Assembly (NCBI GenBank): GCA_964187785.1
Contig: OZ076409.1
Span: 68,884,001 to 68,948,000 of the forward strand
From: Amphiscolops sp. MND2022
Taxonomy: Eukaryota
Direction of reading: 5' to 3'
Length of the DNA: 64,000 nucleotides
The position numbers were made by a program, and so were the translations under genes. This document shows, piece after piece, positions 1 through 64,000 of this stretch. Below the pieces are notes generated by a model. That model was not told the origin of the DNA and made no database searches. It saw only the letters and a program-made list of their open reading frames with translations. How positions within the stretch are numbered: the stretch's first letter is position 1; every line of letters starts with the position of its first letter.

Positions 1-1391
1 TCGTCTTGCTTTGATACAAGACCCCAATCTTCAATAGTTTGAGATCTATTTTTCAGTTCCCCCGAGTTTTCTAGTTTGAACTCTTCTGTGAACTCCCCCA
101 TTGTAGCTCTTTTAGTGGACCACATATATGTCCGTCCAATCAACATTGGAGTGTCTCTTGTTCAAGTTGGATGCAGTTTCAAAAAACGATTCAAGACGAC
201 AACAACATAGTGGTGGAGGAAGCTTCTGGTTTGGTAATGGCAGCAGAAAAGGCAGTGGAGTGCTGGTGTCAGAGCAAAATCGATGAGTTGCAGCCTCTGA
301 GCACCGGCGGCAAAACGGTGTCGTAAATGTGTCAGTTTGACAACGAAGCCAGGCGCTCATAGTTTTCAGAAATCAAATGAAACCGATGAATAAAAAATTT
401 CTGAAGGAGCTTTGATGCAATCACCAAGAAAATGAACCAATATCACACGCGTACAGTCGTACTGGCGATGAAACGATCAGGTGGTAAAACGACTCCTAAC
501 TCCTGTTGGCCCAGCAAAACACCGACACTGATGATATAACAAGCAAACAAAAAACGAGAAACATTCTCATCGAAAATCAACATCGATCAAGCAGTCCATA
601 CTCGTGCCACCGCATAATCCAACTGAAAGGACAATTCATCAAACTTAAGCCACCCAAATGGAATTGGAAAAAGAAGAACGACAAAAGTTAACACGAGTGA
701 GCCTGTACACCCTACACGGAGGCAACTAACTGCTGCCAATAAAATGTACCGGATTATTATTGAATCTCTATTAGAGACAAAAAGAAGCTTTCACCAATCG
801 CGACGACTTTAATCGCCGAACCTAATTGTCTCGCAAAGTTGGTGAAAACCAGTATTTCTAACGACTATGTATAGAAATACATCGACTCGGAGGACATTTG
901 AGCAATATCACTCATTGGGACAACGAAATAACATGACAACATGGCAATGAAGGCCCTCGCAAAAAGCTATGTTGACCACTGGTACAACTGTCAAAAGACG
1001 GTTTCCCATTCCTATTTCAAAACCGAGAAATGGCTGTTCTGCTTCCATTTTTTTTACGGATGAATTTAAGTTCTCGTGTAAACAAAGGGGCAAACATGTT
1101 CGGAGAGTCGGTGAAACAGTTGGTCCTTGCCCTAGAGCTCTTCAGTAGAAACACAAAACAGTACACCAAAAATCACTGCTCTGATTAACAAGGAGTACGA
1201 CAACCTTCCAGTGAACTTGTTATTCTCCAGAGGGAAACTATTTGGAATACCTTTTTTCTGACAGGATCATAATACCGCGTGTACTACAACGAAAGGCCAT
1301 TCGTCTCCTCGACATCTGGACACAGCGAATTCAAGAAACTGATGTCTGCTGACAAAACAAAATTTGTGACTGGCTTGACGTGGAGATCATG

Positions 1392-2843
1392 TGTCATGCC
1401 AGCATGATGGAAAATAATCTACTAGATATCTGTAATGTGAAAAATTATGTCGTATGTACTTATCTGTGGGCAATATGTAGTCATTTAATTACATCCATGG
1501 TCGCGCGCAACTCGTTACTTGTACCTAATGCCATCTTCCCCCTGAGTTTCAGCTATGTATTTACATTATTATTGAGACCCCTAGTTCCGGTGCCACCATA
1601 AATGAGCATGCAAGATAGTAATCGCTAATTTACCAATATGGCTTGTCACGACAAGAAGGAGAAAGTATTTACAAACAAAACTGGACTGACAGATGTAAAA
1701 GAGATGAACTTGTGAGTGGAGGCATTTAGCTCTCGCCTCAGAGTAAAGCTGTTGTGATTTTCCTTTCACTACTAGTTCGTCGATTTGTTATGCCATTAGG
1801 GAAAGAGCAAAATTCATCTATTTCTCATCGGTGCAACATTTCGTAATATATCATTCATTTACATCGTAACTCCATCAGTGGAATTGAGTTTGTAATGAAT
1901 TAACATATCCATCCGCGAAAATGAGTCTAAATCACTATTCACACTCATATTATTGCTTTTAGTCTACATTGGATTGATTATCAATTTTTTCTCACTCCCT
2001 TACATGTACGAGCATCATTTCTACATCATTCGGGTACACTGACTATAGAGCATTGCTTGCTAGTGGAAGTGAGGAATACTTCAACTAATTTTCATCTAGA
2101 AAAGGAGTATTGTGCTGGATTAAAGTGAAATACATGTAATTCATCGAACCCTTGAAACTCATTGTTAATATTTTGGTGTTTTATTGTTCAATTGTGGAAC
2201 CATATACACTTCAAGTTTGCATTCAATTAATTGTTATTTCATCGATGCTGTTAATCACGTTGAGGACTCACTTGTAATTGCATTAGCTGTGAACGTTCAT
2301 CACTTTCACATCGTCATGGTAACAAAGATTGATGTGCTGGTACGTACCCAGTGTAAACTGATGGTAATATGTAAATCAAGTAATTGCGCTACCATTGCGT
2401 TGATTCTGGCCACCCAGAGTCAAATTGCGACATAAGGCATCACACGGCTAAACTAATTAGCATCTGCCGGACTACTAACCAATGAGAAAAGGAAATTGGT
2501 AAGAAAAGTCTTACCGTACAGTTGTGGTAAAGTCTTGAAATCTAAACTGACTACTTGCTCACTTAATTCTACCGCAATTCTCGATATTCAAACTCACCGA
2601 AAAAATACTGCAATTTGAAATGACTGAAGCAAACATCGCAGAAAACGAATCCACAAGAGAGTCAAGTGTGACTTCTCAGGTAGCTGAAACAAAAGACAGT
2701 TATGAAAGAAAGTTCAGTGAGTTACAGTCTGAAATAGAACAGTTGAAGTGCCTAATGATCGCAATGATGGAAAAGTCGAACAATACTAGTGCGAACTTGG
2801 CAGGTCAAGGTTCTTCAAAGCGGCCCCTCACGTGGGTCTGACA
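1392..2843 (+). mobile_element. LTR of a third Ty3/gypsy family (family C), probably a 3' LTR
   Basis: Begins TGTCATGCC (like element B LTR start TGTCATGCCC) and ends TCTGACA (TGTCA...TGACA termini). Its last ~220 bp encode a Gag-N-terminus-like coiled-coil peptide, as in elements A and B. No matching TSD (tcatg/ccagg) and no PBS after it. Confidence 0.6.
2620..2841 (+). pseudogene. LTR-encoded Gag N-terminal segment (family C)
   Basis: MTEANIAENESTRE...YERKFSELQSEIEQLKCLMIAM resembles element B Gag N-terminus (SDNESET...IDRRFNEINRQIGDLTNIVLTL) and ends at the LTR boundary. Confidence 0.5.
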
Positions 2844-3578
2844 CCAGGATTGAGGAAAAAAGTGTTTTCCATGCCGAGCCAAAGGTAGGACACTAAAAAT
2901 CACAATCCTTTGACTGAAAAAAGTAAACGACCCAAACTAAATGATCCCAGCGAGGAAATTCAAAACGATTTCACTGGGAATTTAACCGACTACGTTGGGA
3001 TTTTTTTACTTGTAGCCGTAGAAAGATTCAGTATATGGCAACAGAAGAATTGTGCCTTAATTGAGCCGCTAACATGGTAACAGATTTTCTTGAACGCTAT
3101 TTCATCATTGACAGATTAACAAAACAATGAGTATCGACAGCAGTATCGCGCTCATTGCGGCTAAAATCAAAGAACTTCCAAAAAATGGTATTAAACAATA
3201 CCCGAAATGCTAAACTGACTTACTGCTACAAGCCGAGTTGAAAAGTCAATTCAAAAAAATTTTCAAGGCAAATGCCGAAGACGTGACGAATACCCGACCG
3301 TTAGCACTTAGATTGAATAAAACAACTAATCATACCTGATTTGAAAACTTACCGTTTGAACTACACTTCCGTAGGCAGCCAAGAAACAAAATGATAATAT
3401 CATCGGTAGCATCAAACAAGCCAAGTGGAGAAAAAGTCTTAGAGGAGATGAGCAACCTAACCTCTACGACCAAGACGAAACCGGTCGAAAAGCTGTTGAT
3501 TGCACTCAATTAACGAGCGGCCGTGCTGTGCGAGAATTGACGCCACTGTCTTCGTCGAAAAATCAAATTGAAAGAACT

Positions 3579-4054
3579 AAACAAGACGGGAACGTCTAAA
3601 GTCGGCGCTATATCTAAGGCTCAAAGAGCGGAAAAGACTTTTTTTGAAAAAAACTTGAATTTTGGATCTTTTTCTTCCAGAAAATGTCACATAGTGCCAA
3701 AAAATGTAAAGGGGGGACCCTTTGGGCTTTATTAACATATATTTTGTTGCAAAATATCAAAAAACTCGAAGGGGGATTCTTTTGAGACATTAAAAAGTTT
3801 TCGAAAAAAGTCACACAATGTCGAAAAAAAATCGAAAGGGGGTACCCTTTAGTCTCGTACGGTTTTGTAGGTTACGTTAAAAAAGTAAAGAATGAAAGGG
3901 GGGACCCTTTTGCACTAATTTCCGCTGACCGGACTTGGCCTTATGGTAGTTTTAGTGGTAGTTTTAGTAGTTTCAATTGTAAGAAAAGTGGCCCAATCAG
4001 AGTGAGATTGTAGTCTGATGAAAAAAAAGTCACTAGAAAAGCGCCGACTAAAAA
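3579..4054 (-). mobile_element. Non-autonomous Helentron/DINE-like (HINE) element with GGGGACCC internal repeats
   Basis: Subterminal inverted repeats AGTCGGCGC / GCGCCGACT, terminal hairpin AGACG-ggaa-CGTCT, A/T-run ends, internal AAAGGGGGACCCTTT units; multiple copies in window. Confidence 0.65.
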
Positions 4055-5336
4055 CTGAACGTAATAGAGTTTTCCAGGCCATTCACAACTCGTTACTTAA
4101 CAAAGGGTAGTTATATTGGATTGGTACAAGGATAACTCCGATGGAGTACACTGACTACTTAAAACAGCATGAGCAACTAGCCACCATTCCAGTGGCCCTC
4201 GATAATGCTAGAAAACACTCCTCGTGAAGGGGGAAATGTGGCCGTAGAAGGTACCTTTCGAAATGAGGCTGGAAAAAGGACACGAGACGGGATCGTCTCA
4301 TCGGTGCACCGCTCAAGCCTCTAAAAATCTTAAGACACGAAGTCTTAGAGTTTCTCAGGGCGTCTGGGAACTTTCTAAAAATCTCAGAACTTTTCCGAAG
4401 TGATTTGAAAATCTAAATTTCGAAAAAAAATTAAACAGAGTTGAAAAAGCCCAAAGGTTTGCAAGAATGAAAAAAATTAGTCCTACGCGGGGTGCGAACT
4501 TACGAACGCTTTTGCTGTGAAAGTGTGTTTAAAAAGTAGACCCCCTAATCGTATGCACTGTGTGTGTAACTACCCAATATGTCAGACAATAGATGGTGGG
4601 TTCGAATCTCCCATTGCAACCGACTTTAAGTGCAATGAAATATTGTTGCTTTCCGTATATTTTTAAAATATGGTAGCTACTAGATGATCAAGTATTTTCC
4701 AACAAAATAACTGACAATAGGCATGCTTAACAGTCAAAGTTGATTTCAACTAACTCTCTGGATATTCAAACTCACGAAAACATGCAAAGATTGAACAAAA
4801 ATTGCATCAAACTGTCAAAAATTGTCCTTAGTTTGGCAGTTTTATTTTTCGGGCTTTCTGTTCTTTTGAAAAACAAAATCAGCGTTTACTGTTGAAGAAA
4901 ATTACTGCTGAAAAAAAATTCTACAATGTTTTTTGTGGGCCTTTCCAGTTACTTTTAAAACAAAAAAAAACATCTGTTACTTTTCTGAAAAGCGTACGAG
5001 TTAGCTGGTTTCATTATCATATATCATTGTGAATGATATAACTCCTAAAAACATTCGAGACATCTATAAAATTTGCCTGAAATTGGACAAAAGGTGAGAT
5101 TTTTCACATTTTTAGCTTTTTGGCCCTTAACAACTTAGCCCATCCAAAAACATACTCTAGCTAGTATCAGCGGCCAATCCAGTTTTGTAAAATTAGTCAT
5201 AAGAGGTCATTCAATAACAATCTTTTTCGAATTTTGAGAACGATTTCTAAATAGTCAAGTCTTCACTTTCAGATGTGATTGTGACATTCCTAACGGTCGT
5301 AATAATCTAGAAGTGCAAATGAGATGTCCGAAAAAG

Positions 5337-6231
5337 AAACAAGACGAGAACGTCTAAAGTCGGCGCCATATCTAAGGCTCAAAAAGCGCAAAAGACTTTT
5401 TTTGAAAAAAAACTTAAATTTTTTTTTTCGAAATTTTATCGATTTTTTTTCGAAAAACCAAAAAAATGGACTGAGTGGCGCACCGGGGCCCGCTAGCGCG
5501 AGCCCCTGGCGCGCTAAAAGAGGGAGACTTCCGAAATTGTCAACATTTTTGTTGCTGTTGAAGGAGGAACCCTTTGGAGAAAAAACAAATTTTCGAAAAA
5601 AAGTCTCACAATGCCGAAAAACTGAAAGGGGGGACCCTTTGGGATTTTTAAACACCCAATGTGTTGTAAAATATCAAAGAAATTGAAGGGGGACCCTTTG
5701 GAGAGAAAATAATTTTCGGAAAAAATCTCACAGTGCCGAAAAAAACTGAAAGGATGGACCTTTTGGGGTTTTTCACCATCCATTCAGTCGCAAAACATCA
5801 AAAAATTGAAGGGATGAAAATTTTTTATTTTCGAAAAAAAATCTCACAGTGCCAAAAAAACTGAAAGGGGGGACCTTTGGAATTTTCCAACATCCATTTT
5901 GTCGCAAAACAGCAAAAAATTGAAGGGGGGACCCTTTGGAGACAAAAAAAATTTTCGAAAAAAAAGTCGCACAGTGCCGAAAAAAACTCAAAGGGGGGAC
6001 CCTATTGTCTCGTCAGGTTTTGTATCTTACGATAAAAATGGAGTAACTGAAAGGGGGGACCCTTTACACTATCTTAAATACGCTCCCCGTTTGCCGATCC
6101 AGTACTTTAGTTTAGTTGTTCTGTTCTGTAAAAAGTGTCCACTACGCATACATTCTGTTATCTGACGAAAAAAAAAAACTAGCCACTGTAATAGTCGGGC
6201 TCATTTTCTTCTAAAATGCGCCGACTAAAAA
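5337..6231 (-). mobile_element. HINE-like element, longer copy with ~60-bp internal tandem units
   Basis: Same termini as 3579-4054 (AACAAGACGAGAACGTCTAAAGTCGGCGCC ... GCGCCGACTAAAAA) with roughly nine GAAAGGGGGACCCTTTG-type units. Confidence 0.7.
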
Positions 6232-7175
6232 CACTCCATCGTCTAAAGCTCTGCACAAAGTTTTACATCGTCGAATTAGCTAATTGATAAAATAATTCAA
6301 GCAAGCCGGGAAGGCTAGGCATCAGTGCCCCTCCTAAGGCTCGAAAAAGGAACAGTTATTCAAATCGTTACGGGAAAATTCTCAAAGTCTCAGTGCTGAA
6401 AATATATAAAGGAAGTATCATTTGGTCTTCTAAAGTTTCTCTGACTTTAGAACAACCAAAGAGAGGACAAAACAGCTTTTGTGGATTAAAAAGATTCCCT
6501 TGTTTACAGTGCATGAACTTTTTACATGTTTTTATAGGTTGCCTGACACTTTTAATAAAGTTCTGGGTGATTCTCTGAGATGTTTTCATGCTCGAAAATT
6601 TCGCTGTTGAGCTGATAATTATCCAGGTCTTAATCAAGGTTTATGCAAAAATTGGCTGGTTTTACGAGCAGCATCAAAGTTGTAGAGGACGAAAACCCGC
6701 AAAACTTTTGTTAGTTTTTGCCGGCGAAGTGAGGGTTCTTGTATGCACAGACGCTACTTATGATGTGAACAAACTCATCTAAATGTGCCACTGAAGCAAA
6801 GAAATTGGTCTCACTGAAAAATCTTCAGCGCGGTTTATTTTTTTCGCCTGAAAAACACAAGGTCATAGAAAATTTGTCACGACTTGGAGTCATTAGGGCA
6901 GAAAATCATAAGTTTTCATGGTATCCTGAAAAAAACTTGATGGAACTATGTTAGAGCGTATTATTGAAAATGAGAGATTTTCATTGGACTGTTTAAAAGT
7001 TTGACTTTCACATCACCTATTAAAGTCGAGAATCAAAAGGATAAAAACAACTGACGCTATTTTCAGTGAAAAATTCTCAGAAGGAACAAAAAAACGAAAC
7101 TTTCTTCTTTCGACGTGTAAAATTTTTTCAAATTTTCGAATAACATTTATCAAATTCATTTACCAATCAATAGCG

Positions 7176-8090
7176 AAATAAGACCTAAAAACGACAAACA
7201 AGACCTAAAAAAGTGGGAATTAGACCTAAAAACGACAAACAAGACCTAAAAAAAATGGGAATTAGACCTGAAAACGACAAACAAGACCTAAAAAAGTGGG
7301 AATTAGACCTAAAAACGGGAATAAGACCTAAAAGCGAAATGAGACCCATGGGGAGAACAGAATATTCTTTAAAGGAATAATATCTGAAGTTTTTTAAAGT
7401 ATGAAACGTGCCTCTGATATTTCTCCATTTCCTCTAGTGCCCCGCGGCCCCTTGGGGCCGCTTATGTTCCCATCTTGCTAAGCGAGGTCGAACAGGAGCA
7501 AAGACCTAGCGGAAACGGAGATCGCGAAGCGTGCATACACCAGATATGTCCCCACATTAGAAGGAGAAAGTACTGAAAATTTTGTGAGACATTTACGAAA
7601 GGTGATGTTTTTTTTCTTGAATAAAATGATTCGAGATCTGACTATTTTATAAAATCAATGGAGGAAAAAAATAATGATGAAAAATTTGTTATTTAATGGT
7701 TTTTTTTGTGTTGATTGCCTCAATTCCATCTGCTGGAGGTTTTTTCTTTCACGTTTTGCAACATTTTTCGATGCCTAATGGTTATCTGTGATGATTGCCT
7801 CAATCCCCAGATTCTGGAATATATTTTGGCCCTAAATGTTTTTTTTATAAAAAAATTAGTTTTTTAGGTCTTTTTCCCTATTTTAGGCCTTATTCCCTAA
7901 TTTACGCCTGATTCTCGTTCCTATTTTAGGCCTTATTCCCGTTTTTTAGGTCTTATTCCGCATTTTAGGTCTTATTCCTGTTTTTTTTAGGTCTTATTCC
8001 ACTACTTTTGAGTTTTAGGTCTTATTCCTTTAGGTCTTATTCCTTTTGACTTTTTAGGTCTTTTTCCTTAGGTTTTATTCCCGGTCCCCA
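7176..8090. mobile_element. Foldback-like element with tandemly repetitive inverted arms
   Basis: Array of AATAAGACCTAAAA units at ~7176-7345 and the reverse-complement array TTTTAGGTCTTATTCC at ~7860-8090 flanking a ~500-bp spacer. Confidence 0.6.
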
Positions 8091-8106
8091 ACATTATCTT
8101 CGGGTA

Positions 8107-8284
8107 GGGGCGCGAATAACGTCTAAAGGAATAACGTCTAAAAGGTGTTTCGGGAATAACGAACGTCCACAGGAAGAACGTCTAAATTCAATGTATTAAG
8201 ATTGGGAATGAGCACGACTGAGCTGAGCATGACTGAGCATGACTTGGCTTTAGACGTTATTCCTTTAGACGTTATTCGCGCCCC
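8107..8284. mobile_element. MITE (178 bp) with 36-bp TIRs and TA target-site duplication
   Basis: Perfect TIR GGGGCGCGAATAACGTCTAAAGGAATAACGTCTAAA at 8107-8142 and 8249-8284; TA on both sides (8105-6, 8285-6). Confidence 0.85.
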
Positions 8285-8629
8285 TAATTATCTCCCGTTT
8301 TATTATCAACGAGTTGAGCAAAAGTGAACTTTCATCAGAGTTACTGGTGTGTTTGCGACCGGTCAAACTTAGCAATGAGAAACAAAGTTTACTACGTTAT
8401 TCGCAGATTTCGAAGGAAATGCCTTTCGAGATTAGCAAGTTTTTGAAATTGTTTCAAAAACAAATCCATGATTCCTAACAGCAGACTTTCGTGTGCCAAG
8501 CTCTTTTCAGGGCACTGTTTTTGACGATGTTGTTGTTCCCGTCGTCCGAAGAAAAAGTTCATACCATAGTGAGCCAAATTAACATGCGACATTCATTGAT
8601 GTCATCTTTGGTATCAAACGTTTCCAATT

Positions 8630-9270
8630 TATGGGAAAACTTTTCAAATTTTTCATTGTGTTGTCTTTTCAGCTTGTTTTGACTGTTCCTTTTTGGATAC
8701 AATGAACTGATACATATTTTCTGCCGCAGAAGCTTTCTCGTGGACTCTTTTCTGTCGTGGAAGCTTGCTTGCAACTATTGCAGATTCTCTACGAGTTTGA
8801 TGTCCTGTTTCTAGATGTCAGGTGGCCTTCCAAAAACATCGTTTCTGTGGACCTACACATTCAATCTTAATGCTGGGCAGTATTGTTCTTTTTATTAGTG
8901 AAAAGAGCGAAATTTTTCATAAGCACTGTGGCTTATTTCGCCTTGAAAAACATCTTTTTATTGTCTTCCGTTCAAAAAGCGTTTCTGAACTTTTTTGTTA
9001 GCGCAATTTGTCTTTGGTGTAACCGAATCAGGAAAAACCATGTTTCTAATGTCAGAAAAGGGCCACATTTCATTCTTACGGGAAAACTTTTTGAAGTTTT
9101 CACTGTGTTGTCTTTTCACCCTGTTTTGACTGTTTCTTTTTGGAATCAAGGAACTGATACATATTTTCTGTTTCAGAAGCTTTCTCCTGGAATCATTTCT
9201 GTCGTGGAAGCCGACTTGCAGCTAGTGCAGATTCCTTAGGAGTTTGATGTCCCGTTTCTTGATGTCAGAT
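8630..9270. repeat. Diverged ~190-bp direct repeat pair (about 8630-8822 and 9077-9269)
   Basis: GGGAAAACTTTT...TGTGTTGTCTTTTCA...TGTTTTGACTGTT...AACTGATACATATTTTCTG...GATGTCAG occurs twice about 447 bp apart. Confidence 0.75.
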
Positions 9271-10497
9271 AGTTCCCGAAAACCTCAGCTAAGACTGAAA
9301 CTGATGTTTCAAAATTTCTACACATTTTTTATAAATTAACTTCTAATTTGTTGTTTTGAAATTCACTTATCAAATTTAGTGTATTGTTTGGTTTTCTATC
9401 AGAAGAAGATTCCGAGAGAAGTCATCGTTTTCAAGTGAACTCTTGCTCAAAATTTCATAGGTTGCAGGGACTTTTTCTAAAAGTTTTCATCTGGAAATTG
9501 ATCATTTTCCGAAGATTTATTAGGTTGCACAGCTTTTTTCAAAGCGCAGTGAAAAACTTCCAAGATTTTCCAAGATGCAGGAAGTTTTACAAGATTTTTC
9601 CCTGCATGATCCCTGAATTTTCTAGGTTTTTAAAAAGTCTCCCTGCATGCATTCATGCAACATGCAAAAAGTTCATGCAGGCTCGACTAGGGTTTTCAAT
9701 TAAAGTCAATAAGTATTTGAACGAAAAATACGAACTGGAAATATCCAAACGAATGAAAGAAGGAAGGCCTTTTCTGAAATTGTTCATTTCAAAATATTTC
9801 ACTCTGTGATGAACAAGTCTATGTACAGTTTTGTAACTTGAACAAAAATGTCAAAAACTGAAAGGCATGCATTTCAATTTTTTTGACCCTCTTCAGATCA
9901 TAGACGTGTTGAAGACGCATTTGGCCACTGCGACCGGGTGAAAAAAACTAAAAACAGGAAACAACTGACGAAAAACCACTTTACAATTTTTCATAGAGCG
10001 CCGACTAATGAGTGTAGGTTATGAAAGTTAATGGACTTTCAAAAATTACGGAAATTTGCCTCCAATGGGAGTACATTGATTGAAAGTTGTCAGGAAAGGA
10101 AGAAATTTTTTGCAGAAATTGGAATGAAGGATGTTCATAAACGTTGAAAAGGATGTAATTAGCACCTCGAGCATTCAAACATCTAAGAATATGGCTTTTG
10201 GAAAACTGTCATATTTTTTGTTGAACGTTACGACCGATAAATGAAATCCTTCGATAGAATTCGATGTATTTTATTGTCTTGGTTTTTACACCGAGCGGTC
10301 TCGCTAATTCTTTTCATCTTTTCCATTTTCAGGTTTTGACTTATCAAGTTGTACCTATTTGAACCTTCCGTTATACTTTGTGATAACCTGTCTTTTGAGT
10401 ATGAAATTGGCACACGGCAAATTATGAACAGAAACCCGGGTTGAGATATTAGTTCACATTTTTCTTATGAATGAAGGCGGAAAATGGAACACCTATT

Positions 10498-11526
10498 CTA
10501 GATTGTTTTAGGTAGTTCCTGAATTGAAAACATAAAAAGGCCGATCAAATAAATATTTAGAAGAAACGAAGTTGATTCGATTGGACATGTTTCATCCATG
10601 TGGGTCAAGGTGTGAAAAAGCTGCAAAATACTTTTCGAGATGACAAACAGATCTTCGAACAGCTCAAATTTCTCACTCTTGCCATCAAAAGTCATAGTGT
10701 TGGAGTTGACTGGGCGTATTGTGAGTTGTTGAGCTGTTGGTCTATTCTGCATTGTAGTCAAGACGTCGGCCAATCTGGTAATGGGATCAGGATCTGCAGC
10801 TGTAGCGATTCGCTCATGCGCTGGGATCATCGTGTCAAGGTTGATGTCCTCATAGGACTGATTGAGATGACTTCTTGATGGGATACGTCCTGTGAGAAAC
10901 TCAGGAACCTGATTTGGAGATTCGTTGTCTCCTGTCACCATGTCATGAACGTTCAATTCAGTGTAATCATTGTTTGACTGGTTCTCATCTTGTTCATTTC
11001 TCAAGTTATTCTTTGGGTTTAGATTTTGCTGAACTTCGGAAATTAGTTCCGGTCTCTCAGACGGAATGTCCCATCCCTTTCTGGTCCCGTGTCCTGATCC
11101 GGCCATTATAACATTTTGGATTTGAGGAAGCACCTGAGTACTTATCGCATCACTTATGGCTCTCTGTATTTGGACACTCACAGAATTCATCATCTCGTCC
11201 ATTTCTCGTGAAATGCGGGAATTTAATTCACTTAACAACCTGTTTATCTCAGCACTAGAGTTGCCTGTAACTGAATTGCGGTCACATTCGGTATTTGACC
11301 TAGAGTTAATATTTCTCTGGTTTCTACCTATGTTCCCATCCTCATTTTCGGATTCATTGCTGGCAAAGCTTCTAGATCTCCTGGGCAAATTGCTATTTAA
11401 ACTGCCTTCTCTTTCTCTCGTGTTAAAATGGTTCTCGCCTAGCATGATATCTAAATTCTCGATGTCAGATAACATTTCAAGTCCCCTTGACTTTCTTGCC
11501 TTCTTCTGTTTTCTAGTGGTTGGCAT
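10498..11526 (-). pseudogene. gag: Truncated gag copy starting in the 3' LTR and reading into flanking DNA
   Basis: Near-identical to the 24425-25861 protein up to ...KFELFEDLF, then unrelated sequence left of ~10645. Confidence 0.85.
10929..10940 (-). promoter_or_regulatory. Primer-binding site (second copy, downstream of the 3' LTR of element A)
   Basis: TGGTGACAGGAG directly abutting LTR end ...CATGACA. Confidence 0.8.
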
Positions 11527-12804
11527 TGAAACAGTTCCGAATTAAATAATGAATTAAACAACTCGGAAAAACAACAGCGGAGCCATTTGTAAGTCAATCT
11601 TTTCTAGTAGCGTCTCAAATGAATTGTGTCCCTTTCAGGCAAAGCACAGGTATTTATACTCCTGAGTGGGTGACACACATTTTCCACATGTTTCTAGTTA
11701 AGATTGGTATTTTGAGGAATGTAATGTACAACGTTTTGAAAGGTATTTAAGTTATTAAAGACCTCCAGTCACATACTTTACATATCATCGAATAGCATCA
11801 AAGCGCATATTTCAACAAAATCCCAATTTGGAGAATTCCTAACATATACATGTTTGTCATAACTGTAACATCAAACACTCAACATTCTGGTCGGCAAACA
11901 TATTGGTATTACAAGCAACATATTCATAGAAATATTATCTTTTCATTGTCAACAAATATCATCACGTGTTGATGGAATGCAAAACACGCATCATTGGTCT
12001 GTAATACTGACACGTGCCGCCATGCGGCTCTTAATCCGCACAGGGGAGGCAAGATCAAACAATACATGTTCAGTCATCGCACCATTGAAACAAAGCGTAC
12101 TCTAGTAAGGCCGAAATTGGCCAAATCCAAGTTAATAGTATAGCATCAAAGGAAGAAGGGTAAAAGGGCTTATTCGGCTTTTGATTAATACTTGGTTTAT
12201 TAAACCCACAAAGATCAACACTGGTGTTATTTAGCACTGAGTACACGTCCAGAGGGATTCCTGAATAATTTAACTAGCCATAAGTACAAATAATTCAGCG
12301 TTGACATATTTCACGAAGACGGCCGGAACCGGCCGTTTGACCAAGGCATAAAGTGAAGTGCGTCTATTCAGTCAATTGGCCTTACTCGGCCATTAACATA
12401 TCAGAGTTGTATTGAATTAGCAAATTGGAGCGTTGTGATTGGTCAGGACAGCGAGCTCAAGTGACGCTTTTGGATTAGCACTGTGCATCACTCGAACTCG
12501 TTTCCTATACCGCTTTACAGTTGCTTCTATTTACGTAGCTTTCAATCTGATAATTTATATTCTAACTGCACTTCAACACATAGTAACCCGATCTGGATAT
12601 TTCCAAATTGTACAATTTTAACAGACTAATACGTATACGTATATAAATGAGAAAACTTAACAACGTCAATAAATTGCAACATATTCAAAACAACAAAATA
12701 GTGTAAAAGTTTGTTTAATTGTTTTTTTGACTAATAAATGGGAAGCGTGCCGGAAGCTGTCTCCTGTCCTTGTGTAGTCGTCGCGATCCTGGCAGCCTGC
12801 GACA
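10941..12804 (-). repeat. Element A 3' LTR (1864 bp)
   Basis: Direct repeat of 25276-27153 with scattered substitutions and a 15-bp deletion; TGTC...GACA termini. Confidence 0.85.
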
Positions 12805-13540
12805 CTGCGGGTGCTAAGAAAAGTAAGCTACCGGCGTTAAGACCGTTTGAATAGGCTTCTTTCCGTAGGGCAGTGACGTACACGGGCTCACTTCTGGGCG
12901 TAGATCTCTCCATATACCAGTTGATCTTCTCTTGTTTTATCTCGTCGTTTGATTTACCGCAAACCTTGCAACTGTGACATCTCTGACGGCTTAGATCCGC
13001 ACACGGCAACACGTTTTGTATATGATAAGAAGCATGGAAACTGTCACTTACTGCTCGCGGCATAGGAGTGTCCAGTGATGGTCCCCTTTCGTGCTCAGGG
13101 GGAGACATAGGCGATTCTAAGATTGGTAGGACGGTGCTACATAGTTCAATCCTTGACTATTGCTTTTTGGAGGGCGCAAGGCACTTTTCCTTGTCAAAGT
13201 ATTTGACGCCTAGCTTGGGGGTAGAGGGAGGAATTGGCTGCGCGTTGCTAGGCCCCGCTTCCATCTCGTCCTCCAGTCCTTCGGTTGTCATTATTCGTCC
13301 TGCGATGAGTATCCGGCTTGATTTAACTTCCCTTTCGATCCTGTTGATCAGCGCTTCCGGATCCGTAGACCAGTCCGAGTCCCAATCACTGGATACCTCG
13401 TCCTCGCTGTCGCTGGAAATGTAAATTACGGAATCCGCCGATTCCTCAGAACTTTGTTCTTCGAAGTCGAAAAGTTTTTTTGATAAGTTAAATCTCCGCA
13501 TTAATTTTTTCTTTGCAAATTTGATTGATGCAAGAGGCAA
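12731..13540 (-). pseudogene. Extra sense ORF (ORF3, ~270 codons, one internal stop) at the env position of element A, ending inside the 3' LTR
   Basis: ORFs 13157-13540 and 12731-13108 are in the same frame, separated by one TAG. Acidic Ser/Asp-rich N-terminal part, Cys/His cluster (H..C...CHSCKVC). The C-terminal SQAA...GTLP motif recurs in the remnant at 38468-38554. Confidence 0.6.
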
Positions 13541-14383
13541 CTGGTTCAGTCAAAACTTTGAAGTAGAATGAAATCCCCAAATTCTAGAATTCAGTCGAGT
13601 CGAGCCTTTTGCCGGCATTTCATTTTAGCGGTCGAAACTTCGGTAAAACATCCTAATCCGGCATAAACATTCCTGAAAGGAATTTCATAATTGGTCGGCA
13701 GTCTTTGATAGTTTGATGTTTACCCCTCATCAATATCATCACTAGAAGAGGTGTGAATGACGCTCGAATCGTTAAGATCAACTGCAACAGTCTCAAGTGG
13801 GTAATTAACGGGCCGCTTGAAAACAATTAACGGCACGCGTCACTAAGACTTCTCAAAATGGCTTCAGCCAATCAGAGCCCAGCTTCGATAAATTGAAAAA
13901 TGAAGAATAAAATGACGTAAAATAATAATCCTGAATAATTCAAAATGGCGACAATTTCAACTGGGAGTAATTAGGATAATGGGAGATCCCGGCAAAATAA
14001 AACGGGGCAAACGGCCATAATCGGCCATTAAGAAAACAAACTGTAAATGATGAAGGTCTTTTGTACATTTCGCTGGCAGACTCCATGTACATTTTTAAAT
14101 ATGTAAATAATCATGTAATATTAGTCTGGTAATCGTCTTCAGCCACGAACTCCAACTTTCTGATTTTTTTTTACCCAATCTCAGTTCCAATTTAATTCCC
14201 TTTATATTCCAATTGTATTTTTACTTGGGCTCGCTTTGTTGACACCTGTTCTTCCTCATCTTCGACTCAGTTGCAGACTTTTCTCTGTTGGATTGTTCTT
14301 TTCCTTTCCTGTCGGATCCGGCCAATTTCCCAACTACTAGCAACCAGTCAATAATTTGTTCCCAACAGTTGACTCGTCACAGA

Positions 14384-17300
14384 ATGTCTTCTGCTGAAGG
14401 TTGGTTTGTTTCTGATTTGAACTTAATTTAACTTGATCAGGGCTAAATTTGTTCACAAAACGCTTCCTGTTTCCATCAATGAACATGTGCTAACACACTT
14501 TATTCAAGTTTTCAAGACACTTCCGGAAGTTTTCTAATGCGGTAAAATTGATTTCTTTCAAGGAAGCTCACCGCCAAATTTCATCTCTTTCTGTTTAGAG
14601 AATCAGAATGTAGACGAAGAACAAACTCCAACCAACACCAAAGAGAATATCCATGCACAGTCCGAACAAACATTGGACCAGTCTTCTGTCCTTGCTGCTA
14701 ATCTCGCTCACGATCCGATTCCGACTCCTTTCCCTCACGTCAGGTTTGTGACATTCCAAGACCAGAACATCACTGAATTCCCTCTCAGCACTGACAGTAA
14801 TGTGGATGTTACCGCTTACGCGACTGAGATGGTACAATGAATGGAGGCAAGCCAAGTTGCCAGAGCGCCATCGGTAGAGGAAACTGATGAAACCAGACCC
14901 GTTACATCTTCTTGCATGGAGGGCTTGTCTACCCCCACTCCTTGATCCTAGGAAAACTAGCACTCCGACGCAGACTGGTCGTAATCTGGGAGAGTCATCG
15001 AGTTTGTCCCAGCATGAGTCGCTCTTACAAATTGCTGTAACCACTTCCACTGAGTTCCCTGAACTGCCAGTTACTGCTACAACATCAGGAGGGGTTCCAG
15101 GTACCTCTCTCTTGCAAATAGAGGAAGACTCTTCATCAACAACCAGTGGTCCCCCCGTTACCAAAAGGGAAGGTTCGAGTAACCGAGGAGACTAGTGACG
15201 TCGATACTACTGGGGCGACATCTGGACTTGATGACTTTCCCCCCTTGTATGGAACGATTCCAGGTTGTTCAGAGCTCGAGTTCGAAAAAGGCACTGATAC
15301 TGAACTTGAGAATTACATCAACGACCCTCTTGGGACGTCAACAATGGGCACTCAACGACAGGAGGAACCACTAAGAGAGTTGTCTGGCCGCAGCAGGGCT
15401 ATTTTAAAATAGTATTTTGAGGCCGAAGACCGTTACACTTTCACTGTGGGTCACAGGACGGTAGCTTATACTGAGCCTCAGATCTACCACCTGTTGCGAG
15501 TCTTGACCGACGAGGCCATCAATATGACCTGTACGACCACGGAGCAAATGGTCATAGGGGCAGTGAGAGGAAAGCTTGCCACGGCTCCTTCGAGAATTGG
15601 GCAATTCAAGAGCCGAGCCCAGACTCCTAGACCCCATCAAGCAGGAAGTTCTAGTTCCGAAGGATTCCTCACCGATCCCGGACAGGATTCGGAGGCGAGT
15701 GGGGACTTTAGTGCACTGCTTGAAGTCGTGGTATATCAATCCAAGAGGATAGTGATAGTTCGGGAGAAATGGCTCTGGTAGCCGACAGTTTCAAAAGATC
15801 AACGATCGAGAACACCAGGCCCGCACAGCAATTGTTAGCACTACTCTAATCAGTTGGCAGAGGAGATGAGTCCACAGGACAAAGCAGTCTGGATAGTCTG
15901 GATGCGACATTGTCAGAACTACGAGAGCAACCTTCGACTCAAAACCCTCAAAGGAAAAGGTCCAGTAAGAAGGCCCGCAAACCCAAAACCACTCTGAGAC
16001 GAGGAGTACCCATGCGAGAAGAGTTCTTCTCCAAAATCGAATGAACTCGGTCCTTCATATCAGGCCCCGCAGATCCCCTTCATAATCCGCACATGGGCTG
16101 GTGCCACATGTGTAAAAAGAATTTTTCTGTGAAGACGAAAGGGTTGGTCGAAATTCTTAGGCACCATAGAACCGAAAAACACATCCGAAGGGACCAGCGT
16201 TGGCGCTACGAGCATCTCAGGAGCGTTGACCCCGTCACAGGAAAAATCCAACATAGGGTTAGAGTGAGGAATGGGAAGATCCTCAGTAAGGTTGAATTGG
16301 CACAGGAGCTTCCAAAGTTCATTCACACCGAACTCGTTGACGTAGAAGAAAAGTTCCCCTTCTATGAGGACTACCTCAAAGAAAGCACAACAGCCTTAGT
16401 AACTCCCCAGTCACGCTCTGAAACTCAAATTTGCCTCGTCGGGGACTTCATCCAAAGGCAGGGGGACTTAACCATCCTCCGGAATTTGTGGTCACGGGTC
16501 GGGTCCTTCACTGAATACCAGGTAGCCTTCCACGACTTTGATTGGAGCGAGGAGAGAATCACAGTAAGTATAATTCGTATGCCCTGTTTCCGGTTTTTAC
16601 TCACATGTTAACATATGAACTTGTATACTCACGCATATATGCACGTAAATAAACACATGGGAGCTAACATAGGTGAAATTGTTTTATGTTGTGAGTGACT
16701 CCATCCTGCATTTCAGGCTATATTCTAACAAATCTTCAACTGTGTCATGGAGGACATTGCTGAACAAGTGACTTCAGCACAGCATTTCTCCATCGAATTT
16801 GAGGACAGCGGGACAGATCGTCTGATGTTTTTGCGCTATTGGAGGGAAGCCAAACTCTGTAGGGTTTTCGTTTATCGTAGTGCACTTCCTGCTACTGACC
16901 TCACCGGCGAACTGGGATCCCTATCACGTTTGCTGTCGGTAGTGTCAACCGATCCCGACATAGTTGCTTGCTCAGGCTGCTCTGTGGACTACATTCGTAC
17001 CATTGACCAGCATCATTCCTACTCAAGAGGCATCCAGAGCTGCTTCCGATTTGAATCGCTTGATTTACAACTTCTGATGCACAAATTCACGTACAGTGTG
17101 TTTGGCCGAATTGACATGTTCTCCGTCCTCCAATGCCTCCTTGTTTCCCTAGGCGGGTCTCTCACGGAAGATTGGGTCCTGGAATCACCTGAACTCACTC
17201 GAGTTAGTGTATTTTGTTTCACTTGAATGGTAACACAGTATGGAGTGATAAGGACATGTAATGTGTGACACGTTTCGTAACATCATTGTATTTAGGCCAT

Positions 17301-18747
17301 AACCACCTGCAAATTGGAAGTGGATAAACTCCCAGATTTATGCCGGGATTTACTCAAGCGATGGAAGTCAGTCCTCCGATATCTGACTGTCCATTCCCGC
17401 CGACAGGAGAACCAAGGGGTGCACAACAAGGTCCAGCGCTTTGAGTGGTCCTTGATATCCGATGAGTTCTTCTCCGTCAGACTGGAATTCTTTCAGCGCC
17501 TCATCAACAACTGTGATTATGCTACGCTTCGGTATGCGTCGGTCACGTGTCCTGATATGGACTCTTTTGGTTTTGTGTTTCAGACGTCTCAAGTTTCACC
17601 GTCAATCTCTCTCATAGACGGGACGCTACCTTCTACCTCTGCGGGGAGGTTTGCAGATTCATCAGCCGGCTTTGCTTCCGGGTGTATCAGCCTGACACTG
17701 TCCCTCTCGAGAGTGCTTGGTTTCTCTTGCTGGATTTTCGGACTAGCGACGGGAAATTCATGAAAGATGACGAATTCTTGGTCAGACTCAAGATGACCAA
17801 CAAGGTGATTGCTGCTAGTAATCTGAAAGCCGCAGGATTACACTTCAACAAGAAGTCAAGTAAGGCTGTCATTGATAAGACGGCCGTCTCAGCCAAGTCC
17901 GACTTTATAACCAGTGCCAAGAAGTACGCCGAGCACCTACTCAGAGGTGTCCTCCAGCATACTGGTCTTAGCTCCGATATTGTCAAAGGGTTGGCAGCTT
18001 TTGACCCTTACATTATGATGAAACGGCCTACTGAGGTGGCTCTCCGCCACTTTGGCATCCTATATTCAACTTTCCAGTTGCGATCCTGGGTCACTGGGCC
18101 AAACGAGGCCGCGTGCAGGGACGAGTTTCTGGCATTGCTGGATTATATCCGAACTTACCATTCTTCCAACCCGAGCCTTACTAATGACTCAGCTGACCTC
18201 ATAGAGTTCCTTATGGAGCTTGATTTTCTCCAAACACATGAGCACCTCTGCCACATTTTCAAGTAAAGCTGTCTGTGTTTAACCTCTGGAAGTCCCCGAT
18301 ATCCAGTGTGGTGATGGGGAAGGTAGACACTCAAGGCCTTCAGTCTCGAATAGCCGATGTAGTTTTGCCTTGCCAAAGTTACTTATCTGAGGTTTCTGAC
18401 TCTCTGGCTTTCTGCTGTACTGATGTCAATCTTTAAAATCTCTCCCTGCTCTCCGCTTCATTCGGGCAGTCTGGACTCTGTTCCGACTATGATCCCTGGA
18501 CATATGTGGATAACTTCGGGCGTTCGTCCATTTACAAATCCTTTATGTCTTCTCATCGTTCCGTTCTTTCTGGGACAGGAACAAGTGCTAAGGATGTTAC
18601 TGCAGCTGACGTTCCTTCTGTGAGAGATGCTCCCGCTATTAGGCTGCCCAGCGACACCAAGCGAAGACGTATGGAAAGGAGCCAATCCCGGTCCAGGTGT
18701 CTTCTTCCGTAGTGATGGAGGCTACGACTAGCAACTCTAAAGACTAA
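14384..18747 (+). pseudogene. Antisense intron-containing accessory gene of element A: BED-type zinc finger plus hAT-transposase-like body (degenerate)
   Basis: Predicted GT-AG introns 14400-14598, 16564-16716, 17203-17295. Motifs WCHMC-x16-H-x5-H, FSIEFEDSGTDRLMFLRYW, RWKSVLRYL, LAAFDP. Several stops and frameshifts. Collinear with the gene at 45981-50259. Confidence 0.75.
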
Positions 18748-18967
18748 TTGTGCATATGTATATGAAACTGTAATTGTTGTTGATTTGTTTCTCTGTATTT
18801 CTTAGTTGTGATTCTATTTCTATGCCCCTATGTTTATCTCTTCCAAAGGGGGCTCTTTTTTGTCCCATTATTTGTTCAAAACTCACTTCCATGGGATTGA
18901 GAGAAAAAAACGATAAAGAAAAGAAGATAGGGTCAGGGCTTGTCTCCTGACCTGAATTCAGTCTTTT

Positions 18968-21900
18968 CTAGTATCTGAAGTCTTCTGAGTATTTTGGATT
19001 AGGATTAGGCCTCTGAGATTTCCCTCCTCTGGGGCTCAGACTTTCATTTCTGGCATTGTTTTCAGATATTTCGGGCACGATAATATCATCCCCCCTGTTA
19101 GGAGAATTTTGTGCATCGTTTTCAGTCGCTAGAGTTCTTTTTGAAAGTTTTTCATCATTTTTCAGTCCTTCGTCCGTATTCGGCGAAGATTTTTCTTGAG
19201 TTTTTTGGGAAACGGCCGGATTCGGCCAATCAAATTCTTGATTTCTAGTCGCTTCATTAGCTTCATTCCTTTTGGTGACGTCATCAGTTAATTGTTCATT
19301 CCGGCAGTAAGCCGTACGGTCAGCGTGATTTGATTCGTCTCTCGTGATTATGTAATCTACTTCATTCTCGTGTGCGTCATTTAGATTCAGTTGAGCCGCG
19401 CTCGGTCGTTCGCCATTCGGCAAGCTAGTCGGAATAGTATCGTGCCCTCGTGTAATCAGCTGCGCACCAAAGTCTGTTTCCCACGTTATGGTATATAAAT
19501 CGTCTTGCGGAATAACAATTTCTTCGTCAGGCTGCAGCGGCTGTTCTCGGAAATTGTCCTCAAGCGGTTGATTGGGGACAAACTTTTAAAGGCGAATCCG
19601 GTGCAGTATTTGAGTTTTGTTTGTATTAATTCGCCGTACGATATAACTTTCATTGGGCAAAACGTTTTGAACTCTGAATGGTCCAACCCAACGGTAATCT
19701 CGCAATGGAATTTTTGATCCTTGGTGATCCGCTTCCGGCTGTAAGACAACGCAGTAATCATTTTCCTTTAATGGAGCAGCTTTTGCCTTGCGGTCATAAT
19801 ACTCTTTGTACTTGATATACGACTGCATAAAATTCTGTTTTGTTTTGTCAATCAAGATTTTTGTTCGGTTTTGTATTTCTTCTGCAAATTCGGTTGTGGG
19901 ATTGATTTGCTCGTTTGGATTATTATCAAGCTTGTGATCCAAGATATTGTATGGAATCCATCCATGAAATACTCTCGTCGGTTCACAACCAATGCTGGCA
20001 TGGTAACTAGTATTATGATTTAGTACTGCTAATGGCAAGTGTTTGTGCCATTGTCGGCGGTTTTCTCCACATGCCATTTTGAGGTTTGTTTTCAGTGAGG
20101 CTTGAGGTTTGGGTTCGCTCTAATTTTCCAATAGTTTGCGGGTGCTTTGTCGTGGCGCATTTGAGTGTAATCCCCAAAATTTGTGTAATTTCCTCAACAA
20201 TTGTAGACGTAAATGCAGTACCTTTGTCAGTAATAAGTGTTGTCGGTAAATATGCATGTTTGGTCATGATGTTGATGAGCGCTTTTGCTACATTGATCGC
20301 TGATGCATCCGTAAGAGGATGGGCGAACAAATATCTAGAGAATACGTCAATTGCTGTTAGGACGTTTTCAAGCCCTCCGCTCGGGGGAAGATTCGGGAAT
20401 AGGTCGATTTGCATGGCGTCTTCATGTCCAAGGTCCCATTTGGCAAATTGAGCAGTTCAGGTGTAATTGTTGTGTTAGGGACTCTCTTGTCTCTGGCACA
20501 TTGTTCGCACCCGTCTACCCATCTTTTGACGTGCTTGGCCATGCTAGGGTAGTAATACCTCTGTCGGATTCCCTGCAACATTTTTGAGATACCATGATGT
20601 TTATGCGCTGTCCCATGGAGAGACTGAAGCAATTCCTGGAGTAAGTGCTGCGGGAGCAGAATTTGGTGGTATCTAACGTTCCCTGTTTCGTCAAAGTATT
20701 GCCTCGTCAGGATTTCGTCTTCAAGTACAATTCGTTCCAGGTTGTTTGCATAATGTCTGTATCGAGCATCCTGCTGCAGTAGATTCTCTGAATACTCTTC
20801 ATGAAGGAGTTTTGCCTTCAATTGTTGTAGTACTGCATCTTTGGATTGTTCGATAATGATTTGGTTAGTCTTCCTCAATCGGACTTGTATATCAGGGTGT
20901 TGCTTGACCAGATTTGTTGACAGAGTTTGTGTTGTAAAAGTGGGCTCATCAGGAGCTGGATTTTTCCTGATTGCTTCTTTCCTTGCCCAAAATTGTTCCT
21001 CTGTCTCATCGTCGTCATTGGTATAGAAGATTTGTTCTTCTTGTGACACCCCTGCGGATTGGACGTTTATTTCAATTGGTAACGTTTGTACATCTTCGCG
21101 AATCTTCATGACTAATTTGTCCATCGGGTCTGCTTCTAGACGGGACAAATAGTCAGCAGCCGTATTTTGTGCCCCTGGGATGTGCGGTACGACAAAATTG
21201 AACTGAATCACATAATCACACACATTCCACAGTGCTGGGGATATTATTTTCGTTTGAAAAAATTGTGTGACCGCTTTGTTATCTTTAAGGATAATGACCG
21301 GTTTCGGCGCACCCCAGAAGATATGCCCAAATTCTTTGAATACAAATTAAATTGCAAGGAATTCTTTGGCATAAATTGAGATCTTGATCTGTGCTGGGGT
21401 AAAGGTTTTTGATCTATATGCTACAGGGGCATAGGACTTTCTGAGTGACGTAAATTTTTGGCTTGGATCGTCTTCAATTAGGACCACGTACCCAGCTGCA
21501 CCAAAACTTGCATCAGTCATTAATGCACTTTGCTTGTTCGGGATAGGTCGTTGTAGGGCTAAGTCGCAACATTTGTCAAGTGCTTTATTGATTTCTTCGA
21601 ATTGCTGGACTAATTCTTTCGATATTAGGACTTTTTTGTCACTTTTCAGCATCTTCTGAAAGACTCGGGACATAATTTCTGTAGTAGTTCAGGAATCCCA
21701 AATAGCGTTGTAGAGCCATTTTCGATTTTGGGAATTTGGTTTTTTCTAAAAAGTGTTGTACATTCTGCTTTTGGGGTTTGACGCCTTGCGGGGTTCTCGT
21801 TCGTCCGGGGAAATCAATTTCTTTTGCACCGAAGTAACATTTGTGCATTGTCAACTTAAAGCCTGCTTCCTGAATGCATTTGAATGTTACTCTCAGGTTA

Positions 21901-24160
21901 GCTATGAGGTGATCAGCATCATTAGTTGCAATGCCGATATCACCCACGTACTGGGCACATTGGTCCGCTTTGATGACTTTATCAAGGTATTCCCTCATAA
22001 AGCTCGAAAATGCGGACAGAGCCCGGCTAAGGCCTTGTGCCAAGCGTCTGTATGCAAATGTGCGACTGGCAAAGTTAAAGGCCATTATTTCAATCGATCG
22101 TTGGTCAGCCATCGGCAGGCAGTGGTAAGTCAGTGAACAGTCTAATTTACAGAACAGTTTTTTGCCTGCTAAGTGTTGGGCGGCGTCGACTAAGGTACTG
22201 ACTGGGTGATTATTGTTTATATAATCATCCGATTTGAGGTTGTTGATTTTTCTCAAGTCAACCAAGAGTCTGAGTTTTCCGTTCTGTTTCTTTTGTGCGA
22301 ATATTGGACTCGCATATTTCGAGAATGGTAGTGTGGTGATTATGCCATATTTGTGTAACATGGCCAATTCGACCAGGATGTCTTCCTTCAGGTTGATAGG
22401 GGCTGGGAGGCTCTAGCTATAGGCTGGGGAGTCGTCCTTAGGTGTCAATTTCACCTTGAATTCCTCATTCATGCCTATATCAAATCTGTGTCGTGCAAAT
22501 ATATCATGAAATTCCACTAGTAATTCTTCGATCTTCTTTTCTTCAGGAGCAAGAGTGGAAGCTTTCCAATCAAAGTTTTCTACGAATTTTGTACGAGATT
22601 CTTCATCCTTGGTGGGGTCGAGTGTCTCCAGGTCTTGTAGGGTCTGTAATTCACGTAGAATTCGTTTCTGGATAGGCGTGTGTTCCTCGGGGTTCCCAGG
22701 GTTTTCTGGAGTTGGGAACCAGTAATTTTCAGAATTTTTGAAGATTTTTATTCATCTTGATGAGGCTGCTGACATAATGGGCTGCCTGTTCTTGGTCGTT
22801 TTGCAAAAAGTGCCAGGTTGATGCCGGGTCTACCGGTTTGACGTACTTCATTTGTTCTGGCGTCATGACGGAGAAATTAGCAATGTGAATTCCCTTTTTG
22901 AGCTTGTAAGGGTGGTCTGTGAAATTGTTCACTGGTATCAATATATTGCCATCATTCAGAGTGACCAAGGCTGGGCAAAATGTGATGTCCCCTTCTTCAT
23001 GTCAGAGGTCACTTGGTTGTAAAATGCCAGTCACAGCATTTTCAGGATAAAGTAAGGAATTGGTCCTAATTAGGACTCTGTCATTGGGTGGAATGGTTTT
23101 CTCAGTTGGATTGAGGATTGGTTCTAAGACATTTGAATATTTATCAGTTGTTTTGAGCTGCATTGAAAAAAACGGAAAGTTCAGAATTCCTTGTCTCATG
23201 TCCAGAACTGTATGGTTTCTTTGTAGGAACATCAGTCCAATAATCGGTCCTGTCAAGTGTTCCATTACTATGAAAATTTCATGGAATTCAATGTCACCAA
23301 CTTCGAATTTGAGCTCAATGGTACTCTTGGGAGTTTCCAGTTGCCCATTAGCGACCATGATTTGGAAGTTCGGGGGCGGACCTTCCCGGATGACTGATTG
23401 TGGAGATAGAAGGCGGATTTTCCGGAGGTCCATTTCAGGAATTGCACTGGACAGTGCTCCTGTGTCGATGAGTCCATCAATGGTCAAATCCCCAAAGTCC
23501 ATTGGGAAATAAAGCATGCGTTTCTTGCATTTGAGATTAATGTTGGTTGACAGGGGTATACAGTCTGGTTCACCATCTTTGGTTATGAGTACATTCTGGA
23601 ATTGTTTCTCGTCTAATAGTGATTGTGGTATGGATTCAGCAGTATTTTCAGGATTCTCAGTCCCCAGGGGATTTGGGAACACTGGGTGGTTTGTACCATC
23701 GTTCATTTGCCAATTTTCAATTAGTGCCCGTGTTTTCTTGTTGTGGGTAATTGGAGGGTTCTCGTGGACTGTTTTGTTGTAGTGTTCAATGTCGTCTAGA
23801 ACATACTGGAAAAGCAATAGGTCCTGGTTATAAATCTCGGTGTCCCAAAAGGATCTCTGCCATAGTCTGGGTCGATGTATGTTGGATTGTAATCATCGAT
23901 CAGGATAATGGGCCTAAACCGGGTAGTGAAGGTGGTTGTATAGTCAAGGTCCCAAACAGGAATTGGTTTCTGGAACTAATGGGTGTTATTATAGGTAATA
24001 ATGGTGGCTTTTTCCATCTGTTGCTGCCAGACAACGGAGGGATAGCCCATCAATTGTTGTTGGAAATTGTGAAAGTTTCTAGTTGGTTGGAGGGTCCGCT
24101 TTGATGTATTGGCGAACGGATACTAGTTCATTGTATTGGAGTCGTGGCGAAGTTAGTTTT
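18968..24160 (-). pseudogene. pol: pol polyprotein of element A (protease, RT, RNase H, integrase), fragmented
   Basis: LIDTGA protease; RT LRLLVDLRKIN...QYVGD (YVDD mutated); RNase H TDAS; integrase HHCC (LHGTAHKHHG...CEQC), IDL/TDKG/ER, WVGPF; split across many frames. Confidence 0.92.
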
Positions 24161-25861
24161 TTGACTCATCATTAGAAGATGAGGATTGGGAGCTTGATGG
24201 TGTCGGTTTGGTCTGAGGTTTCTGAGCTTTTGAATTGGGTTTATTGTCATTTGAGTCCTCGGGCCTAGTGAGTTTGGGTTTAAGATGCGCACCTGCACCT
24301 TGCCAACATCTTTCCTCCGGGTGGTTTTTTTTGCCACAAGTGCCACACTCCGGGTATGTTTTCTTCTGAGTCGATTTGCCTTGTTGGGCATCTTTCTCTT
24401 TTTTTTTCAATTTTTCGCAGTCCTTTACCATGTGCCCTTTTCCTTGCAGTAATTGCAAGTGATGTCCGACATTTGCCCAGTGGTCAGAGGGGTTTTGGGC
24501 TTAGCAGATGAGGAAGTCATTGTTGCCATCGGTAGGTCGTCTGACTCCTCAAGGGCGTTAAGCTCCAGTTCTCTCTCCAAATGAGCAACTTTTTCGTCAT
24601 ATGAGCCGTTTTTTAGTCTGGCCATTTTGATTGACCTTTTCAGTTTTGGTGGCAGTTTTGCGTACAGGAGACTGTCAATCATTTTCTGTGCGTGGTCTCC
24701 GAACGCCTTCTCGGCGCCTTGATTTAGTTCTTCAAGGAAATCAGGCAGCTCCATCGTATTAGGATCAAATACCAGACGGTGCCATTTATGTTTGGCGGTC
24801 GCCTGTGACTCAGGTTTGACGTATTTTCGTCGGAAAATGACTAGTACGTCTTCAAGGGTTTGCCGATTTGTCGAATTGATGTTTCTGAACGTCTGCAGAG
24901 CATTTTTCTTCAATAGTGAATGAAAATGTTTAATTTTCATCTGTTCGGTCATTTCTGGCTGCATCTTGATCATAGTGTGGAAAAGATCTTCGAACAGCTC
25001 AAATTTCTCACTTTTGCCATCAAAAGTCATAGTGTTGGAGTTGACTGGGCGTATTGTGAGTTGTTGAGCTGTTGGTCTATTCTGCATTGTAGTCAAGACG
25101 TCGGCCAATCTGGTAATGGGATCAGGATCTGCAGCTGTAGCGATTCGCTCATGCGCTGGGATCATCATGTCAAGGTTGATGTCCTCATAGGACTGATTGA
25201 GATGACTTCTTGATGGGATACGTCCTGTGAGAAACTCAGGAACCTGATTTGGAGATTCGTTGTCTCCTGTCACCATGTCATGAACGTTCAATTCAGTGTA
25301 ATCATTGTTTGACTGGTTCTCATCTTGTTCATTTCTCAAATTGTTCTTTGGGTTTAGATTTTGCTGAACTTCGGAAATTAGTTCCGGTCTCTCAGACGGA
25401 ATGTCCCATCCCTTTCTGGTCCCGTGTCCTGATCCGGCCATTATAACATTTTGGATTTGAGGAAGCACCTGAGTACTTATCGCATCACTTATGGCTCTCT
25501 GTATTTGGACACTCACAGAATTCATCATCTCGTCCATTTCTCGTGAAATGCGGGATTTTAATTCACTTGACAACCTGTTTATCTCAGCACTAGAGTTGCC
25601 TGTAACTGAATTGCGGTCACAATCGGTATTTGACCTAGAGTTAATATTTCTCTTGTTTCTACCTATGTTCCCATCCTCATTTTCGGATTCATTGCTTGCA
25701 AAGCTTCTAGATCTCCTGGGCAAATTTCTATTTAAACTGCCTTCTCTTTCTCTCGTGTTAAAATGGTTCTCGCCTAGCATGATATCTAAATTCTCGATGT
25801 CAGATAACATTTCAAGTCCCCTTGACTTTCTTGCCTTCTTCTGTTTTCTAGTGGTTGGCAT
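24153..25861 (-). pseudogene. gag: gag of element A (frameshift near 24440)
   Basis: Capsid-like region (FDGKSEKFELFEDLF...), zinc knuckles CNYC..GH..DC (split by the frameshift) and CGTCGKKNHPEERC; ends SKN* over AAAAAAC. Confidence 0.9.
25264..25275 (-). promoter_or_regulatory. Primer-binding site of element A
   Basis: TGGTGACAGGAG, complementary to a tRNA 3' end ...CUCCUGUCACCA (Leu-like by inference), directly after LTR. Confidence 0.85.
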
Positions 25862-27153
25862 TGAAACAGTTCCGAATTAAATAATGAAATAAACAACTCG
25901 CAAAAAACAACAGCGGAGCCGTTTGTAAGTCAATCTTTTCTAGTAGCGTCTCAAATGAATTGTGTCCCTTTCAGGCAAAGCACAGGTATTTATACTCCTG
26001 AGTGGGTGACACTCACATTTTCCACATGTTTCTAGTTGAGATTAGTATTTTGAGGAATGTAATGTACAACGTTTTGAAAAGTATTTAAGTTATTAAAGAC
26101 CTCCAGTCACATACTTTACATATCATCGAATAGCATCAAAGCGCATATTTTAACAAAATAACAATTGGGAGAATTCCTAACATATACATGTATGTCATAA
26201 CTGTAACATCAAACACTCAACATTCTGGTCGGCAAACATATCGGTATTACAAGCAACATATTCATGGAAATATTATCATTTCATTGTCAACAAATATCAT
26301 CAAGTGTTGATGGAATGCGAAACACGCATCATTGGTCTGTCATACTGACATGTGCCGACATGCGGCTGCTAATCCGCACAGGGGGAGGCAAGATCAAACA
26401 ATACATGTTCAGTCATCGCACCATTGAAACAAAGCGTACTCTAGTAAAGCCGAAAATGGCCAAATCCAAGTTAATAGTATAGCATCAAAGGAAGAGGGGT
26501 AAAAGCCTTATTCGGTTTTTGATCAATACTTGGTTTATTAAACCCACAAAGATCAACACTGGTGTTATTTAGCACTGAGTACACGTCCAGAGGGATTCCT
26601 GATTAATTTAACTAGCCATAAGTACAAATAACTCAGCGTTGACATATTTCACCAAGACGGCCGGAACCGGCCGTTTGACCAAGGCATAAAGTGAAGTGCG
26701 TCTATTCAGTCAATTGGCCTTACTCGGCCATTAACATATCAGAGTATTGAATTTGTAAATTGGAGCGTTGTGATTGGTCAGGACAGCGAGCTCAAGTGAC
26801 GCTTTTGGATTAGCACTGTGCATCACTCGAACTCACTTCCTTTACCGCTTTACAGTTGCTTCTATTCACGTAGCTTTCAATCTGATAATTTACATTCTAA
26901 CTGCACTTCAACACATAGTAACCCGATCTGGATTTTTCCAAATCGTATAATTTTAACAGACTAATACGTATACAAATATAAATGAGAAAACTTAAAAACG
27001 TCAATAAATGCAACAAATTCAAAACAACAAAATAGTGTAAAAGTTTGTTTAATTGTTCTTTTGACTAATAAATGGGAAGCGTGCCGGAAGCTGTCTCCTG
27101 TCCCTGTGTAGTCGTCGTGATCCTGGTGCCATCGCAGGCGGCAGCCTGCGACA
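25276..27153 (-). repeat. Element A 5' LTR (1878 bp)
   Basis: TGTCGC...CATGACA on minus strand; followed by PBS; homology to the other LTR stops exactly at 27153. Confidence 0.85.
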
Positions 27154-27699
27154 TCGAGTTCTCTAAAAAGTGTGCTCTATAAAATCAATTCATATAATTC
27201 CAGTTTCCTAATTTAGATTTAGTAGAATGACATTCTGCCAAATGGAATGTTTTAAGCATCTGGAATTGTTTTAATTTAACAAGAAGAGCAAAATCACATT
27301 AATTCGTGAGAAAAATTTGATGGAAACCTGATAATTTTTCATAACAATGTGATAGTTTGATGAGTTTAGGGCTCCAAAATTGTTGAGACTTTAAAGGATG
27401 CTAAAAAGCCGTCTTATGAATTTTCTGAAAAATCTCACATCCTTGCTGAAAAACACGTTTTGGGTTTTGAATGGGTTTTTCTCAACTGAGTGTAACAAAA
27501 AAGCTAAGGGACAAGCCTTGGGTGAACTTTGAAAGATTTCTGACGAAATTGCACAGCTGGCTCAAAAGAATTGTTTTCAACTTTAGAGACTAAACAAGAA
27601 TTTTTAAAAGAGATTTTGAAAATTTCCAAAACAATGTCGCACAGTGACGGATAAAATCAAAATGGGACCCTTTAGACTTTTGTTGTTCAATGGATGATG

Positions 27700-28275
27700 A
27701 AACAAGCCGTGATCGGTATAAGTCGGCGCCCCACTGAAGGCTCGAAAATAGCGAAATGACCTCAAAGTATCAAGTATTCTATTCCACAGTACCTGAAAAC
27801 ACAAAGGGGGATCGAACTGGCGCGTTAAAAGGGGGACCTTTTGGAATCTATTAACATCCATTCTGTTGCAAAATATCAAAAACATTGAAGGGGGACCCTT
27901 TGAAGACGTTTAAAAATTTTCCGAAGAAAAGCCTCACAGTGACAAAAAAATGAAAGGGGCCACCCTTTGCAATAACTCAGAAGCATCTCCCTGGTATTAG
28001 TTTAGTTGAACAAACTGAAGCTATTTTGACTAGTTTGACTGCAATGAACAAGTTTGACTGTACTCGCTTAGGATGTTGACGAATCAGGAAATTCGTTATG
28101 GTCTCCAAAAAATGCTTGGATCAGTTCCCTGGGCCAAATGGTACAATTTGAATTTGTTGCCTTAAAAATTTGTAGAACTATTTCGGTCAGTTCGTGTGGA
28201 TCGAAAAAAAATCACTATTATAGTCACGTTTCAGCCTGAGTTTTTTCAACTGAGTTCATGACGCGCCGACATAAA
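27700..28275 (-). mobile_element. HINE-like element (diverged subfamily)
   Basis: AAACAAGCCG...AAGTCGGCGCC start, GGGGACCC units, GCGCCGACATAAA end. Confidence 0.6.
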
Positions 28276-28413
28276 TTGAGGAAAATATGAAAGAAGGACA
28301 CTTGAGCCTCTCTTCTATTATTTTAGTTCCCAGGCTACTTCACATCGGCCAATCTGTCCGTTTCATCACATTGGCGTCTCTTGAAAAAAGAAGCAACTCT
28401 AAAAGTATGGCGA

Positions 28414-29888
28414 ATTTTCGGATTCATTGCTTGCAAAGCTTCTGGATCTCCTGGGCAAATTGCTATTTAAACTGCCTTCTCTTTCTCTCGTGTTAAAATG
28501 GTTCTCGCCTAGCATGATATCTAAATTCTCGATGTCAGATAACATTTCAAGTCCCCTTGACTTTCTTGCCTTCTTCTGTTTTCTAGTGGTTGGCATTGAA
28601 ACAGTTCCGAATTAAATAATGAATTAAACAACTCGCAAAAAACAACAGCGGAGCCGTTTGTAAGTCAATCTTTTCTAGTAGCGTCTCAAATGAATTGTGT
28701 CCCTTTCAGGCAAAGCACAGGTATTTATACTCCTGAGTGGGTGACACTCACATTTTCCACATGTTTCTAGTTGAGATTAGTATTTTGAGGAATGTAATGT
28801 ACAACGTTTTGAAAAGTATTTAAGTTATTAAATACCTCCAGTTACATATTTTACATATCATCGAATAGCATCAAAGCGCATATTTTAACAAAATAACAAT
28901 TGGGAGAATTCCTAACATATACATGTATGTCATAACTGTAACATCAAACACTCAACATTCTGGTCGGCAAACATATCGGTATTACAAGCAACATATTCAT
29001 GGAAATATTATCATTTCATTGTCAACAAATATCATCAAGTGTTGATGGAATGCGAAACACGCATCATTGGTCTGTCATACTGACATGTGCCGACATGCGG
29101 CTGCTAATCCGCACAGGGGGAGGCAAGATCAAACAATACATGTTCAGTCATCGCACCATTGAAACAAAGCGTACTCTAGTAAAGCCGAAAATGGCCAAAT
29201 CCAAGTTAATAGTATAGCATCAAAGGAAGAGGGGTAAAAGCCTTATTCGGCTTTTGATCAATACTTGGTTTATTAAACCCACAAAGATCAACACTGGTGT
29301 TATTTAGCACTGAGTACACGTCCAGAGGGATTCCTGATTAATTTAACTAGCCATAAGTACAAATAACTCAGCGTTGACATATTTCACCAAGACGGCCGGA
29401 ACCGGCCGTTTGACCAAGGCATAAAGTGAAGTGCGTCTATTCAGTCAATTGGCCTTACTCGGCCATTAACATATCAGAGTATTGAATTTGTAAATTGGAG
29501 CGTTGTGATTAGTCAGGACAGCGAGCTCAAGTGACGCTTTTGGATTAGCACTGTGCATCACTCGAACTCACTTCCTTTACCGCTTTACAGTTGCTTCTAT
29601 TCACGTAGCTTTCAATCTGATAATTTACATTCTAACTGCACTTCAACACATAGTAACCCGATCTGGATTTTTCCAAATCGTATAATTTTAACAGACTAAT
29701 ACGTATACGTATATAAATGAGAAAACTTAAAAACGTCAATAAATGCAACAAATTCAAAACAACAAAATAGTGTAAAAGTTTGTTTAATTGTTCTTTTGAC
29801 TAATAAATGGGAAGCGTGCCGGAAGCTGTCTCCTGTCCCTGTGTAGTCGTCGTGATCCTGGTGCCATCGCAGGCGGCAGCCTGCGACA
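28414..29888 (-). repeat. Partial third copy of element A LTR (within the tandem duplication)
   Basis: Matches 25679-27153 at offset 2735; includes the gag start MPTTRKQ (28399-28596). Confidence 0.9.
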
Positions 29889-30437
29889 TCGAGTTCTCTA
29901 AAAAGTGTGCTCTATAAAATCAATTCATATAATTCCAGTTTCCTAATTTAGATTTAGTAGAATGACATTCTGCCAAATGGAATGTTTTAAGCATCTGGAA
30001 TTGTTTTAATTTAGCAAGAAGAGCAAAATCACATTAATTCGTGAGAAAAATTTGATGGAAACCTGATAGTTTTTCATAACAATGTGATAGTTTGATGAGT
30101 TTAGGGCTCCAAAATTGTTGAGACTTTAAAGGATGCTAAAAAGCCGTCTTATGAATTTTCTGAAAAATCTCACATCCTTGCTGAAAAACACGTTTTGGGT
30201 GGTTTTGAATGGGTTTTTCTCAACTGAGTGTAACAAAAAAGCTAAGGGACAAGCCTTGGGTGAACTTTGAAAGATTTCTGACGAAATTGCACAGCTGGCT
30301 CAAAAGAATTGTTTTCAACTTTAGAGACTAAACAAGAATTTTTTAAAGAGATTTTGAAAATTTCCAAAACAATGTCGCACAGTGACGGATAAAATCAAAA
30401 TGGGACCCTTTAGACTTTTGTTGTTCAATGGATGATG

Positions 30438-31012
30438 AAACAAGCCGTGATCGGTATAAGTCGGCGCCCCACTGAAGGCTCGAAAATAGCGAAATGACCT
30501 CAAAGTATCAAGTATTCTCTTCCACAGTACCTGAAAACACAAAGGGGGATCGAACTGGCGCGTTAAAAGGGGGACCTTTTGGAATCTATTAACATCCATT
30601 CTGTTGCAAAATATCAAAAACATTGAAGGGGGACCCTTTGAAGACGTTTAAAAATTTTCCGAAGAAAAGCCTCACAGTGACAAAAAAATGAAAGGGGCCA
30701 CCCTTTGCAATAACTCAGAAGCATCTCCCTGGTATTAGTTTAGTTGAACAAACTGAAGCTATTTTGACTAGTTTGACTGCAATGAACAAGTTTGACTGTA
30801 CTCGCTTAGGATGTTGACGAATCAGGAAATTCGTTATGGTCTCCAAAAAATGCTTGGATCAGTTCCCTGGGCCAAATGGTACAATTTGAATTTGTTGCCT
30901 TAAAAATTTGTAGAACTATTTCGGTCAGTTCGTGTGGATCGAAAAAAATCACTATTATAGTCACGTTTCAGCCTGAGTTTTTTCAACTGAGTTCATGACG
31001 CGCCGACATAAA
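30438..31012 (-). mobile_element. HINE-like element, duplicate of 27700-28275
   Basis: Near-identical sequence inside the tandem duplication. Confidence 0.6.
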
Positions 31013-31331
31013 TTGAGGAAAATATGAAAGAAGGACACTTGAGCCTCTCTTCTATTATTTTAGTTCCCAGGCTACTTCACATCGGCCAATCTGTCCGTTT
31101 CATCACATTGGCGTCTCTTGAAAAAAGAAGCAACTCTAAAAGTATGGCGAATTTAGTCAACTGAAAACGCTGATAAAAAACGGGTCCAAGTGATCTTGCT
31201 TTGCGTTCCAGTGTTGTTTTTGGGCAAGCCAAGGTTTTTCTTTAATATTTAAATTCAGTCTTCTTAGAGGGGAATTTTTTGCAAGTCTAACCTGGTGCTC
31301 GGAGCGTTTTTAGTAAAATTGTATAATCTGA

Positions 31332-31397
31332 AGAGATGTCCTTAGCTAAAATGTCCCTAGGCTCAGATGTCCCTTAGCTTAGATGTCCCTAGGGCTA
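31332..31397. repeat. Short tandem repeat, ~17-bp unit AGATGTCCCT(T)AG(G)CT, 4 copies
   Basis: Directly visible. Confidence 0.7.
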
Positions 31398-33157
31398 GAA
31401 ACGCCTCTTTTCCGAAGTGAAGTGATAACTAAAAACCCGAACTCACAAACCTCCTTTAGGAAAGACGAAAGTGTGTTTAAAATTTGGACCATTCAATCAA
31501 TGCGAGATCTGTGGTCTGACAAAAAAGCACGAGAACTTGTGATTGTAAAAAGTAAGGAGTTTTTGTTGAAAATGCTCTGTTTAAATTAGACATTCGAAAT
31601 ATATAGTGCTTAAAACCACAATTTTAACATAACCACGGAATTATCAAAGTTTTGATAACTATTCTCAATTTTCTGTCGCGATAACCGCCCCTGCTTGCTT
31701 GAAGCAATTTTTTTATTGGTTCATTTCTTGCTAACCTCGGTTTCAGTTCTAGTTTCCGACAACCTCAGAAATAAAGTTTCAACAGATACCAAATCGGCTG
31801 CGATCTTCAGACAACAGTTGCATTTGCATAGTTACACCACATGTTGGACAATCGATCGTGAGTTCCAACCTCTCATTATATCAGGTTTTGATTGCAGTGT
31901 ATAATAGTTGCTTTCCGTCGTTTTCAAAATGTCGTAGCTCCTAGACGATCAAATGTTTCCAACAAAAATTATACGCCGAACAATTCAAGTCGTTGAAATT
32001 TGTCTCCACTGGCGAACGAATGTGCTTGTAGGTAACAGGTGTTATAGTGTACAGGGTTTGAATGGAACATATTGGACTCGATCACAGTCCAATAACAACC
32101 TTTGACTAGTTCTATGATTTTACAAAGTAGTCCGATGTTTTTTGAAATATAAAAAATCTCTAAGCAGCTTGCCGGATTATGCCTTTACCGTTTTGGTGTA
32201 TATTAGGAGTTTCACAAAACTTTTCACGTAGAACGCTCTGAAATGAAAAAATAACTTGAAATATTCAAACTTTTCTACGACGTTTTTTGTTTTGTTTTTC
32301 TTTTAATATGCTCGAGTGAGGTGTCTGTGTCAATTCCACCGTTATACGGATAGTTGTCTGAAAATACTTTGGCACTTTGAGATCTTGTCAAATTTTTAAG
32401 TTTTGTTTGCTTCGATAAAACTGGCTCGTTTTGTTCTCCGATGGATTTTTCTCTAACAATCATCCGTGAATATTGACAGTTATCAGTCAAAAATGCTCTA
32501 ATGGCGAGAATGTGTACTGTATACCAATACTCAGTATCTCAACAGATACTCGAAACAGACAATGCAACCACCATTTTTCTACTGAGACGAGAATTGTCAT
32601 GTCGGAAATCAATATTGGATGTTTATAATGACATGAGCTCATCGGACGTTGCCTCAGATTTTCGATCAGCTGATTCTCCGAACAACGACCTCAGTTGTCG
32701 AACTTTTTCAAGAATCTCAGCACCAAATCATTATCCATATTTTTGGTGAAATATGATAAATTTCTGGAATGTTAATGTTAAATTGGAAGTTCAATTCAGC
32801 TATCTATTCGATGTACAACTGTCATCTTTTTAAAATGTCTCTAAAAAGTTGTTGACATTCTCCTAACCGATCTAACTATTCCCACAATATTTTTTTTAAC
32901 CTAATAACTAATATTAAAATATATAAATATATAAATTATCTTGCCGTGGGTCCTATAACGTGCGAATTTTTAGGTCTCACTGGCAGATCACCACCAAATC
33001 TCGAAGGGGTTCTTAAGGGGTACCATATGAATCTATTCAGTGAGTCATATGGTTCCAAGCGATTTATGGAATCATAAGATTCCAGGTACTTCCATCCATG
33101 AAATCATAATAGCTCCATGTGATTCCAAGAAAAGAAATGGCATAGAATTGTCGCATG

Positions 33158-33538
33158 CGGTTCCCCCTTTCAATTTTTTTTTCGGCACTGTGCGACATTT
33201 TTTTCCCTATTTTTTGCCCTCAAAGGGTCCCACCTTCAAGTTTTTGATATTTTGCAGCAAACTAAAGTGCCAAAAAGCCCAAAGGGTCTCCCCTTTTATG
33301 TATTTCGACACTATGAGACTGTTCAAAATTCTCATTTTTCGTTTTTTTTTCGAAAATTAAAAAAATCGAAACTTTTTAAAAGATTTTCGACATTTTTTTG
33401 TATCCAACGTGTCCCCCCTTCAATTTATTTGATATTTTGCCGAAGGCTCCTCACTTTTACAGGTTTTAAAACTTTGCGCTTTTTGACCCTTTAGCGCCTT
33501 TAAGATATAGCGCCGACTTTAGACGTTCCCGTCTTGTT
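33158..33538 (+). mobile_element. HINE-like element, partial copy
   Basis: AAAGGGTCCCCC-type units and terminus GCGCCGACTTTAGACGTTCCCGTCTTGTT, the reverse complement of the 3579 terminus. Confidence 0.65.
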
Positions 33539-34133
33539 AGGCTTCACTTCAGTGGTTCCAAAGCTTATTCAAGTGATTTTCAGATTATATTTTAGGTAGT
33601 TTTAGATGTTGTTCCAGTGATTTGCAAATATTGTTAGTGATTTTTAGATGTTATTTATGTGGTTTTAGATGCTTTTTGTATGATTTTTAGATGTTTTTCC
33701 AATAGTTTTAGATCTTATTCTAATGCTCTTTAAAAATTGTTTCAGTGGTTCTGGATCCTTTTCTAGTTGTTATCTTAATCCAGTATGTTTAAAGATTTGA
33801 GTTGAAATTAGAATATGTTTGATTCCACCGTTCATGTTTTGTAATTTTTCTCACGCTGTTTCCTCCTCGCTATCGCACAGTTCCTTGTCAGGTTTTTTAT
33901 GCCATCTTGGGCTTCAGAAAAAATTTAGGCTTGGAAACAAGCCTATCCTGTTAAGTTCGTAACATCGCAACATGCGTACCATTCTAAGATCTTTGCAACA
34001 TCTTAGCCAAGATTATTCTGAGATATTTGCAAGATATCCCTGGAGTCGAAATGTCCTCGGGTTTTGTTTGTTTTGTAGAGAAATACCGGCTCTTGAAGTG
34101 GATAGCAAATTTACCGGCACAATTTTGAATAAG

Positions 34134-35136
34134 ATGTCAAAAATTAGTATGCAAAAGCGACGCCAGGTTATTAACCCGTACAAAAAAATGGAATATTTGC
34201 CGAATTTCCAAAGAATTATCAATAATTTCAACAACAGTTTTCAGCATCATCAAGAAGTACGAAACTTTTGGGAACGTGGAAGATAGGAAAAGACCGGGTA
34301 GAAACGGAAAAAACGAAAAAATGTCGTCTGGACAGCGAAAATAGACCCATTCGTCAACTCTACAGAAATGAAAAAAGAGCTCACTTTCAAAATTTCCGCG
34401 TCTTATATCCCACGAATCTTAGTCCGCGTCTTTTATCCGACAAATCTCAGTCAGCAATGGTCTGAAAGCAAAAATATGTCCGAAGAATCCTCTTATATCT
34501 GATGTAAACCGGCAAAAAAGATTGACTTGGTGTAGGGAAAAAATGAGAGGTTTTCCGCGGAAAAACGTATATTTTTCGGATGAAACAATGATTGAATTGC
34601 GACCGACAATAAGAATTTTTGTACGACGCCCTTAAAACGAGCGATTCAATCACAAATACGTCCCGAAACGTCGTCTAATTCCATCAAAAATGCCAGTGTT
34701 TTGGGGGTGCATTCGATCGATCAGAGAAAAAATTATCATTATCTTTCCAATAAAATACAAAGTGGATGCCAGCTTTAGTATTCAAATTCTGAAAGATCAA
34801 ACCCTAAACTTCTTGTATTTGCATAAAATTTTTCAATGAGACAACGCTCCAGCCCACAGTGCCGAAAACACGCGAATTTTTTTCGAGGAAAGTGCCTTCG
34901 TCTGTCTAGAATATTGGCCTTCACGGTCACCAGATCTGAATTTCATTGAAAATTTGTAATCAGTTCTGAAGAAGGCAGTCTACCGGAGAAATCCCCGAAA
35001 TCTTGATAAACTCTTGTCTTTTTCTGAAGAAGAATTCGCAAAAATACCAAAAGATTATGTGCAAAAAATTTATGACTCAATTCCCAGCCCACTTACTCTC
35101 GTATTACAAAACAATGGATATGCCACAAATTATTGA
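34134..35136 (+). pseudogene. Tc1/IS630-superfamily transposase remnant
   Basis: Motifs FSDET, FWGCI, FQ*DNAPAHS, WPSRSPDLNFIENL*, C-terminal NGYATNY*; multiple stops and frameshifts; TIRs not recognised. Confidence 0.85.
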
Positions 35137-36443
35137 AATGTAAGCAATGGTTTTTATGTTTTAAACTTTTCATCTATCTCGTTTCTGTTTTGAGTAATTG
35201 CATTTTCAAAAATTCAAAGTCTTCTCACTATGTTGCTTTTAATAATATCATTACTGTATTAGGAATCGTCTATTAATTTAGTAATCGTACTATTAATGAA
35301 GTTTAATTTTCAAGAGGAAAAGGTTCGGACCTTGTTTACCCGGACTTTTTGATAACTTTCTGAGAAAAAGCAAAAATTCACCCCTGGAACAGGCTTAACT
35401 TGAAATAGTTCAGCTTCGAAAATATACCATTGCTCAATAAGAGTCTCGATGATTTGATTGAATGAAATTTTTTTGACTCAATTGTGGTGTCAAAATGAAA
35501 CTTGTTCTTAAGAACTTCATTTTAATAATTAAATAATTGAATAACTCAAATGATTTCTTTTCATGAATGCTGTTAATTTCAATCAATACGACGAAATCTC
35601 TGACGACGATATTTCTGACGACAAAATTTCCACCTCCCCTCAAAAACTACCCGGGTTGACACGCCTAGATCTTGAGATATTCTAGTTTGAGATCTGCAAA
35701 CTAGATTCGTTATGTTGCTTTTAATAATATCACTACTGTAGATTAGAAAATTCGACGTTTGATAGACGTAATTATTGACGACGAATTTTCTGACAACCAA
35801 ATTTCTGGTAATCGTTTTTGAGGTTTTTATGTTGGCTAAAACTTAAAAATTTTGCTCATGGAAACTAGTAGTGATTACTTTTGCTTGGCTTCTTTTGCAA
35901 GCTCTCAAAGCTACTGCAGATTTTACAGTATCACTGCAAATTCCTAACTGGCTTGAAGTTGAACAAAATATCATCTTTGATTAAACGAAAGAAATCAATT
36001 AATTAGAGTGGCAGATTGTTTATTAATTATTGAAAATGACTTCAAGCTATAAACTATAGTTCGGAGTATCTTTTTTGCACCGATATGATGATCGGAGGGA
36101 TAACATTAGCCAATCGATATGATTTGATCGAAAATTCGTTTTGAAAAACTTGATCGTTTTTTGAAAAAGAATATAGAAATGTCTCGATGAACTAGACTTC
36201 AGAAGACTTTCAGGAAATAGTTTTCTCTTCGAAGTTGGAATTTAAACATTGACGGTTGAATGCTTTCCGTTGTTTTTACTTCAATTTAATCATATGAGTT
36301 CATAATTTCCCCCATTTTTATTACATTTTCCGCCATTTGGAGCTTCACCTGGAACCTAAGTGAACGAATTTCCAAAACGTTGATTGGCTGATGCAACTCT
36401 AGCACAATTTTGTGGCATTTCACAACAACTGATTAGTTCCAGT

Positions 36444-37562
36444 TTAACACCATCTGAAAACTCGGGGGAATTGTTGTTTCAAAGTTTTGCGAAAGACAGG
36501 TCCTGCGATGTAATAAAAAACGAAGTTTATGGAATTATTCAGCACTTGCATGAGCTGTGCAAGAGATAGGGCTAACTCTTTTTCCTTCCGTCTGTTCTGG
36601 GGGCGCTGATGAACGTATGCATAGGAGCTCAGGATAACTGCAGTGGCTGTTACCGTTAAGTAAAAGAAGCTCACGAATTTCAACATAGTAATGAGTTGCG
36701 TTTCGTTTTTCGTCATCGTTCGTTTGACGTCACGATCACTACTCTGATCGCTCATTGGAGACGACCTTCTGCTGTTCAGGGTCGAGTTGATATGCGAGCA
36801 AAGCAAGCTGTCGTTAGTCGTGTCGGATCCGAGTGGGTGACTTTTTTGGAATGTAAGTTTGATGTCTGCCCGTTTGATTGTTCGTTTGTGAAACTTATGA
36901 CGTTCTTTGATGAAGACTAAGTTTGAGGTTCCGACAAGAATGAAAGGTCCAACTGCAAAAACGAAATAACTCACAAAGAAGTAGTAGACTATAAAAATGG
37001 GCTCCCGCGATAAAACACCCATAGTGCATGTAGATTTCTCAACTGTAAAAAGGATCAAGTTGGGAATAACAACTATATAACTGAATATTGTGCAGCAAAT
37101 TGAATAGTTGCGGGCTGTTTTGTTTGTGCTTTTCCTGCGATACCAAATTGGGAATTTGACGCATAGGGCTCTGTCAACAGCTAACACTGATAAGTGCATG
37201 CTAGCGTTAATAGTGCTTGCCCATGAATGATATTCAGATATTTTACACACAATTGTGTTGAGACTTCGTAAATCAACTCCGAAAGCGTTGAAACCCATGA
37301 CAAAAATTCCATCGTGCATCAAAGATACGGTGTCCCAGACAGCCAAAAGACTCATGAGTCTAGTACTCGTTGATTGATCTGGCATGAAACGAGCGGTGTG
37401 AAAAACGAAATAGTTCAACATTACTGCAATAAGGGCCAAAAGGAAACCCAAGGCATCGGAAATAACACATAAATGGATTTTCTGCAAAACATATTCAGGG
37501 AAAAAAGTTTCATCGGGTATGGGATTTGACGAATTGACGATGTTTGTAACTGAGAAACCCAT
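36444..37562 (-). CDS. Rhodopsin-like (class A) GPCR, peptide-receptor-like, single coding exon, 372 aa
   Basis: Seven hydrophobic segments; TM2 LAVWD, TM3 Cys (VCKI) and LAVDRA (DRY variant), ICL2 FPIWYR, ECL2 Cys, TM7 NNSINFVFY plus helix 8 FRK. First ATG at 37562. Confidence 0.9.
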   Translation of the reverse strand: MGFSVTNIVNSSNPIPDETFFPEYVLQKIHLCVISDALGFLLALIAVMLNYFVFHTARFMPDQSTSTRLMSLLAVWDTVSLMHDGIFVMGFNAFGVDLRSLNTIVCKISEYHSWASTINASMHLSVLAVDRALCVKFPIWYRRKSTNKTARNYSICCTIFSYIVVIPNLILFTVEKSTCTMGVLSREPIFIVYYFFVSYFVFAVGPFILVGTSNLVFIKERHKFHKRTIKRADIKLTFQKSHPLGSDTTNDSLLCSHINSTLNSRRSSPMSDQSSDRDVKRTMTKNETQLITMLKFVSFFYLTVTATAVILSSYAYVHQRPQNRRKEKELALSLAQLMQVLNNSINFVFYYIAGPVFRKTLKQQFPRVFRWC

Positions 37563-38239
37563 CAATCAAATTGCGACTGGATTTGGTAAGTTTGACTGGT
37601 AATCTACTTCCAACAAAAAAGTTGTATAAAAGATGATCAAGGTATGAAAAAAAGAAGATAAATCAAAATGGATTGAACGTAAAGTCTTCAACCAGAGAAT
37701 GATAACGAAAAACAGGGAAATTATTTCAGAACAACGCCTAGAAAGTAAAGCTTTCTGATTGGTCAATATTTTTGACCAGAAATGGAAAATGCAAATTCAA
37801 GGAAGAGAATGTCTAGGCTCTGTTTTTTAAGGCAGTAAAATATGAGAAAATTCCTGCCAGGCGGCGAATAAACATCGCCTTGAACAGACTTTTGAATGCC
37901 ACCGGTCAGTGATAATTAATAAATAAACACTTAGCCCATTTCATAACTAATTCAAGAATTCGAGACAAAGAGTTAAGGAATATCATCCTGATGAGCAAAC
38001 AATATCAAAGGGGTTAATAGAAGCAATCAATTTTGTAATAAATGACTCATCATATTTGATAAATCGGTGTGATTTAAAGTTGTATCTTGAATTTCCCAGG
38101 GGTTAAAATTCCCTAGTTGAGAAAACAATGCATCTTGTAGGATTCTAGCGAAAATTCTGTTACTTGAAAGATCTATTAAATAAAGGTATTATTTGCAAGA
38201 ATCGTACAAGGAATGCATTATGTGCTCTGATCAGGCAAT

Positions 38240-39693
38240 TTTTTTTTCAAGAAACCCAAGGAAGATAGGTTGACTTACATGATCTTGAAAAACTTTTGTG
38301 TGATGCCAAATGCTATAAGGCAAGTGTATCGAAACTGCTTTCATTTCCAATGTGTAAAAACAAAGAAGTAAGCGATGGATTCCCTCGTCGAATTCGCCGC
38401 GAAGCTTTACAGGCACCTTCAAAAAATGCCGACTAATTTCTTTTATAAAACATGGAAAATTCAGGGACAGTCGCAGGCTGCCGCCTGCGATGGCAAAATT
38501 TACACGATACACCACACCAGGCCGATTGCTTTACCCGGAACACTGCCTTTGTAAAACCTGAAAATTTTGAAGCCTTGATATAATTTTGTATTTATAATAT
38601 TGTTTGATGCATTTATGTATAATTGTTTACCATGTAAAATAATATTTGACAGGAAGCTATACTGACAGGCAGAAAGGAAACCCGTTCAAATGCCTGCCTG
38701 TCCAGTATAGCTAACGTGGCCGTCACTGGCTAATCAGCCAATCACAGAGCAGTTGGTATTAAATGCTTATTTATCAATTAAATAGCTGTGCTCGGAAATT
38801 TACTCGGAAGGGACGAGTAAGGCCACGCGGACTAGCCGGTCTTACTTGCCAATTCAGTTTAGTCGATGCTAGCTATCTGTTGAAAGGCGCTCTACCCATT
38901 TACAAGACCTTTTATTGATGAAATACCAGTGAAGGTGTTAATAGCGCAAAAACACTCCTTTTCTGGGTGTGAAAATGAGAAACGCCTTGTAAGGCTACAT
39001 GGACGGAGTGACCTAATCTGAAATGCATGTAGTGTTAACATTAACCACTTACAACCGCGGCACACCTTTGATCTCGCCGCCCCCATAGGCCCTTGTGACA
39101 GCATTTCCTAAATTTTCAATGAAGTAGTGTTGCTATTTATAGATTGTTGCTATTTTTAGTAACATGACCGTTACAAAATTGAGTGTCATGCTAATTTGGG
39201 TAAAATACTTGGACCGGAAAATCGACAGGGACAGAAAAAATTGAATTATACTACAATACAAGTTGCTTTTGTTGAAGCGTTTGTTTTATAATCTGAATTT
39301 GCAAAACTTAGTTACAGGGACAATTTAAATATTTCCTCTTGTGCAAGTATTCATGCCTTCGACCAGGAGATAAAAGGCCAAGTGTAGAAAGTCGTGAGAA
39401 ATGGACATACTGTCCGAGTACGGTAACATGGACGTCATTATAGGTGGAGTTAATTCGAACTCTATCTAGAGAGAATTAAATAGCATAATTAACGGTCTTG
39501 AAGGGCATCAGAACACGCAGTCTCTGCCTAATAGTGAAAGTTCGTCTCAGAAAAATGAGATCGGAGATAATGAAGACAGAAAGGGGTCAGTCACTTTCCT
39601 ATTCTATCAATATATTGTCTGGAGAAATGAATGCCAGATTTTGTCGAGAAATGGATTCGATGATGGTCCTGATACAGTCTCAGATCAATAGGG
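38240..39693 (+). mobile_element. Decayed relative of element A (ORF3 end, LTR-like region and gag N-terminus)
   Basis: SQAAACDG...GTLPL* at 38468-38554; MPSTRR*KAKCRKS*EMDILSEYGNMDVIIG from 39353 and INILSGEMNARFCREMDSMM, both matching element A Gag; shared motif CGAGTAAGGCC. Left boundary uncertain. Confidence 0.75.
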
Positions 39694-40374
39694 GAGTTTG
39701 CCTTTGAACTGTGTACGTCCCTAATAGAGGATGGCATTGGTTATGCTTGGAAGAACAAAAATACAAAAATTAGAGCGAAGTATTAAAGGTCCGCTTGTGA
39801 TCTTAGATAAGATACGGGCTTAATTCCTTACAGGGACCATGCATGGAAACGTTTTGTAGGATTACTATGCAGCTTTCACTATTTGAGTTTAAACTGAAAC
39901 TATTTCCCCTTCTTCACCACTGCGATTACTTTGTTTTCACGCATAAGTTTCACAAGTAAGTACCTTATATAAACATTGTTAGTCAAATAGCACGTTGAAT
40001 TTAACGCTACTTTGAAACTAATAATGTGACTGAAATTTGATTGCATTGAAACCACGGTAAAGTTGATGAAGGTTTCAGCTGCTTTCCAATTTAGAACGCG
40101 TCTGTTTGAAACCTGCGTCTCTTATTATAACTATATTGACATCCATAAGTATAGAAAAAGTACAGAGTACGCCACACTATTTTGCAGTAGGCTTTGTAAT
40201 TCGTAATGTTTTTCGAATGAAAAATTGCTAACATCCGAAATGATTAGAATTAAATGCCATTTTAAAAACATCTATGTCTTTAGTAGGAAGACTTCGTGGA
40301 ATTTTAGTGATGATTTTAAAAACTTCTAATTCACATTAATCAAACTCAAGACTCACTGCTTTGCGTCCTCGTGA

Positions 40375-41059
40375 TTTTTTAGTCGGCGCTTCATGAAGTG
40401 AAACGCGACTATTATAGTGACTCTTTTTTTTCGATCCACACGAACTGACCAAAATAGTTCTTAAAAGTTCTACAAAAAATTATGGTGTCAAATTGCACCA
40501 TTTGGCCTAGCGAACTGGACCAAAATGATTTTACCTGTTTTTCCGCGTAACATACCATACCGGGCGAGACCAAAGAGTCCCCCCTTTCAATTTTTTTTCG
40601 GCACTGCGAGACATTTTTTTCCGGATTTTTTTTCGAAGTTTTTTTTCCCTCAAAGGGTCCCCCTGCATTTTTTGATGTTTTGCGACAGAATGGGTGTTAG
40701 AAAATCCCAAAGGGTTCCTCCTTTCAGTTTTTTTCGGCATTGTGAGATTTTTTCCCGAAAATAATAAAAAAATTTTCTTCAATTTTTTCATGTTTTGCGA
40801 CAGAGTGGATGTTGAAAAACCTCAAAGGGTCCCCCTTTCAGTTTTTCGGCATTGTGAGACGTTAGCGCGCCAGGGGTTCGCGCTAGCGAGCCCCGGCGCG
40901 CCACTCGGTCCATTTTTTTAATATGTAGTTTTTTAAAAAAAAATTACGAAAAAGTTTCAATTTTCGACTACTGTAAAAGAATACTTGACACTTGGAAGTC
41001 TTTTCGCTATTTTTGAGCTTTGGATATGGCGCCGACTTGGGCCGGTCCCGACTTGTTTT
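40375..41059 (+). mobile_element. HINE-like element
   Basis: TTTTTTAGTCGGCGC start, AAAGGGTCCCCC units, GGCGCCGACTTGGGCCGGTCCCGACTTGTTTT end. Confidence 0.7.
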
Positions 41060-41269
41060 AGATACCTTCAGAAGTGAAACGCCTCAAGAGGAAAAGAAGA
41101 AAACGGCATAAATTGGCGTCTTGCTTCAGGTTCAAAATGCACGAAGTACTTTAAACATTTGAGGTGCTCACAGTAAGAAAAAAGATAACTTCTTTGGGCT
41201 TAAAAAAAGCTTTATTCTAGCTTTCAATTATCCTGAATGGCTGTTTGCATGAAACTTTTGAAATGGCTT

Positions 41270-42960
41270 AGTGCCGAAAAAAACATGAAGATACCCGAAG
41301 GGTGCTGTAAGGACTTAGATCCAAAGTGTCTCTAAGATCGAAGGCAGACCTAGAGTCCTTTTTTGTTAGATTTGCCTTTAACCCGTTTGTCTTACTGATA
41401 TCTTGATTGTAAGTGGGCATTCCGGACTCGGTACACAGTGTGACTCTGTCCAAAAGACATTGAACCGATAATGTTTTTTATCTCTGGGATCACTCTGACA
41501 TTGATGGCAAAATTGATCGCTCTACTTTTCTGCACTTGCAGGAGGTTCACGAACCAAATTATTACTTGAACCTGCGGTTCAATTTTTCTGATAACATTTT
41601 CATGGGCTCTAACTGTCTATCTGGTCTAGTGGTTTCATTTCTACTGCCAATGTTTCTAGTCTCAATTTGCTGTGAAGAAATTGGTTAGGTAAGAATGGCC
41701 ACGGTCTCACCCTGGCCGAGAAAGAGATTTATTTTTTGTTGTAACTTCCGTTCTTTATATCTTTAAATCTTTTCACCGAACATCATGTACATGTTGTTAT
41801 TGTTAGACCTCATGTCCATATCTCTAGAACGGCTATTTCGATTGGGCTTTCTGTCGTCCTAGTAGAAGGCATAATACATTGTAACAGGGGAAGAAATTAA
41901 TTATTTCTGACTTGTAAATCGACCGTTTTTACCGATGTTCTGAATATCAGAGTAGCAAATTGAATTGTGTCCCTCAAATTACCATGACATCCATAATTTA
42001 GAACCTCACAAATCTGTTATCAGATCACAAATATCTAAAAAGAGAGCGCCGTGACGACAACCTCGTTCTAAATATAGTCATCAAAGTCTATTGGAATTTG
42101 TTTATAAGTTCGACATGGGCCGCCATATGAACATTACAACAACAGTCATACTTGTCATTCAAGAAAACATATGTCTTCATGCGTATAATATCTACAAGTG
42201 GCATGATATCCTTCGTGTCCCAATATATTTTGGGGCTTTTACTGCAAACAAGAGGGTTTAAGTTTAAATATAGTTGAAATGAAGGCTCTAAGTATTGGGA
42301 ATATTGACTACATTGGTTAGAAGTACAACACGGCGCATTTACTTCATGTTAACTGAATACACAACAGTAATTTTGTAACTTGTACAGAAAACCGTACTCA
42401 GAAGTCCTAATTATCCGTCTTCGCATAGCACTTGGCCGTACTCGGCCTTTGATCTGATTAAGCACGTACATGTATTTAATCACAGCACTAATACTATGAA
42501 ACAAGTGCCTCTGTTTTGTCAATTGAAGTTTGGACCTGTGGTCCACTACGCCAATTGAGAAGAAATTTCAACATTACTAATACAGCGCTTGAAACACTAC
42601 AGCGCATCAAGGTTTTGTAATAATGTCCGGCCAAGTGCCGTCTACTGTCAGGCTGTCTATGGCGTATGGCCTTACTCGACCAATCAAATACAGCTATATT
42701 CACTGAACGCGTTAGTCAAACACTGCATAGCTAACTACTTCACTTTAACATAAAAGCCTAATCCGGCCGTTTGCCTTTTGTTTCCGTCCTGTGTTAAGCG
42801 TATGGCCGGACACGGCCTATTTAATATAGCAAATGAGTAAAGCATAAAAAATTATTGAAATACTGCAATTATGTAACGCACTTTCTGATAGGAAGGCCTA
42901 ACGCGGCTAAATAGACTAAGTTGGACAGGCAGGCAATCAAAGTGAAACAAGGCGCCTGCT
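41270..42960 (-). mobile_element. Decayed LTR/gag-like remnant related to element A
   Basis: Shares short LTR motifs with A in the same order (TGAATTGTGTCCCT at ~41961; TGGCCTTACTCG at ~42667; CCGGCCGTTTG at ~42763). Boundaries uncertain. Confidence 0.45.
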
Positions 42961-43262
42961 AAACACCCGGATATTTTCCCCCTTGTCAAAAAAACTCAGG
43001 CGGAGGCAAAATTCGAACCCAAAACCTACCGATTGATAGTAACTGAAATATTCAAGTAACTGAAATAGCGAAGTGTTCTGTAAACTTCTGTGACTTTGTT
43101 GACAAAGACAACTGATTAAAGAACTTCAAATTCCACTTTCGCCGTGTTGTATTTATGTTTTGATGCCGTGTCAGGGTATCTCTATCCTGTCACGATACTT
43201 ATCTGATCTGTAAGTAGTGGATGGAGATGGAGATTTGGCAAAATTTATAAGAAAATCGCAGC

Positions 43263-43468
43263 ACAGATCATGAGTTTCCTCCCGCTTTATTTGTGGGCGT
43301 AAAATTTAAAAAAAAACGCATCACAGATCATGATTTCCCTCCCCCATTATATGTGGGCGTAAAATAAAAAAAACGCATCACAGATCATGATTTTCCTCCC
43401 CCATTATATGTGGGCGGAAAATAACAGATCATGATTTTCCTCCCCCAATATATGTGGGCGGAAAATAA
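43263..43468. repeat. Minisatellite, 4 copies of ACAGATCATGATTTTCCTCCCCCATTATATGTGGGCG(G/T)AAAATA
   Basis: Directly visible, units 44-60 bp. Confidence 0.85.
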
Positions 43469-44053
43469 TGAAATAAGATCTAAGAGTACATGATGAAGTA
43501 CGGATTTCGATCACAGGCGGCAGCTTGGGACAGGTGCCCTTTGAGTTTGGATACTTCTTCTAACTACAAACATCAAAAACGCGAATGGGACCCTTTTTGA
43601 AATTTCAAATTTTTCGAAACAGTCGAACAGTGCTGAAATTCAACCGGCAATTAACTTGGAATCTAAATAAGCGTGATAAAAAGAAAACTAGAGGACCCAA
43701 ACTGAATGGGGGGACCTTTTGGATGATTTTGGTATTCGTCGCTATATTGGCATTCGGCACGACATGGTCGCTTACACAAGTTTAAAAAACACGACAAAAA
43801 GCCACACTAATTACTCGTTTTATTACATAAAGTGACGACTAAATATATTCATTCATATGTTTATGATGCAGATAACTCTGTCTTCTTCTCTATATTCAAA
43901 AGCATTTGCTTTATTTAGAAGTGTTACACATAAATTTACATGCTTGAGATCCTCAAAGCGTGAATTAGGCAAATTTTCATCATGGATTTATCATAAGCAA
44001 TGAGTCCATATCTAATTAAAGAAACACTTATGAGAGAAAACTAAGTATTCGAG

Positions 44054-45154
44054 TGTCGGAACGACTGTCAGTACTAGTAGTTACTGGATTCAGTCTATTC
44101 CCTTCTCCATTAACGGAGGCAAACTGGTTGGTTAGCGTGAGGACTATGTTTGTAAGGTCTCCGATTTGCCTATTTATCTCGTTAAATCTTCGGTCAATGT
44201 CGTAATTACTACTATTTTGACGTCTAGTTAAAACGTCATCAGAGTCAAGGTCTACCATTTGTTCTCTAGACAAGAGTTCAGGGAAGCTGGTTTCACTTTC
44301 ATTATCACTAGTTCTATCCATGTTCTCAGTATCAATCTGTCTATTTCGACTACTTTGAGATCTGGTGATTACCATGAAAAGTCTGAAGTTTTAAGTTGAA
44401 TTGAAGTATTTTAATGTTATAACAACTATTGATGACTGGTAAGCAAGGTAGTAAGCAACCGGTTATATCAATGGTCACAATTCGTTAATGAGTTCGGTTT
44501 TACCCGACCGTGTCACTATCAAGGTGTGTTAGCACCTTTTCTCTTTCAGCCAATAACATTCGACTTGCTAATTACTATTTAATTGCACTTGACGACTGGT
44601 GGTTCCAGTCATGACGGGTGATGATCGGCGTTTAATTGTTCGTGTTTGATTTAGTATGACCGCAAGCACCAGTCATTTTAGCACTTAATTGTCTCAATTG
44701 CTCTTTAAACTGAGGCTTCACTACCGCGTGTTCTTATCATCATGGTGACTGATTCGATTATCGTTTGGAGGATAATTACTGCAGGACATTGTACAAATTG
44801 CTAATATGAATGAACGAAATGATTGAATATTCTGGTAATACTTTACATGTAATATAAAAAATGGATAAAGAACGGTTAAACGATGCACTATCACTGTGGA
44901 TGATGACTGATTGTTTCAGTCGTAAATATGGAAATGATTGAATATTTCAGTTTTAGCTTTTAAACGATGCACCATAACATAAACGAAATTTGGTATTGAT
45001 GACTGCTAGTTTCAGTCGTCGTATAGCCAACTGTGATATTTAGCTAATAAATTACTGCAATGTATTTACATGATGATCTATATTTTAGGGAGTTTGATGT
45101 AAGAACTAATGTTTTAGAGTTTATTTCATTTCTTCATGCTTGGCGGGCATGACA
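44054..45154 (-). repeat. Element B 3' LTR
   Basis: No differences from 58153-59253 seen by eye; preceded by PPT on the minus strand. Confidence 0.95.
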
Positions 45155-45168
45155 TTCCCCCCCTTTTT
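45155..45168 (-). promoter_or_regulatory. Polypurine tract of element B
   Basis: AAAAAGGGGGGGAA directly 5' of the 3' LTR TGTCATG. Confidence 0.9.
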
Positions 45169-45980
45169 GAGAGAGAGTGAGCTGTAGGGGTAGTAGGAAA
45201 GGTGAATGACTGAGGTGAGTGGTAGCAGGTGGTTAAGTTGAGAATTGAACAGCGGCTGAAGTGGCAATGCAAGGTAGATGGAAAACGCGTGGGTTGCAAA
45301 TGAAGCGGTTGAGAGCTATTCGGAAGCGTGAATGGCCAAGTCGAGGCAGGCAAATAATATGCAGTCGGAAGTTGGGGTTTATTTATAGTAACTGTCGGTC
45401 AGCCACGTCATCCGTGTGGTGCGCATATAGTGGAATGTTTGTTTAAGCAACTTTTCATCGATCATCGGCAGTTGATTGATTTGTTGCGTTACCATAGTGA
45501 AAGTCAGTTGAGTATTGTTGTTATATTTGGAGAGAATTTGAGCCTGTTCAAACTTGAAATCATTCACCTTCGTTTGGCAACCGTTGGTTTTGCTCATTCT
45601 TCCACAATAATATCAATATTGCTATCTATGGGTTTTTGCCAGGAAGTCTGGTATTTTGTCGGGTGTTGATTGTACTTTTATGAAGAGGGAATGGGGAAGG
45701 ATACTAGGCTTTTTTGGTGAGGAACCACGACTGCTTTTTTTCTGCTTCGTGTGAATAGCATTTGAAATTTGACGGAGGTAGATCCAAAATATGGTTCCTT
45801 GAATATCCAGTGGTACGCGGGTAAAACTGTTTGATAGGGAGGTTGGGTATCCATTGTGTATTGAGATAGGTGATCAGTCTATAACAACAAGAAATGGAAG
45901 AATGAGCTTTTGCAGTCGTGTCCTGTGTGCCTGTTATTATTCCCTTGGAACGTTGGAGTTTAATTATATTGTGAGCCAGC

Positions 45981-47164
45981 ATGTTGGAAGATGAGGCAAA
46001 TCAGTCGTTCGGGCCCGAATTGGAGGAGATGGTTACTGAAGTTGAAGATCAGATGGCCATGCAGGGGGCTGAGCTAGGTGGAGGCGGGCTGAATTTGCCC
46101 GATCTTATGTTGGAGACAAGTCAATGTTGCCAGTTTGCAACTCGCGTATCATCATTAAACATTGCTGGTTTGGGCGATTTATTGGACGTCGTCTTGTCCC
46201 AGGAATTCGGTAAGTGTGGCTCTCGTATTTTGCTTTTAGTGTGAGTAAGCGGTAATATCATCAGTTTGTCGTCTGCCCAAGATAGTGCCTGTAGTGTTAG
46301 GGAGTGTTTGGTCATAATCTTGTAACTAAGGGTATTGCGTTCTTGTAGCCGATGTCAACATGTCAGACGTGACCGACTATTTACGTCGGTATCGTGCTTC
46401 GGTTGCTGCTGGGACTGTTGGGAGTCCAGGAATAGATTCGGCGTCCATCCTTCATCGTCTAGATGCCTTTCTGTCATCTCATATGGGTAGGTTTATTCAC
46501 ATTTCTCTGGTATCAAAGGCTATTAGCTGTTACCCAGTTATTTGTTGTTAGCATTATAATCTAGGTTATTCGTAGGGGGGGGGCTTTTGTCCAAAGTACC
46601 AATTGCACGCCGTGTGTGGTTTGCTGTTCTATAATAAATTGATGATAGGGGTCTTCAGGCATTGAGTCCAAGGTAAGTTCTGTGAGTTGTGGATAACTTT
46701 GCAGATGCAAACATCAGAGCTGAGGTCGTCGAGGGGCAATTCGCTGAATTGTTCCGTCGTGTGGAGAAAGAGATACAGCATTGGGTGAAAGCTGCAGTAG
46801 AGTCCCGCCTCGGCCAACTGGGGACAGTGGGTGCCCTTGCTGTGGAGGAGTTCTTAAGTAAGCTGAAAGAGGCAATACAAGATCTGCGTCAAGCTCCCGT
46901 TGCTTCCCGGAGTGATGATGTGCCATCTCTCCCACGTTCTGTGGCCGGAAGCCTCTTTGGTGGAGAAGATCGTCGTGCGCCATCAGAGTCGGGTGTTCCC
47001 TCTGAGTTTGGTGAGAGAAGTGTTGTGCCTTCTGGGGGGACATCGTGTGCTGTTGCCTCCGCATCAAAGCCTGGTAAGAACTCTCAAAAGATCATGTGGG
47101 GGGTTTTAGTGGTAGGGTAGGACTAATTATATACAACATACTACTAATAGTTGGTGACAAACGC

Positions 47165-47195
<31 letters not shown>

Positions 47196-50100
47196 GAAGT
47201 TTTACGTGTGGTGTTGTGTGTTTTAGCAGGTCGGAAGCGTGCTGTTAAGACTCTCAAGCCTTCGTTTTTTGTGTCTGGGGTAGTGGGGACCTTCGTTGGT
47301 TTCCCCCGGAACAAACGGGTGGTCGATGGTTATGCAAGATGTCGTCTGTGCCGCGTCGATCTCAGTATTGCCGGACGTGGTCTGCACAACTTGTGGGACC
47401 ATTGGAAGGGACGTGAGCACACCCGGCTTGAGCAGCGTTTTCGGATCATGTCCAATATGCCTTTGTTGGACAAGTCCTGCAGGCCTGTGTCCTTGGAGGA
47501 GGATAGGAGGATTCGCGCCGCGAGAGTATCAGAGCCGCCTGTCATCCTAGAATCTGATGTGAAACTGACAGTGGAGGAGAGAATGGCGATAGAGCGCGAG
47601 GAGGAGGCTGCAGGAGCTAAGCCCGAGTTATCGGAGTCTAGTGCTTCGTACCTCTGGCTCTGTTGTTTCATAAGCAATTTCGTCGAGCTTCAAACGTTTC
47701 CGAGTGTGGTCCGAGCCATGGAGTCATGGGTCAGCAGTATGCGGGGAGAGCTGGTGTTCGCTGAGAGGGCGCTATCTTACCCGAAATGTCAGGTAATACC
47801 TTTTTTATCATTTTGTCTTTTTTTTTTTTTTTGTTTGAAGTTGCTATTGGTATGCCTGTGTCTCGTGGTGTTTGTACGTAGTTGGATAATGGGTTTGTCT
47901 TATTTTGAACAAAATATGCTTTACTATGTGGTGAGTGACATGGTTTTCGTTTTGTTGCAGAGTCTCGTGTTATACGGTCTCTATCCGTTCGTTGTCGAGA
48001 AAGTCAGTGATCTTCTCTCTTCTGGGGTGCGGTTTGGCTTACATGTCCGCACTGATGGGCCATTGAAGCGTGTGGACTGTCACATCTTCGCCTCTGTGAC
48101 TATCAAGGTTGTGGTTCTGGTTGCGATTCCTGGTGGCGCTGAGTGGGAACAAACCCTGCTGAGGATTCTTGTCTCCGTTCTGGCTTGTGTGGAGTCGCAT
48201 GCTGGTTTATGTGCGATTAGCGTAGGCGAGAATCTGCGTCTTGGGCGGGCATTGGCGAGCATTGCACATCCGATCATGCCTGTAGTGACTCGTCGTCTGG
48301 ATGTGGTCTGGTTGAGGGACTTGCTTCGCCGTACTTTCCTGCAGCACTTGAGTGGACTTGAACCCTTCTGCGTTTTGGAATATTTTCGGTTCCGGCTTTC
48401 TGCAGTCATCGGAGAGTCATCCTTCGACAATATGCCCAGACTTCGAGAGGTAATTCAAGCAGTATTTAGTCATTCTGGTTGGGGGTGGGTTGGTCTGGTG
48501 TGTATGTGTTTTCCTCGTTTGTGATGACTGGTACGCTTGGGTGTGGAGGCTTTTAGTCATGCACTGTATATAATTTTATGCTGTTTTGTTTTAGTTCGTT
48601 CGTGGTGGTGCTGCATGTTTCCGGGAGTTAGCAGTTCTGTGCACGGAAATTGTGGATCGGTGGGACGATCTCGGGGCATACTTTGGTGGTCACCGTTCGC
48701 AGACAGTTTCTGAGACCCGCAATATTGCAAGTATGGAGACGCAGGTCTTCAGTGATGCCATGTCCAGGCCGCGGTTCGCAGTGTTGAAGTTTCTCGCTGA
48801 GACAGGTCAGTATAAATGCTGTGCTTATTTCTGTGTCCGAGTACATCCACTCTATGGTTATTTTTCCTTTCTGCTATGTGGTTGATGAGTGGATTGTGAG
48901 GGAGTTAGGACGTTCGGGCTGGTAGGGTGTGTTGTTGAGTGTTTCAACATGTTGGTCAGGGATCATCTGTATGTTTCAGTTGTTGCCAAGTGTCCCCGTT
49001 TGTGTTCTGCTGGGCGGGATCGGAACCTATGGTTTGAGCGTGAGCTGGCTGCTTTCCTTCGGGAGTTATTGTCTCTAGTGGTCGAGTCTGCAACAATACC
49101 ACCCGATTTCGAGGTACTTGCCGTACTGAAGATGCGACTGGGAGAGAGTGAGCCAGTGAACAAAGCCCGATTTGAAGTGTTGTTTGGTCAGTACTTCCGG
49201 TTCGACGTTGTCAGTCAAAAGTCGTTCTTCTACAAAGAAGTACAAAATTTCCTGAGGGCTATCTGTGAAATGTGCATCTGCGACTATGATCAGGGGTGGG
49301 TGAAGCATCTGAGCTTATTGCCGTTGGATCCTCATGCGATTCAGCTGATGTCCATGGATCGATTGACGGACATACTCGTGGGTACGCTCTCGGTGTTAAG
49401 CTTCGGTGATCTTTGCAGTGGAGACCAGGGGGCCATCGTCATTCAACAATATCGGGAAGTGGTCACCTATTTTCAGCGCCGTTGGGAGTCCAGTGTCTCG
49501 GGGGTGCCGGTCATTGACGACGCCGTGTCCTTGTGGTTGTCATACCCTTCGTGGGACCGGTGCCAGGAATTCCAGGGCATAATGGAGATTCTGTTTGTGG
49601 GGATGCTTCATGACCCATATGTCGCCAATTTCCAGGATGTGGGAAACACTGCTCTTAGTGATGGCATCATGTTGTCCAGTCTTCACATAGTTCGGAGCTG
49701 GATGTCAAGTGGGTTTAGTGGGCATTCACGCCGCTCTATGATTGGATTTGTCAGGCACTGCAATAATACTGACATGCAGGTTTCTCGTCTGTCCGATGTA
49801 GCAAGGGCTATTCCCTGGGACCAGCTGGTCAAGAGGGGTATTGATGAACTACTGGATCGCTGCCTGGGTGTTCTGGAATCGACTGGTGGTCTCCCAGCTC
49901 GTCCTGTTGTCGACAATTATAGGTCTATAGTGTGTGATCAGTTGCGCACAATGGATTCGAGCCCAATTGCTCTTCATCGGAGTCCTGGGCGAGCAAGGCT
50001 TTCTGTGTCGCAAGCGCCTAAGTTGCAGGCTGAAGTCGTGTTACCAACAGAGGGCCCGAGTACTTCAGCTTCAAAACGTAAATCTGCCTGTAAGACGTCT

Positions 50101-50259
50101 GGAAGCAATCGTGGTCAGAGAACGGGAGGGAAACCAGGCAAGAAAGGAAAACGTACATTAGCTACTGTTGAAACTGAACCTGAGTCGGCTGGCGGGCGTT
50201 CTTTCACGTTAGAGGAGAGCAGTGATGAGGAAGATGGTAGTCGTTCCAAAGAGTATTAG
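45981..50259 (+). CDS. Antisense 7-exon accessory gene of element B, ~1092 aa: BED-type zinc finger plus inactive hAT-transposase-like protein
   Basis: Predicted exons 45981-46209, 46349-46486, 46705-47073, 47230-47792, 47961-48449, 48595-48805, 48980-50259. All introns GT-AG with T-rich acceptors and compatible phases; total 3279 nt, no internal stop. Motifs CRLC-x16-H-x5-H, RWDDLGAYF, LPLDP; basic NLS-like tail (KPGKKGKR). Confidence 0.8.
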
Positions 50260-52142
50260 TTATCTTCCAGGTTTGTCGCAGTAATCAGATTTTGCTACTT
50301 GGCTTGTTAATTTGTTTGCAGAACTTTTTACATGTTGATTACATATTGATATTGTGTTTTGATGTTATGCTGTGTTTTATTATGGCCTGAGTTGGTCTTA
50401 CATGATGTAGTAATTTAGTTAGATGGTTTCTGCCGTCCAAAACTTTTCTCTGTTTTTCTGTAGTACTGGGCAGTTAGGGCGTTATTAGCGGTTTGTTGCA
50501 TGTAGGGAAAAAAAATGAATTTTTGCATGTGGTAGTGTTCAGTCTGACTGCATGTACTCGTCATTTTTTCTTCGTTGGTGTAATGTAGTCTAGGAACGAT
50601 TTGTTTTTCTGTAGTGCGTGAAATCTAGGGTTGTTTTAAACGGTTTCTTCTTCGCGTGTTTTTGGAGTATCTATGTGTCCATGATGCTAAACTACCTCTA
50701 TCGTTCTTGGGTGGTTGTATCGGGTTACCCATACCTTGACTATAGTTTCATGCGGTGTTTCGCTCTATTTGTTGCGTCGTCTTAAGTGAATTTTTCCAGC
50801 AAGTTCATGATGGTTATGGTGGTCACCGCGGCAACCACCGACATAAAAATTGTTCACGCGCCAAGCTGTGCTGTGCATGGTACTCGAAAGTCAAGTCCTC
50901 CTCTTCGTTGTTCGTGAATGCTCGAGAATGGTAACGAGACAGGATGACTGTGGCTTTCGGTCCTTAGCACCGCGCCGCGAGGTACGTGACTGAGCAGCTC
51001 GCTCATTTCCAAGGCTGAATTCCCAAGGGGTGGATCCTTGGCTTGATACATGACTTATTAGGTATGCATGTAAGTGTTACGTGTTATAAGTTCTAGGGAC
51101 TACTTTACATGTATGTTGGTGTTTCGATTTATTACATGCAGCGGTCTATGTTTGCGACGTCATCATCGTTGATGTGTGTCCTGGGACGTCATCACACGTG
51201 ATGTGTGTCGTCAAGATCGCGAGTTCTTACGTTATGTTAACTGCAGTGGTACCAAGTTGTTAGGCTGGGAAGGATGGACATGTTTAGGTTTCCTCGTTAA
51301 GTAGCTTTTTGGGGCCGCGTACTCCTTACTCTTTTCCCTAAAGAGGCAAAGCCTTCGCATCCTAGGTTACGTGTAAGGGGCCGGGCGATCATTGTTTTCG
51401 GGAGTTGGTAAGTTCTTGTTCGTACCGGCGTTCTGTTAGTTTCTGGTGATTAGTTTTCAGTTTAAATGTTCAGTTCATTGGGAAAGGTGAATTCCCGTCG
51501 GAACCACCTATACAAAACTAACACTGAATCCAGTTGCTAAAGAGCAACCTTCATCTGTATGTATGACCAACCACACAAGCACGCTTTTGACGACGCACCC
51601 ACACAGCCAGAACTATGAGTCTAAAGCGAGATAGGTGGGGTATTGGTTATGTTGTCCTAACGTTTGCCAGGCAGCAGATCATCATTGTTAGTTTGTTGCG
51701 TTTGTAGGGAACGTTGTTTTCGTTCACGTTTCGTTAGTTATGCATCAAGATTTTGCTAAGCAAATTGCTTTAGTTCCGGTTGTGGATGTAGTAAATTTGG
51801 TGCGAATTGAATAAATTATCGTTCACACTTTTGCGCGTTACATGTACTTCCGGACCGCGAGTGTTGGAATGATAGGCTTGTGCAGTCGTTACTTTACTAT
51901 TTGGTTGTTTCGCTAACAATTGGTGCTGATAGATTAGATAGTTTACACAGCGACGGCGGAAGTGAACGGTCGTTTATTGAAGTGTTTGCTAGGTTGTTCA
52001 GAGCTTTCACTATTGTTTGCTGGATGCTTGGTGTACTAGGGTGTAATTGTAAAACAATTACCTTTACGGTCAGATAGAAAGGCTGTTGGTGACTGTTGTT
52101 AGCAGTCATTGGTTTAATAAGTGTGATTATGGGTGGGTGTTT

Positions 52143-55100
52143 TTATAGGTTTCTGTTTTTCAGAAGCAGCTGTTGAAGCGAAGGCGTTCCATGTAATTCG
52201 TGCATTAGGAAATCGGGGTACGTGGTAGGTTTTGGGTTGTGTCTGAGCCCGTATCGAGACATGGTGTTTCGCGATGTCGCTGGAGGGCAGTCGTTTGTTT
52301 GGCGTTCGGAATTGTTCATGCTAACATTATCCGGTTGTGGTTCTTGTGTTTCAGCTCGGCTTTCAGGTATGGAAATGTTTTGATCAGGTTCTAGGCTATG
52401 GCGTTCATAGTATATCATTCCATGGTCAGCATGTAGTTCTTCGAAGTCCGATTGTTCAGGTATTGCTTGTTGTGGTTGTTCGTGGACGTGATCGGGTAGG
52501 TGGTTGTCGAACAACTCCTGCTCGTTGAGGGCGTCAGGATCCTCATAGTATTGTGATGTATCGTCTTGAATGTCTTCAATTGGTGCGTTTGGTGTAAATG
52601 GGCGGAGCCTCATTCTGTGGACGCATTGGGTGCGAAGAGTTCCAATCTTACGTATAATGTAATTTGAATTGGACAAGACTTTTACCACTTTGTACGGGCC
52701 TTCCCACTTGAATTCCTTGAAAGGAATTTTGTCAGATTGTTGAGACAGTCTTTTGTTTAGCAGAAAGGTGAAATCATTTACTTTCAGAGGTGAAGCTTGC
52801 GCTTTTCGGTCGTAGTAATTCTTGTATTTGTGGAAGGCTTCGATTATGTTGTCATGTGTTTGTTGGAATTTTTTGTTCATGTTATCTAGTATTCCAGTGA
52901 CGTCAGTGGTGTTGCGTTGTTCAGTTAATGGATGGCCAAATTTGACGTCAAGAGCATTGAACGGAATGCGTCCGTGGAAAACTTCAGTGGGTGTGCATCG
53001 GATAGCCTGGTGGTAGGTTGTGTTATGGGCCATCACGGCCATGTTTACGTATTTGTGCCATTGTGGTGAATCGGCTGAGACGTTGATTTTGAGAATTTGT
53101 TTTAGTTTTTGGTGTGAACGTTCAACCATCCCAATCGTTTGTGCGTGCTTTACAGAGGCGTGTTCGATTTTTATACCGGCAGACTCCATCAGAGCGGTGA
53201 GTAGTTGAGATGTGAATGTCGTTCCTTTGTCAGTTAAGATTGTTTTGGGTACATACGAGTGCTGCGTGAAGATTTGCATGAGTGCTTCGACGACCGACTT
53301 CGTGTCCGGTTTACGGATTGGTATTGCGGAGAGGTACCTAGAAAAGTAGTCGCATGCAGTGAGGATGTGTGTGAATCCGTTGGAAGGTGGGAGTTCACCG
53401 ACTAAATCGATTTCTAGTATGTCTTCTGGTCCGTTGCAGGGGTCGTATATTTGTTGGAGTGGTGGTGTGATTTCAGCTTTCCGGATTGGTTTTGAGCGGA
53501 TGCAGTCCTGGCAGTTCGAGACGTATTGCAGTACCAGTTCAGAGAGGTTTGGTGAGTAGTACCTTTTACGCAGTTCGTGGAGCATTTTGTTACAGCCAGG
53601 GTGACCTTGCAGAGGGTCATCATGCAGGGATTGAATGATTTTCCGAATGGTTTCAGAGGGGGTGACAATTTGTTTACACTTAATTTTACCTGTACCATCG
53701 AAAAAGTTCCTGTACAAAACGTTGTTCACTACTTCAAGTCTTTTCTTGTTTTTAACTAGTTTTTGGAAAAACTGACTTTCAAAGTTCACATGATTAGGAA
53801 GGGTTTCCTTTTGGTTCAAAATTCTAATCATGCGTTGGATGTCAAGGTTTACGGCTTGGTCCTGGATGATTTGAAACTCCCCATTGGGGCATACCTGGTT
53901 TACCACGTTGTCATGAAGCTTTCGCCTGAATCGGGTGAACGTCATCTCGTCATGCTGCCCTGTGATGATGGGTGTGATCTGATGACGGATGGTTTCAATC
54001 CTCTCGCGAAACTGTCCACTCGATTCGTCACTGCATATGGGGACCTGGTCCAGTATGGCGTTGATGGCTTCATTTTGTTTGGTGGTGGTGGTTTGTTGGT
54101 CATCAGGTATGTATTCTTCTTCTTCTTCGTCCTGCTTCGGTGTTCGTGACGCCAGATCGATCTCGACGTGGAAGACTGGTATCTCGTCGTTGAGTTTGAG
54201 GTGGATTCTCTCCTCCGGTCGTATGTCTAGACGAGACAGGTAGTCTGCAGCAGGATTCTCGGTTCCGGGAACATGGGCAAGTACGAATTCAAATTGAAGC
54301 GTCTGATCGCAGTAATTCCATAGCTTCGGTGGAATTCGTTTGGACTGGAAGAAACGGGTTAGTGCTTTATTGTCCGTCATTACGATTGTTGGTTTCTTGA
54401 CACCCCAGAGTATGTGTGCAAATTCGTCGAATGCAAAATGCATTGCCAGGAATTCTTTTGCATACATAGTAAGTGACATTTGGCCCTCCGTGAATCGTTG
54501 GGATCCAAATGATACTGGTGCGTACGTCTTCATTGGTCCGTCGTTAGTTTCGGTGTAGTCTTCTATCAGGAGGACATATCCTGCCGCATGCTCGCTGGCG
54601 TCACACATTATAACAAGCTGTTTATCGGGTAACGGCAGACGCAGCGAAAGTTTCGCGGCTTTGGCAAGGTTTTCATTAATCTCGAAGATAATGTCCTTTT
54701 GCTGCTGGGTCAGCTGGAATTTGACGTCTTTTTGAAGTAGTTTGTACAGTGGGGTGAGTTTTTCTGCTAGGCGTGGTATGTACTGCCTGTAGAACTGGAC
54801 GAACCCGATGTACCTTTGGAGGGATTTGACTGATGTGGGCAATTTGATCTTCTTGAGGAAGTTGTCTATCTTGTCTTCGAGTGGGGCAACACCCTTTGAT
54901 GTGATGCTTCTTCCGAGGAAGTCGATCTGTGGGTGGCCAAACGCACATTTTGACATCGACAATTTCAGTCCTGCTTTTTGGATTTGTTGGAACACAGCTT
55001 CAATGTTTGACAGTAGCTCATCTACAGTGTGGGCAGCAATCCCAATGTCGTCGACATATTGGGCACATTTATCCGCTTTCACCAGTGCGTCGACGTATTC

Positions 55101-56948
55101 TCGCACCGTGCTGTTGAATGCTGATAGGGATCGATTGAGTCCTTGTGCCAGTCGTAGATAAGCAAAGGTTCGACTTCCAAAATTAAATGCCAAGAGTTGT
55201 ATGGATTGTTCGTCCGCCATCTGCAAACAGTGGTACGCCTGCGAACAGTCCAGCTTGCAGAAATACTTCTTCCCTGCCATGTGCTGGGCGGCGTCGGCGA
55301 TGGTGGTGACTGGATGATTATGTTGGTTGTAATCATTTTTCAAAAGGTGGTTGATTCTGCGCAGGTCTACAAGAATGCGAAGTTTCCCATTGGGTTTGCG
55401 TTGAGCAAATATTGGTGAGGAATACTTGCTGTATGGCAACGTCGTGATTATCCCGTACTCTTGCATCAGCGCTAGTTCGACGAGCAGGTCGTCTTTGAGA
55501 TTTGTGGGTGTGGGCAAACTCTGTGCGTAAACTGGCTCATCATGCTTCGGGGTAAGTTTAATTTTGAAATCGGTATTGATGCCTATGTCAAGGCGGTGTC
55601 TGGCGAACACATTGTTATACTTCACAAGGAGGTTCTCAATCTGTTGTCGTTCGTGCTCATCCAGGATTGAGTTTTCCCATTTGAAGCTGGCAAGGAACTC
55701 CTGGCGTTGTTTATCGTCTGCTGTTGGGTCCAGTTTTTCTTCTTCACGGAGTTTAGTGATTTCGTCGTATATCCGTCTTTCAATGCGGTTCAACTTGGAC
55801 GGGTCGTCACAGGTCTCCGGTGTTGGGTACCATCGACGGTTGGTTTCGGTGCCAGGCTCTTGGAACAGCTGGTTTAGTACATTATCAGCTTCGTCTGGGT
55901 ATTTGGTGATCAGTGTCAATTGTTCGTTTGACATCGGTTGTAGGTTCTTTGCCTGGTTGGGGGTCATTATTCTGAATGTGGCCACCGTTGTGTTCGGGTT
56001 AAGGGTGATTGTGTGGCAGGTAAGGTTGGTGATCTGGACATGGCTTTTCATCTCAGTGATTTGTGTTAAGGCGGGGGACACTAGTAGTTGGGTCTTTCTT
56101 TCAAAGGCTGGAAAGGTTTCTACAGTGCCCTGGATTGTCCCGAGGTCCTTTTCTGCTAGGACGGGGACAATGATTTGATGGTCCGGTTGTATGACTGTTT
56201 TCTGCGTCGTTCGTAATTCGATCATCTGAATTTTGTATCGTCCTCGTTCTGGTTTCAGCTGCAGGGTAATATCCGGGAACTTGACTACGTTGTTGGCAAG
56301 GTCAAGTGTCACCGAATACTTTTTGAAAAATGACATTCCAATCAGGATGTTACCCATGGTTGGGAGAATCATGAAGGTTTCCTCGAATACTTTACCTCCG
56401 ATGAAGAAGCGAAGTAGTACCTGTTTCCGGACCGGGACGATGCTCCCGTTTGCAATTTGGACTTTGAAGTCCGGTGCTGGGTACTCTTCGAGGAGTGCAG
56501 CTGGGTGTGCAGACAGGATTCGTCTGAGTTCGTCTTCTGACATGGCACTTCTTATTGCTCCCGTGTCGAGGAGTCCATGGTTTTCGTATGCTCTGAATTG
56601 CAATGGGACGTATAACATCTTGTCCTTTTTGTTTAACTGAAGTGTTGCTGTTAACACCTGGATCGCCACGTCCTTCTTTCGGTTTGTTGTTTTCTTTGTA
56701 CAGTCAGTCGTCGTAGTCAAGTTAGAGTGCTGTCCGTCTTCTGTCGGTTGTAATTTCACATCCGTTGGTTCGGATGGGGAGTTCGCTTCGTTGTTGGTTG
56801 TCTCGTGGGTAATTGAAGTCATGGGTTTCTGATCCTGCCGAAGATCAGTTGTCCATTTTTTGTAGTTTTTTGTGTAGTAGTAGTTGTTTGTGTTGCGCAC
56901 TTTGTTATTGTAGTGGTCGGTCGAATGACGTGGCTTTAGAAGTTTTTT
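52143..56948 (-). CDS. pol: pol polyprotein of element B (protease, RT, RNase H, integrase), expressed by -1 frameshift
   Basis: 1585-aa open frame (52143-56900) that stays open back to the slippery site: LLDTGA, QYVDD, CDAS, LHDDPLQGHPG...CQDC, IDLVG/TDKG/VERS, WEGPY. Confidence 0.96.
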   Translation of the reverse strand, partial: KKLLKPRHSTDHYNNKVRNTNNYYYTKNYKKWTTDLRQDQKPMTSITHETTNNEANSPSEPTDVKLQPTEDGQHSNLTTTTDCTKKTTNRKKDVAIQVLTATLQLNKKDKMLYVPLQFRAYENHGLLDTGAIRSAMSEDELRRILSAHPAALLEEYPAPDFKVQIANGSIVPVRKQVLLRFFIGGKVFEETFMILPTMGNILIGMSFFKKYSVTLDLANNVVKFPDITLQLKPERGRYKIQMIELRTTQKTVIQPDHQIIVPVLAEKDLGTIQGTVETFPAFERKTQLLVSPALTQITEMKSHVQITNLTCHTITLNPNTTVATFRIMTPNQAKNLQPMSNEQLTLITKYPDEADNVLNQLFQEPGTETNRRWYPTPETCDDPSKLNRIERRIYDEITKLREEEKLDPTADDKQRQEFLASFKWENSILDEHERQQIENLLVKYNNVFARHRLDIGINTDFKIKLTPKHDEPVYAQSLPTPTNLKDDLLVELALMQEYGIITTLPYSKYSSPIFAQRKPNGKLRILVDLRRINHLLKNDYNQHNHPVTTIADAAQHMAGKKYFCKLDCSQAYHCLQMADEQSIQLLAFNFGSRTFAYLRLAQGLNRSLSAFNSTVREYVDALVKADKCAQYVDDIGIAAHTVDELLSNIEAVFQQIQKAGLKLSMSKCAFGHPQIDFLGRSITSKGVAPLEDKIDNFLKKIKLPTSVKSLQRYIGFVQFYRQYIPRLAEKLTPLYKLLQKDVKFQLTQQQKDIIFEINENLAKAAKLSLRLPLPDKQLVIMCDASEHAAGYVLLIEDYTETNDGPMKTYAPVSFGSQRFTEGQMSLTMYAKEFLAMHFAFDEFAHILWGVKKPTIVMTDNKALTRFFQSKRIPPKLWNYCDQTLQFEFVLAHVPGTENPAADYLSRLDIRPEERIHLKLNDEIPVFHVEIDLASRTPKQDEEEEEYIPDDQQTTTTKQNEAINAILDQVPICSDESSGQFRERIETIRHQITPIITGQHDEMTFTRFRRKLHDNVVNQVCPNGEFQIIQDQAVNLDIQRMIRILNQKETLPNHVNFESQFFQKLVKNKKRLEVVNNVLYRNFFDGTGKIKCKQIVTPSETIRKIIQSLHDDPLQGHPGCNKMLHELRKRYYSPNLSELVLQYVSNCQDCIRSKPIRKAEITPPLQQIYDPCNGPEDILEIDLVGELPPSNGFTHILTACDYFSRYLSAIPIRKPDTKSVVEALMQIFTQHSYVPKTILTDKGTTFTSQLLTALMESAGIKIEHASVKHAQTIGMVERSHQKLKQILKINVSADSPQWHKYVNMAVMAHNTTYHQAIRCTPTEVFHGRIPFNALDVKFGHPLTEQRNTTDVTGILDNMNKKFQQTHDNIIEAFHKYKNYYDRKAQASPLKVNDFTFLLNKRLSQQSDKIPFKEFKWEGPYKVVKVLSNSNYIIRKIGTLRTQCVHRMRLRPFTPNAPIEDIQDDTSQYYEDPDALNEQELFDNHLPDHVHEQPQQAIPEQSDFEELHADHGMIYYERHSLEPDQNISIPESRAETQEPQPDNVSMNNSERQTNDCPPATSRNTMSRYGLRHNPKPTTYPDFLMHELHGTPSLQQLLLKNRNL

Positions 56949-58474
56949 GGCTGGCTAGATGATGGTTCAATGAAGTCCTGTTGGTAGTATTCATCACTGA
57001 TTTGTTGTTGTTGGTCCCCTGGTGCAACGTCATTCATTTCATTTGCTGGGTAAGGGCTGTTGTGTGCTCTTCTAAAGTCACGTCGGAAATCCCTGTTTTC
57101 AGTTGTGGTTTGCCTGTTGTAGGGCACACTTCCGTAGGCAGAGGTTTGAGGTATTCTATGCCTACAGTCTTTTGCAGAATGGCCTGTATATCCGCAGATT
57201 TGGCAGACCAGTTTGGCGTTGTATTTCGGTTGTGTTTCTGCGTGGTTGTTGTTCTGTTGTTCGGGCTTTTTCTGTGCCTGGGAGTTGTTGTTACCTGCTG
57301 CCTCGTCTCGCTGTCGTTTTCGGCATTCTGCCCATTTGTGTCCGTATATCGCACAGTATCTGCAGTTGCCGTCGAATTTCCTTTTGATTGTTGGTCGATC
57401 AGTTTCATTTCGTTTCTGGGTGACTGGCTTGTTCGGGACTTCTTGCGTCTGAATAGCCTGATTGAACGGTTGGAGCAGTTGTTGGTTTGGTAGTAACTGG
57501 GCATATTGACATCTTCTCTGGACGAATGTTTTGATGTCTTCAATGCTGGCATTGTGTTTTCCTGCAATTGCCAGTTCGTTTTGGAGCTGGATGGGTAATT
57601 TGGCAAATAGGAAAGTCTGGACGATTTCCTGTGCTTTTTCGCCATAGGCTTGTTTGGCAATCTTTTTGTAATTGGCGAGGAAGGTACTGAATGACTCAGT
57701 AGCTGGATCGTATCGTAGTTGGTCGAATTTGAACTTCGAGACTTCTGAGAGTTCTTCCTTTGCGTATTCTTTTTTGAATGCCGTCAGTATATCTCTCAGT
57801 GTCGTTTCTGTTGTGATTGTTAGGGTTTGCCAAAACTCAATTGCATCATCCCTGAGAAGACTCTGGAAGTAGTTGAGTTTTTGTTCTTCGGTTAGTTTGT
57901 GGGCATGTGGTCGTAAGTGGTTGAGCAATAAATGCTCGAATTCATTGTATTTGTCTCGGTTTCCCTTGAATAGGGGTACTTGGGTCTGCAGAATTTTTGG
58001 GTGCGTCAAGGTTTCCCCCATTGTACTTCGGAGATGGTGGATTTCCGTCATCACATCTGCTATTTGCGGCATGCTTTCGTCACTCCTTGGTGTCCCGTTG
58101 GGTGGTGTTGTTCGGGATCCTGATGGTCGTGGATTCGAGACTCCTGTCACCATGTCGGAACGACTGTCAGTACTAGTAGTTACTGGATTCAGTCTATTCC
58201 CTTCTCCATTAACGGAGGCAAACTGGTTGGTTAGCGTGAGGACTATGTTTGTAAGGTCTCCGATTTGCCTATTTATCTCGTTAAATCTTCGGTCAATGTC
58301 GTAATTACTACTATTTTGACGTCTAGTTAAAACGTCATCAGAGTCAAGGTCTACCATTTGTTCTCTAGACAAGAGTTCAGGGAAGCTGGTTTCACTTTCA
58401 TTATCACTAGTTCTATCCATGTTCTCAGTATCAATCTGTCTATTTCGACTACTTTGAGATCTGGTGATTACCAT
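56936..58474 (-). CDS. gag: gag of element B, 512 aa
   Basis: Capsid-like region (VPLFKGNRDKYNEFE...), two CCHC knuckles CRYCAIYGHKWAEC and CQICGYTGHSAKDC; starts inside the 5' LTR. Confidence 0.95.
   Translation of the reverse strand: MVITRSQSSRNRQIDTENMDRTSDNESETSFPELLSREQMVDLDSDDVLTRRQNSSNYDIDRRFNEINRQIGDLTNIVLTLTNQFASVNGEGNRLNPVTTSTDSRSDMVTGVSNPRPSGSRTTPPNGTPRSDESMPQIADVMTEIHHLRSTMGETLTHPKILQTQVPLFKGNRDKYNEFEHLLLNHLRPHAHKLTEEQKLNYFQSLLRDDAIEFWQTLTITTETTLRDILTAFKKEYAKEELSEVSKFKFDQLRYDPATESFSTFLANYKKIAKQAYGEKAQEIVQTFLFAKLPIQLQNELAIAGKHNASIEDIKTFVQRRCQYAQLLPNQQLLQPFNQAIQTQEVPNKPVTQKRNETDRPTIKRKFDGNCRYCAIYGHKWAECRKRQRDEAAGNNNSQAQKKPEQQNNNHAETQPKYNAKLVCQICGYTGHSAKDCRHRIPQTSAYGSVPYNRQTTTENRDFRRDFRRAHNSPYPANEMNDVAPGDQQQQISDEYYQQDFIEPSSSQPKNF
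56942..56948 (-). promoter_or_regulatory. -1 ribosomal frameshift slippery heptamer A_AAA_AAC
   Basis: Lies one codon before the gag stop (CCA AAA AAC TTC TAA); pol is in the -1 frame; same heptamer ends gag in element A (24156-24162). Confidence 0.85.
58141..58152 (-). promoter_or_regulatory. Primer-binding site of element B
   Basis: TGGTGACAGGAG directly after LTR end ...TCCGACA; identical 12-mer to element A. Confidence 0.9.
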
Positions 58475-59253
58475 GAAAAGTCTGAAGTTTTAAGTTGAAT
58501 TGAAGTATTTTAATGTTATAACAACTATTGATGACTGGTAAGCAAGGTAGTAAGCAACCGGTTATATCAATGGTCACAATTCGTTAATGAGTTCGGTTTT
58601 ACCCGACCGTGTCACTATCAAGGTGTGTTAGCACCTTTTCTCTTTCAGCCAATAACATTCGACTTGCTAATTACTATTTAATTGCACTTGACGACTGGTG
58701 GTTCCAGTCATGACGGGTGATGATCGGCGTTTAATTGTTCGTGTTTGATTTAGTATGACCGCAAGCACCAGTCATTTTAGCACTTAATTGTCTCAATTGC
58801 TCTTTAAACTGAGGCTTCACTACCGCGTGTTCTTATCATCATGGTGACTGATTCGATTATCGTTTGGAGGATAATTACTGCAGGACATTGTACAAATTGC
58901 TAATATGAATGAACGAAATGATTGAATATTCTGGTAATACTTTACATGTAATATAAAAAATGGATAAAGAACGGTTAAACGATGCACTATCACTGTGGAT
59001 GATGACTGATTGTTTCAGTCGTAAATATGGAAATGATTGAATATTTCAGTTTTAGCTTTTAAACGATGCACCATAACATAAACGAAATTTGGTATTGATG
59101 ACTGCTAGTTTCAGTCGTCGTATAGCCAACTGTGATATTTAGCTAATAAATTACTGCAATGTATTTACATGATGATCTATATTTTAGGGAGTTTGATGTA
59201 AGAACTAATGTTTTAGAGTTTATTTCATTTCTTCATGCTTGGCGGGCATGACA
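58153..59253 (-). repeat. Element B 5' LTR
   Basis: 1101-bp direct repeat of 44054-45154, followed by PBS. Confidence 0.95.
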
Positions 59254-62200
59254 TCGAGGCGTCCGTCCAAGTTGCACAGAGGTGACCTGTAAAACCTTGG
59301 AAATTTTAAAATCCTTTTGTGTGAACGTTTTGCGAAGTGCGGAAGACAAATGCAATACAATGTTTCCCTAGAAGCTCCGGGAAAAATTTCTCTGAAAAGA
59401 CTGTACAGAAAATCTTTTAACAACCGTAAAGATCCTTGCAGATCTGTAGTTGTCCCTACGTAGCAGTGGCACGGTCTTTACAGATCGGGAAAAAGGGGAC
59501 TGAAGTTTTTAGAAAATTTTATTCGTTTGAAAAAAGTCTCATAGTGTCTACCGAAAAACCCGGAAGCAGAACCTTTAATTTTGGCAACGATTATCCAGTC
59601 TAAAACATTTTCAAACTTAAAAGTTAACGTGATACGTTTTCACTAAGGAAAAGGTTTTTTTCGAGACAAAGTCGCCCAGTGCCGAGAAAAATCGTTCGTC
59701 ATTTTTACAATTCTCATCAGTCCCACAAAAATAACGAAAGATGTTACTAGTAAGACTTTTGTAACGACAAGTTCTCACCATGTCGTCATTTCGCCATAGA
59801 GCCGGAGGAACCTACAACATTGTTGTTTGCCCGGGACAGGCGCCCATAGCTATAGATCCATTTTGCCTCCTTCGGGTAAAAATCGTACTGTCAGAGGAGG
59901 ATTCCGCCTCGTGTGGAGCACTCGCTGTTCTTTTCCAGTATGTAACTGCTATCCATAGTGCAAACTACGCTTTTCCGTCGAAATTGTCACTCAGACGGCC
60001 TTTAAAAAATGAAGTGGTGGTAAAGATGAACTTCCATGACAGGTTATGGTGAAAATAGTAGCTCACGAGCTAAATTTGTAGGTAAATCGGTATTTCGTCG
60101 GTATTGCACTGCACAAATCACATGACAAGATGACGATTAAAGGGGCACAAGCACGGGTGCTTGATTAAGCACTTATGAGACGCATTTTAAGTATTTGCAA
60201 CAATTACTAGCAACATGCTAATGCAAGTAACGGTGAAAAGAGTCTAAACAATTAGCGAGTTTGAGTTCGTTTCTATATTTTCTCAATACGCGGTTTTACT
60301 TCTTTGGGTCTCTCTTTTGTTACGTGTCGTTCTGGGCCTTTTCAATTTGGCCGGCAGGTCTTTTTTAAAGACACGGAGTCTTCTAGCGGAATATGCTTCC
60401 AGTTGCCAAATTCCAGTTCACTGCTCTGTCCTTCAACGAATTTTCCAGAAATAATCACAGTTTGCCTGTCGACGATAGGCCGTCATTACATGTATAACGA
60501 TTTTTCAAAACAAAATATCTACATGGAACCAAAATTTTGTTTGAAATGTTCCAAAAAATTTGTTCCGGAAAACCCTTCGAAACTGTTTTTTTTTTCGGTA
60601 ACTCGCATAGTGCCGAGAAACACCAAGGACACTTTACGCACGCAAAACGCTTTGCGTCTACTCAAAATCAACTTTTTTGGAAATAATTGTTTCGATACGT
60701 TCATCAGAATCAACATTTTTAGGAGGCTCTTTATGCTCGCTGGTTCGAATAAAGGAACTGGAATGAAGAGTATTAAGAAAGAATGAACAAACTAGAAAAT
60801 GGTAGAAATAGAAGTGAATGGAAAATTGAGGTCCAGGGTATGAAGTTTTGGAGTTTTTACTATCAACATATACCTGCCCCTTGAACGGGTTCAACAACTT
60901 GGTGGAGGTCCTGCAAACACACAGGGTAAAAAAAGTATTTGTATGAATTAGTGAAAAAGGCATTTTTTGAGAAAAGAATCTATACTAAGCTTTGAATAAG
61001 TTGAATAGTTTGTTTGCAAAAAATCAAGGGCACCCTTCGGGTAAAGAAATTCCAAAAAAGTCTCGTTGTGCCAAAAAATCCCAATTTTTGGCTCTTCAGT
61101 GTTCCCTGTACCGTCACTTACACGCAGAGGACCACATAGAGAATTTTATATTAACCTACAATTCAAGTGATATATGATTTAAAGTGAGGTTTAAGAACTG
61201 TTTATAGCAGAAACAGAATTCTGCTGGTGGAGAAAAAAATTGAATTCCTCAGGCTAAAATAACAGAATACGAAAAACAATTCTCCCGTTTTCTGATATAA
61301 CTTTTATAGCAATTTTAAAAATGCGACCAGTCTGAATGTTCCACGTTATACGCAATACTAAGAGTTAAAAACTGAGTATGCAATTTACTGACGTCTTATC
61401 CAAATTAGAAGCATATCTGAAGTTTTATTTTTTTTTCAACTGAACAATTTAGTTGGGGCTGTTCTTTTTCTATACAACTGAGATTTGAAGATGTCCGATT
61501 TGTTCAATTGGCGTTTTTTAAGTGTATACCAAAATTATTGCAGTGCTGCTGCGCCATTTTTCAGTTTAAGTTTTACTTTTGGTTTTATTTGCGTATGTTT
61601 TTTCACCTTCGGTGCAACTTACTAATTGGATGAATGATACCTTTCAAAAGGTGGCATAAAAATTGTTATATAGAATGTGGTATAGGAAATGTTCATATCG
61701 TGAACTCTTTTGGCATTTGCTCCAAAGAATGATTTTTGAAATGCCGCTAGACGCGTTTCTGAAGTTCAATTTGAGGCCGTGTACTTAATGTCAAAATGCG
61801 AGAGATTTATATTCACATTTTTAACTTTGTGCCAGTTGCTTTCATAGCCAACGGAATATTAATGTAGTACAAAAGTTAACGCTTTTTTTCGCCTTTTGAA
61901 AGGTGTTCATTCATGTCAATTTTTCTTCCCTCACTCTTTTCTACATTAAATCTCCAACTTGCTTGATCGATTTTAACCCATTTTTGAAAACAACCCATTT
62001 TTGAAAACAATGTTGAAGATTCAACTCAGAAAAGAGTGAAAAATGTTGTTATAAATGCTCCAATTTCGAGAGAAACAAAAAACCTAAGTTTCAGCATTGA
62101 AATTTTATAATTATCAAAGTCTTAGACACCTCGAAAAACTAACTATTAACATTATTTTGAATTTTCTGCTCAAAATGAAAAATTCGAAAGAAAGAAAGGA

Positions 62201-64000
62201 AGAAAAATTTTCACGCTGCCTTAAATTAATTTGGGGCGCCAAATTTTCTGAACAAGTCTTTTTTTCCTAGGGCCGAAACTGCGCCGACCCGCCTATGATA
62301 TGCGGGCCACGGGCGAATAAAGCGAGCTGCGGGCCACGTCTTGCGGACCGTTTAAAAACATTTTGGGACTAAGAAAAGTAAATTGTGGTACATTAAAAGG
62401 TAATTACGGCATAGATTTACACGAAGCTCTCGACGATGCCGAAGAAGACTGAAAATTAATTTTTGCCTAATTAGGTATGCCTAAATTAGTTAATCAGTTA
62501 TTATTTTTGCCTAATTAACTCTAACTTTTCCGAATACTTAAGTATTCCGAATACTTAACTATTAGTATTAGGAAAAGTTTGAGCTGAGCAAAAGTAATGT
62601 AATGAAAAGCGCTTAGCGTTTGTTCGCTACAAGGGGTGGAGGAACTGATGTCATGGATTAAGATTCGGGACCAATCACCATAACTCCAGTCCATTTTGTC
62701 CTCCTAAGGAATGCCGGTCCCGAGAAGGGAGAACCGTTTCTAGGGATGCTTTCTGACCTGTTCCGGTCTGTTACTGCTACTAGTCACATGAAATACGCTT
62801 TTTTCTTCGTATCCACTGCGTAAATAACCTGTAAAAAGGGGCTAAGTTGCATAGAACTAAATTAAACGATCCAGATGGGAATCTAACGTAAATGACATCA
62901 ACATTAACAAGGGTAGCTCTCGGATCAAGAAATCATCAAACAAATCAGTAAACACATCAAAGAAGAGTTAAAATCCAGTTTGGCGAATTGGGTCTAGGTG
63001 GCATGGCACTGGCATTCGGGTTTGGCACAACCCTGGGTCCGGATATTGCTATCACTCCGACATTCTGGTTCTGCACGAGCTGTGATGGGCACCGTTGAGA
63101 TTAGCGCATAGGCTATAGTTTTTCGGTTCCGTGGCGTTTCACGGGTCTTTTCATACGCGTTTTCTGCTTTTTCCGCCTTTTTGCTTTTTTCTACGCCTCG
63201 CGGGGTCTGCTTCGTATGTCTCTCTATGATTTTTGCGGGCTGGTACCTCGTGAAATCATGTTTGAGGGCCACGTCACTTTTGAACGAATTTTTCAGAAAA
63301 TTGTCAAAACTTCGAAAATTTTGTTAATCACAGAATGCCGTTACATAAGTTTTCAGTCTTCTTCGGCATCGTCGAGAGATTCGAATAAATCTATGTCGTC
63401 ATCTTCTTGCATAACCTTAAATCTCCTGACTGACTGCCCCAACCGCCAGAGTTGTATTAAACTTTTGAGAAATGCAACTAGCCATGTGTATCGTTCTTAT
63501 CGCATAGCGGCAGGCCATTTCTGAGAAAAGACGGGCGGCGGGCCGCGGGCAATAGTTGCGGGATGCGGGCCAAAATGGCCCGCATTCAACTGTAGCTTAT
63601 TTTCAAAAAAGTGCTCTAAATTATTGCTAATGATTGAAATTATTCCATCACTTAAGAACGTGTTTGAAAATTTTAATGACCAGCTTTTCAAGACGTGGTT
63701 GAGTATTAGCGTTGAAATTGAATAAACTAATCAAAACTTAGTCTCAATTTCTACATCCTTTTTATATAGGCTCAGCTGGCTTATCCTCAGACAATAACTT
63801 TTTCAACCAGTTAGGTGCAAGTGAATCTCAGCTGGTATGAATTAATTTCTGTATGACGTAACCGAGGCCCCATTGCATCGAAAAGCTTGGAGAATGAGGG
63901 GATTAGCCATTGAAATAAGAAATGAACATAATGAGGCATTAGCAATTCAACCAGTCTAATTTACATTTCTATTTCAAGTTGTTGATTGACATTAACAAGG

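Follow-up and report, generated by a model that had tools for sequence, protein, structure and literature searches.

We analysed a window of 64,000 nucleotides (positions 68884001-68948000 of its contig, in a genome of 1.07 Gb) and found that it carries two Ty3/gypsy LTR retrotransposons, elements A and B, both on its minus strand. In each of them a spliced antisense gene sits between pol and the 3' LTR, which confirms the collinear placement proposed by a first-pass annotation. Element B is intact, with open gag and pol and the PR-RT-RH-IN domain order (Pfam); element A has decayed and forms part of a tandem arrangement. The RT-RH-IN region is about 50% identical between the A clade and the B clade. 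The LTRs had been called unrelated, and indeed there is no blastn match between A and B, yet both have TGTC...GACA ends and one common primer-binding site. The features, in window coordinates, are as follows.

10941..12804, minus strand: 3' LTR of element A, shared with the tandem partial copy following it
12805..13549, minus strand (sense strand of the element): additional second ORF of clade A, which reads into the 3' LTR and encodes about 240-270 aa where intact; broken here
14384..14399, plus strand: exon 1 of the A antisense gene, with its ATG at 14384, followed by a phase-1 intron; the same micro-exon occurs in L019 and L027
14599..16563, plus strand: A long exon, an acidic and Ser-Pro-rich region and then a C-x2-C-x16-H-x5-H finger; decayed here
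16717..17202, plus strand: A middle exon, 486 bp, predicted helix and three strands, similar to how an RNase H-type core begins; the window copy has one stop
17296..17512, plus strand: A RW-helix exon, without the internal intron found in other A subclades; phase-1 intron at its end
17584..18747, plus strand: A last exon, helical, similar to the Hermes C-terminal half; the window copy has stops and frame breaks
18968..25876, minus strand: gag-pol of element A, decayed
25276..27153, minus strand: 5' LTR of element A; primer-binding site at 25266-25275
44054..45154, minus strand: 3' LTR of element B, 100% identical to the 5' LTR; 5-bp target-site duplication
45981-46209, 46349-46486 and 46705-47073, plus strand: exons 1-3 of the B antisense gene; the same exons occur in L030, L034 and L036
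47230..47792, plus strand: B zinc-finger exon
47961..48449, plus strand: B middle exon, 489 bp
48595..48805, plus strand: B RW exon; phase-1 intron at its end
48980..50259, plus strand: B last exon
52143-56954, minus strand: pol of element B, intact, PR-RT-RH-IN (gag and pol together 52143..58489)
56936-58489, minus strand: gag of element B, intact; the frame starts within the LTR
58153..59253, minus strand: 5' LTR of element B; primer-binding site at 58143-58152

The gag frames of both A (24425-25876, minus strand) and B start in the LTR and read across the primer-binding site. LTR-sharing tandem elements are seen in the window (10646-12792 versus 24981-27126) and at two further loci (L021, L074), and matches spaced about 14.1-14.6 kb apart recur in genome searches. 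A 2.7-kb duplication (25679-28417 and 28414-31154) copies part of the A 5' LTR. The window also contains a single-frame rhodopsin-family GPCR gene (36444-37565, minus strand; Pfam 7tm_1, E 1e-9) and a dispersed repeat with units of about 120 bp in both orientations (3579-6065, 33159-33323 and 40538-41058), which is probably a non-autonomous element. The GPCR gene points to an animal as the host.

The B antisense gene model is open across 7 exons and 1092 aa, with GT..AG at 6 of 6 introns. The A copy of the window is decayed, with 7 stops in its spliced core and its stop codon at 18745-18747, and a related A copy (L019) gives a protein of 1278 aa. Basic, NLS-like runs lie close to the C-terminus of both proteins. 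The two middle exons have GT/AG ends and phase 0 at each side, in agreement with the lengths, coordinates and intron phase of the first-pass annotation, and the finger has identical spacing in A and B, as it had also claimed. The bounding introns had been placed at equivalent sites; the second is exactly so, but the positions of the first differ by one codon. A third common intron, in phase 1 and exactly aligned (A 17513-17583, B 48806-48979), had been overlooked. Thus A and B have three introns in common, two of them exactly aligned, and two exact matches would arise by chance with a probability of about 2e-5. An env-like product was also considered and rejected: env is in sense orientation, with a signal peptide and a transmembrane anchor, and this gene is antisense, with a best 19-residue hydropathy of 1.5 in A and of 2.1 in B, the latter within the strand region.

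Upon profile-profile comparison the A and B proteins were found to be homologous, at E-values of 1e-11 to 1e-13 with the larger sets and at least 0.04 for the controls. The match strengthened from E 1.4e-9 (10 versus 9 copies) to 8.8e-12 over 565 columns at 16% identity (27 versus 9 copies), and to 9.8e-14 after 25 relatives were added, while seven controls (reversed B, pol and five block-shuffles of B) ranged from 0.04 to 0.51; the profiles were built from copies other than L020, L023 and the window A copy, which have frame breaks or many stops. No A-B cross match was obtained by TBLASTN at E 1e-3. A late PW motif had been put forward as a further common feature, and here the alignments disagree, since they do not pair the DPW of A with the IPW of B. 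A third clade, C, has the same finger, the same three introns (phases 0, 0 and 1) and a 486-bp middle exon, and its profile matches both A (E 8e-11) and B (E 2.5e-16). Pairwise, the A, B and C proteins are only 15-21% identical.

We examined how widespread the gene is using genome searches with single exons, which gave 935 first-look candidates for B and 5,941 for A, with 141 and 150 scored. Pol lies tail-to-tail with the gene in 17 of 20 loci (L033-L035 are without pol) and in 20 of 20 of a second set; these loci were selected from matches across the identity range, mostly with open frames, and are thus biased to young copies. LTR pairs, 97.7-100% alike, were present in all 20 extended loci, and the primer-binding site was visible in 15 of them. 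This site occurs 3,538 times in the genome (4 for the control), and a less biased sample was drawn by taking every fifth among the first 100 sites listed (n=20, all on contig C1). The gene was present at 15 of these 20 sites (10 of A type, 3 of B type and 2 of the new type C); the other five comprised one A-type remnant truncated before the finger, one site with an env-like sense ORF instead and three with nothing recognisable. Such a frequency, together with its conservation as a protein, is what characterises antisense additional ORFs. Should 15 of 20 hold for all 3,538 sites, there would be some 2,600 copies genome-wide, a rough extrapolation from one contig. In two pol-less B-type loci (L033, L035) a second, inverted and internally deleted fragment of the antisense gene lies downstream.

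Upon extending the comparison to other elements, we did not see the gene within 2.3-3.7 kb after pol in five other gypsy families, a range that could miss a C-like layout. The env-type element (L127, C1:2366268-2372767) is a related gypsy with the same primer-binding site, partly tandemly duplicated, in which the env-like sense ORF replaces the antisense gene; the latter was not seen within the stretch examined, so the replication machinery of the group may not need it. Two other gypsy families have long sense ORFs after pol that are probably env-like (L151:99-2513, minus strand; L152:3967-6300, plus strand), and an unrelated gypsy has two antisense ORFs after pol (L153:3925-5079 and 5687-6301, minus strand), one with an internal 7-residue repeat, which may represent either a host gene nearby or another kind of accessory gene. 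Furthermore, the profile of the A last exon matched 551 unnamed proteins at E<=0.001. Four of them were compared with the genome, and since two had no close copy there (best 31% and 41%; the other two 89% and 97%), the gene family probably occurs also in other genomes.

We observed that the gene is under purifying selection and much more variable than pol. Of 25 pairs, dS was saturated in 20, and the other five gave a dN/dS of 0.04-0.08, which indicates that the gene is maintained as a protein and is not fast-evolving by drift. Pol and accessory identities were about 96% and 55-70% among the A1 families, 78% and 37% between A subclades, and 50% and 15% between A and B. Near-identical pols can carry very different genes, as in L021 versus L068 (pol 99%, accessory gene 57%) and window B versus L032 (99% and 72%). 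The pol and accessory trees both give the deep clades 100% support, but inside the clades each tree rejects the other (AU p 2e-8 and 2e-29; 20 elements, 2000 replicates), so that congruence holds at depth and fails below it. The topology test covered elements other than L018, L028, L084, L085, L078 and L083, and gene modelling was carried out on loci other than L072, L075 and L076. U3 also varies independently, the same U3 occurring with very different genes and the reverse; a strict gene-U3 co-evolution was therefore dropped, as the two do not co-segregate. Because of the deep-clade support, the within-clade conflict, the pol/gene mismatches and the independence of U3, inheritance is best described from these comparisons as vertical between clades and modular within them, with gene, pol and LTR reassorting. 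Profile homology, three common introns in three clades, the low dN/dS and the deep clades of both trees together make it well supported that the A, B and C genes represent one ancient, selected and spliced accessory gene. The first-pass reading of ancient capture and long vertical maintenance thus stands as regards common origin and long selection, but "vertical" is too simple, as modules were exchanged within clades.

Introns have been lost precisely in separate lineages. L024-L028 and all 17 newly modelled A loci have a fourth intron that is precisely absent from L017-L023 and from the window A copy; those members of the latter group that are included in the accessory tree form one clade in it. 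The fourth intron is also missing from B and C, and its gain in the A ancestor is as possible as its loss in B and C. Three further loci (L069-L071) are without the phase-1 intron, and one of them (L070) is also without the second intron. Since genomic RNA keeps the antisense introns, precise loss is most simply explained as recombination with reverse-transcribed, spliced antisense RNA. Precise loss would thus imply that spliced antisense transcripts exist, and it is the sole basis here from which we infer expression of the gene.

In clade A the antisense gene is accompanied by a second, conserved sense ORF, found in 14 of 14 A copies examined (including L086:1904-2686, minus strand) between the antisense start and the 3' LTR. 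It crosses the position of the purine tract and continues for 29-30 codons of the LTR; no Pfam match was obtained for it and no counterpart was seen in B. By their coordinates, the two genes start head-to-head, about 0.8-1.3 kb apart. Subclade A1 has a pyrimidine-rich, coding-constrained stretch in place of the purine tract before the LTR, despite near-identical LTRs, and in subclade A3 (L079, L082) a trinucleotide microsatellite lies upstream of the antisense start, in the interval that separates the head-to-head pair.

The relation of the accessory protein to hAT transposases was investigated with structure predictions and profiles. The Hermes hAT transposase is the top PDB match for two predicted models of nearly separate parts (PDB 8edg/8sjd/4d1q), with weak scores that the tools class as inconclusive; the model of the middle exon is of poor quality (pLDDT 53), Hermes was not found by Foldseek for the C-half model, and it was not listed by VIA for the middle-exon model. 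The finger, the helix and three strands, the RW helix and the helical C-half follow one another in the order of hAT transposases (the core model being weak), and hAT motifs align without strain across the first helix and strands. Sequence profiles gave no such signal: the finger matched Pfam zf-BED at E 0.12, below the cut-off; no hAT family, Dimer_Tnp_hAT included, was matched by Pfam on the exons and 89 alignment members; the accessory profile against 49 DUF4371/P52rIPK-type hAT proteins gave a control-like E of 0.38; and the A and B profiles did not match the ORFs of 29 genomic hAT loci, in a genome in which many hAT transposases are present. Nothing significant came from a PDB sequence search, and the B finger and middle exons had no usable match in the ESM Atlas. 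Among 7,640 candidates, none joined the B last exon to a longer protein, no relative was confirmed among 235 metagenome and 10 viral pattern matches, and the cluster annotations of 20 relatives held no informative names.

At the catalytic positions, which were placed by alignment to P0276 and P0321 (Glu was not placeable), the first Asp is lost in A, B and C, the second is kept in C only, and the CxxH is absent; we take these to be residues of the DDE triad and of the CxxH motif with their usual roles. No terminal inverted repeats flanking the gene are shared among seven elements, three of which have only scattered, unshared 11-13-mers. The missing catalytic residues and terminal repeats indicate that we are not dealing with a functional transposon. 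A hAT origin, as implied by the first-pass annotation, is thus backed by the fold and not by sequence profiles, and on these predicted models we regard it as likely, supported although not proven. A multi-copy hAT C-terminal fragment (L056, L057, L064, L065) was rejected as a candidate for the accessory gene; it is a small, separate, decayed hAT piece in a multi-copy unit of more than 9 kb with integrase remnants and a repeat-rich ORF.

On balance we lean towards a domesticated, catalytically dead hAT-type protein that serves as a DNA-binding accessory factor of the element. The gene would have lost its catalytic residues while retaining the zinc finger and the overall fold, and would then have been held as an exchangeable accessory module in three deep clades. 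Introns antisense to the genomic RNA are not spliced out, and those of this gene would outlast retrotransposition because the genomic RNA of the element is the opposite strand and hence remains unspliced. Transcription would most likely start at a promoter close to the 3' LTR and be followed by splicing, with the second small ORF of clade A placed head-to-head to it; the protein would most likely bind DNA in the nucleus through its finger, and its acidic, low-complexity N-terminus may help to promote or protect element expression, as an activator or anti-silencing factor. For expression, nuclear location, DNA binding and a regulatory role we see an even chance. No target sequence or cognate target repeats for the protein were identified, and the lack of co-segregation with U3 argues against strict recognition of a family-specific U3 site. 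That independence from U3 would also suit a different, clearly less probable role for the same dead protein, one in nuclear entry, in binding of the ends or in tethering to target chromatin, exerted on the element cDNA or its integration complex and not on transcription, which has been raised for plant antisense ORFs (PMC7264820, in the available text) and accords with the transposase fold and conserved finger, the NLS-like runs and the TGTC...GACA LTRs of both clades. An integrase partner should co-evolve with pol, however, and pols that are 99% identical carry proteins only 57-72% identical.

The origin of the protein can be read in other ways as well. Common helical and three-strand arrangements could by themselves produce the Hermes matches of a protein not derived from hAT, which we find rather improbable given that two models of nearly separate parts agree on the top protein, that these parts follow a zinc finger in the correct order, and that the hAT motifs align unstrained. 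Somewhat more doubtful still is the capture of a host regulatory gene of the domesticated-hAT kind, like ZNF862 or ZBED, that interferes with a host silencing factor, either as its decoy or as a dominant-negative. Many short introns, unlike the long single-frame hAT ORFs of the genome, and old divergent variants on homogeneous pol backgrounds, as host-parasite conflict would give, speak for it, and a comparable origin is reported for VANC in the available part of PMC13547354; against it, no host counterpart was found, and the examined loci are all in LTR elements or remnants. A DUF4371 search of the genome also found nothing, but its control was equally silent, which makes it uninformative, and a single-copy host gene could be missed since searches are swamped by element copies. 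Independent capture of related genes by A, B and C is highly improbable: the low identity of 15-21% would fit it, as would the RT tree, which unites A, B, C and the env-type element at 100% and groups the env type weakly with A (62%), and the unrooted integrase tree (99%); yet A+B+C as a single clade is not rejected (p-AU 0.365), the gene was seen in none of the five other gypsy families within the stretch examined, and place, strand and three introns coincide. Lastly, an ordinary hAT transposon nested in the retrotransposon, or an active transposase as a second way to move, is largely refuted and the least credible, despite the hAT-like fold, the abundance of hAT transposases and the second Asp of clade C; the first Asp and CxxH are absent throughout, no common inverted repeat surrounds the gene, and its position is fixed across clades with pol about 50% identical.

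Compared with known systems, the position and strand class of the gene is already known. In plant and fungal gypsy elements, antisense ORFs at this position are described in the available text of PMC7264820 as being of unknown function and origin and without similarity to other transposons. Maize Grande gene23, rice RIRE2, Silene Retand TRP28 and Botrytis Boty have such ORFs at the same place and strand, conserved and in most copies, and the product of Grande is nuclear, with its own promoter (PMC7264820, PMC11963269, in the parts available); those of Retand are predicted DNA binders, and the word "intron" does not appear in the available text of the Retand paper (PMC11963269). The present gene differs in its animal host, its multi-exon structure (1092 aa in B, 1278 aa in the A copy), its hAT-like fold, and introns that are conserved and in some cases precisely lost. 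It resembles hAT transposases such as Hermes in the order of its parts, and differs from them in the lost catalytic Asp and CxxH, the lack of terminal inverted repeats and of a Pfam hAT match, a long extra N-terminus, and mobility only within an LTR element. VANC of the Mutator-like VANDAL elements is likewise an accessory protein that is carried by the element, descends from some other chromatin or transposon protein and diversifies rapidly between families, although in a different element class and fold and with anti-silencing shown there and only inferred here (PMC13547354, in the available part). HTLV-1 HBZ and other retroviral antisense proteins are also encoded antisense from the 3' end of a retroelement and act as nuclear regulators. 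HBZ is a small bZIP protein that overlaps viral genes, in contrast to the separate, transposase-sized gene described here. These retroviral proteins are mentioned in the available text of PMC11963269. In the open full-text literature, a scope mostly outside subscription journals and Repbase reports, we found no description of a hAT-derived antisense gene in an animal LTR element.

Taken jointly, a more tentative reading is that a DNA transposase was domesticated within one gypsy radiation and became a sequence-specific factor for anti-silencing or licensing, that its many ancient variants are swappable cassettes on near-identical pol backbones and an alternative to env, that clade A pairs the gene head-to-head with a second small protein, and that reverse transcription of the spliced antisense RNA is frequent enough to remove introns. 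The young intact copies, the many variants on the same pol and the dated intron losses make function, module exchange and RT-driven intron loss directly testable. An earlier review found no support for a transposon origin of antisense extra genes in LTR retrotransposons (PMC7264820, in the available text); as regards the origin and function of such genes, the present case, in an animal and on a large scale, points to an origin from another transposon. If the joint reading is true, the gene would serve as a natural indicator cassette for retrotransposition and as a model for intron loss mediated by RT.

Follow-up and report, generated by a model that had tools for sequence, protein, structure and literature searches.

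How does an LTR retrotransposon come to carry a long gene with predicted introns on the strand opposite to its own genes, and is such a gene part of the element or a passenger in it? The question is raised by a window of 64,000 nt from Amphiscolops sp. MND2022 (GCA_964187785.1, contig OZ076409.1, positions 68,884,001-68,948,000, forward strand; host genome 1.07 Gb), which is the whole stretch of DNA analysed here and to which all coordinates refer. An earlier note on this DNA had described the gene as a domesticated, hAT-derived accessory gene of a gypsy lineage.

Element B and the gene on its opposite strand

Element B occupies 44054-59253 on the minus strand and is flanked by a 5-bp target site duplication (TSD), TCGAG, at 44049-44053 on the left and 59254-59258 on the right. 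Its 3′ LTR (44054-45154, minus strand, TG...CA) and 5′ LTR (58153-59253, minus strand) both measure 1101 nt and are 100% identical. Next to the former lies a polypurine tract (45155-45168, minus strand), which has the identical sequence beside the LTR in other copies, and next to the latter a primer-binding site (58135-58152, minus strand), which we take to resemble tRNA-Leu. Both coding regions are open on the minus strand: the gag frame with CCHC knuckles (56936-58489), starting within the LTR, and pol (52143-56954; 1603 aa), in which protease, RT, RNase H and integrase follow the Ty3/gypsy order. With direct TG...CA LTRs, primer-binding site, polypurine tract, short TSD and gag followed by PR-RT-RH-IN, element B is thus a Ty3/gypsy element. 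It is not errantivirus-like, as no minus-strand frame of at least 150 aa that could represent env was found between 45155 and 52143. The family to which it belongs is a large, recently active copy-and-paste group.

Between pol and the 3′ LTR, opposite in strand to both gag and pol, seven plus-strand exons separated by six predicted GT-AG introns (139, 218, 156, 168, 145 and 174 nt for introns 1-6) join into a frame of 3279 nt that runs from ATG to TAG and encodes 1092 aa with no internal stop. The GC content is 0.32-0.44 in the predicted introns versus 0.49-0.55 in the exons. Exon 1 (45981-46209) provides the ATG and an acidic N-terminus (aa 1-76) and is followed by exon 2 (46349-46486) and exon 3 (46705-47073), the 3′ end of which encodes an S/G/P-rich linker. 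Exon 4 (47230-47792), showing the highest conservation, contains a CCHH BED-like finger of the form CxxC-x16-H-x5-H (47340-47420; aa 283-309) and then a segment that may correspond to the hAT dimerisation domain. The RNase H-like alpha/beta core, with predicted strands at about 48030-48290, and the first helices of a helical insertion are assigned to exon 5 (47961-48449). After exon 6 (48595-48805), exon 7 (48980-50259) encodes a region predicted to be helical throughout as well as a basic tail of low complexity, whose KRK and KKGKR clusters form a candidate nuclear localisation signal; it ends with the stop codon. Exons, introns, frame and finger proved to be exactly as claimed in the earlier note, the splicing being predicted from sequence, and a seven-exon chain of this kind is far beyond chance. 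In three database relatives exon 4, carrying the finger, continues directly into exon 5, which is the join predicted by the splice model, and 60 of the 65 relatives that reach the end of the finger exon terminate soon beyond it.

Three subfamilies have the ATG at a distance of 822-827 nt from the 3′ LTR and an AATAAA motif 1475-1596 nt beyond the stop codon, ahead of pol. In element B this candidate polyadenylation signal (51810-51815, plus strand) would mark the end of the antisense unit before pol. The conserved spacing from the LTR together with an AATAAA ahead of pol suggests that the gene has its own transcript, without overlap with pol.

Inheritance, conservation and exchange of the antisense gene

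An exon-7 search of the genome, in which the best 99 of 1037 candidates were scored, yielded 18 matches of ~100% identity, 43 of 75-79% and 38 of 68-70%. Eleven further copies were fetched, five each from the first two groups and one from the third. The antisense gene is opposite to pol in all eleven and enclosed by a direct LTR pair in ten, the remaining copy being rearranged; clean 5-bp TSDs, every one different, were read in seven of the first ten. Among the matches listed, an opposite-strand integrase is present downstream of 87 of the 99 scored exon-7 matches, mostly at a distance of 2.1-2.5 kb, and a same-strand integrase downstream of none. The other 12 are unpaired with an integrase among the matches listed, one of them having a frameshifted pol, and 31 of the 115 integrase rows listed have no scored antisense gene. 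Terminal inverted repeats (TIRs) were not found around the gene in three subfamilies, the longest exact inverted match being 9-11 nt, as in shuffles. The place of the gene in the family copies thus agrees with what the earlier note had supposed, and the gene constitutes an aORF-3R in being a conserved ORF, antisense in the pol-3′ LTR interval and present in most copies.

The predicted introns are present in all 12 intact or near-intact copies looked at. Ten other copies have together kept 119 of 120 splice dinucleotides, with nine of the ten frames open, and in subfamily c all 12 dinucleotides are intact and the frame encodes 1100 aa (70% identity). Exons of subfamily b are 73-79% identical and keep their lengths, whereas its introns are 42-71% identical and change in length. 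Across the 3279 nt of exons, only one indel separates element B from one b copy and five separate it from c, all multiples of three; the 1000 nt of introns contain 18 and 20 indels, respectively, of which 15 and 17 are not multiples of three. A deletion of 1 nt is present in an exon of one b copy. A seemingly intron-less copy (G000:C8:59341838) was considered as a processed copy and rejected, since the donor is kept and a deletion with a stop is present.

The dN/dS ratio between B and b is 0.089 across the antisense gene, with 0.037 for the finger exon, 0.05-0.08 for exons 5-7 and 0.20 for the N-terminus; reading the same alignment on the opposite strand gives 1.3. To judge from these alignments, the antisense gene is under purifying selection. 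Being family-wide, selected and intron-bearing, it behaves as an accessory gene of the gypsy lineage, as the earlier note had proposed, rather than as a nested DNA transposon.

The gene is older and more widespread than that note knew, as a decayed homologous antisense gene extending from the finger exon to the last exon (15988-18744, plus strand) lies inside gypsy element A of the same window. The pol proteins of elements A and B are 42-57% identical. An intact family-A copy gave a four-exon model of 1291 aa, which is 21% identical to the B protein over the core; the match between the two has an E value of 6e-12, compared to 0.46 for the best among 300 shuffles. Three family-A introns agree with introns 4-6 of B in phase and in alignment column, apart from one that is shifted by a single column, and introns 1-3 of B are absent from family A. 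As intron 4 is missing in three relatives as well, introns must have been gained or lost inside the lineage. Family A is the larger of the two families: when the best 150 of its 8212 candidates were scored, 55 paired with an integrase, all in antisense and 2947-3015 nt away, and 95 had no integrase partner among the 114 integrase matches listed.

Gene and pol do not share one history. Between B and b, dS is 1.33 in the antisense gene and 0.28 in pol; between B and c, the antisense gene is saturated and the integrase dS is 0.003. Integrases that are 97-100% identical adjoin accessory genes with identities down to 68-73%. A divergent gene beside a near-identical integrase indicates that the elements recombine and swap a block consisting of the gene and the LTR while having the integrase in common. 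The inclusion of the LTR in this block is a consequence of adjacency and does not prove a function.

A profile of the finger exon matched 491 clusters at 50% identity, 205 of them with E values of 1e-10 or better, and the exon-7 and exon-5 profiles matched 176 and 166 proteins. All 20 relatives looked up are ENA or Logan ORFs without names. For two relatives no scored hit in the host genome exceeds 37% and 44%, respectively, and the family is therefore likely to be present in one or more further genomes. Taken together, we are close to certain of the structure, inheritance, conservation and cassette exchange of the antisense gene.

Ancestry and catalytic state of the encoded protein

The earlier note had placed the motifs in hAT order and derived the gene from a hAT-like transposase. 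The motif order is supported by fold and domain order, but no significant sequence match to hAT was found outside the finger. The CCHH finger itself scores against zf-BED with E values of 0.013-0.12, below the curated cut-off, and in the ESM Atlas exons 4-5 have weak zf-BED neighbours at 0.81-0.83, which we treat as a lead only. The predicted model of exon 5 has RNase H topology and is RNase H-like. In Foldseek searches with this model, Hermes took ranks 1-3 in the PDB (E 2.5-3.1e-3, probability 0.98-0.99) and a Pandoravirus hAT protein came first in BFVD (E 1.9e-3, probability 1.00), the hAT matches in both libraries falling above the threshold of 0.001. VIA-align likewise returned mostly RNase H-like folds, many of them tied, but did not single out Hermes, and the identity to hAT proteins in structural alignments is 10-13%. 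That the core is RNase H-like is evident from these comparisons. Exon 7 is predicted with low confidence to be all-helical; fold searches with it gave no match, ESM Atlas showed no neighbours, and PF05699 was not detected in Pfam scans.

Sequence-profile tests of the hAT derivation were negative or weak. Pfam scans of the antisense-gene proteins revealed no hAT domain, and scans of the exons and of 82 and 103 family members no TRP28 (PF04195). Five family profiles gave 0 matches in the PDB sequence search, and hhalign and HMM comparisons with two Ac-type hAT ORFs of the same genome gave nothing above shuffles. No full-length annotated homologue was found among proteins of 745-2125 aa, and scans of metagenome and viral contigs produced 168 and 78 pattern matches, of which zero were confirmed. 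Weighing fold prediction and domain order against these results, we consider a hAT-like ancestry of the antisense gene likely.

The positions of a DDE triad were assigned from analogous motifs, SDIW and DG/DN, in two hAT ORFs and not by superposition. At these positions no conserved Asp is present in predicted strands 1 and 4, and the third residue is not placeable, so that a DDE triad is not recognisable. Strand 4 has Ser at 97%, and element B has H and R at the acidic positions of strand 1, where most family-A members carry acidic residues (E at 85% and 87% at the two positions). Exon 7 contains invariant aspartates. The antisense protein has probably lost catalysis.

Possible role and relation to known systems

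Introns in sense orientation are removed from the genomic RNA of a retrotransposon, while antisense introns survive reverse transcription. We propose that a Ty3/gypsy ancestor took up a whole DDE transposase gene, likely of hAT type, in reverse between pol and the 3′ LTR; owing to this orientation its introns would be unseen by splicing of the genomic RNA and copied through reverse transcription. The captured gene would then have lost its transposon ends and catalytic residues and been retained as an accessory gene of the element, with a spliced mRNA of its own transcribed from a promoter within or near the 3′ LTR. The BED-like finger, which is the most constrained part, a presumably dead transposase body and the basic tail together suggest a nuclear DNA-binding multimer. 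The protein may bind the element's own DNA and sustain expression by transactivation or anti-silencing; hAT BED fingers bind short repeats of their own element, according to the part of PMC10368747 considered, and plant antisense ORFs are described in PMC7264820 and the available part of PMC11963269 as nuclear or predicted DNA-binding, with their own promoters. We see an even balance of probability for such a regulatory role via the element's own DNA, and the reading that we prefer, in which a transposase that lost its catalysis became an accessory factor binding DNA in the nucleus, might equally well prove right or wrong. Slightly short of an even chance is given to the full scenario, in which a class I element domesticated an entire class II transposase as a spliced antisense gene, kept it while a very abundant gypsy clade underwent a deep radiation in more than one genome, and exchanged it as a cassette, the clade being aided in its rise to thousands of copies by a self-encoded DNA-binding counter-silencing or targeting factor. 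Separately, subfamily-specific LTR motifs were considered as possible targets of the finger: 7-mers of the [A/C]GACTG type are present 4-5 times in the B and c LTRs and are not among the top ones in b, a raw count that serves as a lead only.

A protein of the same origin might instead act in the replication cycle, as a dead scaffold that grips DNA ends and tethers or guides the integration complex, or helps in nuclear import. Selection on the whole transposase-like body (dN/dS 0.05-0.08 in exons 5-7), the basic tail and the import roles proposed for plant antisense ORFs (PMC7264820) would fit, but an accessory gene diverging to 68-73% beside an integrase that stays 97-100% identical is unexpected for a tight integrase partner, and the 8 TSDs read share no sequence. 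We regard this role as rather unlikely.

Whether the likeness to hAT is superficial is a question separate from function. An RNase H-like protein of other origin, from another DDE superfamily or a cellular fold, could have been joined to a zinc finger, as the negative sequence tests and the many RNase H-like folds tied in VIA-align would allow. The succession of finger, helical segment, RNase H strands and long helical region is nevertheless the layout of Hermes (PMC10368747, in the part available), and hAT proteins ranked first in both Foldseek libraries. A non-hAT origin therefore appears unlikely.

The gene could also have been captured from a host gene already domesticated from hAT, ZBED-like and intron-bearing, and now, by contacting proteins, serve as a decoy of a host silencing or transcription factor or mimic it in a dominant-negative way. 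Host-domesticated transposases typically possess introns and have lost their catalysis, and both features fit. The finger profile, moreover, significantly matches P0149 (E 5e-5), a 1059-aa multi-finger protein with a body that looks hAT-like by eye; the match between this body and that of the family is weak, however, 5 of 1000 shuffles being as good. As no single-copy, non-LTR homologue appeared among the scored hits and the introns (intron 4, introns 1-3) were gained or lost inside the lineage, we hold a host source to be quite improbable.

Still less probable, and by a wide measure, is that the protein still acts on element DNA as a modified nuclease or recombinase, giving hybrid class I/class II behaviour: the acidic strand-1 residues of family A and the invariant exon-7 aspartates would be compatible with it, but element B has H and R at the former positions, strand 4 has Ser instead of Asp, TIRs are absent, and the 5-bp duplications lie at the LTR ends, as made by integrase. 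Although transposase genes nested inside LTRs have been described (Coe1; PMC2426827, available part), purifying selection, conserved splice sites, lack of TIRs, and a position and orientation that are fixed across two distant families exclude passive cargo, be it a nested DNA transposon or ORFs chained by chance.

On the sequence evidence, element B is neither a Retand member nor an active hAT element. The antisense protein shares with hAT transposases such as Hermes and with domesticated ZBED proteins the N-terminal CCHH finger, the RNase H-like core and the long helical region in the same order, but shows no TIRs and no apparent 8-bp TSD around its gene, no conserved DDE aspartates and no Pfam hAT domain; in contrast to ZBED, the domesticator would be a retrotransposon and not a host chromosome. 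PMD, common to gypsy elements and MULEs (PMC5418596, in part), and the anti-silencing VANC proteins of VANDAL are, as far as PMC5418596 and the portion of PMC13547354 reviewing TE accessory proteins go, likewise TE-borne accessory proteins linked to silencing. However, PMD is distinct from the transposase, the element carrying VANC is a DNA transposon, and Pfam scans detected no homology of the antisense gene to either. Coe1 of sugar beet has an eight-exon CACTA transposase gene inside putative LTRs, yet the accessible section of PMC2426827 presents it as one composite explained by nesting, which has decayed retro genes and CACTA/inverted-repeat ends of its own, whereas here the retroelement is intact and present in many copies, and the gene lacks ends and evolves under selection. 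HBZ of HTLV-1 is also an antisense regulatory gene driven by the 3′ LTR (as cited in PMC7264820 and part of PMC11963269), but the protein is unrelated and element B has no env. LTR-rich acoel genomes are described in PMC9911081, the available text of which mentions no such gene. Searches of the openly accessible literature brought up no LTR element of an animal in which an antisense gene is spliced and derived from a transposase; prior annotation in Repbase, Dfam, subscription journals or supplements is possible.

The closest counterparts are the gypsy elements that have ORFs in antisense within the pol-3′ LTR interval, namely Retand with TRP28, maize Grande with gene23, rice RIRE2, PvRetro13 and Boty of Botrytis (PMC7264820; PMC11963269, in part). 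They have in common with element B a conserved antisense extra ORF in most copies with a proposed nuclear or DNA-binding regulatory role (PMC7264820; same part of PMC11963269). Their ORFs are of unknown origin and without similarity to other TEs, and the function of antisense accessory ORFs of LTR elements is not known either (PMC7264820). Here, by contrast, the host is an animal, the gene has 3 to 6 conserved predicted introns and encodes 1090-1290 aa, and the product has a finger and RNase H-like architecture with no TRP28 or PMD Pfam match; the word intron is absent from the main text of PMC11963269 as available. An accessory-gene kind of previously unknown origin would thereby obtain a traceable one. 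If true, not only hosts but also other transposons would domesticate transposases, which would be one way in which accessory genes arise, and an LTR element could over long times pass a gene with several introns through reverse transcription; animals may also have, in this gene, an equivalent of the anti-silencing factors encoded by plant TEs. Because the architecture is recognisable, variants number in the hundreds, selection is measurable, introns are conserved and young intact copies exist, origin and function are directly testable. The system is of a known kind, an LTR element with an antisense accessory gene; new is that this gene is multi-exon, ancient, cassette-exchanged and probably derived from a hAT-like transposase.

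Recombinant and rearranged relatives of element B

Comparison with element B of a mosaic element in the genome containing the window (G000:C2:21675900-21691799, covered by the fetched stretches L039/L040) demonstrated ~100% identity in the integrase region, 54-72% in the antisense gene region and ~75% in the LTR, with recombination breakpoints located near the window equivalents of 50500-51500 and 54500. Elsewhere (G000:C13:45783329-45791787), a single integrase is preceded upstream by four tandem copies of exon 7, the last exon of the antisense gene, with spacings of 1.6 to 4 kb. Two further copies (G000:C13:38170400-38187831 and C11:7647970-7665499) are rearranged, one carrying an inverted 5' LTR and the other a 2.3-kb duplication.

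Element A and its family

Element A (window ~10500-31150) is a decayed gypsy element of a family other than that of element B and is arranged in tandem. A second gag start was located outside its left LTR (10498-11541), and a 2.7-kb tandem duplication is found in the same region (25679-28417 and 28414-31154; 99.3% identity between the repeats). Elsewhere in the genome, three family-A elements lie ~14.5 kb apart (G000:C12:14841811-14875369), a spacing which suggests a tandem array. Family A possesses an extra open frame on the sense strand, flanked by the antisense gene on one side and the 3' LTR on the other (L041:1-912, minus strand; G000:C2:37179500 region). This frame encodes at least 304 aa, for which a Pfam scan yielded no match. 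A fragment of this frame may be located at window 14595-15191 or in the vicinity.

Other features of the window

A single-exon rhodopsin-family GPCR gene is encoded at 36444-37565 on the minus strand (7tm_1, E 1.4e-9), and the classification of the host as an animal was founded on it. A dispersed repeat family, composed of units of ~120 nt with GGGGGACCCTTT cores and present in both orientations (3579-6071, 27791-30665, 33176-33296 and 40570-41058), probably represents a non-autonomous element. Furthermore, a MITE-like inverted repeat pair (58 nt each, 884 nt between) is present at 62403-63402.

hAT transposases and a hAT-like protein

Ordinary hAT transposases occur in the genome; among 2215 candidates genome-wide, 150 PF05699 matches were scored, several of them in open frames of 600-700 aa. 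The unnamed Logan protein P0149, matched by the finger profile of the antisense gene family, yielded neither a Pfam hAT match nor a PDB match in the respective searches. This protein of 1059 aa carries five related fingers and, as judged by eye, hAT-like motifs in its body, and is possibly a domesticated transposase from another organism.

Follow-up and report, generated by a model that had tools for sequence, protein, structure and literature searches.

A hAT-Like Antisense Accessory Gene and a Candidate LTR Dyad in a Gypsy-Type Retrotransposon of Amphiscolops

1. Introduction

An intact Gypsy-type LTR retrotransposon of Amphiscolops sp. MND2022 carries, antisense to gag and pol, a gene whose predicted protein is built like a hAT transposase but is not an active member of that group. 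We suggest, with slightly better than even confidence, that a captured, disarmed hAT transposase is the retrotransposon's putative DNA-binding regulator, acting through dyads in the element's own LTRs. The window, that is, the whole stretch of 64,000 nucleotides that was analysed (contig OZ076409.1, positions 68,884,001 to 68,948,000), contains this element, here called B, and a second one, A. Their features are collected in Table 1.

Table 1. Features of elements A and B, in positions of the window.
Feature	Position	Strand	Remarks
Element B	44054..59254	−	15.2 kb, intact Gypsy-type LTR retrotransposon; 5-bp target duplication TCGAG
3′ LTR, element B	44054..45155	−	1102 bp, TG...CA; 0 mismatches with 5′ LTR
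Purine tract, element B	~45156–45175	−	just inside 3′ LTR
5′ LTR, element B	58153..59254	−	primer-binding-site-like TGG start just inside
gag frame, element B	56936..58489	−	starts within 5′ LTR
pol frame, element B	52143..56954	−	1603 codons open: protease, RT, RNase H, integrase
Antisense gene, exon 1	45981..46209	+	predicted from splice signals and frame only
Antisense gene, exon 2	46349..46486	+	predicted from splice signals and frame only
Antisense gene, exon 3	46705..47073	+	3′ end backed by one relative, P0115
Antisense gene, exon 4	47230..47792	+	BED-type finger C283-x2-C286-x16-H303-x5-H309 (47340–47420) and following region
Antisense gene, exon 5	47961..48449	+	RNase H-like core, then first insertion-domain helices
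Antisense gene, exon 6	48595..48805	+	helical, presumed insertion domain
Antisense gene, exon 7	48980..50259	+	helical; presumed Glu/hATC-equivalent part near Y880–D886 (49618–49638)
First-Asp position of B	48048–48050	+	~R463; V462-R463-T464
Second-Asp position of B	48225–48227	+	~G522; V521-G522-E523
CxxH position of B	48294–48305		R545–V548; model 114 = Hermes 267
Dyad	44061..44081; 58160–58180		2 mismatches; 7 bp inside LTR end
Dyad	44592..44612; 58691–58711		exact
Dyad	44656..44676; 58755–58775		1 mismatch
Dyad	44903..44923; 59002–59022		exact
Dyad	44999..45019; 59098–59118		exact
Three dyads between antisense gene and pol end	50944..52109		50944 and 51869, 2 mismatches; 52089, 1 mismatch
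Element A	~12800–27153		second, decayed Gypsy element
5′ LTR, element A	25276..27153	−	second copy 10941–12804; 1805/1860 aligned bases identical
Antisense gene, element A	15946..18720	+	homologous to that of B; broken by stops and frameshifts
Exon pieces, element A gene	16045–16563, 16717–17202, 17296–17512, from 17584	+	

2. The Retrotransposon and Its Antisense Gene

Element B has the features of a Ty3/Gypsy element, namely TG...CA LTRs, a target duplication, a primer-binding site, a purine tract, and gag followed by PR-RT-RH-IN. The DTGA, YVDD and integrase motifs are found in pol, with the domains in Gypsy order. Since the two LTRs show no mismatches and the 5-bp target duplication is present, element B is taken to be a very recent insertion. 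A search of the window for tRNA genes found none; a 7TM receptor gene is present in the window.

The antisense gene lies on the plus strand in the interval from pol to the 3′ LTR, with seven predicted exons, six GT-AG introns and an open frame of 1092 codons. The stretch flagged in the earlier note (47961..49900) corresponds to exons 5 and 6 and most of exon 7. The C-terminal tail of the protein, encoded in exon 7, is of low complexity, first basic and then acidic. No homologue support was found among the relatives for exons 1 and 2 and most of exon 3.

The relatives bear on the splice sites as follows. Identity over exon 5 is 62–83%, versus 20/190 residues where nine close relatives read through into the intron. 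In 39/46 rows the exon-5 donor is followed by Val, and in 9/11 its acceptor is preceded by Gln. In relatives P0115 and P0076, introns 3 and 6 are spanned as in-frame inserts, and relatives P0180 and P0236 read straight through the exon 5/6 junction. Judged from these alignments, conservation across the relatives ends at the predicted splice sites. The maintained reading frame, and the keeping of exons over introns, support a function of the antisense gene.

Relatives are found among unnamed proteins of genome assemblies. Exon 7 finds 33 clusters, whose 324 member sequences are not copy numbers, several assemblies possibly being pooled; exon 5 finds 10 clusters; and a profile of exons 4–5 finds 198 clusters at 50% identity, of which the 150 listed are all of at most 440 residues, i.e., exon-sized. 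Many of the database relatives are fragments, and the family diverges very fast. Atlas likewise gives unnamed matches for exon 7, at 0.77–0.81. A word-index search with exons 4–5 among proteins of 712–2030 residues gave no match, nor did scans for related loci in viral contigs and JGI metagenomes. The link to a retrotransposon is seen in 2/2 elements in the window, 260 relatives being known from protein records only. By these comparisons, the family to which the antisense gene belongs is large and diverged, and its introns are conserved.

The second element in the window carries a gene at the same site and on the same strand, relative to pol and LTR, as that of element B. The two elements are 57% identical in RT and 27% in gag. 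Three intron positions and their phases match between the two genes, the third donor of A being weak and chosen by alignment. The A and B finger profiles align at a probability of 96%, bridging proteins being included on the B side; the exon-5 profiles align at 54%, and at 93% after two bridging proteins are added. Direct comparison of A with B gives z 3.4 for exon 5 (1/500 shuffles), z 5.1 for exon 6 (0/500) and z 4.9 for exon 7 (0/60). A single relative, P0220, bridges both types, matching A at E 4e-37 and B at E 1e-11. On these profile and shuffle comparisons, the A and B antisense genes are homologous along their length. Because the copy in element A is broken, the argument rests on B and the relatives.

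3. The BED-Type Finger and the RNase H-Like Core

The earlier note had it that a finger and a hAT scaffold are kept. For the finger this is borne out: in an alignment of 41 of the 43 exon-4 proteins, the ligands C283, C286, H303 and H309 are kept in 31/36, 35/40, 34/40 and 32/41 rows, respectively. The finger of B fits the pattern CX2CXnHX3-5(H/C) expected of the BED fingers of hAT transposases, a signature described in PMC7471704. The Pfam zf-BED profile matches the finger weakly, in 3/42 members at E 0.027, and Atlas assigns it to BED/zf-C2H2_12 at 0.83, which is a lead only.

For the scaffold, the claim stands by structure and for exon 5 only. The exon-5 model was computed from 66 sequences, namely A, B and 64 of the 75 exon-5 proteins; the other 11 rows, being fragments or laden with introns, were left out. 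It has a pLDDT of 84 and an RNase H-like fold, in the order helix-b1-b2-b3-a-b4-a-b5-helices, with strands b1 to b3 of antiparallel type. In a Foldseek search that gave at least 500 matches, ranks 1, 2, 4 and 5 are taken by chains of Hermes (E 1.7e-3 to 3.2e-3, probability 0.99–1.00); no match among these at least 500 has an E below 0.001. In a VIA comparison with 48,161 chains, Pelota has a Z of 8.3, and many RNase H-like folds have Z 6–8 over model residues ~21–112. Hermes has Z 6.6–6.9 and an rmsd of 7–8 with 151–154 residues aligned, model residues 1–163 corresponding to Hermes 152–350; for 2bw3, 106 residues of model 1–114 align with 152–267 at an rmsd of 3.7. The Hermes Z is thus below that of Pelota and level with those of other RNase H-like folds. 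Among the matches listed, Hermes (five entries) alone covers the whole model. The structural comparison with Hermes yields a whole-model match for exon 5, at a Z that does not rise above generic RNase H-like folds. The model has the hAT arrangement of a core followed by a helical insertion, of which it covers the start only.

The exon-7 model has a pLDDT of 39, and neither the catalytic Glu nor the hATC domain is placeable from such a model. No Pfam match to hATC was found in 28 exon-7 members; part of exon 7 resembles the hATC motif, but by eye only. Sequence and profile searches of the PDB and Pfam scans gave no hAT family, the weak zf-BED match being the sole one from Pfam. In sum, the modelled structure points moderately to hAT, and the sequence methods do not. 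Since a BED finger and an RNase H-like core follow each other in the hAT order, hAT ancestry of the antisense protein is likely.

4. The Catalytic Positions

The catalytic triad of Hermes consists of D180, D248 and E572. All three residues are needed for activity (described in PMC2533014), and hairpin formation by hAT transposases needs CxxH, of which H268 is part in Hermes (PMC4763223). Hermes registers on B were taken from the range ends of the VIA alignments and from strand positions, to within one residue. The second-Asp position of B was placed by the topology of the fold.

The peptides quoted in the earlier note are present as given: FGLHVRTDGPLKR at 48033–48071 and LCAISVGE at 48207–48230 in B, and FSIEFEDSGTDRLMFLRYW at 16786–16842 and IVACSGCS at 16960–16983 in A. 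At the first-Asp position, D or E occurs in 0/44 B-type rows within a three-residue window, the 44 being those of the 57 aligned B-type rows that are readable at both windows examined. The column of Asp465 of B, in the turn after this position, is acidic in 26/44 rows. Among A/C-type rows, A included, Glu occupies the first-Asp position in 8/9 (7/7 in another alignment). The second-Asp column has D or E in 35/57 B-type rows (E 23, D 12, S 10, G 9), and an acid is found in its three-residue window in 40/44; B has Gly522 and then Glu523. The A/C types have Ser or Ile at the second-Asp position, with an acid in 0/9.

As the earlier note had said of the two copies, neither CxxH nor ERxFS is found at the equivalent places: C/DxxH occurs in 0/63 rows, B reading R-L-D-V and A reading R-F-E-S, and ERxFS occurs in 0/28 (27 of the 33 exon-7 matches, plus B). 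Near the expected Glu, a site that is itself unplaceable at the pLDDT of the exon-7 model, D or E is found in 24/27 rows at the N883 column and in 25/27 at D886. Residues 434–980 of B contain none of CxxH, DxxH, DGA/DNA, FS(L/I)xxDE and ERxFS.

The alignments indicate that the canonical triad and CxxH are incomplete in A, B and every counted row, and that the A and B types have lost different acids. A loss of the catalytic residues in both copies, as first claimed, holds for the first Asp of B and for CxxH, but A has a Glu at the first position. To say that the triad is gone is right in that the set is incomplete, but too strong given the acid at or near the second position in most B-type rows. 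At least one of the two Asp sites is unoccupied in every row, and CxxH is missing from all counted rows, which makes transposase activity improbable; we conclude that the antisense protein very probably has none.

5. A Dyad Motif in the LTR of Element B

The LTR of element B contains nine copies of AYGACTG, above the best degenerate 7-mer in 200/200 shuffles. As a dyad, AYGACTG-N7-CAGTCRT with at most two mismatches, the motif has 13 matches in the window, 13/13 in element B: five in each LTR and three in the 3′ non-coding region, six of the 13 being exact. The chance level in the window is 0.6 matches, an expectation that concerns a pattern picked after the fact, and 0/100 shuffles reach the observed count. 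When the LTR is shuffled and searched anew for its best dyad or pair, the observed count is reached in 0/100 (5-mers), 1/100 (4-mers) and 0/60 cases. No dyad is found in the 48.8 kb of the window outside element B, which include another Gypsy family. In the LTR and 5′ non-coding region of element A no motif or dyad is enriched (189/200, 100/100 and 60/60 shuffles reach the observed values).

In each LTR, the four best dyads are located at 136–563 bp from the end on the U3 side, upstream of the gag opening. The half-sites are fixed, while spacers and flanks vary from copy to copy (three spacer bases recur in two of them), an arrangement characteristic of sites for a dimeric DNA-binding protein. 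Each of the three exact LTR sites has one ATGACTG and one ACGACTG half, and both orientations occur. An RNA hairpin was considered and set aside, since the stems are fixed in sequence with only the spacers varying, and since the asymmetric form is seen in either orientation, with the G-U wobble switching strands accordingly.

The BED domains of Hermes bind cooperatively to a quasi-palindrome, as described in PMC10368747, and DREF and ZBED1 are described as binding palindromes (PMC7471704). We put the chance that the dyad is the putative target of the antisense protein at about even; the binder could instead be a host factor.

6. The Proposed Mechanism and Its Alternatives

The mechanism that we propose is as follows. 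An ancestral Gypsy element would have captured the gene of a hAT DNA transposon, in antisense, between pol and the 3′ LTR. The DDE/CxxH set would then have been lost and the BED finger and folded scaffold retained; the proposed reason is that element B has its own integrase and that a second nuclease would be harmful. The protein would serve as an accessory factor that binds specific DNA sequences as a dimer or oligomer, comparable to DREF/ZBED or Spm TnpA, and by this analogy it probably works as a ZBED/TnpA-type factor. The AYGACTG-N7-CAGTCRT of the LTR and 3′ non-coding region would be its likeliest target in element B. Bound to the dyad, it may activate the element's own transcription or shield the element from silencing. 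Because the gene is antisense to the genomic RNA, its introns would remain unspliced in retrotransposition and be inherited.

The earlier note had suggested a non-catalytic, repurposed function. The finger, the scaffold, the incomplete catalytic set and the kept frame are consistent with it; the repurposing is what we infer from them. Besides the limits of the fold matches given above, several observations count against our explanation: the family is not connected with hAT by any sequence profile, each type retains acids of its own at or next to the catalytic positions, and element A has no dyad. A wider reading is that an entire animal Gypsy radiation domesticated a hAT transposase and made it a transcription factor of its own. 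A catalytically disarmed BED protein, encoded in antisense by a gene with introns, would bind subfamily-specific LTR palindromes and drive or shield the element, finger and motif co-evolving. Taken as a whole, this wider reading falls a little short of an even chance.

The protein might instead act after transcription, on dyads in the cDNA, by tethering or importing the integration complex, by steering insertion, or by repressing the element to limit its copies. A dyad next to the LTR end and dyads at both ends of the internal region would suit such a role, as would the basic C-terminal tail, and for the plant antisense ORFs both nuclear import and regulation are proposed in PMC7264820. However, the terminal dyad carries two mismatches, and the four best dyads per LTR are placed like enhancer sites, upstream of the gag opening; we regard a post-transcriptional role as unlikely.

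A regulator acting through its own LTR dyads has also to be weighed against a protein that functions by protein contacts, in counter-silencing, in a SUMO-ligase-like role, or as a decoy poisoning complexes of the host or of hAT, the dyad then being an unrelated host-factor site. A-type LTRs without a dyad, despite a common gene family, would be explained in this way; the family is diverging very fast, and ZBED1 is described as having SUMO ligase activity (PMC7471704). Against this stand the conservation of all four finger ligands and the limitation of the dyad to element B, with none elsewhere in the window, and a function through protein contacts seems quite unlikely to us.

The persistent acids raise the prospect of a non-canonical nuclease or metal site, formed, for example, by the strand-4 acid and the acids near Y880–D886, or of descent from another DDE superfamily with an insertion domain and a different register. 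The acid beside the second position in the B types, the acids near the expected Glu and the first-position Glu of the A/C types speak for it. Yet no acid at either Asp position is common to the A and B types, the second-Asp column of the B types is mixed, CxxH is missing from every row, and the young, intact B has Gly522 and Asn883; we judge such a site improbable. A nested hAT transposon, decaying as a functionless hitch-hiker, would account for the broken copy in element A and the fragmentary state of many database relatives, nested insertions being frequent in general, but it is very improbable, for the frame of B is fully open, its exons are conserved far above its introns, the site and introns are the same in two distant Gypsy lineages, substitutions remove the active site yet preserve the fold, and of five candidate pairs of flanking inverted 12-mers none has an 8-bp duplication (0–3/8 matches).

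7. Comparison with Known Systems and Significance

Antisense ORFs at this location are already known from plant and fungal Gypsy elements, and transposase-derived regulators are known as host genes and as Spm TnpA. What appears to be new here is a hAT-like antisense accessory gene in a Gypsy element, together with a candidate LTR dyad. Like Hermes and other hAT transposases, the protein has an N-terminal BED-type finger, a helix leading into an RNase H-like core, and a helical insertion after strand 5; unlike them, B is without the first Asp, CxxH and ERxFS, and there is no detectable sequence similarity. In contrast to hAT transposons, the gene has no TIRs or 8-bp duplication and is carried by an LTR retrotransposon.

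The position of the gene, antisense and between pol and the 3′ LTR in 2/2 elements in the window, is that of the aORF-3R genes. Examples described in PMC7264820 and PMC11963269 are found in maize Grande, rice RIRE2, Retand (TRP28) and fungal Boty. These sources describe aORF-3R as conserved across copies and propose a nuclear or regulatory role; both also note that aORF-3R shows no similarity to other transposons and that an origin by nested insertion is unsupported. The gene found here differs in being large and multi-intron, in residing in an animal genome, and in being structurally traceable to a DNA transposase.

The protein is putatively like Spm TnpA and VANDAL VANC, as far as these are described, in being an element-encoded, non-catalytic, sequence-specific self-regulator. 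Spm TnpA is described as transposase-derived, the DNA-binding part of the transposase of its own plant DNA transposon (bioRxiv 10.64898/2026.08.24.746577). Here, unlike in Spm TnpA, the whole scaffold of a foreign class II transposase lies inside a class I element; neither "retrotransposon" nor "LTR" appears in the text of that preprint. DREF, ZBED1 and other ZBED proteins share the BED finger and hAT scaffold and, according to PMC7471704 and PMC10368747, bind palindromic sites and rarely keep enzymatic activity. These are host genes, whereas the B gene is mobile, multicopy and inside a young LTR element. Other captured accessory domains are reported in PMC13547354; the words "antisense" and "transposase" are both absent from the text of PMC13524379. 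Among the openly accessible articles that our searches covered, we found none that describes an LTR element whose accessory gene derives from hAT.

Where the antisense accessory genes of LTR elements come from, and what they do, are posed as open questions in PMC7264820 and PMC11963269. The family described here offers an antisense accessory gene with a structural pedigree, that of a DNA transposase, and a reason why its introns survive. The candidate binding site in the LTR makes both binding and trans-activation directly testable. If our reading is true, one transposon class would have been domesticated by another, giving an LTR-element antisense accessory gene a traceable origin, and the route from transposase to transcription factor, known from host domestication and from Spm TnpA, would gain a further branch in which the captor is an unrelated mobile element.

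Gag Frames and the gag–pol Junction

In element B, the intact Gypsy-type LTR retrotransposon, the gag and pol frames overlap by 19 bases, and an A-AAA-AAC heptamer lies at this overlap on the minus strand. As judged from the sequence, the heptamer is likely a −1 frameshift site. In both element B and the decayed Gypsy element A, the gag frame starts within the 5′ LTR and its reading frame traverses the primer-binding site; 111 codons of the gag frame of B are present again in that element's 3′ LTR.

Non-Coding Sequence, Repeats, and Neighboring Features

The 3′ non-coding region of B contains 10 matches to ACATGYA-type words, a count reached in none of 200 shuffles, with some of the matches overlapping because the words are partly self-complementary. 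Across the entire window, there are 41 such words. The same region carries a GACGTCATCA...GATGTGTGTC unit twice.

There are further A-type pieces. The one to the left of element A, which has an LTR, a primer-binding site, and a gag fragment, is not followed by a purine tract; another is a partial LTR. Repeats of about 120 bases with GGGGGACCCTTT cores are dispersed in both orientations, and the family includes a 58-base inverted pair. A foldback or MITE-like element may end in repeats of this family.

Positions of features in the window
Feature	Position	Strand	Remark
gag/pol overlap, B	56936-56954		
gag frame, B	56936-58489		
gag frame, A	24425-25876		
3′ non-coding region with word matches, B	50260-52142		
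Twofold unit, B	51153; 51182		
A-type LTR and gag fragment	10586-12804		
Partial A-type LTR	28414-29890		inside 2.7-kb tandem duplication
Two short frames; non-coding sequence	12731-13549	minus; plus	between left LTR and antisense gene of A
Dispersed repeats	3579-6065; 27791-30667; 33176-33296; 40424-41058	both	
Inverted pair	5460-5517; 40862-40919		
Rhodopsin-family 7TM receptor frame	36444-37565	minus	single exon; Pfam 7tm_1, E 1.4e-9

Relatives of the Antisense Gene

Two related proteins, P0220 and P0230, represent a third type that bridges A and B. Intron 4 or intron 5 is missing from some relatives among P0220, P0230, P0216, P0180, and P0236; therefore, intron content differs among the subfamilies.
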